DNA of 57,707 nucleotides. Source: a virus (lineage: Duplodnaviria > Caudoviricetes). The notes under the pieces are model-generated. The model made no database searches and was not told the origin of the DNA. It was given only the letters and a program-made list of their open reading frames with translations. The DNA lies in the IMG/VR virus record IMGVR_UViG_3300025276_000004, positions 1 to 57,707 of that record; one strand, given 5' to 3'. Below, in pieces: positions 1 through 57,707 of this stretch. Positions within the stretch are counted from its first letter, which is position 1, and each line of letters starts with the position of its first letter. Both the position numbers and the translations under genes were made by a program.

Positions 1-152
1 GTGGTGGCTAGTTTAGTAGCGTTGTTATATCTCAGTTGAACCTCTGCATTGTTATTACCTAAAATATACAATTCTGATCCGTCAGCATTACCTAGCCTGA
101 GGTTATTTCCATATATTAAAAGATCACCACTGCCGCTTTCTTTAATAAATGA
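1..152. repeat. Terminal overlap identical to 57556-57707 (circular-assembly overlap)
   Basis: gtggtggctagtttag...tttaataaatga is present at both ends and lies inside a tail fibre CDS that reads through the junction in frame. Confidence 0.95.
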
Positions 153-971
153 CTGTGTACCATCAGTGTATATTTCAAGTTCAGCGCCAAAGATGGCTTT
201 GTTGTTATCGCCAAACGTCACGTTGCCTGTGACAGCGCCGCCAGACTTAGGTAAAGCATTAGTAGCTAACACACCATCGGCAGCAACATCTCGTCCATCA
301 AAGGTGGAGTTAGTTGTGATAGCCCCAGTCATAGCACCACCTGCTTTAGGTAATGCAGCGTTAGCTGTATTCGTAGTAGTCGTTAGTACAGCATTTCTAG
401 TAGCTATATCCACACCATCAAAGGTTGAGTTTGTAGTAATTGCACCAGTCATGGCACCGCCTGTTTTAGGTAATGCGGCTGTCGCTTTAGTTGTTGTGTC
501 CGTAAGCACAGCATCTCTGGCTCCAACGTCAACTCCATCAAATGTAGAGTTGGTGGTTATTGCGCCAGTCATAGCTCCCCCTGCAAGAGGAAGCTTAGTG
601 TTATCTAAAGTAGCATCTGTTCCCCATGAGAGAACCCCTGACCCATCTGTCCTTAAGAACTGACCTGAATCTCCATCATTGACTGGGAAAACAAGTGTGT
701 AGCTTGCACCTGCAGAGTGTGGTGGGCTTTTAAGTTTAATGCCATGTGAGTTTGCTGAACAGTTTAACTGAATATATCCATCAGTTGTCCCATCACTTTT
801 TGCAGTAAAACTTGGTACACTGCTTGTAGAGATTATAGGTATTGTGTCTAACTTAGTGCCATCTACAGATACATCTCGACCATCTACATTTCCAGTAACT
901 GTTATGTTACCCTCGACATTAGCTGCAGTAGTACTGAGACTGACTGCTTTTGATCCAATATATCCAGCCAT
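1..971 (-). CDS. Tail fibre protein TF1, 5' part (continues across the junction to 56547; about 659 aa in total)
   Basis: ATG at 971 overlaps the upstream stop (TAATG); reads MAGYIGSKAVSL...GGAMTGAITTNSTFDG repeats...; 971+1009 nt = 1980 nt, in frame with ORF 56547..57626. Confidence 0.85.
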   Translation of the reverse strand, partial: MAGYIGSKAVSLSTTAANVEGNITVTGNVDGRDVSVDGTKLDTIPIISTSSVPSFTAKSDGTTDGYIQLNCSANSHGIKLKSPPHSAGASYTLVFPVNDGDSGQFLRTDGSGVLSWGTDATLDNTKLPLAGGAMTGAITTNSTFDGVDVGARDAVLTDTTTKATAALPKTGGAMTGAITTNSTFDGVDIATRNAVLTTTTNTANAALPKAGGAMTGAITTNSTFDGRDVAADGVLATNALPKSGGAVTGNVTFGDNNKAIFGAELEIYTDGTQSFIKESGSGDLLIYGNNLRLGNADGSELYILGNNNAEVQLRYNNATKLAT

Positions 972-1279
972 TATGTTTGCTCCAATACACTCACGATTAC
1001 ATCACAAGAAGATGCAGTGTCGGATGTTATGACCACTGTGTCAGCGGCCTCTACTATAATTTTACCATCTAATACTGAGATTGCAGAACTGGCTGGCAGT
1101 GGTACTCCTTTAATAAGGAAGACACCTGCAATTTGTACATCTACTTTAATTTGAGCAGCTGTCCTGTTTGCAAGATTACACCCAATCACAACTGATGTTG
1201 TAGCATTGGGTACTGTGTAAGTTGTAGTAGCACCTGTCCCTACAGATGCACTCGTATAATTTTTAAAAATGTTTGCCAT
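971..1279 (-). CDS. Small virion/tail-associated protein (beta-rich)
   Basis: 102 aa ORF, tightly packed in the structural operon. Confidence 0.65.
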   Translation of the reverse strand: MANIFKNYTSASVGTGATTTYTVPNATTSVVIGCNLANRTAAQIKVDVQIAGVFLIKGVPLPASSAISVLDGKIIVEAADTVVITSDTASSCDVIVSVLEQT

Positions 1280-1285
1280 GTGTTA

Positions 1286-2644
1286 TTACCCCAACGCAAT
1301 TGAAAGTGCTAATGATACTGACTCTGCTGTAGCCAACGTAGAAGTTATTGTAGGTGCCATAGCACCAGTAACCTCTGTTGAAAATGTAGCAGTTGCCGAT
1401 TGATTTGAACCGTTCCCTAAGAAGAACTTTCCGTTGTTTAAGTTTGGAGTAGCATTGTCTCGGCTAGGTCCAGTAACCATTAACACACCAGAAGATGAGT
1501 TTGACTTTATTACTTTAGCAATATTTTGAATTTCATTTGCTTCACCTGTCGGAGGTGTTGCAGTTAACCCACCAGATGACCCAACATAAAGCAAAGTTCC
1601 GGGAGGGTATGCAGATGTGTTTACACTTGATACAGTTCCTGTTATTACAACAACTCCTGAATCACCACTTGCTAATGTTGTAGCTAATAGTCCTATTGCT
1701 GGCATATTACTAGTTGATGCAGCCTGTACAGAGATAAGACTTCCAGATCCTGTAATACCACTTTGATATACAGGAGTACCTACTGCAAGACTTGCGCCTG
1801 ATACGTTCTTACAAATATTTTCTACATTACCAGATGCACCCTGTCCACCAGTCGCACCTTGGATACCTTGTATACCCTGTATACCTTGGATACCTTGTGC
1901 GCCTTGTACTCTGTAAACTACCCAACCGCCACCAGAAAAGTTACCAGTAGCTTGAGTTTGAGTTACAACAGCTGCCGCTACGTAAAGACCTTCTCCGCTT
2001 GAAACAGATGGGACAGTAGTTGTCCAATTTCCAGTAGCAGTTGCTGCACCTGTAGAAGTATTGAATCCAGCCCCACTCGCTATACCTGCAGGTGTGTTAA
2101 CACTAGAGTCGTAGAGATACAATGCTTTGTTTATATCACCATCATTACCAGTTGCGCCCTGTGAACCAGTTGCACCTTGTATACCCTGTATACCTTGAAC
2201 ACCTTGGATACCTTGTGGACCAGACGCTTGATAAAGTGTCCAACCTCCACCAGAATAATTACCAGTACTTTGAGTTTGTGTGAGAACAGCTACAGCTATA
2301 TATAAGTTTTGACTTGAACTGACTGTGGGAACAGTTGTTTCCCATGTACCTGTGTCGGCAGCTGCACCAGTCCCTACATTAAATCCAGCCCCACTTGCAA
2401 TAGCCGAGGGTGTTGAAGATCCAGCGTCATATAGATATACTGTTTTATCTTGATCACCAGAGTTTCCTTGTATACCTTGAGAACCTTGTATACCCTGTAT
2501 ACCTTGGACACCCTGAGAACCCTGATCTCCGGTATCTCCTTTTGGACCCCTAGCACCTTGTAAGATCTCATTAGTTCCTACACCTGTCCCAAAGAAACCT
2601 CCAGAAGCTACCGGAGCCTCTATCTTATTATAACTATCTGGCAT
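1286..2644 (-). CDS. Collagen-like (Gly-X-Gln) tail fibre/whisker protein
   Basis: Three GxQ triplet runs separated by a duplicated ~75-aa globular module (YLYD..PSAIASGAGFN..GGGW). Confidence 0.75.
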   Translation of the reverse strand: MPDSYNKIEAPVASGGFFGTGVGTNEILQGARGPKGDTGDQGSQGVQGIQGIQGSQGIQGNSGDQDKTVYLYDAGSSTPSAIASGAGFNVGTGAAADTGTWETTVPTVSSSQNLYIAVAVLTQTQSTGNYSGGGWTLYQASGPQGIQGVQGIQGIQGATGSQGATGNDGDINKALYLYDSSVNTPAGIASGAGFNTSTGAATATGNWTTTVPSVSSGEGLYVAAAVVTQTQATGNFSGGGWVVYRVQGAQGIQGIQGIQGIQGATGGQGASGNVENICKNVSGASLAVGTPVYQSGITGSGSLISVQAASTSNMPAIGLLATTLASGDSGVVVITGTVSSVNTSAYPPGTLLYVGSSGGLTATPPTGEANEIQNIAKVIKSNSSSGVLMVTGPSRDNATPNLNNGKFFLGNGSNQSATATFSTEVTGAMAPTITSTLATAESVSLALSIALG

Positions 2645-2656
2645 TCTCTATCTCCA

Positions 2657-3697
2657 TCAGATTAAATGTGAATTAAAGTTGACCTGAACATTACCACCGG
2701 ATGCAGCACGATTCTTATCTTCTTGATTCACTTCTATTATAGTGTTCATAAATTTCTGTTGATACCTTTGATACATTTCCATATCACCTAGGTAGTCATA
2801 GCAATGTACAAGAGCACCAAATAAAGCTATTCTTTCATTTTCATCTCTTAACCAATTAGGTGCAAGAGTTCCACGCATTACATAAGATGTTGTATAACCT
2901 GTTGCAGTTGCTGTCTTTGGAGTTAACTGTGGTGCAGGTAATGCTAGGTCTGCGGCTACCGCTGCTGCTGAAGTCCCTGTTGGGAAAAACAATGTTAGCT
3001 GTGTTGAAGCTACAGGTGTTTGATTTGCCTGTCCATCTATTATAACTGAAGTTGGTAAAATCTCTACTACCCTATGCGAGTAACCTGCTAGGGTTGGAGT
3101 GTATCTTGCAAACAATGCAGATAATCTTTTACGATAATGCAATTCAATTACATCATTCTCAGAAAAGTTTGGAGCAGCCAATAGTGTTTCTTTACCATGC
3201 CGTGTCCAAAAATGATCTGTACCTTTAAAAGCATATGCATCATAGAATGTTCTTAAATCTGTTTTGATATTAAACACTGATGCTTGACCTGCTGTCGCTT
3301 CTACATATTTAAGATAGCTACCTTGTGCCTCATAGTTACCAGATGCATCTAATGTAGCCGTACCTACTTTACGTATAAAAATATAAGTTACTAGGTCTGG
3401 AGGCACAGGTAGTGAAGCTTGTGCTGTAGAGTTTATTGCTGATGATCCTGTAAGCAGTGTGCCTTTGTACGTTGCACCTGCATTAGTAAAAGCAGCCGTG
3501 TTGTTTGCACCTTGCAGTACAAAGTAAGTTGTTTCTTCCATTGGTGGAATTTCTAGTTCACGATACGCAGTGTCTGCTGCATACCGTAAACCATCTTTAA
3601 TTAAATCTAATGGGAGAGCTTGTGAATCACGGTTTGACCAACTCCGCACTAGCGATACCATTGAGGCAGTTCCCTCATCGTAATTCTTAATTGACAT
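2657..3697 (-). CDS. Head-tail adaptor / tail tubular protein A-like
   Basis: 346 aa, downstream of capsid; C-terminal NWL..ENE..ALFGALVH..YL helix pattern resembles podovirus adaptors. Confidence 0.6.
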   Translation of the reverse strand: MSIKNYDEGTASMVSLVRSWSNRDSQALPLDLIKDGLRYAADTAYRELEIPPMEETTYFVLQGANNTAAFTNAGATYKGTLLTGSSAINSTAQASLPVPPDLVTYIFIRKVGTATLDASGNYEAQGSYLKYVEATAGQASVFNIKTDLRTFYDAYAFKGTDHFWTRHGKETLLAAPNFSENDVIELHYRKRLSALFARYTPTLAGYSHRVVEILPTSVIIDGQANQTPVASTQLTLFFPTGTSAAAVAADLALPAPQLTPKTATATGYTTSYVMRGTLAPNWLRDENERIALFGALVHCYDYLGDMEMYQRYQQKFMNTIIEVNQEDKNRAASGGNVQVNFNSHLI

Positions 3698-3707
3698 TTA
3701 TATCTCC

Positions 3708-4043
3708 TTAGTAAGACATTAAGTGAGCATAGTTTTGTTTAAAGATAGCCATGAACTTAGCCATTTGATCCTTATCTTGCATAGTAGTAGAATTATGCAG
3801 ATCTATACCCCATTTGTTCTTTATTTCAATAGCTACAATATCTGGAACTGTTGCAAACTTTTTAAAACCTTGATCCTTTTTATTCAAACCCATATCGTTA
3901 TTATCACGATCTTTCTTAGCGCTTTCTAAAAATGGTTTCTCATCTTGATATATTTGCCATTCACTACTACCATCGTTACTATAATCAATAGTACCTTTCA
4001 TAGTGTTATTTTCTGTTCCCGGTGTAACTGTCCAACGTGCCAT
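3708..4043 (-). CDS. Hypothetical structural-module protein
   Basis: 111 aa ORF with GAGG RBS. Confidence 0.65.
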   Translation of the reverse strand: MARWTVTPGTENNTMKGTIDYSNDGSSEWQIYQDEKPFLESAKKDRDNNDMGLNKKDQGFKKFATVPDIVAIEIKNKWGIDLHNSTTMQDKDQMAKFMAIFKQNYAHLMSY

Positions 4044-4058
4044 GTCCTCTTCTCCTTA

Positions 4059-4289
4059 TTATACAGCCATCTCAACAAACCTGCCAGACTTACCAATGAA
4101 ACCTAGGGTTGGTGCTGTGATTACTACGTTAGCTGTCGCTGACATAAAAAATGCCTTATCGACTTGATACCCACCAGCAGCTATTGTTGATAAAGTCCAA
4201 GCACATCTGTCTGCAGGTAAGTGCAGTATATCTCCAACTAAGTTGTTAGCCAATGTGTTAGCCGCCACTGTTCCTCTAATTACCATCAT
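4059..4289 (-). CDS. Hypothetical protein
   Basis: 76 aa ORF with AGGAGG RBS. Confidence 0.6.
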   Translation of the reverse strand: MMVIRGTVAANTLANNLVGDILHLPADRCAWTLSTIAAGGYQVDKAFFMSATANVVITAPTLGFIGKSGRFVEMAV

Positions 4290-4309
4290 GTTCTATACCT
4301 CCTAATAGA

Positions 4310-4343
4310 ATAAAAAAGGAGAGAGGATAATTCCTCCCTCCCA
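4310..4343 (-). terminator. Intrinsic terminator after the major capsid gene
   Basis: Minus strand GGGAGGGAGG-AATTAT-CCTCTCTCC followed by TTTTTT. Confidence 0.75.
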
Positions 4344-4352
4344 TATTATAAT

Positions 4353-5426
4353 TTACTGTAAACCGTAGATTGCGCCACAGCCTTTTGGATTCTTAACTTC
4401 CAAAGACCATTCTTCAATAAACATGCCAACTGTTGAGTCACCTTTCTGACCAACTTCAACTTCTTGCATTGGACGGAATGTTGCCATTGCGAACCACTGT
4501 GGATCATAGATGAGAGCACATGAGTCTTTAGCTGCAAACTGAGTAGTTGTAGCGTCTGTTGTTGTGAAGGCCAAGCCCATGATGTAGTTTGGAACTACCA
4601 TCAAGTCACCAAAGTCTGACATGTAGATGTCTACTGACTGACGGAGTTTTCCGCTTTCGTCAATATTCCGCTGAACACCAGTAGCTCCGATCAAAAGATC
4701 TGAGAAGTCACGGCGAAGCTTTGGAGAGACCATTACGCGAGATGCTTTACCACCAGCTTCATAGATCTTCTGCATAACAGAGTCAATGTCTGTCAATGCC
4801 AAAGCTGCTTTAGTTCCCGCAGATGCTACAGTAACAGATGTTACTCCAGTGTTAGGAGTAGCTGGCTGTGTGAAAGAACCTTTGAATACACAAGTGTCAC
4901 TGCTGTTAATGAAAGATTGGTATCCACCAGTCTTACGAGCACCAGAAGTAGTCTGGACGTTATATGTATTAACTAAGTCCATCTCCATATCACGCCGCAT
5001 TTCAGTTCCACGCTTCTTCAACTGATAAGCATATTCGTCTGCTACACCAGCCTGATCAATAGCCCTACGGCTACCTGATACTGAGATCACTTTACTGTTG
5101 ATCTGAGTGTAGTTACCTAAACGTGTACGGAATGGGCCAACAATAGTTGAGGCTGCACCGTCACCACTAGCAGGTGATGTACCAGCTGTCAGGAAGTCTG
5201 TACCTTCAGCCACACGGGAATTGCCCGGAGCTTGGAGTTCATCAGTCTGCCATTCGTGGTAGATGTTTGTTGATTTTGTTTTGCCAATCGAAGCAAGGAA
5301 AGGAGTTTCGTCCCGTGTGATCATTCCGATAAAGTTCGCTAGATCTTCACGATTTGATACGTCTTTTCCTGTCTGATTTGATCGACCGGATGGGTTTGTA
5401 ATATTACGACCACCAGTTGTTGCCAT
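4353..5426 (-). CDS. Major capsid protein (DUF5309/SU10-like type)
   Basis: NREDL..I..I...ETPF, HEWQTDEL, RLGNYTQI, YQLKKRGTEMRRDME, KGDS..G.FIEEWSLEVKN motifs; follows scaffold. Confidence 0.9.
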   Translation of the reverse strand: MATTGGRNITNPSGRSNQTGKDVSNREDLANFIGMITRDETPFLASIGKTKSTNIYHEWQTDELQAPGNSRVAEGTDFLTAGTSPASGDGAASTIVGPFRTRLGNYTQINSKVISVSGSRRAIDQAGVADEYAYQLKKRGTEMRRDMEMDLVNTYNVQTTSGARKTGGYQSFINSSDTCVFKGSFTQPATPNTGVTSVTVASAGTKAALALTDIDSVMQKIYEAGGKASRVMVSPKLRRDFSDLLIGATGVQRNIDESGKLRQSVDIYMSDFGDLMVVPNYIMGLAFTTTDATTTQFAAKDSCALIYDPQWFAMATFRPMQEVEVGQKGDSTVGMFIEEWSLEVKNPKGCGAIYGLQ

Positions 5427-5446
5427 TTTAAAATCCTCCTAGGATA

Positions 5447-6535
5447 TTAAGTATTGAGAGATTTAGAGGCATACTGGCGAAGATAGTCCATTTGGTCATC
5501 ATTTGATGCGCCTTCTTTAAATGCACGAGCCTTCACCATATTTTCTTTGTCTACTGCTTTCTTATTAACAGCGACTGGCTTTTTAGTTGGAACCTTTTTA
5601 GATGGGGTTACCTTACGCTTTGCAGCGCCATCAGTAATACCTTTCTTTAATCGTCTATAGTCATCAATGAATTTAACAACACTGGGATCTACAATCGCAT
5701 TTAAAAGTTCGTCTGCTATACCATGCTCAAGAGCAAACTCTCGAATTTCTACTGCAACCTTCTCACTAAAATCAGGAATTAACGTAGGAATCTTTTCCTG
5801 GAAAACCTTCATCTGTTCAGAAAACTGATCCTCATTAGCTTTTACTTTCTGTTGTTCAACAGTTTTTAATAAATTCTCACGAGTGTTTCTTGCAGTCCAG
5901 TAGTTTTGTTGAGCTTGTTCACGTTGATCTTTTAACTCACTAAGTTCATAGGTGTCCCCATTGTCCCTAGCTTCTTTAATCTTCGCTTCAATATCATGGT
6001 ATTTTTTAGCCATTTTTTGTTCGTCCATTGATAACATCGCACCTGCAGCATCAGACATCTTATTGATTTCTTCTAGCTTAATTATGCGTTCTTCATCAAT
6101 GGCCTTACGTGCCTCTCCGAGTTCACGACCCTTTTTAGAGAGTGAAGCATCTGTCTGATAACCTTTCAGTAAATCAGCAAACGAGACATCCATTTGTTTA
6201 CCATCAATCTTAACGGAAACTTTGGCATCTAAGTCTAAATCGTCTACAGAAAATACATCAGTGTCTTGGGTAGGGGCTTCCGCGCCATCCTCATCTGTTG
6301 TCTCTTCTGTCTCCTCTTCAGACTCTTCATCGCTAACGGCAGCATCTGTATCATCTGGGTCTTCTTCTACAGGTGCTTCCGAGTCCTCGTCCTCGACCTC
6401 CTCTTCTGGTAGCGGTATCTCGTTCTGAATAAAGTCAGACTTAGAGAGTACGGCATCTAGGAGTTCTTGTTCGCTTGGACCAGCAGAACTGGGAACATCA
6501 TCCGATACGGGTAGAGATTCATTTTGCTCTGTCAT
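5447..6535 (-). CDS. Capsid scaffolding protein
   Basis: Acidic N-terminus, VKIDG..V...DLLKGYQ motif, coiled coil, immediately upstream of the capsid gene. Confidence 0.8.
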   Translation of the reverse strand: MTEQNESLPVSDDVPSSAGPSEQELLDAVLSKSDFIQNEIPLPEEEVEDEDSEAPVEEDPDDTDAAVSDEESEEETEETTDEDGAEAPTQDTDVFSVDDLDLDAKVSVKIDGKQMDVSFADLLKGYQTDASLSKKGRELGEARKAIDEERIIKLEEINKMSDAAGAMLSMDEQKMAKKYHDIEAKIKEARDNGDTYELSELKDQREQAQQNYWTARNTRENLLKTVEQQKVKANEDQFSEQMKVFQEKIPTLIPDFSEKVAVEIREFALEHGIADELLNAIVDPSVVKFIDDYRRLKKGITDGAAKRKVTPSKKVPTKKPVAVNKKAVDKENMVKARAFKEGASNDDQMDYLRQYASKSLNT

Positions 6536-6541
6536 GTTTTA

Positions 6542-6748
6542 TTATCCTTCTTTTTTAGCCGCAGGTTTTGTAACCGTTGGCTTGGATGTTTCTATTTTTG
6601 CCATGTAAGTCTGCTTTAAACTATGCATAGCAACTAAATTTACACAATTCATTTTAGCTTTACCTGAAGATCTCATAGAGTCGTACTCTAAAAGGTTTAT
6701 CATATTCTCTAGGTTTACTATCAATTGTGAATAATCTATATCGTTCAT
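6542..6748 (-). CDS. Hypothetical protein
   Basis: 68 aa ORF, ATGA overlap with upstream gene. Confidence 0.6.
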   Translation of the reverse strand: MNDIDYSQLIVNLENMINLLEYDSMRSSGKAKMNCVNLVAMHSLKQTYMAKIETSKPTVTKPAAKKEG

Positions 6749-7047
6749 TGTTCATTGTCCTCAATGTATGGTATGTTCTTACCGTAAGTTTCAAAGTTAA
6801 TTAATTTCTGTTTAACATCGCCCAACGATAACGCTGAGTTGTAAATAAACTCACGGGTTTTAACTTCATGTGGATCTGTGCTTAACCAAGATGTAAAGTA
6901 CTGTGTGAGTATGTCACCGTATGCTTCATTGAAAAACTCTTCTCTTTGCTGTGATGCAAATGTTGCTTTTAATAATGCTTCTTTAGCTTGCAGATCGGGA
7001 TGTATACCCTTCAGCACCTTCTCAGCTGAAGCTCGATATTTTTCCAT
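6745..7047 (-). CDS. Hypothetical head-module protein
   Basis: 100 aa ORF with AAGGA RBS. Confidence 0.65.
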   Translation of the reverse strand: MEKYRASAEKVLKGIHPDLQAKEALLKATFASQQREEFFNEAYGDILTQYFTSWLSTDPHEVKTREFIYNSALSLGDVKQKLINFETYGKNIPYIEDNEQ

Positions 7048-7056
7048 TTAATTTCC

Positions 7057-7293
7057 TTATGTTGATTTGGTTCTCTTTTTACCAGATGCTGTTGTAGACC
7101 AACTGACCCTCTTAGGTCCAGTCTTTTTTGCAGCTTCCTTTTTAGTAATCTTAGAAGCTACGCTCTTGGGACGGCAAGCAGGGTATGCCCGTTTAGACTT
7201 ACCCTTGGCACTTTTTCTACCACAGGGTTTACCAGTCTTAACATCAATCCATTCTTCGCCAAACCATTTACCTAAACCTCCTTTTTTCTTCAT
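7057..7293 (-). CDS. Small basic protein
   Basis: GLGKWFGEEWIDVKTGKPCGR..YPACRP, lysine rich. Confidence 0.7.
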   Translation of the reverse strand: MKKKGGLGKWFGEEWIDVKTGKPCGRKSAKGKSKRAYPACRPKSVASKITKKEAAKKTGPKRVSWSTTASGKKRTKST

Positions 7294-7472
7294 GATTTAG
7301 ATACTCGGTTGTCAGGCCCACTCCAACCACCACCACGTTTCTTGTACTCCTTAGAAGCCCAAGCATTTGCGTATGCGGATGGGTATACTTTAAATTTCTT
7401 TTTTGCTGCAGATTTAACCCTAGACCAAAGGGCTGGGTTGTTTGCTTTTGGGGATTTTGTTGACATTACCAT
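7290..7472 (-). CDS. Small basic protein
   Basis: KFKVYPSAYANAWASKEYKKRGGGW, lysine rich. Confidence 0.7.
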   Translation of the reverse strand: MVMSTKSPKANNPALWSRVKSAAKKKFKVYPSAYANAWASKEYKKRGGGWSGPDNRVSKS

Positions 7473-7759
7473 TTCACCTTATCAGCCCAGTACGCTGCAC
7501 TGAGTTTTCCTTTAGCTATGTTCCTACCATGTCTAGCTTTAAATGAAGCCCGTTTAGCTTTCATCTTAGCAGACTCTCCAGCTTTAGGAGCACCTGCTGT
7601 AGATGCACCTTGTTCCCCAAACCTTATGGTCTTTATAGTGCTTCCTTCTTTAGCCACAACAACGTGTGACTTTGTAGCATGGCTTGGGGTACGTTTGGGT
7701 TGATTGAACCCTGACACCCCAGCTCTTGACAATCGTGGATCTTTTCCTTCACTTGACAT
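7466..7759 (-). CDS. Small basic protein
   Basis: KSHVVVAK..KTIRFGEQG..SFKARH..SAAYWADKVKW; GAGGAG RBS. Confidence 0.75.
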   Translation of the reverse strand: MSSEGKDPRLSRAGVSGFNQPKRTPSHATKSHVVVAKEGSTIKTIRFGEQGASTAGAPKAGESAKMKAKRASFKARHGRNIAKGKLSAAYWADKVKW

Positions 7760-7773
7760 AATTTCTCCTCACG

Positions 7774-7962
7774 CTATGCGCTTTCACCAATTTTAAAACA
7801 TTTAGGTAACACAGCTATTCCATTTTCTGATAATTTAGCTATTACAGAAAGAGATTGTTTCTTACATTCTTCTTCAGAATACCATAGGTTTTTTGTATTA
7901 GCCACTATACTGCAACTAGATACATGGAGTGAACTACAAATTAAAAGTACTGATAAAAACAT
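7774..7962 (-). CDS. Small exported/membrane protein with cysteines
   Basis: Likely start MFLSVLLICSS at 7962 (TAATG coupling); hydrophobic N-terminus. Confidence 0.55.
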   Translation of the reverse strand: MFLSVLLICSSLHVSSCSIVANTKNLWYSEEECKKQSLSVIAKLSENGIAVLPKCFKIGESA

Positions 7963-8435
7963 TACCACCTTCCTTGGGATTTCCCTACAAAATAAATCAC
8001 TACAGATATAAGCCCCAATGATATTGCAGCAACTACAATACCTAGCACCCAATTTATAGCAGTGTCTACAGCTTCTTGTTTACGATAGACAGCTTCTTTT
8101 TGTTCTTTACGCATCTGTCCCTCAATAATTACGAGTTCCTTCCAAGCGGATGGGCCGTACACAAAACTGATATGATTTTTTAATTCATTTCTTAATTCGT
8201 TAGCTTTCTGTTTAGCAGTCCAAGCTTCTAAAGCATGACTTTGAGTATTGGTAAACATTTTATATGCAGGGGGTTTACTTGCTTTTTCATGTGCAAAGTC
8301 TAAATCTGAAATAGCTTTAGACCAATTTTGAAGTTGGCTTCCCATAGATGTTAAATCCTTACCGACTTCTATGCCTTTCTTTATTCCGTTAAAGGCGGCA
8401 GTAGCTGCTGCGATTGCAGTAAATGGATCTATCAT
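7962..8435 (-). CDS. Membrane-anchored protein (possible lysis accessory)
   Basis: 157 aa, coiled coil plus C-terminal transmembrane segment. Confidence 0.6.
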   Translation of the reverse strand: MIDPFTAIAAATAAFNGIKKGIEVGKDLTSMGSQLQNWSKAISDLDFAHEKASKPPAYKMFTNTQSHALEAWTAKQKANELRNELKNHISFVYGPSAWKELVIIEGQMRKEQKEAVYRKQEAVDTAINWVLGIVVAAISLGLISVVIYFVGKSQGRW

Positions 8436-8444
8436 AAATGTACC

Positions 8445-8723
8445 TCACCTACCCGTAGGGTTAAACTTTTGCATATTTACTACAACTTCCCTTATGGCCT
8501 TAATGTTTTCATCTATACGACCTAGCATTACTGCTTGCATCTGAGATGTCTTTCCTATTTCGTTAATGCGTATCTCATGTCTTGCTATTTCACGAGCATT
8601 GATTGTTACGTTACTGTCCAGCGTTGACATGTACCACACTAACCCTAAGGTCTGTAATACAATTGCTAAGACAAACGTAGCAGGTAATGACTTAGATAAA
8701 TGCCACTGTTGTTTCTTTTCCAT
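8445..8723 (-). CDS. Membrane protein with coiled coil (holin/spanin-like, uncertain)
   Basis: One N-terminal TM helix followed by a coiled coil. Confidence 0.55.
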   Translation of the reverse strand: MEKKQQWHLSKSLPATFVLAIVLQTLGLVWYMSTLDSNVTINAREIARHEIRINEIGKTSQMQAVMLGRIDENIKAIREVVVNMQKFNPTGR

Positions 8724-8777
8724 AATAACACCCCCATGAGGTAAGGCAGGGTTCCTTAAGAACCCCGCTATATTGAC

Positions 8778-10997
8778 TTACTGTTGAGGCATTCCCTCAG
8801 GTTGTGGCATACCACCTGCTTCAGGACTAGCCTGAGGCGCTGGTTGATCACCTGCTATCATAGACTTTGCAACTTCTATAATCTGACTGAAATCAGGACG
8901 CCTAGGTACAGGGGCTCCTTCTTTCATAGCTTTGATATCAATCTCAGCCCATTGTTGAAAGTGCTTATCTATAGAGATAGCTAACTGTTTAGTATTGTCA
9001 TCCACTGTATTTTTAGATTGTGCGTTAGTAAATGTAACATTAGCTTCTGCTAGACTTGCATCGGCTTCAAGTTTACGTTGAGCTAACTCACCATCTTTCT
9101 GAGATTTTTGAGATTGTTGTTGAATAGTTTGAATAGCTTTTTCTTTAAACTCTTCTGTTGTATAGTCTTCTAAATAATCGTTACTGTCCAACCCCATAGA
9201 TTCTAGTAGTTGCGTGGCGATTACAGCAGGTGCTTCAGGTTTTATTACAATACCTTGCCCCGAACTATTTAAACTTGGCAACACTTTACTACCTATCATC
9301 TCAAACTTCTTAATCATATTTTGATTTGAATTTTCTCCAATATCTAAAAAGACTTCTACATCCATCCTAGCTGGAAGAGACATAGGGTCAATATCTGAGA
9401 ACACTCCTTGATAGCTAAACTTTGCGTGAGTCTTTAAACATTTACGCATAGTTTTGTACACGCCTTCACAAAGTCTTTTAATTCCCGTTTCTGCGAAACG
9501 TCTAGCTATATGCTGTATACGTTTCTGAGAGGCAGACTGAACTGCTGCTAACTTCTGCTCACTGTTACCTGATACATACAAGGAATCGTTTAGACCCTGT
9601 GCAGCTTTAGACATACCAGTAGCTTGCTCTTTAATAGTCTGTAAGTGTGCAAGTAGTGGTACAGTCCCTGTGCTAATTGTTTCTGGTGGTAGTGCAGACA
9701 CAGCTCCATTAGGATTACCGTTGGTTGGTATGATTTGCTTTGGCTTCATGTTCTGAAGGGCAGAAAAATCTACAACATTTGGATCAGCTAATTTAGGAGA
9801 GTAGTTTGTTAGGTATGTATTCTCAACGAACCCACGTAAAATTGCAGTAGACGCAAGAGTAGATGACCTTGTGAAGTCAGCTATAGACAAACCATAAAAC
9901 TCATAAGGTATATCGATTGGGGATAGACAAGCAAGAGGTATCATCTCAACGTCTTGTTCGTATAAAATTGTATTTCCAGCAATTATAAAATGCTTAAGTT
10001 CTGCAACTCCATCACCATCCCTATCTACATTAATCCAACACTCTGTAATAGTTACTTCACGATTAGCTTCTAGCTCTGTTACGTCTTGTGTCATACGACC
10101 ACTTTGATAACTTTGACCAGTTACAAGTTTACGGGCTGCAATATCCCCAGCGTAGCTGGTATTACCATCCCATGTACTATCATCTCCAAGCTCATCCCAT
10201 TCATCTTCACCAATAGTACTCGCTACATCAGGCCACATCTTACGGATCTCTGATCTAGTAAGTATGTTTTGTATCCCTACGAAACTTGAATCTTCTATTG
10301 ATTTAGCATCACGAGATATTCTGAAAGCTTCTGGTGCAATGTTCTCAATCTTCACACGAGAGTTATCATTCTTACGGCGAATACGTACATTGACATAGAC
10401 TAGTGTAGCTTCTTGCTCACCTGTCTCTAGGTTTAAATCACCTAGGTCATTTTCATACTCTAGGTTCCCAATGATTTCTACTCCTTCTTCAGCAAGGAGG
10501 ATATCTAATTGCCCTTGAGAAATCTTTTCGTACTCTTCAAATTCGTAGTCAAACCCTTCTACATAGTCCCAACGTATGATACCATTCTTCCAGAGTAGTG
10601 CGCTTTTGATCCATGTTTGGATTAATTCCCACCCATTGTTCTGTTTGAAGATAGCATAGTTTGTAAGCAAAGACGCATCCTTAGAGTTCTTAAAAGCTCC
10701 GGGACTATCGTCATATGGTACAAACCTAGCTAACCTACCATTGTTTAGAAACAAATCTGTAAGGATAGCTGTGTATGCTTCTATAGTTTCTGTAGTTGAA
10801 GTATCTACAATACTAGACACACCCTGAGGTGCTAAGTGATCTGCAGCTACACCTGCGTACTCATACGTAGATCGTTGTCGTTCTAGTGTCATATCAGAAG
10901 AATTTAACCACTCTCCTGTAGACCCCTGTATCCCATAATCAATTAAATTAATTAAGCTTTCGTCAGATACTTTTTCTTTATAACCATTAGATGCCAT
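8778..10997 (-). CDS. Portal protein (P22-like size)
   Basis: 739 aa; KSALLWKNGIIR, ITECWINVDRDGDGVAEL, FYGLSIAD, KEQATGMS motifs; Q/P-rich tail; lies between terminase and scaffold. Confidence 0.9.
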   Translation of the reverse strand: MASNGYKEKVSDESLINLIDYGIQGSTGEWLNSSDMTLERQRSTYEYAGVAADHLAPQGVSSIVDTSTTETIEAYTAILTDLFLNNGRLARFVPYDDSPGAFKNSKDASLLTNYAIFKQNNGWELIQTWIKSALLWKNGIIRWDYVEGFDYEFEEYEKISQGQLDILLAEEGVEIIGNLEYENDLGDLNLETGEQEATLVYVNVRIRRKNDNSRVKIENIAPEAFRISRDAKSIEDSSFVGIQNILTRSEIRKMWPDVASTIGEDEWDELGDDSTWDGNTSYAGDIAARKLVTGQSYQSGRMTQDVTELEANREVTITECWINVDRDGDGVAELKHFIIAGNTILYEQDVEMIPLACLSPIDIPYEFYGLSIADFTRSSTLASTAILRGFVENTYLTNYSPKLADPNVVDFSALQNMKPKQIIPTNGNPNGAVSALPPETISTGTVPLLAHLQTIKEQATGMSKAAQGLNDSLYVSGNSEQKLAAVQSASQKRIQHIARRFAETGIKRLCEGVYKTMRKCLKTHAKFSYQGVFSDIDPMSLPARMDVEVFLDIGENSNQNMIKKFEMIGSKVLPSLNSSGQGIVIKPEAPAVIATQLLESMGLDSNDYLEDYTTEEFKEKAIQTIQQQSQKSQKDGELAQRKLEADASLAEANVTFTNAQSKNTVDDNTKQLAISIDKHFQQWAEIDIKAMKEGAPVPRRPDFSQIIEVAKSMIAGDQPAPQASPEAGGMPQPEGMPQQ

Positions 10998-11143
10998 TAT
11001 AATGAACCCCTGCCTGTAAGTATTTCTTTTGAGTCAGCCAAGTCTGCATAGTCGTAATCTTTGTTACCTGCTTTTATGACTGGCTTTTCCTTTTTAGGTT
11101 TTGGTTCTTTCTTATCTTGTGCTTCTGTTTCAATAAATCGCAT
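10997..11143 (-). CDS. Hypothetical 48-aa protein (not in ORF track)
   Basis: MRFIETEAQDKKEPK..., GGAGGGAG RBS, TAATG coupling to portal. Confidence 0.6.
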   Translation of the reverse strand: MRFIETEAQDKKEPKPKKEKPVIKAGNKDYDYADLADSKEILTGRGSL

Positions 11144-11201
11144 AGCTCCCTCCGTGGGTCTAACTAACTAACTATGGGGCCATGCCCTTAATTCCTTACT
11201 A

Positions 11202-11321
11202 TTAAAATAATTCCTTACCTTTTAAGTAATCGTTACATCTTTTACCTTTTAAATACTTAGGTATATTATTATCACTGTATCTATATGCTAATCTTTCAAG
11301 CCAATCTAGGATTCTTTTCAT
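11202..11321 (-). CDS. Hypothetical 39-aa protein (not in ORF track)
   Basis: MKRILDWLERLAYRY..., GAGGGAG RBS. Confidence 0.5.
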   Translation of the reverse strand: MKRILDWLERLAYRYSDNNIPKYLKGKRCNDYLKGKELF

Positions 11322-11328
11322 TGCTCCC

Positions 11329-11640
11329 TCACTTCTTTTTTACTAAGTTTGAAACCCCCATGAACACAGAGACTACACCAGCGACAGATACAAAGTATAT
11401 AGAGGCCATACTTCCTATGATTTCTGATGCTTGGTTCAAACCAAGAGCACCAGTGCCAACAACCCCAAAAGGGTAGAGCAACATTCCCCATAGAGCAAAC
11501 CAAGCCATCTTCCTGATTTGATCTCTATGAGCGTCATCATCTTCTATACGCCTACGCTTATCATCTAAGAGTAAGGCATCCCATTCGGGTTTTTCAATTG
11601 CCCCTGTGTTGTTAGTATCTGCTTGAGCGAATGTGTTCAT
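11329..11640 (-). CDS. Two-TM membrane protein, holin-like, with an EF-hand-like N-terminus
   Basis: DTNNTGAIEKPE loop, two hydrophobic helices, basic C-terminus KKK. Confidence 0.6.
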   Translation of the reverse strand: MNTFAQADTNNTGAIEKPEWDALLLDDKRRRIEDDDAHRDQIRKMAWFALWGMLLYPFGVVGTGALGLNQASEIIGSMASIYFVSVAGVVSVFMGVSNLVKKK

Positions 11641-11667
11641 TTATTTTTACAGCTGTTATCACAGCAC

Positions 11668-11817
11668 TCACATCTTAGTCTTAGGCTTTTTATGAACCAG
11701 AAACTTACTGTTTTTGGTATGAGTAGCACCTGACATAACTTTTCCTTTAGCGTTTTTATGAGTTGGGCCTTTGTGTTCTTTACCGTTTGGTAGATAGTGT
11801 TTAGATGTAGCACCCAT
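11668..11817 (-). CDS. Small basic His/Lys-rich protein
   Basis: Likely start MGATSKHYLPNG at 11817 behind AGGAGGG RBS. Confidence 0.6.
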   Translation of the reverse strand: MGATSKHYLPNGKEHKGPTHKNAKGKVMSGATHTKNSKFLVHKKPKTKM

Positions 11818-11843
11818 TATACCCTCCTGTTTGTGTGAATTAA

Positions 11844-11897
11844 GTGGTGGTTTACCTGCCGCGACCACCAGCGCGTTATGAGGACAATGCAGGAAAC
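11844..11897 (-). ncRNA. Candidate pseudoknotted leader RNA
   Basis: CCUGC/GCAGG stem enclosing a CGCG/CGCG hairpin whose loop UGGUGGU pairs with downstream ACCACCA. Confidence 0.45.
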
Positions 11898-11904
11898 TTT
11901 GTTC

Positions 11905-11922
11905 TCTATAAGGAACTTAGAA
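11905..11922 (-). promoter_or_regulatory. T7-like phage promoter (class L), leftward into the head genes
   Basis: TTCTAAGTTCCTTATAGA on minus strand; one of five copies. Confidence 0.75.
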
Positions 11923-12041
11923 AACCTAGGCATAACCATAGTATACCTTTGCGTATTCATTGTTCTCATCAATCTCTACCATGTCATGTGGAACTCTTCC
12001 ATCTACCCAGTACTCTAGTACTTCATCATGAAATTCTTCTT

Positions 12042-13694
12042 CTAAATCCACATAGTTTCGTCTGGTTCCCACTCTGATATTCGTTCTGTCCATGATACAT
12101 TCCTTGTGTTTAATTTGTCCCAGTGTGTACGCAATACCTCTGCACATATAGCTAGAGCAATAACTGTATCGTCATAACATCCGGGAGCAGCCTCAGTTTT
12201 CCCACTTGCAGTGGCAATGTAATCTTTAAGTTCCCTTATTAATATAGGGGCTGGTATCATTATATCTTCATTATCTATGAGATTCTTTAAGTTGCCTATG
12301 ATTACTGGCTTAGACGCAGAGGTTGTCCTAAACCCTAGTCTCATACCTTCTTCATTAGACACATTAGCCATCTTGGTTTGTTTATACAAGTTAAGATAGC
12401 CCATCTGTTCTAGTTTCTGTAGTGTAGCTATACCCATCGAATTAGACTCTACTGCTAAGAAAGCATTGTTGTAGTATCTGCCTAGATAGAAAAGCAATTC
12501 ACCCCACATACTAGGATCAATCCTGTTATTGCGGTACACAGCTACAATTTCATAGCTATTGTTCATAACAACTGCAGCACTGTAGTCCTGACCTACTCCT
12601 AAAGAGACATCAGCTCCTATAACGTAGGGCTCTTCCCACTTTGGGTAGCTGTAGATAGAGAGATTACCCTCTCTGTTCTCATCAAACATCTTACTGGATG
12701 GGTCCCAATCACTACGCCTCTGTTCTGGCCTAGGTATTAGAGAGTTTAGTTTCTCAATATTAAATACATTAGAACCAGACACAATAAATGCTTCGTCTGC
12801 TGTAGCAGGGTACTCCTGTTGGAACTTAAGCTTACCACCCTCGGCAATCTTTAAGCGCCTCCAGTAGATTTGATCAACATCTAATCCGTAGTTCTCTACA
12901 ATCTCTTCTTCTTCTATCGTTAACTCCATCCCTTCAGGAGCTGTACGTCTATATTCACTTGTTATAAACCAAGGTAAGAAGATTGGTAGGTATTCATTCT
13001 CCCCAGCCACAGCTCCCTTCCATAATCTATAGAATTCTCCTTGAGCACCATTAGCAGTGGACTCTAGTATAACCTCTGTACCTTCAGCTTGTGAGATCCC
13101 TTGGAATAATCCAGCAAGTATCTTCTCATCGTGGGTCCAGAAGGCGATTTCGGAGAGGTGAGCGATAGTTGGGGTTGTACCTCTACCTGCCTCAGGTGAA
13201 CCAGCTGTATATAACCTATAAGAACCAACAGCATCCCTATCTTTGTATGCAGGTGATTGGATTTTAATCTCTTTAGCGTTAGACGTAATCTCATGTGGTA
13301 CTAAGTTACCCTCCATGTTTCTAATTAGGTTCTTTGACATACTGAATAGTGCATCAGACGTAGCTGAGTCATGTGCCATAACCACAGATCTAGAGTGAGG
13401 GGAGAAGTAGGACTTCCAAAAGACCCTACCAGCACAGTATGTTGATATACCTTGCTGCCTAGCCTTTAATATAATAGCCCTAACCCTACCAGTACGCTTG
13501 AATTGCTCATCCAAAGCCTCTGTTATCTGCTTCTGACACTCATTAAATGTAAAAGGTATGAACCCTAGGCTAGTATTCTTAGTAATTATCTTGATTTGTT
13601 CTTGAGCAAAGGAGGAGAAGTCCCCCTCGTACCCTTTTAGTTTATTCCTTTTCTCTTTTTCTTTAAGAAGAGACATTATCTCTTTGTTATCCAT
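12042..13694 (-). CDS. terL: Terminase large subunit
   Basis: KARQQGIST Walker A, HLSE Walker B, ESTANG motif III, GADVSLGVGQDYS and YDDTVIA nuclease motifs. Confidence 0.93.
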   Translation of the reverse strand: MDNKEIMSLLKEKEKRNKLKGYEGDFSSFAQEQIKIITKNTSLGFIPFTFNECQKQITEALDEQFKRTGRVRAIILKARQQGISTYCAGRVFWKSYFSPHSRSVVMAHDSATSDALFSMSKNLIRNMEGNLVPHEITSNAKEIKIQSPAYKDRDAVGSYRLYTAGSPEAGRGTTPTIAHLSEIAFWTHDEKILAGLFQGISQAEGTEVILESTANGAQGEFYRLWKGAVAGENEYLPIFLPWFITSEYRRTAPEGMELTIEEEEIVENYGLDVDQIYWRRLKIAEGGKLKFQQEYPATADEAFIVSGSNVFNIEKLNSLIPRPEQRRSDWDPSSKMFDENREGNLSIYSYPKWEEPYVIGADVSLGVGQDYSAAVVMNNSYEIVAVYRNNRIDPSMWGELLFYLGRYYNNAFLAVESNSMGIATLQKLEQMGYLNLYKQTKMANVSNEEGMRLGFRTTSASKPVIIGNLKNLIDNEDIMIPAPILIRELKDYIATASGKTEAAPGCYDDTVIALAICAEVLRTHWDKLNTRNVSWTERISEWEPDETMWI

Positions 13695-13718
13695 CTCTAT
13701 CCCCTATGTTGCATTGTC

Positions 13719-13736
13719 CCTATAAGGGACTTAGAG
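13719..13736 (-). promoter_or_regulatory. T7-like phage promoter (class L) upstream of terL
   Basis: CTCTAAGTCCCTTATAGG on minus strand, 25 bp from the terL start. Confidence 0.75.
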
Positions 13737-14115
13737 TGAATACTGTAGTATTTTTTAGAATTGTAGGTATCTGTAGGAGGTTTGGGGACACCCTCGGAGC
13801 TGAGAGAGACATAAGAATGACTTATTATTTCAGGTATACCCTTATTTAATTCAGTACCCCCCTATTAAGCTCTGTTAATCATTCAATTCAATAGAGATCC
13901 CTAGTCGGGATCAGGTTTCTTTAGTCTTTCTTAAGGGTGGGCTCTTAGAGGCTCCCTCAGTTGTCTAATCAACGTAGGTACTGTGAGGTTCCCTGAGAGT
14001 ATTAGGGATCTGAGAGGATCTCTAAGGGAGTCTAAGGGGGGTGTGATCACATAGACCTTAGCGAGACTGTTGGTGTACTGTAAGATACTGTAAGAGACAC
14101 TGTGGGGAACCTGTT
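13737..14115. other. Non-coding divergence region; probable physical genome ends/packaging or origin region
   Basis: No credible ORF; flanked by divergent class L promoters; short repeats TACTGTRRG and TCT(T)AAGGG. Confidence 0.55.
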
Positions 14116-14133
14116 CTCTAAGTTCCTTATAGG
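14116..14133 (+). promoter_or_regulatory. T7-like phage promoter (class L), rightward (phiOL-like position)
   Basis: CTCTAAGTTCCTTATAGG on plus strand. Confidence 0.7.
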
Positions 14134-14260
14134 AAGAAGTCCTCCAGTCCCCCCATTAGGTTACTATATATCTATCTATAGTCTATCTCTTAGAACTCTC
14201 CCAGGGCTTGTAGCAACTGTAAGGGTAGACACAACACTAGTCTCTGTATGGATAGTCAGT

Positions 14261-14283
14261 AATCTGCCCACGGGGGTCAGATT
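14261..14283 (+). promoter_or_regulatory. Hairpin motif H1 (candidate virion-RNAP promoter)
   Basis: AATCTGCCC-ACGGG-GGTCAGATT, 8 of 9 stem pairs, upstream of the first early gene. Confidence 0.7.
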
Positions 14284-14321
14284 TAGGAAGAATTAATTAT
14301 CTCTCTTGAAAGGAGAACACT

Positions 14322-14570
14322 ATGATTAAGCTTCCAAGACATACAACAGACTGGTTTGGCAAAACACTAACTCTCCAATGGACTGGTGGGTATGGACAAA
14401 TCTGCAACGAGAAGTTCTTCGTGGAATTCGAAGATCCATACTCACACTACGAAGGAATATGCTTCAGTGATGGTGAGGAATTAACAGAATCAAAGCTACG
14501 ATTCACTGCTATCTCAGAAGATAGTGAAATGATCACAGTGGTTTTGGTTGAAGATGGTAAAACATTCTAG
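14322..14570 (+). CDS. Early hypothetical protein
   Basis: 82 aa, GAAAGGAG RBS. Confidence 0.7.
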   Translation: MIKLPRHTTDWFGKTLTLQWTGGYGQICNEKFFVEFEDPYSHYEGICFSDGEELTESKLRFTAISEDSEMITVVLVEDGKTF

Positions 14571-14583
14571 AAAGGAATGAACT

Positions 14584-14790
14584 ATGGTATACTTATGTAA
14601 ACCATCACCTATCTCTGGTGAAAGTACGTGCATGACATTCGATATCAGTCAAATGGTATTCGATGATTGCTATGTTTCATGGTCAGAAGGCGCACTAATA
14701 CAGGATGCCTTTCCTATGCTTAATGCAGACGAGCGTGAGTTCCTTATGACAGGAATGACTGTCGCTGATTGGGATAGGGTGTTGTCATGA
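14584..14790 (+). CDS. Early hypothetical protein
   Basis: 68 aa, IQDAFPMLNADEREFLMTG, AAAGGA RBS. Confidence 0.7.
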   Translation: MVYLCKPSPISGESTCMTFDISQMVFDDCYVSWSEGALIQDAFPMLNADEREFLMTGMTVADWDRVLS

Positions 14791-14932
14791 TGGAACTATT
14801 ACTTCTCTTGGGAACCTTCGGGTTCTCAATCGCATGGTGCTTATTCTTATATGTACCTCTAGATTAAACTAGCAAAGGCAGTTGAGATTGCCTTTCGTAG
14901 TCTAATTTAACAACTCTTGAAAGGAGTAAACA

Positions 14933-15112
14933 ATGGCTAGTGAGGATGGCTACAGTATGACTGTGGTAATGCAAGAAATAGATGGAGGTAAAGTAACTAC
15001 TCTCTTCTATCGTCTTAATGATACTAACAATTTAATTGATCCAATCATTGAGGGTTGGAAAACTGCTGGGTATGACATTCTGTCTATCGGCTTTGTGAAA
15101 GGAAGTAGATAA
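14933..15112 (+). CDS. Early hypothetical 59-aa protein (not in ORF track)
   Basis: MASEDGYSMTVV..., GAAAGGAG RBS. Confidence 0.6.
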   Translation: MASEDGYSMTVVMQEIDGGKVTTLFYRLNDTNNLIDPIIEGWKTAGYDILSIGFVKGSR

Positions 15113-15114
15113 TA

Positions 15115-15360
15115 ATGAAAGACATGAACAGATTACGACTCAAGCTAACTCGTAACTACGAACTTTCTATAATTCAACCTAAAGAAACTATCACTATTGA
15201 GATAGCTCTGATAAATCCAGAAGGAGACATTGAAGAATTTTCATCTGCGTTGTTTGAAGAACCTGATCAAGTACATCAGAATCTATCAGCGCAACAATTA
15301 ATTACAGCTATCCACAGAGCTGAAGACCATATCAGAAGGAGTAACACATATGGCAACTAA
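15115..15360 (+). CDS. Early hypothetical protein
   Basis: 81 aa ORF. Confidence 0.65.
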   Translation: MKDMNRLRLKLTRNYELSIIQPKETITIEIALINPEGDIEEFSSALFEEPDQVHQNLSAQQLITAIHRAEDHIRRSNTYGN

Positions 15361-15460
15361 TAAAAACGAAGCTATTAAAGCTACTATGTCTAAGTATCCT
15401 GAAATGAATAAGGCAACTGCAACTTACTACGTTGAAGAAGTCTTGGGGTACTTCAAGTGA
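15350..15460 (+). CDS. Early hypothetical 36-aa protein (not in ORF track)
   Basis: MATNKNEAIKATMSKY..., AAGGAG RBS. Confidence 0.5.
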   Translation: MATNKNEAIKATMSKYPEMNKATATYYVEEVLGYFK

Positions 15461-15568
15461 TAGGGTGGCTATTCATAACCGCTTGGTTGGTCTTTTGCAT
15501 ATGGTATGCTTGGGATCACTATCAGGAACTAATAGGCAATCGTCCTAAACACTAAAGGGATCTCTTGG

Positions 15569-15591
15569 AATCTGACCACAGGGGTCAGATT
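15569..15591 (+). promoter_or_regulatory. Hairpin motif H2 (candidate virion-RNAP promoter) upstream of SSB
   Basis: AATCTGACC-ACAGG-GGTCAGATT, perfect 9-bp stem. Confidence 0.75.
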
Positions 15592-15635
15592 TTAAAAGAT
15601 TTTTTAATCTACATCCATATAAAAGGAATATAACT

Positions 15636-16139
15636 ATGGAATTCACTCCACGTAATTATTTGATCAAAGATGTTTATGCAGACTTCGCTAGGCTGTCCAC
15701 TCCTAAAGAGGGCTTAACTCCGGGCAAAAAGCAGTTTGAGGTAAAACTCCGCTTTAAGTCTAAGGAAGCAGCTGATGAAGCTGAGAAGCAACATCTTATT
15801 GTTAAGACTGATCCTCAAGGCGAACGCTATGTATCAGTCAAACGTAACGAGCTACGTGCCAATGGTGAGCCAAACGGGCCACCACGGGTTGTCAATGGTA
15901 ACAACCAAGAGATCGATTCCACAAAGATCGGCAATGGTTCTACTGTAAACGTCATCTTGTACCAGTTTGCTTACGATATGAATAACCGCAAGGGAATCTT
16001 CAGTTCTCTTACAGCTGTTCAAGTAACAGACCTCGTTGAGTACACTGGTGGTGCTAACAGCATGGACTTTGATATTGTCGGTGGTGGTACTGTTGCCCCT
16101 AGTGACAACGCTGGTGCTGGTGCTGACGAACTCTTCTAA
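15636..16139 (+). CDS. ssb: Single-stranded DNA-binding protein (T7 gp2.5-like)
   Basis: KIGNGSTVNV..Y, LTAVQVTDLVEY, DFD, acidic tail ending in Phe (ADELF). Confidence 0.85.
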   Translation: MEFTPRNYLIKDVYADFARLSTPKEGLTPGKKQFEVKLRFKSKEAADEAEKQHLIVKTDPQGERYVSVKRNELRANGEPNGPPRVVNGNNQEIDSTKIGNGSTVNVILYQFAYDMNNRKGIFSSLTAVQVTDLVEYTGGANSMDFDIVGGGTVAPSDNAGAGADELF

Positions 16140-16180
16140 CCCCTCAAGACCTGAGCAAGTCTATAAACTGCTTATTTATT

Positions 16181-16288
16181 ATTGTGAGTAGTCATCTAAG
16201 TACTTGTAGACCACATCCCAGTAGGGCAATGCTTCCAATAGGGAGATAGAACGTAGGTATCACACAAGATGTTCTGGCTACTCTCAAT
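16181..16288 (+). ncRNA. Candidate multibranch structured RNA
   Basis: ATTGTGAGTAGTCA pairs with TGGCTACTCTCAAT (13 of 14); inner CTTGT/ACAAG stem and two small hairpins. Confidence 0.4.
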
Positions 16289-16301
16289 AGTAAATTCTCA
16301 T

Positions 16302-16371
16302 ATAAACCCTAGCTGACGCCTTTGAACCCTTCCTCCTTTCAGGTTCATAGTCCAGCTAGGGTTTATTTTTT
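16302..16371 (+). terminator. Long hairpin plus U-tract, with an anti-SD-like loop
   Basis: ATAAACCCTAGCTG/CAGCTAGGGTTTAT stem, inner TGAACC/GGTTCA, followed by TTTTTT. Confidence 0.65.
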
Positions 16372-16432
16372 CTCAGAAAGGAATCCCCAAGGGGGGATAC
16401 TATATTTAAAAAGTCTTCAAAAAGACTTTAGC

Positions 16433-16455
16433 AATTCGCCCACGGGGGGCGAATT
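16433..16455 (+). promoter_or_regulatory. Hairpin motif H3 (candidate virion-RNAP promoter)
   Basis: AATTCGCCC-ACGGG-GGGCGAATT, perfect 9-bp stem. Confidence 0.75.
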
Positions 16456-16697
16456 TAAAAAGATTGCAGCTAAAGCTACTCTCTTTATTTCAAAAAGTTT
16501 CCATAGAAACTTTAAGGGTTCAAGGATCTCTAGAAGATCCTTGAACTCAAAAAGCTGGTGATTACCGACAAAAGGCACTTAGAATACCAGAGGCAATAAA
16601 TATTTCATATATAGTTTACTTACTAATGGCGCTGTACGTACTTATAGCAGTCATACTCAAACGACCATAACACAACTAGTCAGGAAAGGCTATCAAA

Positions 16698-16910
16698 ATG
16701 ACAACAGTAAATCCAATCGGACGTAGCAATTTACAATTTCGCCGCACAACAAAGCGGTATGGTAAACCAATAGGATCATTCTCTAATCACCAAGGATACC
16801 TTTCTGTCGCACGAGATGTAGCGTCAGGTCAATTCGTATCTCGGACTAAACTATCTATAGCTACTGTAGATCGTATTCGAAATGTAATCAAACTACGAGG
16901 TTTCAACTAA
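16698..16910 (+). CDS. Early basic hypothetical protein
   Basis: 70 aa, Arg rich, AGGAAAGG RBS. Confidence 0.65.
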   Translation: MTTVNPIGRSNLQFRRTTKRYGKPIGSFSNHQGYLSVARDVASGQFVSRTKLSIATVDRIRNVIKLRGFN

Positions 16911-17074
16911 TGGACAAACAAAATATCTTCTGGACAGCAGAAGGTGAAGTTGTAATAGAAATAGCTGGAAGGGCATTGATACTAAAACGAGCAGAAGCAG
17001 AAGCTCTGTTCGTAGATCTTGGTCATGTTTTACAAGACATGGCTGTATCTAATGACAAAGTGAATGATGGGTGA
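16910..17074 (+). CDS. Early hypothetical 54-aa protein (not in ORF track)
   Basis: MDKQNIFWTAEGEVV..., TAATG coupling. Confidence 0.55.
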   Translation: MDKQNIFWTAEGEVVIEIAGRALILKRAEAEALFVDLGHVLQDMAVSNDKVNDG

Positions 17075-17303
17075 CCTAGTAAACTTTGAAGATAGAAGAA
17101 GAGCTATTGAGTATCGTAGGATTGCCCAGCTCTTTAATGTTGTAGTCCACATAGGCACTAACGATGAATACGAAATCGACATGGAGTGCAATGAGGACTA
17201 CGACACATGGGCAGTCTTCATGGGTCTAGAATGTCTATACGCTAAATATGGAATCGAGAATGGGTTCCTTGGAGATGATGATGATAAAAAGGAAGATGAG
17301 TAA
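17064..17303 (+). CDS. Early hypothetical protein
   Basis: 79 aa, acidic. Confidence 0.6.
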   Translation: MMGDLVNFEDRRRAIEYRRIAQLFNVVVHIGTNDEYEIDMECNEDYDTWAVFMGLECLYAKYGIENGFLGDDDDKKEDE

Positions 17304-17469
17304 CTTCGATGTGACAATAACAATTACAAACACATTTAAACTTCCAGCTATTGACAAGGAGTCTGCTGTTCATCAAGCTATCGCACTGGGTATAGACGAA
17401 GTAATAAAAAATGCAGACTTCAGTTCATCAGTCAAAAAATCGGAGACAGATAATGACGGTTATAATTAA
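17296..17469 (+). CDS. Early hypothetical protein
   Basis: Likely start MSNFDVT at 17296. Confidence 0.55.
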   Translation: MSNFDVTITITNTFKLPAIDKESAVHQAIALGIDEVIKNADFSSSVKKSETDNDGYN

Positions 17470-17683
17470 TCCCGGAAGGGACGAAGTACAAGCAGTCTTC
17501 CTTAGGTCTGCACTAAAACTATCTCAAAAAGGTATCATGCCTAGTAAAGGTTTGACTAAAAAGAAACTAATGTCACTCGCATCTCACATCACAGGTAATG
17601 CTTACAAAAGAGGTCAATTAGATAATGCAATCTATGACCTGACATCTGTGATTGATGCAAACGAAACGGATATATATAACTAA
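17453..17683 (+). CDS. Early hypothetical protein
   Basis: Likely start MTVIINPG at 17453 behind GGAG; ASHITGNAYKRGQ motif. Confidence 0.6.
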   Translation: MTVIINPGRDEVQAVFLRSALKLSQKGIMPSKGLTKKKLMSLASHITGNAYKRGQLDNAIYDLTSVIDANETDIYN

Positions 17684-17694
17684 AGGGGAACCTC

Positions 17695-18189
17695 ATGCCT
17701 AACCATTGCTACCAGCAAGTCTTCCTTGAAGGCCAAACAGAACTAATTAGAGAACTATACAACAGTCTGGCATATGTTCAGCCACAATTCTTACAGACTA
17801 TTATGCCAACTCCAATAGAATTGTTTACTTCAAAAGACTGGTCAGTATATGACTGGCGAGTTGAAAACTGGGGTACTAAATGGGAAGTCGCAGAAGTAGA
17901 AATAACAGATACTTCTTGGGATTACTCTGGTAATATCATGCCTAGTTACCTGATAGGTGATAAGACAAAAGAAGTCTTGCAGAACAATACAACTTCTACA
18001 ATCAACTTCAATTGCTGGACTGCTTGGGGACCACCCACACCAGTCTGGGATAAACTCAAAAATCTAGGTGTGTTCGTAGATGCTGACTATCAGGACGAAG
18101 GAGGGATGTTTGAAGGTACATGGTTAGATGGTGTCAACGACTCATGGAACCCTGATGATGGAGAGGATGTAGAAGATGATAACAACTAA
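17695..18189 (+). CDS. DUF1281/YubB ferredoxin-like domain protein
   Basis: MPNHC start, YDWRVENWGTKWE, F..TAWGPP, Y.DEGG.F.G motifs. Confidence 0.75.
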   Translation: MPNHCYQQVFLEGQTELIRELYNSLAYVQPQFLQTIMPTPIELFTSKDWSVYDWRVENWGTKWEVAEVEITDTSWDYSGNIMPSYLIGDKTKEVLQNNTTSTINFNCWTAWGPPTPVWDKLKNLGVFVDADYQDEGGMFEGTWLDGVNDSWNPDDGEDVEDDNN

Positions 18190-18376
18190 TCAATGGGATG
18201 AAACAGTTGTCAAAGTTGAAATAGATCAATTAGATAATGATCAAATAGCTATGGTAACTGGGATATGTAGAGAAACCCTAGATAGACTTGATATAAATTC
18301 ATACTTTGACATGGAACTATCAATCATCCTCTTAAATAGAGATGCATTAGAAACCAATATAACAGAAAGTAAATAA
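18176..18376 (+). CDS. Hypothetical protein
   Basis: 66 aa ORF. Confidence 0.55.
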   Translation: MITTNQWDETVVKVEIDQLDNDQIAMVTGICRETLDRLDINSYFDMELSIILLNRDALETNITESK

Positions 18377-18377
18377 C

Positions 18378-19007
18378 ATGGCTAAAGAGGCTGTACACAT
18401 ATCTGTAATGACAGGTAAACTACAAGGGCTGAGAGCAATCAGCACGAACACTAAAACAAATAAATATTGTAAGACACAGCACGAACAAGCTGTGGCTAAA
18501 GATTCAAATAATATTTGCAAGGTATGTTACAGTCACAAAATGCTAGATGGTTTCCGTAAGAATATGGCACCAGCCTTGCAACGCAACTCAGACCTTCTAT
18601 CATCAAGACCTCTAGAACGTAGAGAAATACCAAGGATCAATGACAGTATATTCAGGTTCGATGCACATGGTGAGTTAATCAACCAGCAACACTTCGATAA
18701 CCTGATGGCAATCGTCATAGATAATCCTTGGTGTGTCTTTACACTCTGGACTAAAAGACCACACTATGCGTCTAACTATATAGATAAACATGGTAAACCT
18801 AAGAACCTAATACTGGTGTTTAGTAACCCACTCATGGGAAGTATCATGAGTAAACGTCCAAAACACTTTGATAAAACCTTCAACAATGTAATGGAAGATC
18901 AACACCTTGATAAACAAAACTGTACTGGGCAAAAATGCCAAGACTGCAGATTGTGTTATTCTTTCAATGATGTTCATACAATAGTAGAAAAAGTTAAGAG
19001 GTACTAA
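18378..19007 (+). CDS. GP88-like (radical-SAM-related) cysteine-cluster protein
   Basis: C...ICKVCY, FRFDAHGE, LWTKR, C-terminal C.GQKCQDCRLCY. Confidence 0.7.
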   Translation: MAKEAVHISVMTGKLQGLRAISTNTKTNKYCKTQHEQAVAKDSNNICKVCYSHKMLDGFRKNMAPALQRNSDLLSSRPLERREIPRINDSIFRFDAHGELINQQHFDNLMAIVIDNPWCVFTLWTKRPHYASNYIDKHGKPKNLILVFSNPLMGSIMSKRPKHFDKTFNNVMEDQHLDKQNCTGQKCQDCRLCYSFNDVHTIVEKVKRY

Positions 19008-19225
19008 TGAAAACAATAGTACACGTTAATCAACATATAATAAAAAGCAACAGCAAAACAGGTTCGAAAGATCCTGTCTTGACTGTGAAAACATATAACT
19101 CAAACACTTACACAAACAGAGTTAAAATAGATGGGCCATGCACTATTGTGTATAGCCCTGATAAACCTCTGTCATGTGGTGCAAAAGTATGGATAGAAAC
19201 ACAAGAAGAGGTAACCTGTGAATGA
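19007..19225 (+). CDS. Conserved hypothetical phage protein
   Basis: IVHVNQH.IK.N...PVLTVK..YSPDKPLSCGAKVWIET. Confidence 0.7.
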   Translation: MKTIVHVNQHIIKSNSKTGSKDPVLTVKTYNSNTYTNRVKIDGPCTIVYSPDKPLSCGAKVWIETQEEVTCE

Positions 19226-19557
19226 CTATGTATATGAATCAATATCAAGAACAAGCAATGAAAACTGCAATCTTTCCAGATAGCACAGACAACGAAGCAC
19301 TATCATACTTAACTATGGGATTGTGTGGAGAAGCTGGAGAAGTTGCAAACAAAATCAAGAAATGTATCAGAGATGGTAATGACTACACTGGTATCTCAGA
19401 GGAACTGGGGGATGTCCTCTGGTATGTTGCAGTACTCGCACGTTATCTAGAATGGGACACAGCAAAATCTCTAGAAGAGATTGCCGCTGCTAACCTATAT
19501 AAATTAGATAAACGTGCTAAAAACGGAACCTTGCAGGGTTCAGGCGATAACCGCTAA
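19222..19557 (+). CDS. mazG: MazG-like nucleotide pyrophosphohydrolase
   Basis: GLCGEAGEVANKIKK, EELGDVLWY, N..KL..R, GSGDNR. Confidence 0.9.
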   Translation: MTMYMNQYQEQAMKTAIFPDSTDNEALSYLTMGLCGEAGEVANKIKKCIRDGNDYTGISEELGDVLWYVAVLARYLEWDTAKSLEEIAAANLYKLDKRAKNGTLQGSGDNR

Positions 19558-19627
19558 TGATGGGGGTTTTGTTTGGATTTTGCATACTAATAGTAATTCT
19601 AGCAGCAAACATGAGATAGGATAACCA

Positions 19628-19774
19628 ATGCAAAATAAGCTTAATATTCTTGAAGTAATCGTAGCAGTAATGGAAGATCAAATAGATAACCTACACGAAA
19701 GGATCAAGTCTATTGAGATAGAGCTAGGAATACAGAAGATCCTCACAAAACAAAAGGAAGATACTCATGGCTAA
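19628..19774 (+). CDS. Hypothetical 48-aa coiled-coil protein (not in ORF track)
   Basis: MQNKLNILEVIVAV..., AGGA RBS. Confidence 0.5.
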   Translation: MQNKLNILEVIVAVMEDQIDNLHERIKSIEIELGIQKILTKQKEDTHG

Positions 19775-20063
19775 AAATCTATTAGGTAAGTCAAGGAACA
19801 TGCAAGACCCATACGCTATCTATAAAGGTGATGGCTCATTCGGAGAAACTGAAATGAGACTGCTAAAAACTTATCAACTCCCAAAAAACGAATCAACAAA
19901 TCAATATGCTCGTTGGTTCATAGCAGTTAAAACAGATGCAACCTTTGGTAGTTTTGACATGGGTGACAGTTACATTAAAGAAGCAACAGATGGTCTGCTA
20001 CTTACCTATGCTAGTCCAGAGTTCAAAGAACAATATCAAGCAGAAACAGGGAACCATCCCTAA
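19767..20063 (+). CDS. Hypothetical protein
   Basis: 98 aa, LLKTYQ..YARWFIAVK..FDMGDSY. Confidence 0.7.
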   Translation: MAKNLLGKSRNMQDPYAIYKGDGSFGETEMRLLKTYQLPKNESTNQYARWFIAVKTDATFGSFDMGDSYIKEATDGLLLTYASPEFKEQYQAETGNHP

Positions 20064-20205
20064 ATTATAACATACAGAGGTAATAAAACAATGACAGCAT
20101 TTATAGCAGCAATCGTACACGTAGGTATCGCCTTAGGAGTAGGTGTAGCCGTAATCGACATCAGTACAAATGTGATCACTACAATCTCGTCTGCCTTCTA
20201 AAACA

Positions 20206-20451
20206 ATGCCATTTACAATTGAAGAAGAGTTTCACCAAACAAGAATAGTAGTCATGGATGACTCCGGTGACGATCTCGATGTCGATTTGATTATAGAAAA
20301 CGCTGGCGAATACGAGGGATATGTATCGTTACGTCAGTACAACAATGATACTGAGTGCTACGAGATAATAACAATGTCACCAGACATGTTTAAAGATCTA
20401 ATAAAATCCTGGGATTCCCCAGCAGGGTTCCACGGACTACTATGGGAATAA
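20206..20451 (+). CDS. Hypothetical protein
   Basis: 81 aa acidic ORF. Confidence 0.65.
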   Translation: MPFTIEEEFHQTRIVVMDDSGDDLDVDLIIENAGEYEGYVSLRQYNNDTECYEIITMSPDMFKDLIKSWDSPAGFHGLLWE

Positions 20452-20490
20452 AAAAAGACCCCAGAGACTCACACAGAGTCTTTGGGGTCT
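20449..20490 (-). terminator. Intrinsic terminator for the terS transcript (possibly bidirectional)
   Basis: Minus strand AGACCCCAAAGACTC-TGTGT-GAGTCTCTGGGGTCT followed by TTTTTT. Confidence 0.75.
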
Positions 20491-20569
20491 AATAGTTACT
20501 AACCGACAAACCGCACTTGCTGGTTTTTTTTAAAACCGACAAAGCGCACTGGCAGTTTCTTGCAGAATC

Positions 20570-20962
20570 TTACACGATCCGCAAGGACTTGAGTTTACTG
20601 TCAAGCTCCTCATCAGAGAGAACTTCAGTGCCTAGCTCTTCTATTTGAAGCTCTCTGCGCTGTAACTTAGGTTGCTCATACTCTGCAATCTTTGATGCAA
20701 GATCACTAGCAGTATCAAATTCTTCCTCATCTAATGCTTTAAACATCAGGATCTTCAAGACATCTAAGGAGTTCATATCTACATGATCAAGTACATCTTC
20801 CTTATATTTCTTCCAGTCTCCCATGCTCATCTTCAAGGCTTGCCTAGCATCACTAGATGCTTTACGAGAAGCTGCGGATTTTAATTGCATCTCTTTAGCA
20901 TTGTCTTTAGTAAATGAGGGAGCTAAATTCTTGAGACTATTAGGATGTATTCCTTTGGTCAT
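20570..20962 (-). CDS. terS: Probable terminase small subunit
   Basis: HPNSLKNL N-terminus, A..IAEYEQPKLQR.E, LSDEELD C-terminus; has its own class L promoter. Confidence 0.65.
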   Translation of the reverse strand: MTKGIHPNSLKNLAPSFTKDNAKEMQLKSAASRKASSDARQALKMSMGDWKKYKEDVLDHVDMNSLDVLKILMFKALDEEEFDTASDLASKIAEYEQPKLQRRELQIEELGTEVLSDEELDSKLKSLRIV

Positions 20963-20989
20963 ATAAATTACCTCTTATAGTGCTAAATG

Positions 20990-21012
20990 AATTCGACCAC
21001 AGGGGTCGAATT
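20990..21012 (+). promoter_or_regulatory. Hairpin motif H4 (candidate virion-RNAP promoter) upstream of the replication operon
   Basis: AATTCGACC-ACAGG-GGTCGAATT, perfect 9-bp stem. Confidence 0.75.
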
Positions 21013-21035
21013 TTTAAAGAGAATAAGTATCTCTT

Positions 21036-21053
21036 CCTATAAGGAACTTAAAG
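21036..21053 (-). promoter_or_regulatory. T7-like phage promoter (class L) driving terS
   Basis: CTTTAAGTTCCTTATAGG on minus strand. Confidence 0.75.
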
Positions 21054-21065
21054 AAAGGGCATAAA

Positions 21066-21311
21066 ATGTCAGACATAGTAAAAGAACCATCACATTACAC
21101 AATGTGGAAGATAGAACCTATAACATTCATAATGGATAACCACTTACCCTTCCATACTGGTAACATCATCAAGTATGCCATGAGGGCAGGTTACAAAATC
21201 TATGAGGGTGAAGACGAAATAGGTTCAGAAATAACAGACCTTCGTAAAGTCATGCGGTATGCAGAGATGCGTATAGAACAACTCGACAGAAACATGAAAG
21301 ATTACATCTAA
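21066..21311 (+). CDS. DUF3310 family protein (T7 gp1.7/SaV-like)
   Basis: VKEPSHY..IEPI, GNIIKY..RAG.K, DLRK..RY. Confidence 0.8.
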   Translation: MSDIVKEPSHYTMWKIEPITFIMDNHLPFHTGNIIKYAMRAGYKIYEGEDEIGSEITDLRKVMRYAEMRIEQLDRNMKDYI

Positions 21312-21502
21312 TGGGTGAATTTAAGAAAATACAAACAGAAATTGATGAAATTGTAAGGCTAACGTACATGCTAGGTGACTTCTGTACATCAAAAGGTTTC
21401 ACAGAAATTGTGTATGCCAAATGTTTAGACGCAGATATTAACAGTGAGTACATGAATTACGCTAACAAAAGAATATCGGAGGTGTTATATGAATTGGATT
21501 AG
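21311..21502 (+). CDS. Hypothetical protein
   Basis: 63 aa, TAATG coupling. Confidence 0.55.
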   Translation: MGEFKKIQTEIDEIVRLTYMLGDFCTSKGFTEIVYAKCLDADINSEYMNYANKRISEVLYELD

Positions 21503-21767
21503 CAAAGTAGCAGAAAAACTACGTAGACGAGTAAACATTAATGCAACAGTTCGTGAACTGCACATGTTAAATGACTATCAGCTTAAAGATTTAGGCATAA
21601 TGCGTGGTCAAATTGACAGTGTAGCTAGAGGAATCATAGATTTCCACAGATTAGTAAGAGATAAGTCAGAAGAAGAGCAAGTAGAAAGCATTCTAAGCTC
21701 TCCTGAAGAAACCTCTGAGGGTCTGAGTGGGTTCAAGGACATACAAGGGTCAAGGGATAAGGTATAA
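21489..21767 (+). CDS. DUF1127 domain protein
   Basis: RRR...TVRELHMLNDYQLKDLGIMRGQI matches the T..EL..L.D..L.D.G..R..I signature. Confidence 0.8.
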   Translation: MNWISKVAEKLRRRVNINATVRELHMLNDYQLKDLGIMRGQIDSVARGIIDFHRLVRDKSEEEQVESILSSPEETSEGLSGFKDIQGSRDKV

Positions 21768-21770
21768 ATC

Positions 21771-21968
21771 ATGTGGATACTAATGTGGATGCAATTATTA
21801 TCAGGATTGCAGGTAGAACACTACCAATTAGGGTCTTACACACAGAAAGATGAGTGTAAGAAGGCAGAATCTCGTGCTCAAGTAATGAAACAGAACAATG
21901 GAACAGCTATCTTTTGTGTAAAGGTAGATATAGAAAGGTTTTTAGATGATAATCGCAACGTATATTGA
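21771..21968 (+). CDS. Hypothetical protein
   Basis: 65 aa, hydrophobic N-terminus, two cysteines. Confidence 0.55.
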   Translation: MWILMWMQLLSGLQVEHYQLGSYTQKDECKKAESRAQVMKQNNGTAIFCVKVDIERFLDDNRNVY

Positions 21969-22608
21969 TCATATGGGCAGTGACCTGTCAGTAGTTAATG
22001 CTGCAAGAGTTAGTTTCGGTAAGAAAAGTGAGTGGATAACTACTGGGCCTTGTGAAAATGGCAGTGCTGAACATAAAATACTAAGTCCTAGAGATCAAAA
22101 GCTAATACAGTATCTTGCTAAACACAAACATACATCACCATTCGGTCATTGCTTTGCGTCATTCCACATAAAGGCACCTATCTTTGTAGCACGACAGCTA
22201 GTCAAGCATAAGTTCCTACGCTGGAATGAGATCAGCCGCCGCTATGTAGACAGTGAGCCTGAGTTCTATAAGCCTGTTGAGTGGCGTGGACGTAATGAAG
22301 ACAAGAAACAAGGCAGTGATGGTGTAGTAGAAGTTGAAAAGATAGGTGACATTAGCTTAACTAGTAAGGTTCTTTATAACAGCTTACTTGATAGAGGTGT
22401 ATGTCCAGAGCAAGCACGTATGGTACTGCCGCAGTCTACCATGACTGAGTGGTACTGGTCAGGTAGTCTTGACGCCTTTGCAAGTATGTGTAGACTACGT
22501 GTAGCCCCTGATACACAGGAAGAGACACGACAGGTTGCTGAACAGATTGACACAACCATGCATGAAATATTCCCAGAGTCTTGGAATGCATTAATGTGGA
22601 CTGTGTAA
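21946..22608 (+). CDS. thyX: FAD-dependent thymidylate synthase
   Basis: DLSVVNAARVSF, H.SPF.H, APIFVARQLVKH..WNEISRRY, EQARMVLP, TQEETR. Confidence 0.93.
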   Translation: MIIATYIDHMGSDLSVVNAARVSFGKKSEWITTGPCENGSAEHKILSPRDQKLIQYLAKHKHTSPFGHCFASFHIKAPIFVARQLVKHKFLRWNEISRRYVDSEPEFYKPVEWRGRNEDKKQGSDGVVEVEKIGDISLTSKVLYNSLLDRGVCPEQARMVLPQSTMTEWYWSGSLDAFASMCRLRVAPDTQEETRQVAEQIDTTMHEIFPESWNALMWTV

Positions 22609-22745
22609 TGAGTATGTCTGGAGAAATAGAAAATGTACAACGTGAGATCAACAAGAAAGAAGAAGCGTTGTACAAGTTAGCCAAAGAAATAACTGAATTA
22701 GAACAAAGAGAAGAGGAGTTACTAAAACATGTACGAGATATATAG
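22608..22745 (+). CDS. Hypothetical 45-aa coiled-coil protein (not in ORF track)
   Basis: MSMSGEIENVQREINKK..., TAATG coupling. Confidence 0.5.
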   Translation: MSMSGEIENVQREINKKEEALYKLAKEITELEQREEELLKHVRDI

Positions 22746-22950
22746 CGTAGCCAACTGTCCATTTTGCCTGAAAGCTAAGGATCTTATAAGAGAAACTGGA
22801 AAAGGTTTCACTGAATACGCTATTGATTTAAAACCTGAGATGCATAAAAACATAATGAAGAAATCTTTAATGAATACTGTACCTATCATCTACTACAAAG
22901 ACGAACTAATAGGTGGGTACAATGACTTAAAGATGTACTTAAACAAATAA
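22729..22950 (+). CDS. grx: Glutaredoxin
   Basis: CPFC active site, TVPII, IGGY. Confidence 0.9.
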   Translation: MYEIYSVANCPFCLKAKDLIRETGKGFTEYAIDLKPEMHKNIMKKSLMNTVPIIYYKDELIGGYNDLKMYLNK

Positions 22951-22964
22951 AGAAAGGACGCATC

Positions 22965-24803
22965 ATGCGCCTATGTTATGATATAGAATGTAATGGACTT
23001 ACACCAGACACTATCTGGATGATCGTTGCAAAAAATCTAGACACTGATCAAATATATAAATTCTCTGATCACGATAACCTACATGGTTCTATCGCGGATG
23101 GAGCTGCACTGTTGCAGAACGCAGAGTTACTGGTAGGCCATAACATCATAGGTTTCGACAATGTGGTGATGGACAAGCTATGTGGTACTACACTCAATGA
23201 GAAACGCTTACATGATACGTGGGTAATGTCTCAGGTGTTGAGGTACAAGCGTAACCATCGTCATGGTCTAGCAGGTTGGGGTGAAAACCTTGGCAACAGC
23301 AAGATAACCTATGAGGACGGATGGGATGCATACTCAAGGGAGATGCTTCGTTACTGTGTACAAGACGTTAAGGTTAATGTTGATGTGTACAATGAACTAC
23401 TTACAGAGTACAAGAAGGTAGCTTCAGTAAACCCAAAGATCAAGATCGGTATGCAAGCGGAACATGAAACAGCTAGGTTCAACGCATTCTGTAAGACTAA
23501 AGGCTGGTACTTTGATATGGAGGAAGCTAAGGAGTTACTGGGAACTATGCAACAACGCATGGCTGAGATATCTAACACTATCGAACCCAAAATGGGTACT
23601 AAGGTTGTGTTCATAGATAAAGAACCTAAGACTCCTAAGTACAAAAAGAATGGTACATATACCGCGACAACTGCCAAGCTCCTTAGTGAATATTTTGAAA
23701 CGAAAGTCGGCATCGAAGATACCCATCTCGCGGGACCAGCTTTCACATTCCAACGAACTACTAAGGAACAAGCTAAACTTGGATCGCAAGAAGCGGTCAA
23801 GGATTGGTTGGGAACAATCGGATGGAAACCCGATGAGTACAACAGAAAGAAAGTAGGCCGAGAGTGGATTACTACTGGACCTAAACTTACAACATCGTCA
23901 CTAGCTAAACTGGGAGAAGTTGGCCTTATGGTTGATGAGTACTATGTACTACGTCACAAGGCTTCTCTTATGGAAGGTTGGGTAGAACGAGTGGAGAATG
24001 CAGATGATAAGAGACTTCATGGTAATATGTGGACTATTGGCACTCCTACCTTTAGAGTACGTCACGAAGTTATTGCTAACCTTCCGGGAATTGAAACTCC
24101 TTGGGGTAAAGAAATTCGTGGTATGCTTAAGCCTGATCCGGGAACGGTGATAGTAGGGGCTGACTCAGCTGGTAATCAATTGCGTGGCCTGTGTCACTAC
24201 GTTGGTAACGATGAGTTCACTAATGAGGTACGCTATGGTGATCAACACCAGCGTAATGCAGATGCACTTGGGTGTAGCAGAGGCGTAGCTAAAGGCTACC
24301 TCTATGCTTATCTATTTGGTGCAGGTGATGCTAAACTTGGTCAAGTACTGACAGGTAAAGCCAACAGTGAAGCAGGTCGTAAGTCTCGTGCTAACTTCTC
24401 TAAGGGCATTAAAGGTTTAGAAGAACTTAAGAAGAAGCTGTTAGCTATATGGAACAAAACATCCCACAACCAAGGTGATGGATGGTTCCCTGCACTTGAT
24501 GGACGCCCAGTATTCTGTGGTTCAGGCCATCAAACACTTAACTACTTACTCCAAGCTGCTGAAGGTGTGACCTGTAAGGCTGCACTAATGTGGGCATGGG
24601 ATAAGATTAAAGAAGAGAAACTACGTGCCGAACCTCGTTTGTTCTACCATGATGAGATGGCATTCCAATCGCACCCTGATGACGCTAAACGTGTTGGGGA
24701 AATACTAAAAGAATCTTTCACTGCTGGTCCAGAGTTGTTCGGTGTAACATGTATGGATGGTGGTGACTATGTAATCGGAGAGAGTTACGCAGATGTTCAC
24801 TGA
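22965..24803 (+). CDS. polA: DNA polymerase, family A (T7-like) with 3'-5' exonuclease
   Basis: DIE ExoI, GHNIIGFD ExoII, YCVQD ExoIII, motif A GADSAGNQLR, motif B R..AK..LYA.LFGAG, motif C YHDE. Confidence 0.95.
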   Translation: MRLCYDIECNGLTPDTIWMIVAKNLDTDQIYKFSDHDNLHGSIADGAALLQNAELLVGHNIIGFDNVVMDKLCGTTLNEKRLHDTWVMSQVLRYKRNHRHGLAGWGENLGNSKITYEDGWDAYSREMLRYCVQDVKVNVDVYNELLTEYKKVASVNPKIKIGMQAEHETARFNAFCKTKGWYFDMEEAKELLGTMQQRMAEISNTIEPKMGTKVVFIDKEPKTPKYKKNGTYTATTAKLLSEYFETKVGIEDTHLAGPAFTFQRTTKEQAKLGSQEAVKDWLGTIGWKPDEYNRKKVGREWITTGPKLTTSSLAKLGEVGLMVDEYYVLRHKASLMEGWVERVENADDKRLHGNMWTIGTPTFRVRHEVIANLPGIETPWGKEIRGMLKPDPGTVIVGADSAGNQLRGLCHYVGNDEFTNEVRYGDQHQRNADALGCSRGVAKGYLYAYLFGAGDAKLGQVLTGKANSEAGRKSRANFSKGIKGLEELKKKLLAIWNKTSHNQGDGWFPALDGRPVFCGSGHQTLNYLLQAAEGVTCKAALMWAWDKIKEEKLRAEPRLFYHDEMAFQSHPDDAKRVGEILKESFTAGPELFGVTCMDGGDYVIGESYADVH

Positions 24804-25542
24804 TAACGCAGTAGTACTAGTAGATTCGGATTCAATATACTTCCGAATGGCATGTGTTACGAAGAAGCAAAAGGATATCCGAGTAGGTATCGACAATACT
24901 ATGAGAGAGATCAAACAAAATTGTGGATCTGATAAACTACTTGTAGCAATCAAAGGAAGGGGTAATTTCCGAAAGGAGATCTACCCCTCCTACAAATCAA
25001 CAAGGAAGGAACTTGATGCAGATGTCAAGAAAGCATTAAACTATGGACATGATTTCATGGTGGATAAGTATGGCGCTGTCATGGCTGACGATATGGAAGC
25101 TGATGATCTTGTTAGTATTTGGGCTAGTGAGTGCCGAGATTCTGATAGGGACTATACAGTGGCTGGGATCGACAAGGATCTTTTACAAATCCCAGGAACC
25201 CACTACAACTTTGTCAAGAAAGAAATCCAACAGATTTCTGAAGACACTGCTAACCTTAAGCTTATGTTGCAATGTCTTACTGGTGATCGGTCTGATAACA
25301 TTCCGGGAATCAAAGGAATTGGCCCTAAGAAAGCAGAGAAGCTTTTATCTGGAGTACCTATGCAACGCAGGTGGAATAGGGTGCGAGCTGCTTGGCGAGC
25401 AAACGAGTCGGGAGATCCTGACATTGCCAAGCGTCTATTAACAATGATAACATCTTGGGAAGAATTAGATGACATTAAAGAACAAATCAAGAAGCATAAG
25501 TCGGAAAAGCAAGCGCAAGTTTATAGGGATGTTAAAGACTGA
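24793..25542 (+). CDS. 5'-3' exonuclease (T7 gp6-like)
   Basis: NFR..YK..R, EADD, DKDL.QIPG, GD.SDNIPGIKGIGPKKA. Confidence 0.92.
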   Translation: MFTDNAVVLVDSDSIYFRMACVTKKQKDIRVGIDNTMREIKQNCGSDKLLVAIKGRGNFRKEIYPSYKSTRKELDADVKKALNYGHDFMVDKYGAVMADDMEADDLVSIWASECRDSDRDYTVAGIDKDLLQIPGTHYNFVKKEIQQISEDTANLKLMLQCLTGDRSDNIPGIKGIGPKKAEKLLSGVPMQRRWNRVRAAWRANESGDPDIAKRLLTMITSWEELDDIKEQIKKHKSEKQAQVYRDVKD

Positions 25543-25822
25543 CCTAGGTTGCACTGACTGTGGATACAATAAACACCCTGACGCTCTTGCGTTTGATCAT
25601 TTACCTAAGTACGAGAAGCTACATGATGTTTCTCGTATGGTATCTCAAGACAGAGACATAGGTGCAGTGCTTGAAGAAGTGTTTAAAACAGAGGTAGTGT
25701 GCCATAACTGTCACGCTATCAGAACAGCGGAGCGTAGAAATGGAAATACTATTCCAGATCAAACCTTTATCAGCAAACAAAATGTTTGTGAGGAAAGGGA
25801 GAACAACTTACAAGACAGCTGA
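25469..25822 (+). CDS. HNH-like endonuclease
   Basis: CTDCG..FDH..VCHNCH. Confidence 0.75.
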   Translation: MTLKNKSRSISRKSKRKFIGMLKTDLGCTDCGYNKHPDALAFDHLPKYEKLHDVSRMVSQDRDIGAVLEEVFKTEVVCHNCHAIRTAERRNGNTIPDQTFISKQNVCEERENNLQDS

Positions 25823-26138
25823 CTACAAGCGTTTCCAAGAGGACATGGCAAACATGCTGTTAGGAGAAACATGGAACTTTAAAGACAAGCCTGTCCTCTT
25901 CATTGTTTATGCTGGGCTATCTAACAGAGCCTCTGACTTAGACAATGTAATTAAACCTTTACTAGATACATACCAAAATATATTCGAGGAGTTCAATGAT
26001 AAAACAGTACAAGGAATTATCCTCCAACGCGACAGAGTTAAGCGAGGAGGAGAGTACCTCTGGGTACGAGTTGCAGAAGCAAAAGAACTTGAAGTGGGCT
26101 TCAAAGAACTCAAAGACTCGGAAGAAACGAAGCATTAA
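25740..26138 (+). CDS. RusA-like Holliday junction resolvase
   Basis: KPLSAN, SDLDNVIKPLLD, FND. Confidence 0.8.
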   Translation: MEILFQIKPLSANKMFVRKGRTTYKTADYKRFQEDMANMLLGETWNFKDKPVLFIVYAGLSNRASDLDNVIKPLLDTYQNIFEEFNDKTVQGIILQRDRVKRGGEYLWVRVAEAKELEVGFKELKDSEETKH

Positions 26139-26165
26139 CAGAGAGATAAAAGAAGAAAGGGATTT

Positions 26166-27797
26166 GTGGTGAAAACTAATTGTGAAAGTTGTGGTAGCTC
26201 TGATGCAAACCACGTATACAATGACGATAATCCAAGAACACACTGTTTCTCATGTGGGAAAACAGTATTCAAAGAAAGTAGAAATAACATGAATGAGTTA
26301 ATTGACACAGACGATATAATTGAAAGATCATTTGGCCCTTCAATAGAACAGATTAAAGATTACAGAAGCTATCCTATAACATCTCGTGGTATATCCCAAG
26401 AGATCGTAGATCATTTTAAAGTTAAGATGTCTGTGGATACGAATGGTAAACCTGAATCACACTATTACCCTTGGACAGTTGATGGTAACACTGTTGCCTA
26501 CCAAGAACGTAAGTTGCCAAAGTCTTTCAAAACTTATGGAGACTTTAAGAATGTTGAATTATTCGGACAAAGACAAGCAACATCAGGATTTACGTTGGTC
26601 ATCTGTGAAGGAGCCATCGACACGATGTCAGTTGCCCAAGCCTACAAAGAGAAGTACGGACGTATGTATTCTGTTGTCGGTGTTAGTACTGCTTCTTCTA
26701 CCGCTGCTGCTTTGGCTCAAAGGGATTGGATAAATAGTTTCAAGAGCGTCATCATTATGATGGATCAAGATGAAGCTGGAAAGAAGATGACTGACTTCCT
26801 AGGTAAGATGATAAAGCCGGGGAAAGCAAAGGTCGCAAAGCTACCAGAGAATGACGCTAACGATACACTGCTAAAGCATGGTTGGAAGACACTGATAGAA
26901 TGCATATGGAATGCACAGAGTTGGAACCCATCAGGTATCGTTACTGGTGAACCTATCTGGAGTCAATTCATACAGCGTCAGAACGTAGAGTGTGTCCCAT
27001 ACCCTGATTGTCTCAGTGGTTTAAACAAAAAGCTAAAAGGAATTAGACATGGTGAGATTACTCTATTCACTTCTGGAACTGGTAGTGGTAAATCTACTGT
27101 TATCAAAGAGATCATCTTGGATCTTCTCTCGAAAACAAATGATAGGATTGGGCTTATCAGTCTGGAAGAAAGCGTTGGAGATACGGCAGAGAAATTTATT
27201 GGTATGGCCCTCAAGAAACCTCTTAATGAGGATTCACAGCCATCAGAAGACGAGCTTAGACAGGGTTTTGATCAGGTATTTGGAGACGAAAGACTCGTCC
27301 TCCTTGACCACCAAGGATCTGTAGGTGATGATAGTCTTATAGATAAGATAGAGTACATGGCCCTCATGGGTTGTAAGTACTTGGTACTAGACCACATCAC
27401 CATTGCTGTATCAGAGGGTAGTGATGGACTGTCTGGTAACGAAGCTATCGATAAGTTTATGTCAGACTTACTTAAGATTGTTAAGAGACATAACATCTGG
27501 CTAGGGTTGATCTCACACTTGCGTAAAGCACAGGGTGGTAAAGCTTTTGAAGATGGTAACATTGCCTCCATCGATGACATTAAAGGTTCTGGTTCTATCA
27601 AACAGATCTCATTTGATATCATTGCATTCTCTAGAAACCTAGTAGCTGTTGATGACTACGAGCGTAACACAGTTACCTTTAGAGTTCTCAAGTCTAGGTT
27701 CACTGGACAAACAGGTGATGCAGGTAGCGCATCATACGACACTAAGACCACCCGACTCATAGCTAAAGAGGAAGGTTTTGATTACATAACTAAATAG
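26166..27797 (+). CDS. DNA primase-helicase (T7 gp4-like)
   Basis: CESCGSSD/HCFSC zinc finger, TOPRIM CEGAID and MDQDEAG, Walker A SGTGSGKST, LDHI, KSRFTG. Confidence 0.95.
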   Translation: MVKTNCESCGSSDANHVYNDDNPRTHCFSCGKTVFKESRNNMNELIDTDDIIERSFGPSIEQIKDYRSYPITSRGISQEIVDHFKVKMSVDTNGKPESHYYPWTVDGNTVAYQERKLPKSFKTYGDFKNVELFGQRQATSGFTLVICEGAIDTMSVAQAYKEKYGRMYSVVGVSTASSTAAALAQRDWINSFKSVIIMMDQDEAGKKMTDFLGKMIKPGKAKVAKLPENDANDTLLKHGWKTLIECIWNAQSWNPSGIVTGEPIWSQFIQRQNVECVPYPDCLSGLNKKLKGIRHGEITLFTSGTGSGKSTVIKEIILDLLSKTNDRIGLISLEESVGDTAEKFIGMALKKPLNEDSQPSEDELRQGFDQVFGDERLVLLDHQGSVGDDSLIDKIEYMALMGCKYLVLDHITIAVSEGSDGLSGNEAIDKFMSDLLKIVKRHNIWLGLISHLRKAQGGKAFEDGNIASIDDIKGSGSIKQISFDIIAFSRNLVAVDDYERNTVTFRVLKSRFTGQTGDAGSASYDTKTTRLIAKEEGFDYITK

Positions 27798-27805
27798 GAG
27801 ATTAC

Positions 27806-30100
27806 ATGTCAGCACTCCAAGAGATAGTTGACTACCTTGTTAATCGCGTAGATGGGGTAAGTCCAGCAAGACGCAGACCTCACTTAGCAGGTCTTCTCTT
27901 GCGACTATCAGTAGACTACAGTGAGCGCATGGAAGATTACGTTCTCAAAAGCATCTCAATATTACAGATGCAATTTACAAAAGATACTAGCTCTAGTCCA
28001 GCAGGTACTACAACACTGACCAATGCATCTACAAAGATAGGTCAGAGTGTTGGACGAGAGTTAGATCGGGAACCCCTACCTTGGGGTTCTCAAGTATCCA
28101 TAGGTGACTTGTTTATAGAAGCCTTATACAACTTAAACTTCATAGAACTATCATATGCCAAGACTAGGAACAGTTGTCACGTTGTGTCAGCTGCCCCTCG
28201 TTGGTTTGAGTTAGGCTCTATACCACCTAAAGGAACTAGCTTCCCTTTGGCTGCAACCACTACTGAGAAGCCTAAGGATATCACCAAGATGTTTCAAAAC
28301 ATTAATGGTTCTAACAGGCCAGTCATTAAAGGGAGACTTGAAGGTGACTCTATCAACAGGTATGCTCCTTGGGTGCAAGCAATAAACAAACTACAGCAGA
28401 CAGCGTGGACTATTAACAAGCCAGTCTACGAAGCAATGGTAGCTAACAGAGATGTGTTTATCTCTGAGGAACCAGTGGATGACAACGATGCCAAGGAACT
28501 TAAACGTAGAAGTAAAATGGTTGAGTGGGCATTCATATCTGAGAAGGCACGTAAACTGTCTGAGTTAGATGAGTTCTACCAGTACTTAGATGTAGACTAC
28601 AGAGGTAGGTTCTATTACTGTGAAAGCTTTATGAACTACCAAGGATCTGATTTAGCTAGAGGCTTGTTTAAATTCAAACACGCCAAGCCAATGACTGAGA
28701 GTGGGCTACAGTGGTTAGCTATACACACTGCATCTGTGTTCAACATGTCTTATGGCATCGATGAGATACCTGACTGGTGTGAAGCAGACTATCGAAGCCA
28801 CTTAGAAAGTGAGGGGTTAGATAATATATCTGTTGATAAGATGACACTGGAAGATAGGATCGCTTGGACTAATGAGTACATGAGTGAAATTAAAGACGCA
28901 GGTAAACAACAACAGTTCTCTAGTGATGCTGAGAAGAAAGTATCTTTTCTAGCTGCTTGTGTAGAATGGTATGAGTTTGACTGTGCCTTCAAGGACAATC
29001 GTATACACATGACATCCCTGCCAATACCTATAGATGGTAGTAACAATGGGTGGCAACACCTAGGAGCTATCTCAAAGGATGAACAGACTGGAGATCTTGT
29101 AGGTTTAATACCCTCCAATATACAAAAAGATTTCTATGTTCAGACTGCAAAGGAGATGATCAACCTGTGTAAGGATGAAAGACTAAGCTCCATACTTGCA
29201 TCTATGCCTATGAAAAACATACGCAAAGGTATATCTAAACGTGGCTCAATGACTAGGGCATACTCAGCAGGGTCTAAGAAGATAGCTGAGAACATGTTCT
29301 TTGATTGTAAGTCTGAGGATTACCACACCCTGTATGGGATTACCCAAGACGATTGTACTAAGCTTGCAAAGCTTCTTATAAAAGCAATCGACAAGGTATG
29401 CCCCGGACCTCTCTCTACTATGAGCTACCTACAGAACCTATCAATGTATCAACTAGGCTCACACGTTAAGGTAGACTCTAATGGTTACGAAGCTAACTCT
29501 GAGTACAGAGAGTACTCTCAGCTACGTGATGACCTGATGAAGAAAAACTTCAAGACTGATGAAGACCTAGAAAAACTAAATGATGTTGTTATAAAACTGA
29601 AAGAGTTTACCACTAGGCTTAAACATGGTAAGGGAGATGATAAGGTTACGTGGAGTACTCCTTCTGGATTCAATGTTATCTATGAGAAATGGATAATGCA
29701 AGACAGGAAAGCAAGGGGTCGCATCAAAGGCTATGGTAACAAGACAGGTCAAGTCACCCATGTTGCTTTAGTTCCTACACGTATGCCTGATAGGCGAGGG
29801 TTTATCTGTGGTATGTCACCTAACTACATACACTCTATGGATGCTAGTCACATGGCTCTCGTTATATCCGAATGGAATGGTTGCTTTGCAGCTGTACACG
29901 ACAGCTTCAGTACTCATGCATCAGATGTAGACAGACTACTAGGACTAACAAAACAAGTGTTTATACGTATGTATAACTACGAAAACTACTTTGAAGTCAT
30001 ACGTAACTTCATAACAGATGCCGAGGATGATGTTGAACAACCTTCACTCGGCACCCTAGATATAAAGGAGATTGAAAACAGTGACTACTTCTTCGCGTAA
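27806..30100 (+). CDS. Single-subunit DNA-dependent RNA polymerase (T7-like), RNAP-1
   Basis: DYRGRFY, motif A PIPIDGSNNGWQH, motif B RKGISKRGSMTRAYSAG, PNYIHSMDASH, motif C VHDSFST, C-terminus SDYFFA. Confidence 0.95.
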   Translation: MSALQEIVDYLVNRVDGVSPARRRPHLAGLLLRLSVDYSERMEDYVLKSISILQMQFTKDTSSSPAGTTTLTNASTKIGQSVGRELDREPLPWGSQVSIGDLFIEALYNLNFIELSYAKTRNSCHVVSAAPRWFELGSIPPKGTSFPLAATTTEKPKDITKMFQNINGSNRPVIKGRLEGDSINRYAPWVQAINKLQQTAWTINKPVYEAMVANRDVFISEEPVDDNDAKELKRRSKMVEWAFISEKARKLSELDEFYQYLDVDYRGRFYYCESFMNYQGSDLARGLFKFKHAKPMTESGLQWLAIHTASVFNMSYGIDEIPDWCEADYRSHLESEGLDNISVDKMTLEDRIAWTNEYMSEIKDAGKQQQFSSDAEKKVSFLAACVEWYEFDCAFKDNRIHMTSLPIPIDGSNNGWQHLGAISKDEQTGDLVGLIPSNIQKDFYVQTAKEMINLCKDERLSSILASMPMKNIRKGISKRGSMTRAYSAGSKKIAENMFFDCKSEDYHTLYGITQDDCTKLAKLLIKAIDKVCPGPLSTMSYLQNLSMYQLGSHVKVDSNGYEANSEYREYSQLRDDLMKKNFKTDEDLEKLNDVVIKLKEFTTRLKHGKGDDKVTWSTPSGFNVIYEKWIMQDRKARGRIKGYGNKTGQVTHVALVPTRMPDRRGFICGMSPNYIHSMDASHMALVISEWNGCFAAVHDSFSTHASDVDRLLGLTKQVFIRMYNYENYFEVIRNFITDAEDDVEQPSLGTLDIKEIENSDYFFA

Positions 30101-30362
30101 ATCGTATAATCATTTGGCATTACGAGGTGTCCAAGTGGATGATGATGAGTTCATATTAGACTGGAACTCTAACCCACTTACTAAAACACCACTGACTGAT
30201 GATCTAGCATACACAAAAGATCTTATGCCACGAGTAATTGACATTGGTATATCAGAAGATCTAGCTGCTGGAGAGATCACTGATCAGGCAGCTAAGAAAC
30301 GAAAGCATGATCAAATGAAAGACTACAGAGAGCTACTCGCTAAACGAGGAATGCTTAAATAA
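30072..30362 (+). CDS. Hypothetical protein
   Basis: 96 aa, AAGGAG RBS before a TTG start, overlaps the RNAP-1 end. Confidence 0.6.
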   Translation: MKTVTTSSRKSYNHLALRGVQVDDDEFILDWNSNPLTKTPLTDDLAYTKDLMPRVIDIGISEDLAAGEITDQAAKKRKHDQMKDYRELLAKRGMLK

Positions 30363-30416
30363 AAATTAAAAACCCCCAAGGTATCATATAGATATCCTTG
30401 GGGGTTTATTTTTTTT
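30361..30416. terminator. Bidirectional intrinsic terminator between the two genome arms
   Basis: A-tract, AAACCCCCAAGG...CCTTGGGGGTTT stem, T-tract. Confidence 0.85.
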
Positions 30417-33400
30417 AGTGTCCGAAATACTGCATTGCGATAACCTGACCATTAGGTAGCGTGTAACCAAACTTCTTCAAGTCTTTCTTAAGCTGAATCT
30501 TGTTGGCGTTGGTTTGCTTAATCATCCTATTAAGTCTTGTGTTTAAACTGCCACCGTATTCTGGATCAGCTGAACCAAAGTAATAATCCATCTCACGAAC
30601 GAACATCCTAAGCTGCCTCACATTAGGTTTTGCAGGTGGGTTATGAACATTATACCCAACAACTTGCATCTTCAATCTAAGATCATTAGAAACGTCACTG
30701 GTGCTTACGCTATCACTGTTCATAAACTTACCGATACGAGATACTATATTAGCCATCTGTTTCTTACCAGTTTTTTTATTAACAGATACCTTTAGCATGT
30801 GTTGCATATACACAGCCTCATTAGCTGTAACCTCTGCGCTGTCATCTAATTTCGACATCTTCTCGTTGAACCTTTTAGTAGCAGCTTCTAAAGATATCTT
30901 AGCTTGCTCTAGATAGCTCCAATTGAGTGTAGCTTTCTCCCAGTTCTTGTTGACTTCCTCTAACATAACATCATAACCATTAGCATCCATCTTGAATGCG
31001 TCATAGATTGTATGCATATAAGGGAGTCCACCAGAAGCAGCTGTTAATCTTTTAAAAGACTCACCACTAGCCGTCATCATGACCACCGCCGCATCAATAG
31101 CTTGGATAGGGGCAACCGCAGAGCCACCATACGCAAGCTCTCCGGGAATCTGTTTACCATCTTGGTTTTTTGGTGCAGCCGCAGTAGCTTCTTTATTGTA
31201 AGATGCAACTGTAACTTTTTCAAACTCACCTTCTGATAAACTCTGAGGGCTTAACTTGTAAGTGGACATGTCAGCATTGTCATATCCTGTAGAAGCTTCT
31301 CCACCTATATGTATTTGCATACCGCTAGGTCCAGTTATTATAAAAGGCTCATTCATCATTGCGTGTTTAGCAGCGATAGCCCTCATAAGAGATCTGGCTT
31401 CTATCGGTTCATCACCTAATACTTCTTTAATAGATTTAGCATACCTTGAGTTTAAGGCACCAGCCAGTTCAGGTAATCCACTGTCAGTATCAGATTGTTT
31501 GTAAGCTTCTGCCGCATTCGCTAAATCTAATTCAAACTGAGTTGGACCTACCAACCCTGCTTCCTTATTCTGTCGAATATTCGTCTGCCTAATTACCTCA
31601 ATAACTTCTTGGATATATTTACCAAAGCTTTCAATCTCTTTACCATACCCAAATGTCATGATAGTATACTTGGCTAAGTCACGATTAGCAAAAACTTCCA
31701 TAGCTATATTGTCCATAGACGATATCTTTTCTGGAGCTAAACTCCATCCCTCCGTAAAGATACTCTCAGAGGCAAGACCTATAAGCCTGTCCCTCATGTC
31801 ACCATTGTCTAAATTAGATATCCCTTGTGATCTCATGACACCTGTTAAGAATGCTGTATCAGACTTGCCCAATAGCATAGCATTACTTGCAGGTCCATTG
31901 GTCTTACCATCTATGTAAGCGTTCAAGTAAGTTGTAAAGCCTGTGTTAGTCACACCATTTTTAAAATCCATATACTTTTTGAATTCCATAAGAGCATCTA
32001 TATAAATAGTAGCATCATCACCATTCTTTGTGATCAACTTAATAAGACGCTGGTCTGATTCAGACTCTGGATTAAGATTAAACCCATTGACTTTTGGAAA
32101 CGCAGGGTTGTCTAAAGGTACACCATTAGTTATTGCTTCTATAATATTATCATAGTCAGTGTCTGATATTGCCATCAACGATGTCAACCTAGCACCATAC
32201 CCATATAACTCATTTGATTTTTGAGTTAATAAAAAGTCCCTTTGATCTGGTAGGTAGGTATCACCAGCTTGATTTAAAACTGTAGCAGTCTTACCTTTAA
32301 TCTCCGCTTGTGTTGAGCCAGCTACAAATGTCTGAGGGATTAAAAGCATTGCGAACATTTGACGTAGGTTTCTTTCTTGCCGACTACCAATCTTTATATT
32401 AACTGGATTAACACCCCTTGTCGCAAACCTAACTTGCTTGGAAGTTGTAGGATTGAAATGTGACTGTTGTGGTGTAAGTCTTCCTTGATAACCTTGTATG
32501 TTCCAAGACAAATAGTTTGCACTAGCATGGTCTTGAGCTAAAGCTCTGACCTCATTAGCTAACTTGTTACGCTTCATGTTCATGTTACCTTCAGGATCAT
32601 ACACTCTTTCCTTAAGCTTTAACCTTGCGTCAGCTTGGAACCTACGATCTTGCATGGATTTAGACGCTGCAAACTTATCCAACGCAGTTGAACCAACACC
32701 ACTGATCTCAGCCTCCCAAGCTTGTGTATCATTACTTGCTAAAATATTTAGAGAAGTTGCCATAAGTATTTTCATTCTCTGCTTGTCAACTACTTGAGCA
32801 ATACTGGAAAGATTTTTTATAGCCTCTTGCATCATGAAGCCCATCTTCTGACCTGACTTACCACCAGATATGTATCTAGCTACGTTACGTCCTACGTCAG
32901 TCTTACTGATATCATTCTCGTTCTTAGCTTTCAAAGGTCTGACCAGCTGCCTAGGAAAAAACTTCTTCCTTTCTAATGAACCCAACTCCATAACAGCTTC
33001 CCCTTGAGGGGTCAGTGCGTATACAGTTTGCCTATCTTCTCCTGTAAACTTTCTAACTAACTCAGGGTTAGCCTCAGCCCACAGGTGTTTGAACGCTGCA
33101 CCTAATGTCTCTGCTTCCCTAGTCTCTATCCTCCTAGCCTCTTGATACAGAGGGTCTCCTTCTGGAACCCCTTGAGCTTTAAGTGTAGCGTTCTTCGCAC
33201 GGATGTATTCAAGATGTATCTCTTGACCTATCATGTTATTGCCAGTTGTTTGCGTAACCTTAGAGAGTGCCGCAATAGGCGCTCCCTTTTCTAGTAACGA
33301 CTCCTGACCCATAGCTTCTTCAAGGGCATCCTTAGTCTGTTGTGACTCATTACCTAAGATATTGAACATAGCGTTCTCAACTACAAGTGATGCAACCTCA

Positions 33401-34116
33401 GTATACATGGGGTTAGGTATCTTAAATCCAGAAGGGTTAGTAGTAATGGAGTCATTACCTGCCCGACTAATAGCTGAAAGTAAATCACCTTCAGAGTATT
33501 TAGATATCTCAGTAGATAACTCAGGGCCTACCACACCAGCCTTAACTGCTGTGTAAGCTGATGTACCATGCCCACTAAGACCTATACCTAAGATACCTTG
33601 TTCAACTAAAGATGTCATTTTGTCAGCACGTTTCTGAATGCCACCATCTGTGTATGTCTCAGAATTAGCAGGGACTCTCCTAAATATCTTAGGCTGTAGG
33701 ACAACCAGTCCATCTTCATCCCGCTGAACTTCTTTCCTGTCGTACTCATCCCTTGTCGCACTCTTAACGTAGTCGAGAGGTCTGTTAAAAACATCCCTAA
33801 CTTCAAACCTAGGGTCAGAAGCAGGTCCTGTCACTATCTCTGTATCTAACGCATCGACTGCTATATCTTGACCAAGCGCATCAGCTGCTTCCTCTGGAGA
33901 AAAATTTGTAATAGCCTCACTGAGGGACTGTTGAGGGGTAGGTTGAGAGGTAGGTTGAGATTGCTCTACCATATCATCAGCAACTTTCTGAGAGAAATTA
34001 AAAGAGCCTTGAGAGTTACCCCCCTCAAGACCCTCAAGACTACTCTCTATCATACCTCTCTCTTTTAACTTCTCTACTGGAGTTAGTATTTTTGAAATAC
34101 TGGGTATAGCCATCAA
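30415..34116 (-). CDS. Second single-subunit RNA polymerase, probable virion-packaged RNAP (N4 vRNAP-like), RNAP-2
   Basis: GYQGRL..FNPTTSKQVR, motif A YIDGKTNGP, motif B RDLAKYTIMTFGYG (R-x3-K-x7-YG), motif C TIYDAF; last gene of the internal-virion cluster. Confidence 0.85.
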   Translation of the reverse strand: MMAIPSISKILTPVEKLKERGMIESSLEGLEGGNSQGSFNFSQKVADDMVEQSQPTSQPTPQQSLSEAITNFSPEEAADALGQDIAVDALDTEIVTGPASDPRFEVRDVFNRPLDYVKSATRDEYDRKEVQRDEDGLVVLQPKIFRRVPANSETYTDGGIQKRADKMTSLVEQGILGIGLSGHGTSAYTAVKAGVVGPELSTEISKYSEGDLLSAISRAGNDSITTNPSGFKIPNPMYTEVASLVVENAMFNILGNESQQTKDALEEAMGQESLLEKGAPIAALSKVTQTTGNNMIGQEIHLEYIRAKNATLKAQGVPEGDPLYQEARRIETREAETLGAAFKHLWAEANPELVRKFTGEDRQTVYALTPQGEAVMELGSLERKKFFPRQLVRPLKAKNENDISKTDVGRNVARYISGGKSGQKMGFMMQEAIKNLSSIAQVVDKQRMKILMATSLNILASNDTQAWEAEISGVGSTALDKFAASKSMQDRRFQADARLKLKERVYDPEGNMNMKRNKLANEVRALAQDHASANYLSWNIQGYQGRLTPQQSHFNPTTSKQVRFATRGVNPVNIKIGSRQERNLRQMFAMLLIPQTFVAGSTQAEIKGKTATVLNQAGDTYLPDQRDFLLTQKSNELYGYGARLTSLMAISDTDYDNIIEAITNGVPLDNPAFPKVNGFNLNPESESDQRLIKLITKNGDDATIYIDALMEFKKYMDFKNGVTNTGFTTYLNAYIDGKTNGPASNAMLLGKSDTAFLTGVMRSQGISNLDNGDMRDRLIGLASESIFTEGWSLAPEKISSMDNIAMEVFANRDLAKYTIMTFGYGKEIESFGKYIQEVIEVIRQTNIRQNKEAGLVGPTQFELDLANAAEAYKQSDTDSGLPELAGALNSRYAKSIKEVLGDEPIEARSLMRAIAAKHAMMNEPFIITGPSGMQIHIGGEASTGYDNADMSTYKLSPQSLSEGEFEKVTVASYNKEATAAAPKNQDGKQIPGELAYGGSAVAPIQAIDAAVVMMTASGESFKRLTAASGGLPYMHTIYDAFKMDANGYDVMLEEVNKNWEKATLNWSYLEQAKISLEAATKRFNEKMSKLDDSAEVTANEAVYMQHMLKVSVNKKTGKKQMANIVSRIGKFMNSDSVSTSDVSNDLRLKMQVVGYNVHNPPAKPNVRQLRMFVREMDYYFGSADPEYGGSLNTRLNRMIKQTNANKIQLKKDLKKFGYTLPNGQVIAMQYFGH

Positions 34117-37100
34117 TCGTTCTCCTTATAATTCCAGCCACCACCAGTTAAGAAACTGGCTGCTCGTTTGTTATTGTCAGTCAACGGCCCAATTAAAGGT
34201 GCTGATTTCAAGCCTTGGTAGACAGCTCTTTCCACATCTCCACCAGCAAGATTCATTCCAGCATCGGCAAGCCTTCCAACGTACCCTAAACTAGGACTCT
34301 CTCCAGTTGCTTGATTGTATATCCAATCTCCAATACCATTAGACCTTTGACCATAAATGGGGGCAACCATGTCAATAAGTCTTTCACCTGTACCAGCTAA
34401 TCCTGATGCAAAAACACCACGCCTAACGTACTCTGGGGTATCCAAGTATGGGTTACCTAACGTACCTTGATCGTCATCATCATCGTCAAACTTTATTAAG
34501 TCCTTCATAGCCTGAGAGAAAAACCCTAGAGCTATCATAGTAGACATGAGTACAAATGTATTGTACTTCATTTGAGGTGTACCACGTTTAAGATAATCAT
34601 TCCACATACGAGGCAATTGATTTGCTGTGAATGTAGATATGAAACCTTGGAACTGTGTGAACAAAGCATACCTAGGATCTTGGTACAACAGTGGTCTATT
34701 AGCAGCTCCGGGAATTGGGATAGCTTGGTTAATAAAATTAAATGTAGCTTCCTTAATTGTTTGTTCCCAAAGTGCCTTCTCTTCAGGTGTTAAACTGTTA
34801 ACTCCACCTTTAGCGTTCTCAACTTTGTATTGAATGGCAACGAACTGTTCTACTGGGACACCTAAAGATCTTAATTTCTGTTCAGCCTCTTGAGCTTCAC
34901 GAGTAAACTTATTATTCTTTTTGTTACCACCATTAGATTCCCTTTCTATAACTATTCCAGTCTCAGGATCAAACAGTGTACTCTCAGCGTACTCCGTATC
35001 TCCAAGGATCTTAGCGTTTATCTGTATGAAATCGTAGGCCATTGCCCCACGAACCGCACGAGTGAAGTCTGTCCATGCTGTTAAACCAGTAACCCTAAAG
35101 AACGCTTCCATAGCTGTTCGTCTATTGTCATTGACCTCACTAACACCTGCAACAGTTGCGGCACCTACGTCCCATTGGTAGTAGCCAAGCTCAACCATCA
35201 TCCTTTCACCTTCAGTCCCAGGATTCCTTTGCATAAGAACATCTTCAATGTCAGCTTCAACTTTTTCTAGTTGAGGTATAAACTTCTCAACAAACTCCCT
35301 AGTTATAGACTTAATGCTTCCATTCTTACCAAAAATCTGTTCATTACTAAGTGCGCCTTGCGTCATAGCCAACTCAGGTAGAGATGAAAATGTAGCAAGA
35401 GGTAATGCAGATAAAGTCATCCAGAACATAGCACTCTTTTGAAACCTCATAAGTTTCTTTCCAGCGTCTGTCTTAGGTCTATTGTAGTTACCTGATACTG
35501 CTTCTAGAATATCTCTAGTTTTAAAAGCAACCTTCGCAACCAACTCCCTAGACACGCCTTCTTCTAACATGTTGTTTAATATTTCAGAGAAGACTTCCCC
35601 ATCCTTACCTACATACTGCATCTGAGTAGTGTATCGTGCAGCAGACTTAGCTGCGTTAGCTACATTAGCAAAGATATCTCTGTTATAGAAGTCCTTGAAA
35701 GCATCTTTCTCTGAAAGGTTCATAGTTCTTTTCTGATGAGAAGACGGGTTCAAAGATCCGACATTAGATTGCATAGCTTCACCAAGGCTAGTGACTGTAG
35801 GGTTATCTATAATGTTGTCAACTATTCTCTTAGCTTCTGCAGAGTCTATGTTACTAAACTCTGACATAAGGGCTTGCCTAAATCCTTCTTGATTAGCTTG
35901 AACAGCTCCTTTATCTAGCGACTTAAATTTGTGCAGATAGTTAGTAACATTCCCCATCTCAGAGCCAGCATTAATCTGATCATCTCTCATCTTGTTGCCA
36001 AGCTTTATTAACTCATTACCAATAAGGACTATCTCAGCTCTTTGTGCAGTACCTTCAGGTATCAAATCACTATTAAACTCACCTGTCTTAGAGTCTGTTG
36101 CCTCATTAAGAACACTGTAAATCCTATCACTTATCTCAGCTTTTTTCCTAGTGCTGTGGATACCAAGGAATGATTTTAAACCAAACCTTTTATAAACCTT
36201 TGAAGGTAAGGGAACCATATTCTTATACTCAGTTACCTTATGATGTTGAGCCGCTTCTAATCCAGCCCCACCATGAAGCGGAGTTAATAGTCCACCTAAT
36301 ATAGAAGCACCTGCTCTAGCAGATGCAGATATCTTAACAGCTTCTTTCCATGCATTTGTAACACCCCCTTGCCAAAGACCTGAGATGTTCATTAATTTAT
36401 TTGTTCCAATCTCTGAGAAAGGCTTACTGGATTCATTGGCTACATGTTCTTCTGCAAGATCATTGATAGTTATAGGTCCATCATTAGGCACTTGCATACC
36501 ACTACCTACAAGCATAGAGTCATACGCTCTCTTACTAAGTGAATTATTTTCACGTTTCCTGTTGGCTATCTTGTCTCTCAAACCTGACAGAACTTGAGGA
36601 ATACTCCTTACAGTACCATACTTCTGTATCTCGTCTTGTTTATATTGCTCTGTCTCTGTATCACTAATAGGATCTCCGAACCTAGCTGCAGCGTCCATCC
36701 ATCCAACTTGATTAGTAACACTTCCGGGAATACTAAACGTACCACCTAATGCAGTACCAGCGACAGCTGCGTTAGCTAACCTGTCTTGAAACTCTTCCAT
36801 GTCAAAGACTTTATCTGAGCCTAATACAGCAGCACTGTATCCAATAGCTTCCTGACCTACCTCGGTAAGTCCTTCAGTTACAGAACCAACACCAACACCA
36901 CCCATAATTCTTTTAGATGCTGCTTTAAATGTTAACTGTTTCTTTGCAATGCTTTCAGCTTCTTTTGCAAAAGCACCCACACTTTGATCAGCTGCCTCAC
37001 GAATTATTTGCTTGGCCTCATTGAGAGTTACTTGGTTTAGTAGGGCATATTCTTTTGGAATATCTTCTGCTATAGCTTTTGCTGGGTTCTTTCGGAACCC

Positions 37101-38240
37101 TCCAAGACCCTTGAGTCCAAACCTATCAAGGATAGATTGAGCAATACCAGATCCAATGGCTAGTGCTGCAGATTTATTATCATTGTCACCCTCCATGTCA
37201 TTCCATGTCTGACCTGCGTAAAGGCCCATTGGAAGGGAGAAAGATAATCCCATAGTAGGTGCAGCTGTAAGAGCTGCGGCGGCTGTAGCTGCCATGTAGG
37301 GCAGTGAGAGAGCCATCGTACTTCCTAGGTATTCAAATGCATTAGAAATACTTTCAACATCCTTATAGTCATTAATTATATAACCATAGTCTTGCATCTT
37401 AGCATTCTGTCTTGCTACTCCATCTTCACCCCAAGACTCTAACCCTTCCAAGCCTGTCCTTGCACCTAGGAGATTTGCAATCCCATATGCACTTTCACCT
37501 ACACTCATCCAGCCTTGTTCCCAAGCATCTGAAACAGGATTAAGCGACTTGTTGTTGAGGCTCACACCATAATGCTCTGTGTCTACAGAACGTATAAAGT
37601 ACTTGTCTATTTGAGCTTCAGCTTGTTTACGTGACATGCCTTTACTATCCATGAAGTAATCTATGTAACGCATACGCTCTGCTTCGTTAGACAATGCAGA
37701 CCTCATACCACGTTGCTTAGATCCTTCAGCTCGTTCTGCATTCTCAATATCAAAAGCTGCTTTATCAAATGCAGTGGTGTTATAACTACCTCCATAGAGT
37801 TGGCTATCTCTTTCACCTTCAGCTTGAAGGGCACGAATTCTATCATCCTTAGATGTAAAAGCTGTGTTCTCTACAGCACCGGACTCAAGTAGTCGAGTAG
37901 TAAAGCTGTGACCACTACTGTTCACAAGCTGAACCATCTGACGATTACCTTGACCTTTAGCTAACTGAGGAGACCCATCAGGGTTAAACAGGGGCTTAAC
38001 ATTAGTAAACCCCTGTTCATTTGCAAGCTTAGAGATTATATCAGTAGTCGCTTGACCACCAGCAGTACCTTCAGAGAACCCATTGTTACCTAAATACTTA
38101 GATACCTCTGCGCTGTTATACCCCTCAATCCGATAGTTTGGGCCATCGGGGTTGTTAAGAGTGTCACCATCTATAAATGTATAGTTAGTTCCAGCTAAAG
38201 TATTGGGTTGGTATGACTGAATACTTTCACGTAATCCCAT
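34113..38240 (-). CDS. Large internal virion (ejection) protein with an N-terminal thermonuclease-like segment
   Basis: 1375 aa; IDGDTL..YRIEGYNSAE; EGLTEVGQE and LFTQFQGF motifs resemble large phage ejection proteins. Confidence 0.7.
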   Translation of the reverse strand: MGLRESIQSYQPNTLAGTNYTFIDGDTLNNPDGPNYRIEGYNSAEVSKYLGNNGFSEGTAGGQATTDIISKLANEQGFTNVKPLFNPDGSPQLAKGQGNRQMVQLVNSSGHSFTTRLLESGAVENTAFTSKDDRIRALQAEGERDSQLYGGSYNTTAFDKAAFDIENAERAEGSKQRGMRSALSNEAERMRYIDYFMDSKGMSRKQAEAQIDKYFIRSVDTEHYGVSLNNKSLNPVSDAWEQGWMSVGESAYGIANLLGARTGLEGLESWGEDGVARQNAKMQDYGYIINDYKDVESISNAFEYLGSTMALSLPYMAATAAAALTAAPTMGLSFSLPMGLYAGQTWNDMEGDNDNKSAALAIGSGIAQSILDRFGLKGLGGFRKNPAKAIAEDIPKEYALLNQVTLNEAKQIIREAADQSVGAFAKEAESIAKKQLTFKAASKRIMGGVGVGSVTEGLTEVGQEAIGYSAAVLGSDKVFDMEEFQDRLANAAVAGTALGGTFSIPGSVTNQVGWMDAAARFGDPISDTETEQYKQDEIQKYGTVRSIPQVLSGLRDKIANRKRENNSLSKRAYDSMLVGSGMQVPNDGPITINDLAEEHVANESSKPFSEIGTNKLMNISGLWQGGVTNAWKEAVKISASARAGASILGGLLTPLHGGAGLEAAQHHKVTEYKNMVPLPSKVYKRFGLKSFLGIHSTRKKAEISDRIYSVLNEATDSKTGEFNSDLIPEGTAQRAEIVLIGNELIKLGNKMRDDQINAGSEMGNVTNYLHKFKSLDKGAVQANQEGFRQALMSEFSNIDSAEAKRIVDNIIDNPTVTSLGEAMQSNVGSLNPSSHQKRTMNLSEKDAFKDFYNRDIFANVANAAKSAARYTTQMQYVGKDGEVFSEILNNMLEEGVSRELVAKVAFKTRDILEAVSGNYNRPKTDAGKKLMRFQKSAMFWMTLSALPLATFSSLPELAMTQGALSNEQIFGKNGSIKSITREFVEKFIPQLEKVEADIEDVLMQRNPGTEGERMMVELGYYQWDVGAATVAGVSEVNDNRRTAMEAFFRVTGLTAWTDFTRAVRGAMAYDFIQINAKILGDTEYAESTLFDPETGIVIERESNGGNKKNNKFTREAQEAEQKLRSLGVPVEQFVAIQYKVENAKGGVNSLTPEEKALWEQTIKEATFNFINQAIPIPGAANRPLLYQDPRYALFTQFQGFISTFTANQLPRMWNDYLKRGTPQMKYNTFVLMSTMIALGFFSQAMKDLIKFDDDDDDQGTLGNPYLDTPEYVRRGVFASGLAGTGERLIDMVAPIYGQRSNGIGDWIYNQATGESPSLGYVGRLADAGMNLAGGDVERAVYQGLKSAPLIGPLTDNNKRAASFLTGGGWNYKEND

Positions 38241-38263
38241 TATAATCTCCTTGAAGTTTGTCT

Positions 38264-41200
38264 TTAGTCAGTTAAGCCTTCTAGTAAGTATAGCATCATA
38301 CCACTTTTACGATCTTTAGGTGGTAAATTCTTAGAACCCCTGTCGTTGTATTCTTTCTGGTCTTCGGGGTCCATGTCTACCCACTCCAAATAAGCATCTT
38401 GCTTCATTAACCAAGTAGAGAACTGGGTGTCATTCATAATCTCTATTCCATTACCTTGACCAACATTCCTTAGAGTGTCAAAGAAACTCCTAACATTAGC
38501 AACAGGTACTGGGGTTGTCTGATCTGCTAACATAAAGGCTGATGCATTCTTAGTCTTAGATTCAATCCATGATCGTTGGAAGTATCCTTCGATAGCACTT
38601 TCATTTATGTTCTTTAGCTTACCATCTTTAGCATCAGTAACCATTTCATTATAAATGTTTGACATGATACCAGTCATTGCTTGCTCTTGAACTCCATTAG
38701 CTAACATGTATGACACAGCCTGATCGGCAAAAGAAGATGGCGTAATCTGCAGGTGAGGGGTACGCTCTGCTTTAGTTTCACCTGTAGTCCTGTTCTTATC
38801 AAGTTCTTGAAACTCAGTTACACGAGTTGCAAATGACTTAACCAACCTAGTATTGTAAGCATCATTTTCTACAGATCCTTGAGCATACCTAGCATCTGTT
38901 GTTGATGTTTGGAAATTAACTGGAGTAACCCCATCAGGCATCATCAATCTAATACTACCAGTTGTAGGGTCTTTCATCTTCATGCCTGTAAATCTTTGAC
39001 CAGTTGCTACATCAAACCTTTCTTCAGTCACTCCTGTATTAACAAGAGAAACTCCCTTAAGGATTAAGTCATTTGGGTTCATAGATTTTTTATAGAGAGC
39101 TAAAGTTTTCTTTGTGTGCTTACCTGCCAATGCTACTTTTTGATAAGTGTTTTCTTTAGCGTCTGATCTAGATATGTATTGTTTACCAGCAAAAGCTAGA
39201 GCTTGATTACCACTAAGACCAGTTGCTCTTGCACCTAAGTACATAACAGCTGCCCTCATTAGCTCCTTCTTATCAAATATGTCCCCAAAGAAATCCTTTA
39301 AAGCACTCTTCGCTTCTGGTATTTCTGAAGAATTTTCAGGTACATCCGGTAAGTCTTTTACCTTAGGGTTAGGTTTATTAGATCCTTCTGCCGCTATTAT
39401 ACCATCAAGTTTTTGATTCATAGTCTGAACCATCTGCTTGTTACCTAGTTTCTTAGCAGCGTTTCTTTCAGCCTCAGTCCTAGGTTCTTCAGCACCTTTA
39501 ACAGTGTCTACTAATGGAGGAGATTCTATTGTTAATCTACTATCTAGTGTAGGTGCATTGATTGGGGCCATATAAGGAGGTGTTAAGTCCTTAGTTATTT
39601 TATTTTGATCTAACAGAGATTGTCCTACAACATTTGATGTCTCAACTAAAGGTTGTATATTAGTTCTAATGTCATCAATTGCCCTTAACATATTGTTACG
39701 CATGTCAATTGGAAGTTCAGGATTATCATTTAAGAATTTTTGAATACCATCAATCTCAGATTGCTTCTGATTTATCTCACTATTAATTGGAGCTAATTGT
39801 AAATCCATAGCTTCAGATTTATTAATATTTTGGTCAACTTTAAATTGATCTATTTCAGATAATATCCTAATGTCTTCTTCGGTTCTAGGTCCACCTCTCT
39901 CATCCATACGCCGCCTCATATTCAACTGTCTCTCAGTTAGTTGATTATCTAGTTGAGTTGAAAAGTAATCAACTGGTAGATCTCTAAAGTCCCTATCACC
40001 ATTAGGTAACTGCGGGTTAATATCAGGTAAATCAGGATCAATATTATTAAGTTTAAACCGCCGAGTATAAACTTCTTGAGCTGTTAGATTTCCGGGGGCA
40101 GTAGGTAGAGAGCTTTGTATATACCTTTCTAACTCTAATTGTGTCATCTGTTCAAATGGACTTGAATAAGAACTCAAATCTGGAGGTGCATTCTGATAGG
40201 GTACTCCACGATCAGACTCATTATAAGAAATTGGTACAGGGTTACGCACCTCTTCATCAATTTTAGAAACTCTCATATCATGATCAGTTAGGGCCTTCCT
40301 TTCATCCTTTTTAAAAGTCGCGCTCTCCATATTGTTCACTAGCTCCTGACGTTTAGCTGGCTCTGAGTACATAGGAGGGGGCAACATACCTTGATCAAAC
40401 TTAGTTAGCTTATCACGAGCATCACGTTTAAACCAAGAGTTGTTAACGTCTTCTTGAAGACTCTGACGGGCCATCTCATCTATACTTTGAGAGGAGTTGT
40501 TTAAAAGCGCTTCGTCATCAACTTCTGGGCTATTCATACCAAGTGCGTTTTTAACCCAATCACCAAAGTTAAGATGTTGAATACTTCCTCCAGAGTTAGC
40601 AGTCGTTAGCGACTCTTCTTTCAAGTCAGTACTATAGTCCTTGCCCTGATAAGAAAATACACCACCACCACCACCATGAGCAGCCCTACCTGCAGAGAAT
40701 GCTTCACCAAAAGATTGCTCTCTTGGTAATGGGGCTGGATTAGGTGCGTCTGGATTAGGTGCGGCTGTATTAGGTGCGGCTCCATAGTTATTTGGGGCCA
40801 TAGGCTGGAAATCTCTTCCATAGTTATTTGGGGCCATAGGCTGGAAATCTCTTCCATAGTTATTTGGGGCCATAGGCTGGAAATCTCTTCCATAGTCCCT
40901 TGGGTTTGGAGGAGCAAGGCTTTGTTCGGGGACAGAAAGGGGGTCATTTGCAAGGGAGCTTGGTAGAAAGGTGGTTTGTATCGGTGATACAGGTCCTCCT
41001 TGATACGGAGAATCTTGTAAAGGGTTCACTATAAGTTCAGCCGATTGATTACTCGGAGGACGTGGATTATTTAAAGAGTTACCTGTGCCAAATGCTTCAA
41101 CACCATATCCTTGTCCGGGCCTTGGTACATCAAAATTAGATTGAACTGGATTTTGAGCTAAGAAAACATTAACCAAGTCTTCAGAACGAACATTAGTTTG

Positions 41201-41842
41201 CTCAGACCAATCGCTATCATCTGCCTCAAAGGCAGCTTTAGTGTAGTCACCTGCTTCAACAGCTTCCCGCATCTTTTTAAATTTAGATTGACCAGCACCA
41301 CCAAGTTGAAATGCCATGTTAGTCAGTCCATCTTGAACAGGTACTGGTAATTCATTCCAGTTAGAAAAGTTCTTTTCTGCAGCAGATCTAGCAGTACTTA
41401 AATCGTTTTTAAGCATCTGATCTAACTCAGCTTTAGTGTATGGCTTATGCTTTGTACTTTCGCTTTTACCATCCCATGCATATTTTTTAAAACTAGCTGG
41501 GAGTTTGTGACCAGTACCTATAGTGGCATGTCCTTCGCTATCTATATACACGTAGTCTCGAAAACCTTCACGATTTTCAAGATTCTGTATCCAAGGTATA
41601 GCTTGAGACTGTTCAGTAGATATCCTACCTCGACCACTGGTTTCACCACCTAAGTTTAACTCCCTAGGAGGGATACCTTGTAACCCTATATTTTTAATTG
41701 CACGTTTCTGAAGACCTGCATCATTCATTTTTTGGATAGTAGGACCATACATTTGAGATGCTTCCTTGTTGAGAACAAATTCTCCCGGAGTAAGCATAGC
41801 GGGTACAGTATCCCTGTTAGTTGGATCTGTTTTATCAATCAT
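38264..41842 (-). CDS. Internal virion protein with a lysozyme (GH24-like) domain
   Basis: DTVPAMLTPGEFV N-terminus; EGFRDYVYIDSEGHATIGTGH, NMAFQLG, FKKM, SDWSEQT..R. Confidence 0.8.
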   Translation of the reverse strand: MIDKTDPTNRDTVPAMLTPGEFVLNKEASQMYGPTIQKMNDAGLQKRAIKNIGLQGIPPRELNLGGETSGRGRISTEQSQAIPWIQNLENREGFRDYVYIDSEGHATIGTGHKLPASFKKYAWDGKSESTKHKPYTKAELDQMLKNDLSTARSAAEKNFSNWNELPVPVQDGLTNMAFQLGGAGQSKFKKMREAVEAGDYTKAAFEADDSDWSEQTNVRSEDLVNVFLAQNPVQSNFDVPRPGQGYGVEAFGTGNSLNNPRPPSNQSAELIVNPLQDSPYQGGPVSPIQTTFLPSSLANDPLSVPEQSLAPPNPRDYGRDFQPMAPNNYGRDFQPMAPNNYGRDFQPMAPNNYGAAPNTAAPNPDAPNPAPLPREQSFGEAFSAGRAAHGGGGGVFSYQGKDYSTDLKEESLTTANSGGSIQHLNFGDWVKNALGMNSPEVDDEALLNNSSQSIDEMARQSLQEDVNNSWFKRDARDKLTKFDQGMLPPPMYSEPAKRQELVNNMESATFKKDERKALTDHDMRVSKIDEEVRNPVPISYNESDRGVPYQNAPPDLSSYSSPFEQMTQLELERYIQSSLPTAPGNLTAQEVYTRRFKLNNIDPDLPDINPQLPNGDRDFRDLPVDYFSTQLDNQLTERQLNMRRRMDERGGPRTEEDIRILSEIDQFKVDQNINKSEAMDLQLAPINSEINQKQSEIDGIQKFLNDNPELPIDMRNNMLRAIDDIRTNIQPLVETSNVVGQSLLDQNKITKDLTPPYMAPINAPTLDSRLTIESPPLVDTVKGAEEPRTEAERNAAKKLGNKQMVQTMNQKLDGIIAAEGSNKPNPKVKDLPDVPENSSEIPEAKSALKDFFGDIFDKKELMRAAVMYLGARATGLSGNQALAFAGKQYISRSDAKENTYQKVALAGKHTKKTLALYKKSMNPNDLILKGVSLVNTGVTEERFDVATGQRFTGMKMKDPTTGSIRLMMPDGVTPVNFQTSTTDARYAQGSVENDAYNTRLVKSFATRVTEFQELDKNRTTGETKAERTPHLQITPSSFADQAVSYMLANGVQEQAMTGIMSNIYNEMVTDAKDGKLKNINESAIEGYFQRSWIESKTKNASAFMLADQTTPVPVANVRSFFDTLRNVGQGNGIEIMNDTQFSTWLMKQDAYLEWVDMDPEDQKEYNDRGSKNLPPKDRKSGMMLYLLEGLTD
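40782..40896. repeat. Perfect 36-bp tandem repeat, three copies plus a partial (encodes YGRDFQPMAPNN)
   Basis: ccatagttatttggggccataggctggaaatctctt at 40782, 40818 and 40854. Confidence 0.95.
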
Positions 41843-41855
41843 GTTGTTCTCCTAA

Positions 41856-42770
41856 TTATCCAAAGAGTGCTGCAAGGAATGGTCCCACTACAGGTATTGA
41901 CCCCATAGCAGCTTTCATTGCCACACTCCCAGCCATCTTACCCAATGCTGTATCTACACCTTTACCAGCAACTTTCATACCTATTGCATTCCCAATCTCT
42001 GCTAATGGCCCTTGACCTTGAGAAAATTGAGCTTGTTGCATTTGACGTTGTTGTAATTGTTCTTCAGGTAGCATACTTCTAGCAACTTGGCTTACACCAC
42101 CTACGTTATACCCTACAGGGCCATCCATAGTACCCATGTTATAGCCAACAGGTTTTTTCATGCCACCCATGTTGTATCCTATGGGGCCACCATAGTTAAA
42201 TCTACTGTTAATATACCCATCATCATCAGATAAATTTGATGCATTTGTTTTTTCCTTAGCCTTTGGTTTACTAAACACTGCATCTTTTATACCACCAAAG
42301 TAATCGCCAACTCTACCAAAGTTACCAACACCATCAGCACCTCCACCAGAAAAAAGTGGTTCCCTTTCACTTGTATAACCTTGAAAAGAACTATCAGCAC
42401 CTGAGTAATCATAACCAGCACTATCATCATAGTACTCATTATAAAATGGTTTATACAGATCACCACCGGGTTGATTTCTTTCTTCCATCTTGTCTTCACC
42501 AGAAGATGTATTACCTGCATTTTTAATTTGAGATTGAAGTCCAATTAATGCAGCAGCTTCTCTTAGTTTCTTTTGTTCTAAAGCTAATGCATGATAATCA
42601 GGAACCCCTTCACCACCACCAGTATACGAGAGTGTTGCAGCATTAGCTGACATCGGACCCATCATATAATTAGCAATCGCAGAAGCAGCATTACCCCCAG
42701 CTGGTAGACCAGTAGCAGTAGCAGGTTGCACTGTACCACCTTCCTGATACCTTTGTATAATACGTTGCAT
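41856..42770 (-). CDS. Internal virion protein with repeated YNxGG motifs
   Basis: 304 aa, Gly rich, C-terminal amphipathic IPVVGPFLAALFG. Confidence 0.65.
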   Translation of the reverse strand: MQRIIQRYQEGGTVQPATATGLPAGGNAASAIANYMMGPMSANAATLSYTGGGEGVPDYHALALEQKKLREAAALIGLQSQIKNAGNTSSGEDKMEERNQPGGDLYKPFYNEYYDDSAGYDYSGADSSFQGYTSEREPLFSGGGADGVGNFGRVGDYFGGIKDAVFSKPKAKEKTNASNLSDDDGYINSRFNYGGPIGYNMGGMKKPVGYNMGTMDGPVGYNVGGVSQVARSMLPEEQLQQRQMQQAQFSQGQGPLAEIGNAIGMKVAGKGVDTALGKMAGSVAMKAAMGSIPVVGPFLAALFG

Positions 42771-43456
42771 TACTTCCCTCCACCCGTTCTTGTAGAAGTG
42801 CTACCTATAGCTGGAGATCCATAAAGACCAAACAATCTTTGAACTCCTTGATAAGCAGCGTCACCTTCGTTTTGATTCTGTTGTTGTAGAGCTGTACCTA
42901 CTTGTCCTAGTGTGTTAGCACCAGCACCAAACTGTTGCTGTAAAGTATTACCTGCACCTAGTACACCACCAGCACCTGATAAAGCTGCCGAGCGTCTATT
43001 GGCTAATTCTGCAGCTGCCATATCACCACCTACCTTCATAGCAGATGAGTCCATAGACTGTTGTGCTCTAGCACCACCGAGGTTGCCTGTACGTGTAAAC
43101 TGACCTTTCTGTTGACCTATGATGTCACCTACTGCAGTTCCAATAGAATCTTTCATAGCTGTAGTCTGTTGACCTAATGCATCTGCACCAAAGATACCAG
43201 TACCAGAAGCAGCATCTCTGTAAGCTTGAGTAGCTCCGTAACTGTCTGCTGCAACTTGATCGTAAACACCACCTGCACCACCAAGTTCTTTCTGTCTTTC
43301 AAAAGCAGTTACTTGTTCTGGAGTTAACCCCGATACATTCTCATACGCTCCCGATTTGTATAAATCTACAGCACTACCTAGACTGTCTTCAACATAGGGT
43401 TGAGCCCACGCTGGCAAACTTGTTGAAGTTGTTTGTGAATTTCCACCACCGCCCAT
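42770..43456 (-). CDS. Internal virion/DNA-ejection protein (P22 gp7-like)
   Basis: MGGGGNSQTTST.LPAWAQPY start, Gly/Ala/Gln rich, ends GGGK. Confidence 0.7.
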   Translation of the reverse strand: MGGGGNSQTTSTSLPAWAQPYVEDSLGSAVDLYKSGAYENVSGLTPEQVTAFERQKELGGAGGVYDQVAADSYGATQAYRDAASGTGIFGADALGQQTTAMKDSIGTAVGDIIGQQKGQFTRTGNLGGARAQQSMDSSAMKVGGDMAAAELANRRSAALSGAGGVLGAGNTLQQQFGAGANTLGQVGTALQQQNQNEGDAAYQGVQRLFGLYGSPAIGSTSTRTGGGK

Positions 43457-43458
43457 AA

Positions 43459-43851
43459 TTAAACCTCCTTGATGAGCGTTATAAACGGCTCATAATATCC
43501 ATATTTCTTTAAGGCTTTCGCCCAACCTTTACGCCCATACACTACAGTTCTTTTACAGTTAGTAGATTGTGCGAACTCTTCTAGTATTTTTAATAACTCT
43601 GGCCCATGTGTGAACCACCCCGGAGATGTACAGGCAACAACAGCTAACTGCCGCCTACCTTCTATTTCTTCAAAGCGAGTTATGCAAACACCACCTTCTT
43701 CTCTCACCCAACACTGACCTACTGCGCCTAGACACTGTAAGAATAATCCATGAGATGTAACAACACCACTACCATGTACTATAGCTTCTTCTATTTGTGG
43801 TTTTATTATATGCCATTGATCAGCCAACTCAGGGCCACTTAATAATCTCAT
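43459..43851 (-). CDS. Head-assembly protein, GNAT-like (T7 gp13/P22 gp14 position)
   Basis: LEEFA....C......GRKGW.K.L...GY. Confidence 0.6.
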   Translation of the reverse strand: MRLLSGPELADQWHIIKPQIEEAIVHGSGVVTSHGLFLQCLGAVGQCWVREEGGVCITRFEEIEGRRQLAVVACTSPGWFTHGPELLKILEEFAQSTNCKRTVVYGRKGWAKALKKYGYYEPFITLIKEV

Positions 43852-43862
43852 TTATTATTTCC

Positions 43863-44249
43863 TTATGTTGGTTCAGTAGGCCATGTTACAGTGTGTGGAA
43901 ATCCAGATGACTCTGGAAGATCTAGGAGAGCCCTTCTATAGACTCTCCATTCTTCTTGTTTATCTAAAGATAATTCTAACCAACGTAAATTATTACTAAC
44001 TACAGGGTCAACTTTTCTAACTAACAAATACTTACGAGTAAGTCTAACACGAGATGCTTCTAAATCATAAAGCCATTGATCTGTAGGTGCTACCCAGTCA
44101 GTTCCATTATACGTGTAACCTTCGCTAGGCTGAATAGATACAGGTGTTGTACCATCTAGGTAAGAATTTAATGTATTTAAATCAGGAGGCTCATTTGTTT
44201 CCCAGTATCCTATATCAGGATGGTAAAAACCTCTGTGGTTATCTTTCAT
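43863..44249 (-). CDS. Tail fibre assembly chaperone
   Basis: VR..R..LL, W..YRRALLDLP...GFP..V.WP..P. Confidence 0.75.
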   Translation of the reverse strand: MKDNHRGFYHPDIGYWETNEPPDLNTLNSYLDGTTPVSIQPSEGYTYNGTDWVAPTDQWLYDLEASRVRLTRKYLLVRKVDPVVSNNLRWLELSLDKQEEWRVYRRALLDLPESSGFPHTVTWPTEPT

Positions 44250-44260
44250 AATTTAACTCC

Positions 44261-46927
44261 TTACCAACATTCTAAAATTCCAGTATAAGAATGGATTGAA
44301 TTTAATCTTGCAAATCTATAATAATGTTTATTAGGAATCATCCATACAGATCTTCCATCATTATCACTATCTCCATCATTAAAATTAACTTCAACATAAG
44401 AATTTATATTTACACCTGTTGACATTTGCATACCACCACTAAAATTTGTATATGATATAAACATAGCTGTTCCTTTTAAGTTTTGATAATGAGCAGTAGT
44501 ATTGTAAGTTCCATTTGCAATTTGTCTCCACCTTCCTGATCCTAAAGCTATATCACCAACAGTGTATTGCTGTGTTCCTCCTAAGATAGAAGAGAATTGA
44601 ACAGCACCAGCTCCACCAGCTCCACCAATAAAATCACCATTACCAGTACCATTACCAGTAAGGGTAGGTGTCGCACCTGCACCTATTGCAGTAACTTTAA
44701 CATAAATTTGTTTAAGTCCAATATAAGAAGAAGTGTCAAAAACTTGTGTGACTTTTTGACCTGCAAGTCCACCCATGCCAGCTCCACCTGAGCTATCAAG
44801 GATTTGATCTTGATCTCCCCCAGCTCCTCCTCCTCCAGAAGAAAAACCTGTAGCAGCTGACCCCGATTGGCGTTGAGATGGTGCTCCTGACCCAGCTCCA
44901 CCAAACTCTGAGGCTTGACCTACAGCTCCTGACCAAGGTGTTCCTAGTAGTGCATTTCTACCACCAAGTCCACCAGCCGCACTAATTGAAGATCCTATTT
45001 GAACAGAACCACTAGCACCCGGAACCCCTGCCCACACTTGAGCAGTTGTAGTTCCACCACTGTTGTTAAGACTAATTGATTGATCTAAATAGCCATCATC
45101 TCGTCCAAAACCACCAGCGCCACCTCCACCATAAGCAGTTATAGTAATACTAGCACCAGCATCTCCAGAATTAACTGAAGTAACAGTAGAAATAGTAGAA
45201 GTTCCTCCTGATGCTGATCCACCTGAAATTAATGTTGGATTTAATATTTGAAGACCAGTGTCTTCAGCATGGATAATTCCATGAATTTGACTATCAACAG
45301 ATGTGTGACTAACTTCAAATCCAATTTCTTGTACTTGACCACTACCAGAAAGAACTCCTTGAGTATTTCTAAATACAGTCCCAACAGTATTTGATGATGC
45401 TCCTGTGCTCGTAAATTGAGAACTACCAACAGCATATATTCTGTATTCTACACCAACTGACATAGAACCAGCTGCGATTATAGTAGGTCTTATTTCTCTA
45501 CCTACAAAAAATCCATCTGTATTGTATGCAGATGAGCTAACCCTACCTGCAATAAAACCAGAGTCACTACCAGATAATCTTAAATTTCCATCAATATCTA
45601 TTTGATTAGTTTTAATACTATTAGTAGTTATATTACCGCCATCAATAGCTGTAATTGTATTACCATCTAATGTGAAATCACCACCACTGAATGTAACAAG
45701 TCCTGAAAAAGATGTACTTTGAACAGGGGTAGATCCAGTCGCATTTGATGCTCCAGCAAAACCTGATGTATCTATAAAAAACAAATCTGAAGACCAAACT
45801 AAAGTTGTTGAAGAAGCTTGTTGAACACTGGGGATTAATGACCAACCTGAAGTAATCCCAGCAAGAGCACCTGTTGACCAAGTTAAAGTAGCGGATGGAG
45901 CAGACCCTTGGCTTCCAGCAACTGCAGATTTATATAAACGCTTTGTAGCAAACTTAGGTCCATTAGCTCCAGCATTCCCTGATGCTCTGTATATTGTCCA
46001 ACCTCCACCTGCAAATGATCCAGCATTATTGGTTCTAGTTATATTAGCAGAAGCAACCCAAAGACCTTGACCACTGCCAACATTTGGTACAGTTGTTGTC
46101 CATGTACCAGTGTTAGAAGCATTACCTGTCGATGAGTTAAAACCAGCATTATTTGCAATAGCAGAAGGTTGATTTATACTTGCATCATATAGATATAATG
46201 TTCGAGATACATCACCATTAGTTCCATTAGTTCCATTAGTTCCAGAACTTCCTGTAACTTGAGGAGTACTAAACTCAGACGAAGCTACTGTATCAGTTGT
46301 AGTGGTAGCAGATGCAATAGCAGATGAACTAAATAGAAACTCACCAATAGATAATGAAGGTGCAGTCTGTGTCCATCCATTGAGCGAACCACCTGACAAC
46401 GCTCCTGTAGAAAACGTATACGTAAATGTACCGCTGAACAATGAAGGTGCCGAACTAGATGAGTTTTTATTATGAAGCAATACAGTAGCATTATTTAACC
46501 CTGCTGGACCTGTTGGTCCCTGACCCCCCGGATTTCCATCATCTCCATTAGACGCAAGTAACACAGGTGTGTTCCAAGTGTTTGAATTTGTAATAGTATC
46601 AACTAGTTTAGATACATACCTAAAGGTAACCCATAGATATTTTAGAGTAGTTCCGGGTACAGCGCCAGTCCAACCGTTGTTAGCAGTAACTGTAACATCA
46701 TCTAAATCAGAGTAGTCATAAGATACAGATGTAGGTGCAGCTGGTGCAGTAGCACTAGCAGTTTTTTGATAAAGGTAAATTGTTGTATTACCATTAGCAC
46801 CAGCCCCATCAGAACCAGAGGGTGTGTTAACTCCCGGAAGCAGACCAATATTTAAATACTGTGTTATCTGATTTGTCCAAGAGTCTAAGACAGGATCACC
46901 TGTATAGGGTGGTCTTATAATAGACAT
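44261..46927 (-). CDS. Glycine-rich tail fibre/spike protein
   Basis: 888 aa, T/S/G rich, GGGGAGG blocks, shares a module with 1286..2644, followed by a chaperone gene. Confidence 0.75.
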   Translation of the reverse strand: MSIIRPPYTGDPVLDSWTNQITQYLNIGLLPGVNTPSGSDGAGANGNTTIYLYQKTASATAPAAPTSVSYDYSDLDDVTVTANNGWTGAVPGTTLKYLWVTFRYVSKLVDTITNSNTWNTPVLLASNGDDGNPGGQGPTGPAGLNNATVLLHNKNSSSSAPSLFSGTFTYTFSTGALSGGSLNGWTQTAPSLSIGEFLFSSSAIASATTTTDTVASSEFSTPQVTGSSGTNGTNGTNGDVSRTLYLYDASINQPSAIANNAGFNSSTGNASNTGTWTTTVPNVGSGQGLWVASANITRTNNAGSFAGGGWTIYRASGNAGANGPKFATKRLYKSAVAGSQGSAPSATLTWSTGALAGITSGWSLIPSVQQASSTTLVWSSDLFFIDTSGFAGASNATGSTPVQSTSFSGLVTFSGGDFTLDGNTITAIDGGNITTNSIKTNQIDIDGNLRLSGSDSGFIAGRVSSSAYNTDGFFVGREIRPTIIAAGSMSVGVEYRIYAVGSSQFTSTGASSNTVGTVFRNTQGVLSGSGQVQEIGFEVSHTSVDSQIHGIIHAEDTGLQILNPTLISGGSASGGTSTISTVTSVNSGDAGASITITAYGGGGAGGFGRDDGYLDQSISLNNSGGTTTAQVWAGVPGASGSVQIGSSISAAGGLGGRNALLGTPWSGAVGQASEFGGAGSGAPSQRQSGSAATGFSSGGGGAGGDQDQILDSSGGAGMGGLAGQKVTQVFDTSSYIGLKQIYVKVTAIGAGATPTLTGNGTGNGDFIGGAGGAGAVQFSSILGGTQQYTVGDIALGSGRWRQIANGTYNTTAHYQNLKGTAMFISYTNFSGGMQMSTGVNINSYVEVNFNDGDSDNDGRSVWMIPNKHYYRFARLNSIHSYTGILECW

Positions 46928-48687
46928 TACTTGAATCCTCCTTTACTTAATTCTATTTGATATCCTGAGAGATCCCAATCTAAGGTCACTTCACCAGTTT
47001 GATTTGTAATTTTATAATTTAAAAACCTACCATTAAACCTAACGTCTGCTTTATAGTTCAGAGTTGTGTCAAAGTTGAGAGAAGGTTTAGATGAATAGTC
47101 TACAGACTGACCAACCTTGTCAGTACCATCATATGTAATAGTTGCCTTTGAAGGCCCATCAAATAACAATACCATACCAGCTACACTCTCAGTGTCAAAC
47201 TCAGGTGTTAAGGCTAGTCGTTGACGCTCAAGGAATGCACCATCCATAAAAGAACTCCCATCTACTCCTACAACTTTAGTAGGTGCAGCAAATAAAAGGT
47301 CATCTCTTGAAGGGTTAGCAGATATTGAGCCTGTTGGTAAATCTCTTTTTGTCCACACGTTGTTACGATAGTTCCAAACATAGATTGCAGAAGTAGACCA
47401 GAACCAAATCTCATCATACTTGTTGAACCTTACTTGTTTAATTGTAGTCCCATTCCTAAAGAAACTCCTTACTCTTCCACCGGATATGGAAGATATAGAT
47501 CCCGGATGTCCACCAAATGAATAGCAGTCATTACTACCATACACAATATGTTTACCATCTACTTCAAGAACACCATCAGTGTTGTTTACACCATAGTTAT
47601 TTGTAACAGTTGCTATTTGAAACGGTATGAGGGGTGAGCTTGTTTGTTGAATAGAGTGTATCGAAGAGTCTGTATATACATACAGAACACCTTGCAACTC
47701 TGCCATGTCTTTTATTGTACCAGTTGAGGCCAAGATGAACTCGTCAGCTGTGTTAGCTCCATTCTTAAACGGATTCCAATTCTCAGGGATTACTCCGGGA
47801 GCTGCAACATCTGATGTCCTAACTGTACCTGTAAGAGTACGTCCACCTGTCTCTTTAAGATTACCTGCAACTAGCAAGTTACCATAAGACCTGACAACAC
47901 CACAAGTTACTACAGCAATTGGAGCTGTTGTGACAAACGCTTTATACACAGTACCACCTGATGATGTATCTGGTGTAAAGCTAAATTGATTTGCTGAAAA
48001 ATTAACAGATGAAATTGTACCTATATTAGCTAGTGTTGCATCCGGTGATATAGCACCAGCTGAATTTATAGTCACTGTTTCTGTCTGTATAGGAGATGCT
48101 GTGTTTCTAGGCAGTGCTGTTATTTTAATAGATATAACATTACTACCAGTAGGTGCTGTAAAAACAGTGTTCTTTATTACTTTTGCTCCAGTAGAACCAT
48201 CATGTTCAAAAGAAGTCATCTCTTCTTCTACAGCATAGGAGTCCCATCCTGGGAGTTGAGTCACTGTTGTAATATCATCTTGTAGAAATACGGGGGTAGA
48301 GTTACCATTATTAAATATAATATGGTATCCACCATTAAATAGAGTGTGCTGCCAACTACCACCAGTAACATTACCAACGGGGTATGCACCACCAATTCCA
48401 TTAATAACATTAAAAGAACTGTCATATACAGAAAAGGTACAAGTTGTATTATTGTCTGTAATAACTACGTACCTATCACCAACTGTTGAAGGCCAATAGG
48501 CTATGTACTTTACATTTGAAAGTGAGGTTAGTTTGTTTACATTAGAGGGAAACCTTTTAATAGACCCATTTCTAAAACGTACATTGTTAACATCTGAGAA
48601 TACATTTGGAGGTAGCGACACTGCTGGAGTATCTAGCACAAGACCTGCTGATGCAAGGTCTGTGATTGGTATAATCTGTTGTGGCAT
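46927..48687 (-). CDS. Tail tubular protein B / stabilisation (nozzle) protein
   Basis: 586 aa beta-rich; NNVRF.NG.I N-terminus, EIWF, VWNY.NN.W patterns. Confidence 0.7.
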   Translation of the reverse strand: MPQQIIPITDLASAGLVLDTPAVSLPPNVFSDVNNVRFRNGSIKRFPSNVNKLTSLSNVKYIAYWPSTVGDRYVVITDNNTTCTFSVYDSSFNVINGIGGAYPVGNVTGGSWQHTLFNGGYHIIFNNGNSTPVFLQDDITTVTQLPGWDSYAVEEEMTSFEHDGSTGAKVIKNTVFTAPTGSNVISIKITALPRNTASPIQTETVTINSAGAISPDATLANIGTISSVNFSANQFSFTPDTSSGGTVYKAFVTTAPIAVVTCGVVRSYGNLLVAGNLKETGGRTLTGTVRTSDVAAPGVIPENWNPFKNGANTADEFILASTGTIKDMAELQGVLYVYTDSSIHSIQQTSSPLIPFQIATVTNNYGVNNTDGVLEVDGKHIVYGSNDCYSFGGHPGSISSISGGRVRSFFRNGTTIKQVRFNKYDEIWFWSTSAIYVWNYRNNVWTKRDLPTGSISANPSRDDLLFAAPTKVVGVDGSSFMDGAFLERQRLALTPEFDTESVAGMVLLFDGPSKATITYDGTDKVGQSVDYSSKPSLNFDTTLNYKADVRFNGRFLNYKITNQTGEVTLDWDLSGYQIELSKGGFK

Positions 48688-48714
48688 CGCTACCTCCTAT
48701 ATTAGTCTAACAAT

Positions 48715-50469
48715 TTACGCGCATTCTCGTTGCCCAGTATTCGGGTCAAAAAAACACGCCTCCGCTTTCGGAGTACTCTCCTCTGCAGGGATTTCAATCT
48801 CGCTCGTTGACGCCGCTTCTTCTTCCACGGCCTCATTAAAGATTCCGTACCTTTTTCCAGAGAGCCTAAATGTGGTACAGCCCTTGGCTCCCTCTTTCCA
48901 TGCCGTTTCGTAAACACGTTTGAAATCATCATATGTTACATCATCCCCTACATTACAGGTCTTAGAACATGCACTATCAATGTAGTGCTGGGCTAGAGTT
49001 AAAACAGCTAAGTGTTCATAAACGGAAATGTCATCTGCCTTTCGTCCAGAAACTCCTTTCGCGTAAGCGTAGTCCTCAACATCTTCGTAACGTGGTCCGT
49101 CAAAAGTCTGGATGGTACGCTGATACGAATGTGAAAACACTGGTTCAATTCCTCCACTGATATTATCCGCCACAAGGCTAATTGTACCCGTAGGAGCGAT
49201 AGAGGTAAGGTGCGAGTTACGAATTCCATGTTTGCGAATCTCCTTCTGTACGAATGCTGGGAGTGTACGAATGAAGTTACCCTTAAGGTACTCTTCACGA
49301 TACAATGGGAAGGCCCCTTTTTCTTCTGCTAGTTTAGCTGATGCAAAGTATGTGTTGTCTCGTAGACATGCAAATACTTTTTCCATCCATCGGAGAAAAG
49401 ACTTAGACCCGTATTCAAACCCAAGCATCTCACCTGCATTTGCTAGACCTGTTATCCCAAGTCCCATCCTACGTTTATCCTTTGCCTCATTCTCTTGCTC
49501 ACGTAAAGGGTATATAGTTCTGTCAACTACATTGTCTTGAGCCCGAACTACGTGTGGTATATCTTCTTTGAATTGATCAAAATTAAATGTGTACTTACCA
49601 CTGTCAGATTTATCTAGGTATCTTGTAAGATTAAAAGAACCTAAGAGACAAGCTCCGTAAGGTGGTAGTGGTTGCTCACCACATGGGTTAGTAGCTGCGA
49701 TGTCTTCACAGTAGTAAAGATTATTCATCTCTTGTATCCGGTCTATAAACAAGACTCCGGGTTCAGCCCAATCCCATGTAGACTCCATAGCTAGATCCCA
49801 TATCTCATTTGCAGAAACTGTATCATGTACAATACCATCAAAGATAAGATCAAAGCTATCATCCTCTTTAGACAATGCTTCCATAAATTCGTCAGTGATT
49901 CCTAGAGATATGTTAAAACCAGTAAGCTTATCAGAGTTACGTTTAGCAGTAATGAAGTCAACAATATCTGGGTGGTCAATACGTAAGACACCCATTTGAG
50001 CACCACGCCTGTGACCGCTGCTACTAATGGTCTGGCATACTGCATCAAAGATAGACATAAAAGATATAGGCCCAGATGCTTGGCTCTCCAAGGATTTAAT
50101 TGTATTTCCCTTAGGGCGAACTTTAGAGAAATCATAACCGATACCTCCTCCTCTTCTCATAGTCTCTGCTGCTTCTTTAGCACGATCCATAATAGAATCC
50201 ATACTATCCTTTATCTCCCCTGAGACAAAACAATTATAAGCAGTAACTAACTTGTTGGCTCCCATAGCAGATTGTACTCTACCAGCTGGGAGAAATCTCA
50301 TGTTACCAAAGATATCTTCTAGAATCCATTGGTGTTCTGCACTATCACATAGGGACCGAGCAAGACGTTTCACCTTACCATCGAAAGTCTCTCCTTGTTG
50401 TCTGTACTTCATTGCATCTAATTCTTCAGACAGAGGTGTAGATGGCCCCTCATAAGTGATGTTTCGCAT
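48715..50469 (-). CDS. nrdJ: Class II (adenosylcobalamin-dependent) ribonucleotide reductase
   Basis: FLPAGR, YNCFV, GGGIGYDFS, RRGAQM, TNPCGEQPL, RRMGLG, IAPTGTIS, SKT.N; no small-subunit gene seen. Confidence 0.88.
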   Translation of the reverse strand: MRNITYEGPSTPLSEELDAMKYRQQGETFDGKVKRLARSLCDSAEHQWILEDIFGNMRFLPAGRVQSAMGANKLVTAYNCFVSGEIKDSMDSIMDRAKEAAETMRRGGGIGYDFSKVRPKGNTIKSLESQASGPISFMSIFDAVCQTISSSGHRRGAQMGVLRIDHPDIVDFITAKRNSDKLTGFNISLGITDEFMEALSKEDDSFDLIFDGIVHDTVSANEIWDLAMESTWDWAEPGVLFIDRIQEMNNLYYCEDIAATNPCGEQPLPPYGACLLGSFNLTRYLDKSDSGKYTFNFDQFKEDIPHVVRAQDNVVDRTIYPLREQENEAKDKRRMGLGITGLANAGEMLGFEYGSKSFLRWMEKVFACLRDNTYFASAKLAEEKGAFPLYREEYLKGNFIRTLPAFVQKEIRKHGIRNSHLTSIAPTGTISLVADNISGGIEPVFSHSYQRTIQTFDGPRYEDVEDYAYAKGVSGRKADDISVYEHLAVLTLAQHYIDSACSKTCNVGDDVTYDDFKRVYETAWKEGAKGCTTFRLSGKRYGIFNEAVEEEAASTSEIEIPAEESTPKAEACFFDPNTGQRECA

Positions 50470-50527
50470 GTATATCCTCTTACTATTTTTATTGTTAAGT
50501 TAACTTGAAGGGAGATCATAAGACCTC

Positions 50528-50545
50528 CCTATAAGGAACTTAGAG
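50528..50545 (-). promoter_or_regulatory. T7-like phage promoter (class L) upstream of nrdJ
   Basis: CTCTAAGTTCCTTATAGG; the transcript would begin with hairpin GGGAGGTC-TAT-GATCTCCC, like T7 late leaders. Confidence 0.8.
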
Positions 50546-50550
50546 AATTC

Positions 50551-51066
50551 TTACTTTGAGTTGTAAGGATTTCTAAATTTAGCTAGTGATCCACCAAAGT
50601 AGAATGATACAATAGCAATCATTGTTTCACTCATCACAGCAAACCAAGTCAATGGGATACCACTAGATGTGATCACTGTCTTTACGTTCTGAACAGTTGC
50701 ACCAATCCCTAAGAACCCACCAGAAGTTTCCTTCGTATCATAGATCTCAAACCACACTATGTCAGGTTGTAAAGCTAAGAAGTAGGCTACCAGCACAAAG
50801 GATGTTATTACAGCATACACTATAAACCTTCGCGTAGTAGACCTGTGCGGGTCTGTCTTTGAGACTGCCTTTTCAAACTTAGCTTTAGCCTGTAGTAATT
50901 GTATTTCTTTATCTATCTTTAAGACTTCGTTGTTAGATTGCTTTGATAGCATATCCATTGTGTGCTTACGTTCAGCTGCAGCTATCTCATTTCTTTGTGC
51001 CAGAAACTTAAAGAGAAAGCCAGAGATGGCAGAGACTCCCCCAGTTATCATTGTTGTTGAAATCAT
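50551..51066 (-). CDS. Membrane protein (holin-like)
   Basis: Several hydrophobic helices, TRRFI, IVSFYFG motif. Confidence 0.6.
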   Translation of the reverse strand: MISTTMITGGVSAISGFLFKFLAQRNEIAAAERKHTMDMLSKQSNNEVLKIDKEIQLLQAKAKFEKAVSKTDPHRSTTRRFIVYAVITSFVLVAYFLALQPDIVWFEIYDTKETSGGFLGIGATVQNVKTVITSSGIPLTWFAVMSETMIAIVSFYFGGSLAKFRNPYNSK

Positions 51067-51084
51067 TCTACCATCTCCTCTTAA

Positions 51085-51327
51085 TTAACTTTCGTCAGGT
51101 TCGTCAGATAACACTGCATCTTCTGGTTCGTTTGACATATCGGATGTCAACATATCAACAAAAGCTTTCTTGCCTACCGATAGTTGATCAAGGTTAAATT
51201 GAGTAGAGTTAATCTTACGATCTAAATCTGATATATGATTAACCATCATCTTTTGATTATCTGTTAGTTGATCCTCAGTGTAGTCTACATCGTTAATAGT
51301 AATGACTTGTGTTTTTTTCTCGGTCAT
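51085..51327 (-). CDS. Hypothetical tail-associated protein
   Basis: ITINDVDY..DQL, coiled coil, FNLDQL. Confidence 0.65.
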   Translation of the reverse strand: MTEKKTQVITINDVDYTEDQLTDNQKMMVNHISDLDRKINSTQFNLDQLSVGKKAFVDMLTSDMSNEPEDAVLSDEPDES

Positions 51328-51344
51328 ATTATTTTCCTTTTAAA

Positions 51345-51803
51345 TTATATTGTTGATGGTGCTTCTGTAAAAGCTTTGTATGCGTCTTTAACTGCATCAG
51401 TCCAAGCTGCGTTTGCTATAGCTTGTACCTGTGCTGCTTCACCACTAATGTCAGTCGCTGTGTGCGCCCAACTTTCTGCAACAGCAACTACAGCTTCTAC
51501 TGCCGCTACTGCTTCTACTGCAGCCTTCGCCTCTGTGGTAACATTACCATCAGAATCTTTCACTTCCTCTACTGCATCGGCAGCTTCTACTGCTTCTACC
51601 GCTTCTACAGCAACTACAGCTTCTGTCTTTGCTGAAGAGAAAGGTTGTAGTACGTGCCTATGAAAGCTTCGAGATAGCTCTGTCTTAGAACCATCGGCCT
51701 TTTCTTCGCTGACTATACTTGCGGCTCTCACCTGTATATGCCACGAATTAACGACCTCGATTTTATCATAGTCTATTGTTTTAGTTAAGTCTCCGTTTGC
51801 CAT
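51345..51803 (-). CDS. Tail fibre partner/chaperone-like protein with an AVE-repeat insertion
   Basis: DKIEV..IQVR..ELSRSFHRHVL.P ... DISGE...VQAIANAAWT; directly follows the tail fibre array. Confidence 0.65.
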   Translation of the reverse strand: MANGDLTKTIDYDKIEVVNSWHIQVRAASIVSEEKADGSKTELSRSFHRHVLQPFSSAKTEAVVAVEAVEAVEAADAVEEVKDSDGNVTTEAKAAVEAVAAVEAVVAVAESWAHTATDISGEAAQVQAIANAAWTDAVKDAYKAFTEAPSTI

Positions 51804-51839
51804 GTTGGCCTCCTGTTTTTACCGTGGCGTAATTGCCAC

Positions 51840-51867
51840 CTGTCTGACCCTGCTATCCTACAGAGTT
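51840..51867 (-). promoter_or_regulatory. Conserved post-tail-fibre hairpin element, copy C
   Basis: AACTCTGT-AGGATA-GCAGGGT-CAGACAG. Confidence 0.65.
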
Positions 51868-54481
51868 AAGGTGTTGTGTATTGACCAGCTACCCTAAGTT
51901 GTTTGCCTGAATAATTAGCATTTGTAGCACCTTGATTAAGGTTGTTTTGAACGAATAAGTACTGAGTATTTCTACCCACAGCAACTGAATCATTTCTTCC
52001 AGAAGTAGTTGTTGTAATAGCTCCACCACCTGTATTATCGCCACTGCTTTTTGCAACAAATGGAATTCTTAACTTTATATCAGCCGTGTTACTTGTTGTT
52101 GGAAAAACTATACCAAACTCAAAGAAAACTTGGTTTCCAATTTTGGTGTAAGTAGCAACATACACAGTAATTGACAGCCCTGCTCCAGATTGGTCTGATA
52201 ATGTATAAGTGCCTTCTTCGTAGTCATCCAGCGTGTTTGCTGCTACGTTAGTTGTAGCTCCTAAGACAACGCCCTTACCAGCTGTGCCGAATATAAGATC
52301 ACCTGTTTTTACGGTAACATCACCGCCTGATGCTATGTTAAACCGTTCTACACGCCCAGTGTACAACTGATCAGAAGGTAAAAAACCAGTGTCAAAAGAG
52401 ATTTGTCCCTTTGCTGATATAGTCAGTGCGCCATTGTCAACACCAATTCCAGCGTGACCAACATTGCCGTTACCTTGATCAGAAATAATACGTATGCCCG
52501 TTGCATCGGTATTTTGTATAACTAGCCCGTCAAATTGCAAAGGCGTAACTATAGCCGCTGATCCTTTTCTTATATTAACCTGTCCTAAATTACTAAGCCG
52601 CATACGTTCTTCATTATTTGTATGGAATAACATATCAGCGTTTTCAAACTGAGTAAGTGAACAAGATTTATCTCCATTAGCAGCATTCGGAGTGACTTGA
52701 ATTGCAAAGCCATTGTTGGCACCAGCTCCAGTTTCATTGCTAGTTAACTGTATGGCCGCCCTACCATTATCTGTTGTGTTGTGTACCTGAAGTTGTCCAC
52801 GAGCAGAGGGAGAAAAAACACCAATCCCAACTTTTCCATCTGCTTTTACAGCTAGACCAGACGTATTCCCAGCATTTGACCTAACTGTTAATGCATAGTC
52901 TGCTGCTGCGGTACTGCCTACTACGATTGATACGCCATCACCATTTGATGTATTCGATTGTGTAAATTCAGCCGCAAAAACATTGTCGTTAGTTACTACA
53001 TCGATCTTGGCGCTCGGTGAGTTTGTGCCAATCCCAAGATTACCGCTGGTACTTAGTGTCATTTGGGGTGCAGCATTGTTAGTAGCAAAGCCTAAGTTGT
53101 GGTTGGTCTCTGTAAAGATAGAGCCAATGCCACCTTCTTCACTGCGTATCCAAGTCTTGACCACAGTACCATCAGACTTCTTGGAAGAAGAGAGATAACC
53201 AGCCCGAGTGTTGTTATTTGTGGATGTTACAGTAACGTAATTGTTAGCCGCTGTACTGACCCCTAGGGTGCCACTAAAAGTAGCCGCACCAGCAGCGTCT
53301 ATTGTTAATCTATCATTATTGCCACCTGTACCAAAAACTAAAGAATCTGAAGTACCTGTGTGCATAATTACTTGATTAGCAGTATCATTTCTTATTACTA
53401 AAGAGCCTGAATTAAGACCACTAAATCTAGCTACATCATTTCCTGTTGCGGAAACATCAAAAAACCCTGCTGAGTCAATTACTAATCTTTGTGTTCCAGC
53501 AGTTGATATTGCAATAGAATTGATGGCTGGAAATGATATGCCTGTGTCAAGATCACCTGTGTTTGCAATTGAAGGCGAACTAACAGAGCCATCTGAAACA
53601 CTCAGGACACCAGTCATCGCACCGCCAGCTTTAGGTAATGCAGCGTTAGCTGTGGTAGTCGTACTGGTTAATACTGCATCACGGGTGGCTATATCCACAC
53701 CATCAAACGTGGAGTTAGTTGTCACTGCGCCTGTTAAGGCACCTCCAGCTTTAGGGAGTGCAGCACCAGCTGTGGTAGTAGTGCTTGTTAACACAGCGTC
53801 ACGAGTAGCCACATCCACTCCGTCAAACGTAGAGTTTGTGGTAATCGCACCAGTCATTGCCCCACCTGCTAAAGGTAGTTTTGTAGAGTCTGTAGTTGAA
53901 TCTGTTGCCCAAGACAACACACCTGATCCATCAGTCTTTAAGAATTGATTAGCATTACCATCATCATTTGGGAAAGTTAATGTGTAACTTGCGTTAGCCG
54001 AATGTGGGGGTGCCTTAAGTTTAATACCATGAGAGTTCTGAGAGCAATTTAATTGTATGTAACCATCTTGGGAACTACCATCACCTTTAGCTGTAAAGCT
54101 TGGGGTGCTACTAGTAGATACAATTGGTATCGTATCTAGCTTTGCACCATCTACAGATACATCCCGACCATCTACTGTGTTGGTAACAACTAGTGTATCA
54201 ACAGTAGTAGTACCAGTGAATGATTGATTGGCTATAGTAAAAGTTTCAAAGGCTACCATCTCTAAGATATCATTAAGTGCAGCACCAGTAGCTAATACAA
54301 TATCGCTACCATTAGTTGCGGTAAAGTCAGCTGCTGCTAATTTTACACCATTCAGGTACACATCTAAATGATCTATCTGATAACCAGAAGTACCAAAAGA
54401 TGTTTGACCATTGGTAGCCGTAAAGCTCTCCCTTGTTTGTGTTGTTTGTGGGACTGGCAGTACGCCTATATATCCTGACAT
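51866..54481 (-). CDS. Tail fibre protein TF3
   Basis: 871 aa; ATNGQTSF..DVYLNGVKL N-terminal module, 40-aa repeats, GNLGIGT..P repeats, C-terminal LDDYEEGT domain. Confidence 0.85.
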   Translation of the reverse strand: MSGYIGVLPVPQTTQTRESFTATNGQTSFGTSGYQIDHLDVYLNGVKLAAADFTATNGSDIVLATGAALNDILEMVAFETFTIANQSFTGTTTVDTLVVTNTVDGRDVSVDGAKLDTIPIVSTSSTPSFTAKGDGSSQDGYIQLNCSQNSHGIKLKAPPHSANASYTLTFPNDDGNANQFLKTDGSGVLSWATDSTTDSTKLPLAGGAMTGAITTNSTFDGVDVATRDAVLTSTTTTAGAALPKAGGALTGAVTTNSTFDGVDIATRDAVLTSTTTTANAALPKAGGAMTGVLSVSDGSVSSPSIANTGDLDTGISFPAINSIAISTAGTQRLVIDSAGFFDVSATGNDVARFSGLNSGSLVIRNDTANQVIMHTGTSDSLVFGTGGNNDRLTIDAAGAATFSGTLGVSTAANNYVTVTSTNNNTRAGYLSSSKKSDGTVVKTWIRSEEGGIGSIFTETNHNLGFATNNAAPQMTLSTSGNLGIGTNSPSAKIDVVTNDNVFAAEFTQSNTSNGDGVSIVVGSTAAADYALTVRSNAGNTSGLAVKADGKVGIGVFSPSARGQLQVHNTTDNGRAAIQLTSNETGAGANNGFAIQVTPNAANGDKSCSLTQFENADMLFHTNNEERMRLSNLGQVNIRKGSAAIVTPLQFDGLVIQNTDATGIRIISDQGNGNVGHAGIGVDNGALTISAKGQISFDTGFLPSDQLYTGRVERFNIASGGDVTVKTGDLIFGTAGKGVVLGATTNVAANTLDDYEEGTYTLSDQSGAGLSITVYVATYTKIGNQVFFEFGIVFPTTSNTADIKLRIPFVAKSSGDNTGGGAITTTTSGRNDSVAVGRNTQYLFVQNNLNQGATNANYSGKQLRVAGQYTTP

Positions 54482-54505
54482 GTCATGCCTCCTTTATAAT
54501 TTGTT

Positions 54506-54533
54506 CTGTCCGACCCTGTGATCTAACAGGGCT
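54506..54533 (-). promoter_or_regulatory. Conserved post-tail-fibre hairpin element, copy B
   Basis: AGCCCTGT-TAGATC-ACAGGGT-CGGACAG. Confidence 0.65.
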
Positions 54534-54539
54534 AATTTG

Positions 54540-56486
54540 TTATGAATTTGTAACGTATGTACCTGAGACCATTAAATATTTAGAGTTGCCATTAACATAG
54601 GTTGAACTAGCTGTTACTCCGGGATTGTTAAATACCACAGTTGTTCCGTTTGGGCCATGATAACCCATTGTCCCTACAGTAGTTGACCCGCCAAAGTAAG
54701 TATTGTGTGCAATATTAATAGGTGTATAAGCGGAAACATCATTATAAACAGTAAATGGAAGTCCCGTAATTGCGGCGGTTCCACTTGCACTAGAAATATT
54801 AGATGCTTCACTGTAAAAAGTCCAAAACACCATAGAGCCAACCTTAATATAATATCCCCTAGTACTTCCACCGCCAATAGTAGCACCACTGTATCCAACT
54901 GTGAAAGAACCTTTTTCATAATCATCCAGCTTATTAGCAGTCCCATTGCCGCCAAGGAAAACACCGCCTGATAGGTATAGGTCTTTGAAGCGGTTGTTAG
55001 TAGCACCTAATGTTACTTCATCATCACGAGTAGATCCATTTCCAGCACTGGGATATAAAGTATTAGTACCAAAAGCTATTCCGCCATGACCGCTGGCACC
55101 ACGAATAAATAGGTTATCACTAAACTCAACCCCAAACTCCCCCACAGCGTTGCCAGCTTTTTCGAATAACTGAATAGTACCATCATTACTGCCTAAACGA
55201 TTGATTATTGAACACGTAGTATTGTTTACAGTTGTAAGATGTCTACCACTTGCAAGAAATTCATTACCCACTACAGCCCCATTAGAAGTTGCTTTGCCCG
55301 CCAGCACGTTAGAAGAGGAGTCAATATATAACGCGCCTGATGCACCACCTGCACCACGTTCTATTTCTATTCCAGTAGAGTTTGTGGTATCATCTCTTAT
55401 TATGAAGTTACCATTAGCATTTCCCCATCCTGAAGTACCACCTGCCGCAGCTAAATGCCACTGTGATTGTACTGATGAATGATTATTTTTAAGCATAAGA
55501 GCTGTTTGATATGCACTTACACCCTCAATTAAAGCGATAGCCTGTCCTGTTGAATACAAATGTAACTTTTGTGCTGGGGCAGCTATGCCAACCCCAACAT
55601 TTCCTGTGGGGAAATAAGAGACAGTTGGGCTTAACCTTAATGTTTCTGTTACAGCATTATTATAAAATCTAAAAGAAGTGTCAGGGTGATTGTAGACTAG
55701 CTGACCTGATATGTAGCTATTTCCACTTGATGACCCGTCAGAAAACATAACAGCGCCATCTTGGTTTGAGGCAGAGACAACAGTCATACCACTTCTTTGA
55801 TTAGTGCCAGTTCCTCCAATTATTAACTCATTGGCATTGGGGTGGGCGTTTCCGCTAGTAGCAGAGCCAATAATAACAGTTCCTGTCACAGTGCCACCAG
55901 CCTTTGGCAAGGCAGCATTAGCAGTATTTGTAGTAGTCGTTAGCACAGAGTCACGAGTAGCAATATCTACTCCATCAAATGTAGAGTTAGTCGTAATAGC
56001 CCCAGTCATTGCACCACCTGCTTTAGGTAATGCAGCGTTAGCTGTGGTAGTTGTAGATGTTAGGACTGAATTCCTGGCTCCCACATCTACCCCATCAAAC
56101 GTAGAGTTAGTAGTGATGGCACCAGTCATGGCACCACCTTCTCTAGATAAAGCACTGTTCGCATTGTTTAAAGCGGCAGTCGCAGTAGTTGTCGTAGATG
56201 ATAGTATTCCATCTCTTGTTGCTATATCTACCCCATCGAATGTAGAGTTAGTTGTGATAGCCCCAGTCATAGCACCACCTGCTTTAGGTAATGCAGCTGT
56301 CGCTTTGGTTGTTGTATCCGTAAGTACAGCATCCCTAGCAGATACATCTACACCATCTACTAGGTTAGTTCCCATAGCCAGATTACCTGTCATGGTTCCA
56401 CCAGCTCTAGCAAGTGCTGCATCTGCAGTGGTGGTAGTGGATGTTAATGTCACACCACTGCTTGCTAAGTCTCTTGCTTTAGTCAT
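54540..56486 (-). CDS. Tail fibre protein TF2
   Basis: 648 aa; MTKARDLA start, four ~40-aa repeats, FKDLYLSGGV and LDDYEKG C-terminal domain. Confidence 0.85.
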   Translation of the reverse strand: MTKARDLASSGVTLTSTTTTADAALARAGGTMTGNLAMGTNLVDGVDVSARDAVLTDTTTKATAALPKAGGAMTGAITTNSTFDGVDIATRDGILSSTTTTATAALNNANSALSREGGAMTGAITTNSTFDGVDVGARNSVLTSTTTTANAALPKAGGAMTGAITTNSTFDGVDIATRDSVLTTTTNTANAALPKAGGTVTGTVIIGSATSGNAHPNANELIIGGTGTNQRSGMTVVSASNQDGAVMFSDGSSSGNSYISGQLVYNHPDTSFRFYNNAVTETLRLSPTVSYFPTGNVGVGIAAPAQKLHLYSTGQAIALIEGVSAYQTALMLKNNHSSVQSQWHLAAAGGTSGWGNANGNFIIRDDTTNSTGIEIERGAGGASGALYIDSSSNVLAGKATSNGAVVGNEFLASGRHLTTVNNTTCSIINRLGSNDGTIQLFEKAGNAVGEFGVEFSDNLFIRGASGHGGIAFGTNTLYPSAGNGSTRDDEVTLGATNNRFKDLYLSGGVFLGGNGTANKLDDYEKGSFTVGYSGATIGGGSTRGYYIKVGSMVFWTFYSEASNISSASGTAAITGLPFTVYNDVSAYTPINIAHNTYFGGSTTVGTMGYHGPNGTTVVFNNPGVTASSTYVNGNSKYLMVSGTYVTNS

Positions 56487-56512
56487 ATGTTAAGTCTCCT
56501 TTATAATTTGGA

Positions 56513-56540
56513 CTGTCTGACCCTGTAATCCAACAGGGTT
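56513..56540 (-). promoter_or_regulatory. Conserved post-tail-fibre hairpin element, copy A
   Basis: AACCCTGT-TGGATT-ACAGGGT-CAGACAG. Confidence 0.65.
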
Positions 56541-56546
56541 ATGTTA

Positions 56547-57707
56547 CTAAGATGCTGCTAGGTAGGTTACTGCAAAATGAATATCAACACCAGAATTGTT
56601 AAAATCATTGTGTTTCATTGTATCATAGGCAGCATCACTTGGGTTGTTATAAAAAGTAAGAGTGGTTCCACCCCCATCAGTATAAACTGAATAACCGGGG
56701 TTATCTATATATCTGCCTATTATAGCTCCTACTGATGATTTACCACTCGATACCGCATAAGGTAGCGTTCCAATTATCACTGTTGCACTAGAACTTCTAT
56801 TAGAAAAACTATAGATATTGCCAGCAACAGTAACTAATCTTCCTACTTTCGTATACCAAACATTGCTAGTGCAACTCCCAGTAGTTGGGGATGCTGTCCA
56901 TGTGCCAACTTCGTAATCGTTAAGAAACTCACCATTAGTATCAAATCTAACACCGCCTGATAGGTAGAGGTCTCTGAAGGTTCCCGAAGAAAAACCTAAA
57001 TCAACAGTGCCATTCGCAGCCGAACCATTTTTAAATGGTGTTAGACTAACGCCATCAAAGCGTAGACCAGTGGCATCGCCTGAGCTTCTTATTAAAACTC
57101 TATCTGAGCTTATATCAATTTGACCTCTGGGAGTCCCTGCCTCATAAAGCTCTATTATACCCCCTTCTGCTGTTCTGTTTATTTTTAAAGGTATACCTGC
57201 ACGACTTATACCTACCATTCCATCAGAAAGAAGATTAATACCTGCTACGTTGTTGCCGACTACGTTCGCATTAGTTGTGCCAATGCCAACAGTTCCGCTG
57301 CTGTTTATAACAAGAGAGTTTGCTGGGGCTTGCTGAATGTAAATAGGTGTGACAAAACCAGAAGCCCGATCATCATTTGCTCTGACGATGTTAAGGTCAC
57401 CGCCAGAGATTTGAAATCCCCAGTTCTTTTGGTTACTTGCTGCGTTTGTGTCTCGCAGCCAAAGTTGGGTTGTGCCTGTGCTGTCAAAGGTTGTGCCACC
57501 AGCATGTGTTGTTGAAGTTCCAAGTACTTGACCTGTGACCGAAACTCCTGTGGCAGTGGTGGCTAGTTTAGTAGCGTTGTTATATCTCAGTTGAACCTCT
57601 GCATTGTTATTACCTAAAATATACAATTCTGATCCGTCAGCATTACCTAGCCTGAGGTTATTTCCATATATTAAAAGATCACCACTGCCGCTTTCTTTAA
57701 TAAATGA
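56547..57707 (-). CDS. Tail fibre protein TF1, 3' part (starts at 971 across the junction)
   Basis: FRDLYLSGGV, LNDYEVGTWT, YTKVGRLV C-terminal domain; open through the window end. Confidence 0.85.
   Translation of the reverse strand, partial: SFIKESGSGDLLIYGNNLRLGNADGSELYILGNNNAEVQLRYNNATKLATTATGVSVTGQVLGTSTTHAGGTTFDSTGTTQLWLRDTNAASNQKNWGFQISGGDLNIVRANDDRASGFVTPIYIQQAPANSLVINSSGTVGIGTTNANVVGNNVAGINLLSDGMVGISRAGIPLKINRTAEGGIIELYEAGTPRGQIDISSDRVLIRSSGDATGLRFDGVSLTPFKNGSAANGTVDLGFSSGTFRDLYLSGGVRFDTNGEFLNDYEVGTWTASPTTGSCTSNVWYTKVGRLVTVAGNIYSFSNRSSSATVIIGTLPYAVSSGKSSVGAIIGRYIDNPGYSVYTDGGGTTLTFYNNPSDAAYDTMKHNDFNNSGVDIHFAVTYLAAS

Follow-up and report, generated by a model that had tools for sequence, protein, structure and literature searches.

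Introduction

The closest described counterparts of the elements reported here are the early promoters P1–P3 of phage N4, which are used by the virion RNA polymerase gp50. According to PMC4496689, the promoters of N4 consist of inverted repeats with a GC-rich centre and with both conserved and exchangeable stem bases, and they carry a run of A residues termed a 'molecular ruler' and a C at position +1 of the template. In our literature searches, a virion-delivered polymerase that recognises an extruded DNA hairpin was described for N4-like phages (Schitoviridae) only. The nearest, and the only, cultured relative of the phage analysed here is Roseobacter phage CRP-7 (MK613349), which has a 58.1-kb genome of the same architecture. 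Its early/replication arm ends in a T7-like RNAP that is 35.7% identical to the one encoded here (RNAP-1), and three giant genes (1235, 1368 and 1223 aa) are convergent with this arm, as they are here. For CRP-7, a single RNAP, ORF30, has been described (PMC6918029).

The window, that is, the whole stretch of DNA that was analysed (57,707 nt, IMGVR_UViG_3300025276_000004), holds a marine phage genome of 57.6 kb that shows no DNA-level relationship to Schitoviridae. With a probability of roughly 0.6, the 23-nt elements of this genome represent an N4-type hairpin promoter system with a new geometry, belonging to CRP-7-type phages. Both systems place a GC-centred inverted repeat before early genes, combine conserved stem bases with exchangeable, compensated ones, and have a fixed A/T spacer that leads to an initiating G (C in the template), the start being a candidate here (PMC4496689 for N4). 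The template-strand hairpin is the active form in N4, and the mismatch spectrum indirectly favours the same strand in this phage. Both phages have a very divergent single-subunit RNAP (a module of ~1000 aa here, a mini-vRNAP of 1106 aa in N4), encoded in the midst of large virion proteins of the ejection type (PMC13434306 for N4). N4 also produces another phage RNAP, a T7-like one, from early transcripts, as is proposed here.

The two systems also differ. The stem and loop measure 9 bp and 5 nt here and 5–7 bp and 3 nt in N4, a difference in geometry that an earlier note on this DNA had rightly recognised. The loop centre is a pyrimidine on the template strand, because it is R on the coding strand, whereas the N4 vRNAP needs a purine (−11), and the distance from the loop centre to the conserved G is 18 nt as opposed to 11 in N4. 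The candidate polymerase, RNAP-2, is a stand-alone protein of 1233 aa, whereas the gp50-type enzymes of Schitoviridae reach ~3500 aa and surround the polymerase with N-terminal (ejection) and C-terminal (encapsidation) domains that RNAP-2 is without. Finally, the late genes seem to be driven by T7-like promoters, unlike those of N4, which uses the host RNAP.

Four co-oriented hairpins head the early and replication gene clusters

The degenerate motif AATYYGMCCACRGGGGKCRRATT was scanned against the window. Four exact matches were obtained at the coordinates of the earlier note, all intergenic and in a single orientation, as it had reported, and on the + strand, compared to a chance expectation of 0.00 (100 shuffles); the − strand rows of the scan (n = 4) are the same palindromic sites read with 3 mismatches. 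The core CCACRGGGG likewise occurs four times, always on the + strand, where 0.33 occurrences are expected and 0 of 100 shuffles reach four. The 9-bp stem described in the earlier note holds for hairpin 2 (15569..15591), hairpin 3 (16433..16455) and hairpin 4 (20990..21012), each with 9/9 pairs and with the loops ACAGG, ACGGG and ACAGG, respectively. It fails for hairpin 1 (14261..14283, loop ACGGG), which has 8/9 pairs because of a C·T mismatch at pair 7/17 and which ViennaRNA folds into a form whose top is shifted and in which a T bulges out. When folded as ssDNA, both strands of the elements give −6.7 to −10.1 kcal/mol (z −3.6 to −5.2). The T and A/G-rich tract noted after the stem is seen as one to three T residues followed by purines, with a constant 6 nt up to a conserved G. 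At hairpin 1, this spacer and the G occupy 14284..14290, and G14290 is a candidate +1; the equivalent candidates downstream of hairpins 2–4 are the + strand G residues at 15598, 16462 and 21019. Four metatranscriptome runs that were examined consist of sparse, short contigs.

In agreement with the earlier note, the + arm consists of four clusters with one hairpin before each. Hairpin 1 sits in front of the first early cluster (14322–15555), 38 nt before the next ORF. Hairpin 2 lies 44 nt upstream of the gene for a gp2.5-like ssDNA-binding protein (15636–16139), which makes up the second cluster. Beyond it stands a hairpin that resembles a terminator and has a T run (~16304–16371). Hairpin 3 is found downstream of this terminator-like structure and is separated from the next ORF of the third cluster (16456–20451) by a 242-nt structured non-coding leader directly at its 3′ side. 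Hairpin 4 is positioned 53 nt upstream of the replication cluster (21066–30362), in a back-to-back arrangement with a T7-like motif that is minus-oriented. The late arms gave no match in the motif and core scans of the whole window, as had been claimed. When the DNA polymerase gene is used to orient loci, 50 of 50 element matches fall on the strand of this gene. Between 13600 and 21200, sigma-70-like sites show no enrichment (12, compared to 21.1 ± 4.4 in shuffles).

This placement bears on whether the hairpins act instead in + strand RNA, as an attenuator or terminator for a phage RNAP, as an RNase III/E site of the kind found in the T7 early region, or as a stabilising stem-loop. Such a role is unlikely, although the elements are stable stem-loops followed by 1–3 T, hairpin 2 lies 13 nt past a stop codon and scores as terminator-like in a simple scan, and a + strand T7-like motif at 14116 would direct transcription through hairpin 1. 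The sites at 14261 and 20990 are in divergent regions where a co-oriented upstream gene is absent, and a terminator role is therefore unfitting there. In addition, a terminator would have no evident use for a constant spacer that leads to a conserved G. Intrinsic terminators were considered separately as a candidate function and rejected on the same two sites, on the A-rich tails that stand in place of a U-tract, and on the terminator scan, which passes one of the four elements. The evident terminators of this genome look very unlike the hairpins; an example of an ordinary one is a GC-rich hairpin between A and T runs at 30370..30417, which separates the convergent + arm and RNAP-2 and looks like a bidirectional intrinsic terminator.

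The stems covary among related phages

A set of 64 distinct sequences from related IMG/VR phages was aligned. In this set, which consists of elements chosen for at least 7/9 pairs, 93.8% of stem cells are paired, compared to 71.5 ± 1.0% in shuffles. Changes on both sides are seen in 9/9 stem pairs, and the 100 doubly changed cells exceed the 19.4 found in shuffles, a number that 0 of 500 shuffles attains. The compensatory changes that the earlier note had read from four copies are thus borne out in relatives. Because these sequences had been pre-chosen for pairing, an unfiltered test was added, in which 17 distinct 23-mers were collected by a pattern with free N positions; Watson–Crick pairs were present in 15/17 at pair 4/20, 14/17 at pair 5/19 and 10/17 at pair 7/17. 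The hairpin is a structure under selection to pair.

Other features are also retained. The 5-nt loop described in the earlier note is ACRGG at all four window sites and is kept as ACRRG across relatives, together with the GC-rich top of the stem. A G at alignment column 36 is at least 90% conserved in the 64 sequences and follows a constant 6-nt A/T-rich spacer. In a more distant clade the stems are very unlike those of the window, yet the 9-bp stem, the spacer and the G are all preserved, and the loop still has 5 nt (ACAAG). Scans of the CRP-7 genome gave no clear matching hairpin family.

The outer AAT/ATT and inner CC/GG of the stem are conserved and symmetric, as would be expected for a dimeric binder, and four copies stand in regulatory intergenic DNA. 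Both observations would suit an operator, an origin or a priming signal, bound by a regulator, a cruciform-binding protein or a replication protein, in place of a polymerase start signal. However, the variable middle positions stay complementary, which is needless for a sequence-specific dimer, and the asymmetric loop, the single orientation (50/50) and the one-sided spacer with its G describe a directional signal, making this function highly unlikely.

The mismatches favour a template-strand DNA hairpin

Covariation by itself does not separate DNA from RNA. To assess which strand forms the structure, the non-Watson–Crick stem cells were classified. The 23 distinct elements contain 18 such cells, of which 9 are A·C/C·A and 5 are C·T/T·C on the coding strand. 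From the side of the template, 14/18 become G·T or G·A mismatches, compared to 3/18 on the coding strand, an asymmetry that comes from 18 phylogenetically non-independent cells and to which strand-biased mutation could add. A further tally of mismatches showed the same trend. In the + sense, the mismatches are mainly A·C and C·U with G·U in 2/18, the reverse of the pattern that an RNA helix accommodates. The template-side G·T and G·A mismatches indirectly favour an element that forms a template-strand DNA hairpin over an mRNA structure.

RNAP-2 is a candidate virion polymerase

RNAP-2, which the late arm encodes in its final gene (30415–34116, − strand), is a divergent single-subunit RNA polymerase. 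It matches PHROG 414 with an E value of 4.3e-7, a Pfam scan assigned it to no family, RNA_pol (PF00940) included, a PDB profile search found nothing, and a comparison with the N4 vRNAP gave no match at the sequence level. The family has at least 251 representatives or sequence clusters at E ≤ 0.001, with relatives of 1100–1300 aa, and every source-given name listed among them is 'hypothetical protein'. Across 79 family sequences, D507, K587, Y595 and D810 are invariant (229 is added for full-length numbering); motifs A, B and C, with two aspartates and the motif B Lys/Tyr, were assigned by reading consensus blocks. The AF2 model (pLDDT 90.9) gave Foldseek E values of 4e-15 to T7 RNAP and ~1e-13 to N4 mini-vRNAP. 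By VIA, it aligns with T7 RNAP over 535 residues (Z 28.1, rmsd 4.9) and with the N4 mini-vRNAP promoter complex over 711 residues (Z 25.9, rmsd 6.4). Based on its intact catalytic motifs and the right-hand fold of the model, RNAP-2 is a genuine single-subunit RNA polymerase.

Two giant proteins of virion/ejection type, of 1375 and 1192 aa, are encoded beside RNAP-2 (34113..41842, − strand). The 1375-aa protein is a PHROG virion structural protein, and the 1192-aa protein has a phage lysozyme domain. All three are fast-evolving, with 36–59% identity compared to 82–91% for RNAP-1, DNA polymerase and terminase. From this gene context, RNAP-2 is probably packaged in the virion. CRP-7 gp33, which occupies the same position, showed no detectable similarity to RNAP-2 (BLASTP E 0.27) and had no PHROG match.

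The co-occurrence of hairpin and polymerase, suggested in the earlier note as a check, is largely but not entirely seen. RNAP-2 was found in 6/6 other complete relatives examined. Five of the six carry elements: four have 3–4 of the same family and one has 2 of a variant family. The sixth, G003, has an RNAP-2 homologue, and scans found no such hairpin in its genome.

RNAP-1 and a T7-like promoter motif

RNAP-1 (27806..30100, + strand, 764 aa) is a T7-like RNA polymerase (Pfam RNA_pol, 5.8e-54) and the last large gene in the hairpin-headed + arm. A 20-bp motif, TCTAAGTTCCTTATAGRGA, ending in TATAGGGA, is present in five copies, each intergenic and directed at genes. One copy, CTCTAAGTTCCTTATAGGAA (14116..14135, + strand), points into the early arm from 125 nt upstream of hairpin 1. 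The others are on the − strand, at 13717..13736, directed at the terminase gene, and at 11903–11922, 21034–21053 and 50526–50545. The motif is syntenic in 5/5 close genomes. The motif resembles the promoters of T7-group phages and looks like a double-stranded promoter of ~20 bp ending in TATAG. Because it is T7-like and heads late genes, the motif fits RNAP-1, of which it is plausibly the own promoter. Promoters of the T7 type are unlike the hairpins in that they have no palindrome, no pairing covariation and no sequence variation within a genome.

The opposite assignment would make the hairpins promoters or promoter-proximal signals of RNAP-1, perhaps with a cofactor by analogy to N4 RNAPII, which needs gp2, and would leave RNAP-2 with the TATAGGGA motif or another role. 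In the clade that shares the element, RNAP-2 is 36–45% identical and RNAP-1 is 86% identical; for this reason, element conservation does not point to RNAP-2 as the reader and follows RNAP-1 more closely. The hairpin and TATAGGGA motifs also change together in more distant clades, and 4/5 of the TATAGGGA copies in the window have the potential for a stem of 5 bp and a loop of 3 nt, the geometry of N4. This small palindrome is, however, lost in relatives (for example, 0/5 copies are perfect in G001). Furthermore, the RNAP-1 gene itself lies within the arm that the hairpins head, which would still call for a different polymerase to act first, and sigma-70-like sites show no enrichment between 13600 and 21200. 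An injected RNAP-2 that used the TATAGGGA motif would turn on late genes from the outset. Taken with the suitability of the T7-like motif for RNAP-1, these points render the exchange of roles quite unlikely.

Discussion

The proposal of the earlier note that the hairpins are RNAP-2 promoters is upheld in part, namely for a selected structure, placement before early genes and a real polymerase; the pairing of the hairpins with RNAP-2, as against RNAP-1, is an argument of logic. We infer the extrusion of the hairpin as DNA, its recognition by RNAP-2, the start site and the packaging in the virion. In the proposed mechanism, RNAP-2 would be made late and delivered by the virion, probably along with its two giant neighbour proteins. 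Once the DNA has entered the cell, each element would fold on its template (minus) strand into a hairpin with a 9-bp stem and 5-nt loop, which RNAP-2 would recognise. Transcription would start at a constant downstream distance, probably at the conserved G seven nt past the stem. RNAP-2 would in this way express the four + strand clusters, which encode small early proteins, the gp2.5-like SSB, nucleotide metabolism and the replisome, with the T7-like RNAP-1 expressed last of its + strand products. Transcription of the late arms, and a further round on the early arm, would next be carried out by RNAP-1 via the five double-stranded T7-like promoters.

The odds are about even for a broader reading, in which transcription in CRP-7-type marine podoviruses is free of the host polymerase and relies on two phage single-subunit RNAPs. 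One of these would be a stand-alone 'mini' virion RNAP that reads template-strand hairpins whose geometry is new, with a 9-bp stem, a 5-nt loop and a 6-nt ruler. Such an arrangement would represent a second hairpin-promoter lineage, outside Schitoviridae, whose stems and polymerase diverge clade by clade.

If the hairpin promoter reading is true, this lineage would combine a compact polymerase with another hairpin geometry, and the recognition of DNA shape by single-subunit RNAPs could be tested by comparison. For single-stranded templates, it would also offer a small polymerase with its promoter as an orthogonal pair. A function would be assigned to a large metagenomic family that is named only as hypothetical, and the start of infection without host RNAP would be explained in an abundant group of marine podoviruses.

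Four hairpins precede the early gene clusters

The genome, complete at 57,707 bp, carries a terminal repeat of 152 bp, and its gene map consists of three arms, on the minus (1-13694), plus (14322-30362) and minus (30415-57707) strands. The first of these holds the terminase (12042-13694), an SU10-type portal (8778-10997, Pfam 1.1e-123) and a 452-aa gene (1286-2644) with internal 9-nt periodic repeats (1808-2524) that are possibly collagen-like. The plus arm encodes small unknown proteins, a gp2.5-like SSB (15636-16139), MazG, thymidylate synthase, a family A DNA polymerase, an exonuclease and a primase-helicase, and its last large gene, on the plus strand, encodes the T7-like RNA polymerase RNAP-1 (27806-30100, Pfam RNA_pol 5.8e-54). 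Searches of the whole window returned no Rfam matches and no tRNAs (ARAGORN).

Four 23-nt hairpins (hairpins 1-4) are located at 14261, 15569, 16433 and 20990, all on the plus strand, exactly as placed by the earlier note. A degenerate motif for them has four exact matches, against 0.00 expected by chance, and the core CCACRGGGG likewise occurs four times in the window, on the plus strand only (0.33 expected). The proposed 9-bp stem is fully paired (9/9) in hairpins 2-4, and fails in hairpin 1 at pair 7/17, a C.T mismatch. As single-stranded DNA, either strand of the elements folds with a predicted energy of -6.7 to -10.1 kcal/mol. The hairpins were also said to head every early or replication cluster: one element indeed stands before each of four plus-strand clusters, with 38, 44, 242 and 53 nt between hairpins 1-4 and the next ORF. 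Sites 1 and 4 lie in divergent regions without a co-oriented upstream gene, and site 3 comes after a hairpin that resembles a terminator and has a T run. Motif and core scans agree with the claim that the late arms have none, with zero copies in those arms of the window. Between 13600 and 21200, sigma-70-like sites are not enriched (12 versus 21.1 ± 4.4 expected).

The 242 nt that follow hairpin 3 (16456-16697) are devoid of a convincing ORF and contain strong stem-loops, among them a near-perfect long hairpin at ~16520-16550. This region has no match in Rfam; a role as a structured leader or as a small RNA is possible. A second hairpin family is visible in the minus-strand reading at 51840-51868, 54506-54534 and 56513-56541, with a stem of ~9 bp and a 6-nt loop, followed by GACAG. 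Its members lie immediately 5' of three paralogous tail-fibre-like genes, within a repeated 86-nt leader, and their 3' arm, ACAGGGTCAGA, is similar to the loop and 3' arm of the early hairpins.

The stem covaries among related phages

IMG/VR was searched with the DNA polymerase and scanned with the hairpin pattern, which yielded many related contigs; six complete relatives were taken whole. The scan gave 59 stretches, some of which may be chance matches because no chance expectation is attached to it. The close relatives G001, G002, G005 and G006 (DNA polymerase identity 89-91%) have 4, 4, 3 and 3 elements, respectively, all co-oriented with the early arm; three of these elements fall within short predicted ORFs (110-112 aa or less) that are taken to be spurious. 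When loci are oriented by the DNA polymerase gene, its strand carries every one of the 50 hits.

The lower stem varies among relatives (AATCTG, AATTCG, AATCCG, GATCTG, GGTTCG, AATCGA, AATCAG, AATTTC) with complementarity kept. The compensatory changes first noticed in the window recur in 64 distinct sequences, a set biased towards pairing by its selection at ≥7/9 Watson-Crick pairs and a loop fixed as AC..G, in which 93.8% of stem cells are paired compared to 71.5 ± 1.0% in shuffles. In this set, both-sided changes are present at all nine stem pairs, and the 100 doubly changed cells (19.4 in shuffles) were reached by none of 500 shuffles. Pairing falls to 22.6-61.8% when the partner column is displaced by 1-3 positions. 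A control without the pairing filter comprised every match to AAT..G.CCAC.GGGG.C..ATT; in its 17 distinct 23-mers, the free positions are Watson-Crick in 15/17, 14/17 and 10/17, where chance is about a quarter. Pair 7/17 is frequently unpaired among the elements. In the distant G004-type clade (DNA polymerase 64% identical), the variant A[TG]GCC....ACAAG....GTC[AC]T also combines a 9-bp stem with a 5-nt loop; its inner stems differ but are compensated, and pair 4/20 is a constant C.T. A loop census over 37 loci of the same phage group, recovered with single protein queries of RNAP-2, the second phage polymerase described below, found no further hairpin family. Two of the four window stems contain ATCTG; a T7 class II pause signal was rejected as their explanation, since relatives most often have AATCCG as the stem.

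A fixed downstream spacing and a possible template-strand hairpin

The stretch between the stem and a downstream G is A/T-rich and exactly 6 nt long in the main and the G004-type families alike (T1-3 plus purines, or CAAWAA). The T and A/G-rich tract described earlier is thus present, as T1-3 plus purines, and its T-run and A-run lengths compensate (TAAAAAG, TTAAAAG, TTTAAAG). The G, at alignment column 36, is at least 90% conserved among the 64 sequences, which were picked without use of the downstream sequence; in the window, this candidate start is found at 14290, 15598, 16462 and 21019. In PMC4496689, N4 early promoters are described as inverted repeats around a GC-rich centre, with stem bases partly fixed and partly free if paired, an A run that serves as a ruler and a template C at +1. 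The succession of stem, A/T spacer and G in our element is the layout reported there, with the G as the candidate +1. Unlike the N4 definition, the element has a 9-bp stem, a 5-nt loop and a pyrimidine at the loop centre of the template strand. A protein-binding or origin site was judged a very improbable explanation: the variable middle positions of the stem remain complementary, and the single orientation and the one-sided spacer and G suggest a signal with a direction. A further short inverted repeat, AAGAGA ... TCTCTT, lies 3' of the conserved G in many elements (21013-21045 in the window, and in relatives) and would form a stem-loop at the extreme 5' end of the putative transcript.

The folding strand was examined in 23 distinct elements chosen by loop and downstream signature, with at least 6/9 pairs required. 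Non-Watson-Crick combinations occupy 18 of the 207 stem cells: A.C/C.A 9, C.T/T.C 5, G.T 2, A.G 1 and T.T 1 on the coding strand, which are G.T/T.G 9, A.G/G.A 5, A.C 2, C.T 1 and A.A 1 on the complementary strand. Mild G.T or G.A mismatches therefore account for 14/18 on the template strand versus 3/18 on the coding strand, and the same trend is seen among 27 sequences. The paired stems could instead be a signal at the RNA level, which we consider unlikely: an mRNA helix should give the opposite asymmetry, and the T/U tract required of a terminator is absent 3' of the elements. Near sites 1-3 there is no evident minus-strand promoter, so a template-strand DNA hairpin would be the simplest reading of the mismatches; given the small number of elements and their relatedness, the result is suggestive and not proof.

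RNAP-2 is a single-subunit-type RNA polymerase encoded beside giant virion proteins

RNAP-2 (1233 aa) is encoded by the last gene of the late arm (30415-34116, minus strand). It has no Pfam match, no PDB match by sequence or profile search and no tblastn match among cultured phages, and it matches PHROG 414 'RNA polymerase' at 4.3e-7. Its family comprises 251 representatives (E ≤ 0.001) in a 1.84-billion-protein library; a second search listed 120 relatives, for which every name given by a source is 'hypothetical protein' and no Pfam domain is precomputed. In an alignment of 79 sequences, D507, K587, Y595 and D810 (full-length number, +229) are invariant and sit in the blocks YIDGKTNG, RxLNKxTTMTFGYGKE and IYDAF, which we read as motifs A, B and C. 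Residues 230-1233 were modelled with AlphaFold2 (mean pLDDT 90.9), and Foldseek matches the model to T7 RNAP (E 4.0e-15) and N4 mini-vRNAP (E about 1e-13), and also to mitochondrial RNAPs. With VIA-align, the model gives Z 28.1 (rmsd 4.9, 535 residues aligned) against the T7 elongation complex and Z 25.9 (rmsd 6.4, 711 residues aligned, the widest coverage) against the N4 mini-vRNAP promoter complex, Z values that do not decide which would be the nearer relative. It was the predicted structure alone that showed RNAP-2 to be a polymerase.

The two genes upstream of RNAP-2 encode a 1192-aa product that carries a phage lysozyme domain and a 1375-aa 'virion structural protein'. Three 36-nt tandem copies lie inside the lysozyme-domain gene (40781-40904). 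The N4 virion RNAP is also encoded within an operon of three ejection proteins, according to PMC13434306. In close relatives, RNAP-2 and its two giant neighbours (30415-41842) are 31-59% identical, compared to 82-91% for RNAP-1, DNA polymerase, primase-helicase, terminase and portal; ejected proteins would be expected to diverge this fast.

All six other complete genomes encode an RNAP-2 homologue, as do two partial genomes. Co-occurrence with the elements, put forward in the earlier note as a check, is seen in G001, G002, G005 and G006 and breaks down in G003, which has an RNAP-2 homologue and in which no 23-nt hairpin of the early family was found. The early-arm intergenic regions of G003 (L144-L146; 14104-14302, 20279-20551 and 21561-21743) contain repeated AACCGACA and ACCTACAT words, and this genome has two hairpins with a 10-bp stem, an 8-nt loop and compensated inner stems. 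Two further incomplete records, G008 (13% complete) and G009 (85% complete), have one pattern match each and no RNAP-2 match; the G009 match (L095) is without the T/purine spacer or conserved G, and that of G008 (L131) has a different loop, ACCGG.

The nearest cultured phage, Roseobacter phage CRP-7, shares the size and architecture of the window phage, and its polymerase is 35.7% identical to RNAP-1. Its hairpin list and intergenic regions show no clear counterpart of the hairpin family, and it has no recognisable RNAP-2; the CRP-7 paper reports one RNAP only, ORF30 (PMC6918029). CRP-7 gp33 (L156, 17859-21566) occupies the RNAP-2 position and is of nearly the same length (1235 aa), without detectable sequence similarity or a PHROG match.

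A separate T7-like motif probably serves RNAP-1

A 20-bp motif, CTCTAAGTTCCTTATAGGGA (also TCTAAGTTCCTTATAGRGA; core also given as TATAGGGA) in the direction of the faced genes, has five copies in the window, each intergenic. The copy at 14116-14135 (plus) faces the early arm, those at 13717-13736 and 11903-11922 (both minus) face the terminase arm, that at 21034-21053 (minus) is back to back with hairpin 4 and faces a 130-aa minus-strand gene, and that at 50526-50545 (minus) faces ribonucleotide reductase and the structural arm. The four close relatives keep all five copies at syntenic positions with almost no sequence change. G003 lacks the motif, and the single match in G004 is weak and falls inside an ORF. 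The motif ends in TATAG and then purines, which we take to resemble T7-group promoters and which fits the T7-like RNAP-1; the copies are probably its promoters. Four of the five window copies could pair over 5 bp around a 3-nt loop, a palindrome that relatives do not retain (for example, 0/5 in G001), and the motif was for that reason not accepted as a hairpin signal.

The early hairpins might themselves be RNAP-1 promoters. They are conserved across genomes in which RNAP-2 is 36-45% and RNAP-1 86% identical, so their conservation does not single out RNAP-2; with the T7-like motif as the probable RNAP-1 promoter, we regard this assignment as quite unlikely.

Proposed transcription program

Nine metatranscriptome runs contain small shares of the region, and the four examined consist of short Logan contigs at depth 2-6 that are uninformative on starts or ends; one contig (20749-20997) stops within hairpin 4 and has no bearing on either. 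Overall, we assign a probability of roughly 0.6 to RNAP-2 reading the four hairpins as early promoters and RNAP-1 serving the late arms. At abstract level, the literature on vRNAP in marine podoviruses and on hairpin promoters with ejection proteins names N4-like phages alone for this mechanism. RNAP-2, which we infer to be packaged in the virion, would be delivered together with the phage DNA and would initiate at the four template-strand hairpins, leading to expression of the plus arm, RNAP-1 included. RNAP-1 would then fire the five duplex promoters, and the late arms would follow.

Follow-up and report, generated by a model that had tools for sequence, protein, structure and literature searches.

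Hairpins between Genes and the Closest Described Systems

Tail fibre genes decide the hosts of marine phages and are the most rapidly exchanged of phage genes. Intercistronic stabiliser hairpins and REP elements, as in the puf operon and at malE-malF, can protect the cut upstream segment of a message and set unequal expression, phages use hairpins as translational operators (the T4 gene 43 operator, the MS2 coat-protein operator), and integron attC sites have a length of 57 nt or more. In T4-type phages, promoter-early stem-loop (PeSL) cassettes have been described (Arbiol et al. 2010; PMC2839356), which, in the portions of that paper drawn on here, are short intergenic sequences in which a stop codon lying in an AT-rich flank is followed by a stem-loop with G-T pairs, a Shine-Dalgarno site, and a start codon; they are repeated in the genome beside its most plastic genes, where they act as recombination points for modular shuffling.

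The PeSL regulatory cassette is the closest known analogue of the element that we describe here, which lies at a tail fibre locus and resembles the cassettes in all the respects just listed. A repeated stem-loop between a stop codon and a Shine-Dalgarno site or start codon, at gene-replacement boundaries, is indeed found at this locus, and the sigma-70-like -35/-10 promoter inside the cassette is not. The element thus differs from PeSL cassettes in that it overlaps no sigma-70-type promoter, in that its stem is not a G/C-run terminator, in its conserved loop and tail with stems that covary across phage families, and in its situation in the late fibre region, as a single copy in most genomes. 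With stabiliser hairpins and REP elements, it shares a position directly behind the stop of the upstream cistron in polycistronic mRNA, but those hairpins keep no conserved loop or flanks across unrelated genomes, and processing is putative for the element. Like the T4 gene 43 and MS2 operators, it is a small hairpin with a sequence-specific loop that adjoins the ribosome-binding site of the gene that would be regulated, but many homologous genes lack it and the start codon falls outside the hairpin. Finally, integron attC sites also place a structure behind each of several tandem co-oriented ORFs and keep structure above sequence, whereas the element measures 27 nt, comes without an integrase among the scanned ORFs or evident core sites, and is single-copy in relatives. 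The element did not come up in literature searches on marine podovirus hairpins and on recombination at tail fibre stem-loops, nor is it mentioned in the available portions of the P-SCSP1u paper and of PMC12629253.

Three Copies of a 27-nt Element at the Fibre Locus

The window analyzed here is an entire virus record, a complete phage genome of 57.7 kb. Searched with CTGTNNGATNRCAGGGTCRGACAG at up to three mismatches, it yielded 51840-51863, 54506-54529, and 56513-56536, all on the minus strand, and no other site, when none of 100 shuffled sequences gave a match; the three minus-strand copies that a first-pass annotation had placed at 56513, 54506, and 51840 are therefore exactly the ones present. 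A covariance model scored them at 49.3 (copy 1), 46.5 (copy 2), and 38.7 bits (copy 3) against 12.2 bits for the runner-up site in the window, and a fourth copy was not found in the complete record. The structured plan proposed at first stands, with a length of 27 instead of 28 nt: a 7-bp stem around a 6-nt NRGAUN loop, followed by a 7-nt YRGACAG tail (7 + 6 + 7 + 7).

In copy 1 (56513..56539, minus strand), 56533-56539 pairs with 56520-56526 around the loop UGGAUU (56527-56532), the tail is CAGACAG (56513-56519), and the stop of fibre 1 lies 7 nt upstream and the ATG of fibre 2 33 nt downstream. Copy 2 (54506..54532, minus strand; stem 54526-54532 with 54513-54519, loop UAGAUC, tail CGGACAG) stands 7 nt behind the stop of fibre 2 and 31 nt before the ATG of fibre 3. 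Both respect the distance of 0 to 7 nt from the fibre stop that had been reported, but copy 3 (51840..51866, minus strand; stem 51860-51866 with 51847-51853, loop AGGAUA, tail CAGACAG) does not, the final A of the fibre 3 TAA being its first stem base (gap of -1 nt). As had also been observed, pairing is kept through G-U wobbles, one at the stem base of copy 2 and two in copy 3, and the GAU of the loop and the tail are conserved. The copies fold locally at -10.9, -10.4, and -7.8 kcal/mol (z-scores of -2.0 to -2.6). Such a modest stem, between -8 and -11 kcal/mol, counts against an mRNA element, as does the loop of copy 2, which has AGA where GGA is expected.

The genes around these copies are all on the minus strand. 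Fibre gene 1, the 3' part of which occupies 56547..57707, spans the 152-bp end repeat of the record, its ORF starting at 971, and contains repeat family D4. Fibre gene 2 (54540..56486, 648 aa) has an LDDYEKG hinge, a divergent tip, and repeat family D2, and finds no PHROG match of its own; 88-nt repeat units are nonetheless common to it and to fibres 1 and 3. Fibre gene 3 (51866..54481, 871 aa) matches the tail fiber family phrog_18345 (E 2.6e-20) and has an LDDYEEG hinge. The claim that the adjacent coding ends differ is borne out: the three tips compared can be aligned for no more than the initial 35-66 residues (35-46% identity), with no alignment of the final 70-90 residues, when the element copies are 76-86% identical (repeat family D16). 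The fibre 1-fibre 2 linker (56487..56546, minus strand) consists of an AT-rich flank, the element, and the ribosome-binding region AAAUUAUAAAGGAG; it matches the leader that precedes a small gene in relatives, and repeat family D10 (86 nt) is here 73% identical to the next linker. The fibre 2-fibre 3 linker (54482..54539, minus strand) has the same build, and the linker between fibre 3 and the small gene (51804..51865, minus strand) is the small-gene leader itself.

Conservation of the Structure in Relatives

When 38 relatives are aligned with MAFFT, 94% of the stem cells are paired against 69.5% in shuffled alignments, none of 500 shuffles reaching 94%, and sliding the partner lowers pairing to 37-46%. 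Double changes occur at 7/7 stem pairs of this alignment, and RNAalifold independently recovers the helix at 6/7 pairs. Among 83 distinct relatives aligned with the model, 93% of cells are paired versus 61.9% in shuffles, compensatory changes are again seen at all seven pairs, and the covariation score is 0.829 versus 0.251. A structure-blind pattern, in which flank, loop, and tail were fixed and the stem left free, gave 120 matches, 44 of which have at least six of the seven stem pairs, when chance alone would give about 1.6 by calculation; about 44 different stems share one loop and tail. In a strand test on 45 distinct stems, G-U cells outnumber A-C cells by 24 to 3, and by 14 to 3 with the closing pair excluded.

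The kept pairing of some 44 stems and the G-U excess indicate a structure on the sense strand, and on this comparative evidence the element is a genuine structured element of that strand. The sense-strand part of the RNA-level structure proposed in the first-pass annotation is upheld, with RNA as the working form being a further step. The G-U excess would fit a hairpin in single-stranded sense DNA equally well, which weighs against an mRNA element.

Outside of the freely varying stem, the UA 5' of the stem and the GA of the tail are present in 83/83 sequences, and the G-G-A-U bases of the loop are each kept in 63-75 of 78. The gap from stop to stem is between -1 and 11 nt in 57/65 cases, and in minimal forms the tail joins GGAG directly.

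The Leader of a Small Gene as the Usual Home of the Element

The element had been presented as belonging to the 3' ends of fibres with LDDYEEG-type C-termini, a view that its distribution does not support in that form. In 79/83 distinct relatives, it precedes a member of the family of the small conserved gene at 51345..51803 (minus strand, 152 aa, phrog_6228, no Pfam family), and in all five other phage records searched whole it is present once. The small gene and its element-bearing leader follow the last fibre gene in podoviruses as well as in a T4-like myovirus. A placement at fibre-fibre junctions is seen in this phage only, other multi-fibre contigs having such junctions without the element, and in two relatives the fibre before the element has an intramolecular-chaperone-type C-terminus instead. 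The small-gene leader is the ancestral place of the element, still occupied by copy 3. Of the two associations suggested for checking, that with the 51345..51803 family is the tighter, and that with LDDYEEG fibres is looser: the upstream ORF is of the DYEEG type in 54 of the 63 judgeable cases, and the small gene follows DYEEG-type fibres also where the element is absent.

The element is patchily distributed even between close relatives. It accompanies at least 44 of the 79 loci retrieved by the small protein alone and is missing from about 35/79; in the cultured pelagiphages HTVC168P, Kolga, Jormungand, and Bylgja, the small gene comes without the element, and cyanophages have a different structured leader. 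In the closest relative, L243, the orthologous fibre junctions keep both flanks without hairpin and tail. This dispensability, seen at the 35 or so loci and in the hairpin-less linkers of L243, speaks against reading the element as one of mRNA.

Cultured carriers are roseophage CRP-804, with FZCC0196 as host, and the OM43 myovirus Melnitz, with OM43 H5P1 as host. In two myovirus-type loci, an exact TATAAATA, which we take to be the T4 late-promoter consensus, stands 7 nt before the stem, and in Melnitz CATAAATA lies 8 nt ahead of it; a transcript initiated at the former would have the hairpin at its very start. Being properly placed in 3/83 cases only, a T4-type late promoter before the hairpin is not a general feature of the element and was rejected as an explanation of it.

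Putative Control of Flanking Genes and the Exchange of Fibres

The conserved hairpin probably tunes the expression of neighboring genes and marks points at which fibres are swapped. In the more specific form that we favor, to which we give even chances, a cis-acting hairpin of the mRNA sets the expression of the flanking cistrons, and its leader, once copied to the fibre junctions, doubles as homology for exchange. We infer that RNA, instead of single-stranded DNA, is the working form, that a trans factor is involved, and that control is exerted on processing or translation. The hairpin would form in the late polycistronic mRNA, just past the fibre stop, with the next start codon 10-45 nt further on; its proposed signature is a stem of 7 bp, free in sequence, around an NGGAUN loop, with an invariant UA as 5' foot and the YRGACA of the tail as 3' foot. 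The two fibre-fibre junctions of this phage would each have received a copy of the entire leader, from AT-rich flank through hairpin and tail to ribosome-binding site, so that all three junctions carry one signal. A putative factor could then read the loop and the single-stranded feet and set the relative output of the flanking cistrons by either of two routes, or both. In the first, the tail would be cut, so that the fibre message ends in the hairpin as a protective 3' cap and the following cistron acquires a new 5' end; in the second, access of ribosomes to the nearby Shine-Dalgarno site would be controlled. The two RNA runs consulted (X19 and X20), which gave identical tables and consist of assembled contigs only, had no contig over an element.

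Fibre modules may also be exchanged through the homology of the repeated leader, since nothing else is conserved in this hypervariable region. Seven contigs from two DNA runs (5 + 2) match the window up to 56541 and continue with unlike sequence, and 56541 is the UA foot of copy 1, its 5' edge; similarity ending exactly there suggests that the element also marks a boundary of fibre mosaics, in line with the initial idea of a fixed anchor for module exchange. Metagenome contigs can, as a caveat to this reading, branch at any conserved stretch. One contig joins 54544 to 56909, and a further joint, 52232->54949, lies between the two DYEEG hinges. L243 has the same fibres in swapped order with one repeated linker at both junctions, other multi-fibre contigs repeat a genome-specific linker of their own, and the genes of the phage include a gp2.5-like annealing protein and an exonuclease.

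The same observations would be expected if the leader were a recombination linker only, that is, homology for fibre swaps between co-infecting relatives through the phage's own annealing protein and exonuclease, with a hairpin devoid of RNA function here. The PeSL cassettes provide a precedent for such a linker, within the consulted portions of their description (PMC2839356). We regard this as unlikely, though it is the rival that survives best: homology alone leaves unexplained why about 44 stems keep their pairing around a fixed loop and tail, the boundaries in L243 are linkers devoid of the hairpin, the element cannot act as a repeat in the five other records where it is single-copy, and the contig breaks are subject to the caveat given above. 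The additional copies in this phage could be neutral products of linker homogenisation, a point that counts against an mRNA element.

The element offers a handle on two questions, namely what sets the ratio of fibre to accessory protein and where fibre cassettes recombine. It is a widespread RNA motif of the fibre locus, new to Rfam, with unusually clean covariation, found in a roseophage, an OM43 phage, and numerous uncultured genomes of marine phages; the protein family to which it is linked is abundant and has no assigned function. CRP-804 and Melnitz, as cultured phage-host pairs with the motif, make direct testing possible.

The Small Protein as a Candidate Partner

None of 57 members of the small-protein family, which includes gp36 of CRP-804, has a Pfam family, its only PHROGs match is the unknown-function family phrog_6228, and its relatives in the ESM Atlas are viral hypothetical clusters only; none of its 3,404 homologous clusters from marine data has a name. 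The predicted fold, of five strands and two C-terminal helices, is confident (pLDDT 95), and its matches in BFVD are uncharacterised phage proteins only. Foldseek returned no match in the PDB at E<=0.001, and comparison with PDB folds gave no meaningful score (best Z 5.2); the resemblances to ssRNA-phage coat proteins, Pur-alpha, and PC4-like proteins (Z 3.6-4.0) are weak and non-significant.

One may ask whether this protein binds the hairpin and tail as a translational operator, repressing or timing its own synthesis and, in this phage, also that of fibres 2 and 3. The idea draws on the 79/83 elements found in the small-gene leader, on minimal forms in which the tail abuts the Shine-Dalgarno site, on the joint travel of element and gene between podoviruses and a myovirus, and on a confidently folded, family-less protein with the non-significant likenesses just given. 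We nevertheless hold it to be doubtful, since roughly 35/79 family genes lack the hairpin, which comes and goes even between close relatives, no meaningful fold match emerges, one locus (L184) keeps the element with the small gene missing, and tandem pairs of fibre and small gene (L079, L109) better fit an accessory protein of the fibre. More doubtful still is an extended version, in which hairpin and small protein would make up a self-contained operator-regulator pair, moving horizontally between podoviruses and myoviruses along with receptor-binding genes, and with the operator added before two further fibre genes here. If that were the case, one small RNA-binding protein could coordinate or switch three alternative fibres and hence the host range.

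Other Classes of Hairpin and Minor Features

A cis-acting mRNA hairpin also has to be set against signals that would act as single-stranded DNA, on the model of integron attC sites, REP elements, or IS200/IS605 ends, and be recognized by a recombinase, a transposase, or a replication protein. Three successive units of ORF and hairpin in one orientation do look like a cassette array, and recognition by structure with few fixed bases, like the strand asymmetry, would be compatible with it, yet such a signal appears improbable, given that neither an integrase, nor a transposase, nor a reverse transcriptase turned up (45 ORFs scanned, plus an RVT_1 search), and that an element of only 27 nt keeps one fixed genomic position in relatives and is not dispersed. 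The specific classes were set aside for related reasons: attC, as the scan of 45 ORFs against PHROGs yielded no integrase and the 27 nt show no core sites to the eye; REP/RAYT elements and IS200-IS605 ends, as the three copies all lie in the fibre block and no transposase was found among the scanned ORFs; and the target-site hairpin of a diversity-generating retroelement (DGR), as a search of the complete genome with RVT_1 was negative at E<=1. An insertion with target duplication was likewise rejected, the CAAATTA that flanks copy 2 being normal leader sequence of relatives.

Least probable of all is a transcription terminator or attenuator dividing fibre transcription units, for which one may cite an intergenic hairpin just behind a stop codon and PeSL stem-loops shown to terminate transcription (in the consulted portions of PMC2839356), since a U-tract 3' of the element is absent at all three copies, YRGACAG following the stem instead, the terminator scan makes no call at any of them on the coding strand, the genome's own terminator-like hairpins (family D9) have T-runs, and a T4-like phage relying on host polymerase carries the element just as phages with a T7-type polymerase do. 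The scan in question found six terminator-like sites, with copy 2 a weak one on the opposite strand only, so that the earlier statement that the element is no normal terminator holds.

A cmscan of 50000-57707 against Rfam 15 at E<=10 likewise gave six chance-level matches, none at the three elements, which match no Rfam family. Twenty promoter-like sites were found where 14.8 are expected by chance, none over an element on the coding strand. A promoter of a phage polymerase was rejected because the stem varies freely with compensation and because a T4-like myovirus has the element too. A CsrA site appears doubtful, the phage having no CsrA and the motif, a GGA in the loop with a second GGA near the Shine-Dalgarno site, being incomplete in the window copies: the loop GGA is present in two of the three and in most relatives, and a GGA of the tail is missing in copies 1 and 3. 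To our knowledge, and with some uncertainty, CsrA is mostly absent from alphaproteobacterial and betaproteobacterial hosts. A pseudoknot between the loop GGA and a UCC behind the tail was dropped, since it can be drawn in one subgroup only and is absent in window copies 2 and 3.

Directly downstream of copy 3 and abutting it, a second small hairpin occupies 51824..51839 (minus strand; GUGGC-AAUUAC-GCCAC). It is common to L050, L111, L209, L241/L243, and phage CRP-804, and in L243 it shows a compensatory change (GUGAC/GUCAC).

A Structured Element Recurs after Three Fibre Genes

The late gene block, which runs on the minus strand from ~13.7 kb across the record ends to 30.4 kb, carries three fibre genes (fibre 1, 971..wrap..56547; fibre 2, 56486..54540; fibre 3, 54481..51866), downstream of which lie a small gene of unknown function (51803..51345, 152 aa, phrog_6228), an 80-aa gene, and a holin-like gene. 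Searched with at most three mismatches, the pattern defined in the first-pass annotation occurs in three minus-strand copies only, at the fibre 1/fibre 2 junction (copy 1, 56513-56536), the fibre 2/fibre 3 junction (copy 2, 54506-54529), and the fibre 3/small-gene junction (copy 3, 51840-51863), and finds no match in 100 shuffles. Each copy measures 27 nt rather than the 28 nt first given, and consists of a 7-bp stem, a 6-nt loop (UGGAUU, UAGAUC, and AGGAUA in copies 1, 2, and 3), and a 7-nt tail (CAGACAG, CGGACAG, and CAGACAG), with fold energies of -10.9, -10.4, and -7.8 kcal/mol, respectively, and z-scores of -2.0 to -2.6. The reported spacing of 0-7 nt after a fibre stop codon holds for copies 1 and 2 (7 nt each) but not for copy 3 (-1). 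As had been noticed, the adjacent coding ends differ: the fibre tips align over the hinge only (35-66 residues, 35-46% identity) and nowhere beyond, so that the conservation of the element is not the leftover of a recent duplication of fibre ends.

Conservation of the Structure across Relatives

An exact-pattern scan of IMG/VR returned 37 loci, of which 18 have the complete element in an equivalent setting and the others are chance matches within coding sequence. In an element-independent sample of 79 loci, retrieved via the downstream small protein, the hairpin lies immediately upstream of the small gene in at least 44. When 38 sequences were aligned with MAFFT, 94% of the cells were paired, against 69.5% in shuffled alignments and 37-46% with slid partners; the choice of these rows by a hairpin-finding script inflates the percentage paired, not the compensatory changes, and double changes are found at all seven pairs. 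The same helix is predicted by RNAalifold. A second scan, in which the TTA flank, TGGATT loop, and YRGACAG tail were fixed and both arms left free, yielded 120 matches with 22 different stems, 37 having 7/7 pairs and seven 6/7, when calculation predicts ~1.6 matches with at least six pairs by chance. A covariance model gave 94 hits, 83 of them distinct, whose alignment, being model-fitted and thus biased towards the structure, is 93% paired (61.9% shuffled) with a covariation score of 0.829 (0.251 shuffled). Over 45 distinct stems, G-U cells outnumber A-C cells by 24 to 3, which indicates that the helix is read on the sense strand and agrees with the early observation that pairing is kept through G-U wobbles. 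The UA preceding the stem and the GA within the tail are invariant in 83/83 elements, and the loop follows the consensus N-G-G-A-U-N. Judging from these comparisons, the structure is under selection, and the element is shown to be a sense-strand hairpin with sequence-specific loop and feet, placed after a stop codon and ahead of the ribosome-binding site that follows.

Genomic Position and the Small Protein

A homologue of the small gene, as judged on its first 12 residues, follows 79 of the 83 distinct elements, and a fibre gene follows two, both within the window. At one locus (L291 5418-5657), an intact element precedes a small gene that ends after nine codons and then an HNH endonuclease gene, which looks like the insertion of a homing endonuclease into the small gene. 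At another (L184), the element is followed by a terminator. In 57 of 65 cases the stem begins -1 to 11 nt after the stop codon; the element-to-start-codon distance is 10 to 67 nt, the tail abutting GGAG without spacer in the shortest forms. The suggested tie to DYEEG-type fibres is not supported as stated: 54 of the 63 upstream ORFs long enough to be judged have a hinge of this type, and at least two (at L085 and L243) end differently, in an intramolecular-chaperone-type domain. All five other phage records searched whole have one copy per genome, and the hairpin is not found at the fibre–fibre junctions of other multi-fibre contigs, where linkers are short.

Cultured carriers include roseophage CRP-804 (Autographiviridae) and the OM43 myovirus Melnitz (Kyanoviridae); four pelagiphages have the small gene and lack the element. 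Cyanophages harbor a different structured leader at the fibre/small-gene junction (L121 2937-2995 in P-RSP2; L328 in P-SCSP1u; L327 in S-B05; L330 in S-SBP1; L100 and L108-L116). In its full form (P-RSP2, P-SCSP1u, L100, L108-L116), a hairpin, AGAC-9 nt-GTCT, lies over the fibre stop codon, with a conserved linear stretch behind it; all these leaders have a second hairpin with the Shine-Dalgarno GGAG in its loop. As the cyanophage leader also opens with a stop-overlapping hairpin, the comparison points to a general demand for a hairpin at this place.

The small protein belongs to no Pfam family, and none of its 3,404 homologous metagenome clusters is named. Its predicted fold (pLDDT 87.5 for the window protein, 95.0 for a 103-aa homologue) comprises five strands, then two helices; fold searches gave no meaningful match (best Z 5.2), with resemblances to ssRNA-phage coat proteins, Pur-alpha, and PC4-like proteins at Z 3.6-4.0. 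Its length of 152 aa is due to an insert of repetitive AVEAVEAV type (repeat family D6; 51474-51635, minus strand), predicted with lower confidence as a helical hairpin; homologues, some with the insert and some lacking it, span 83-139 aa. Since two consecutive fibre + small-gene pairs occur at L079 4642-6327 and L109 ~8947, the small gene behaves like a component of a fibre module, functionally tied to the fibres.

Origin of the Three Copies

Behind the tail of copies 1 and 2 come AAAUUAUAAAGGAG and then 7-9 nt to the ATG, as in the small-gene leader of relatives, which implies that the whole leader, not the hairpin alone, precedes fibres 2 and 3. In L243, the closest relative of fibre 3, homologous fibres stand in reverse order, both fibre junctions keep the flanks CAUAACAAAUUA ... 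AAAGGAGGC with hairpin and tail absent, and the element occurs solely upstream of the small gene. Orthologous junctions thus vary in having the hairpin or not, whilst the linkers of one genome are homogenised.

The element had also been proposed as a 3' anchor for fibre-module exchange. Among Logan contigs from two DNA runs of different studies (X2 and X3), aligned to window positions 51300-57000, five X2 and two X3 contigs match until 56541, where copy 1 has its UA foot, and then run on through ~200-255 nt that do not resemble the window. In one X2 contig a match at 54544 is joined to a match at 56909, and another joins the two DYEEG hinges, 52232 to 54949, with 22 nt on its short side. Such contigs, assembled from mixed populations, show mosaic boundaries and do not demonstrate a mechanism. 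Nine 88-nt units at 120-nt spacing, common to the three fibre genes (279-606, 53564-53891, 55956-56304), are 40-residue shaft repeats and constitute extra homology for inter-fibre recombination.

Possible Function and Nearest Described System

We propose that the element would act in late mRNA, where a factor would read it and set the output of the flanking cistrons. As the element is present in T7-like and T4-like phages, such a factor would not be specific to one phage polymerase; as it is moreover found with alpha- and betaproteobacterial hosts, the factor would be either universal (ribonuclease or ribosome) or travel with the element. The exact TATAAATA, which we take to be the T4 late-promoter consensus, lies 7 nt upstream of the stem in two myovirus-type loci, and Melnitz has CATAAATA 8 nt upstream; from their position, transcripts from such sites would start at the hairpin. 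The leading reading, which we consider an even call, is a cis-regulatory element of processing, stability, or translation. A pure recombination linker, with the mosaic boundary at copy 1 on one side and the compensatory changes of the stem on the other, is unlikely, and an operator bound by the small protein, whose gene follows most elements and also exists in pelagiphages lacking them, is doubtful. That the element is a single-stranded DNA signal, which the G-U excess would also fit, seems improbable. A terminator is the reading we find hardest to credit, even with the hairpin following stop codons: as first noted, no U-tract follows any copy, and a terminator scan calls none on the coding strand.

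Among described systems, the PeSL cassette of T4-type phages comes closest: it is ordered as stop codon, AT-rich flank, promoter, stem-loop, SD, and start, recurs next to plastic genes, and brings about modular shuffling (PMC2839356). The present element has the same layout and boundary role but lacks a sigma-70 promoter, its hairpin does not resemble a terminator, conservation of its loop and tail with covarying stems extends across phage families, and the element sits at one fixed position in most genomes. No Rfam family matches it and the literature searched holds no match, so that it appears undescribed as an RNA motif.

Other Features of the Genome

The record is a complete virus genome of 57,707 bp, with 152 bp repeated at its ends, and encodes a T7-type RNA polymerase (27806..30097; phrog_414, E 7.5e-99), DNA polymerase, primase-helicase, gp2.5-like annealing protein, exonuclease, terminase, portal, and major capsid protein; its closest cultured relative is roseophage CRP-7 (polymerase identity 35.7%). 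Besides the T7-type enzyme, a 1,233-aa protein encoded last in the late block (30415-34116, minus strand) matches RNA polymerase weakly (phrog_414, E 4.3e-7) and could be a polymerase carried in the virion. On the plus strand, copy 2 with its AT-rich flank (54514-54531) passes a simple terminator scan, which copies 1 and 3 fail.

A 32-nt motif has four plus-strand copies in the early region (14260-14291, 15568-15599, 16432-16463, 20989-21020), each with an 8-9-bp hairpin of covarying arms (AATCTGACC/GGTCAGATT vs AATTCGCCC/GGGCGAATT), a conserved ACRGG loop, and a T-run; these may be terminators or regulatory hairpins before early genes. The partly palindromic TCCCTATAAGGRACTTAGAG, a candidate phage promoter or operator unrelated to the fibre element, has four intergenic copies across both gene blocks (11903-11922, 13717-13736, 21034-21053, 50526-50545).
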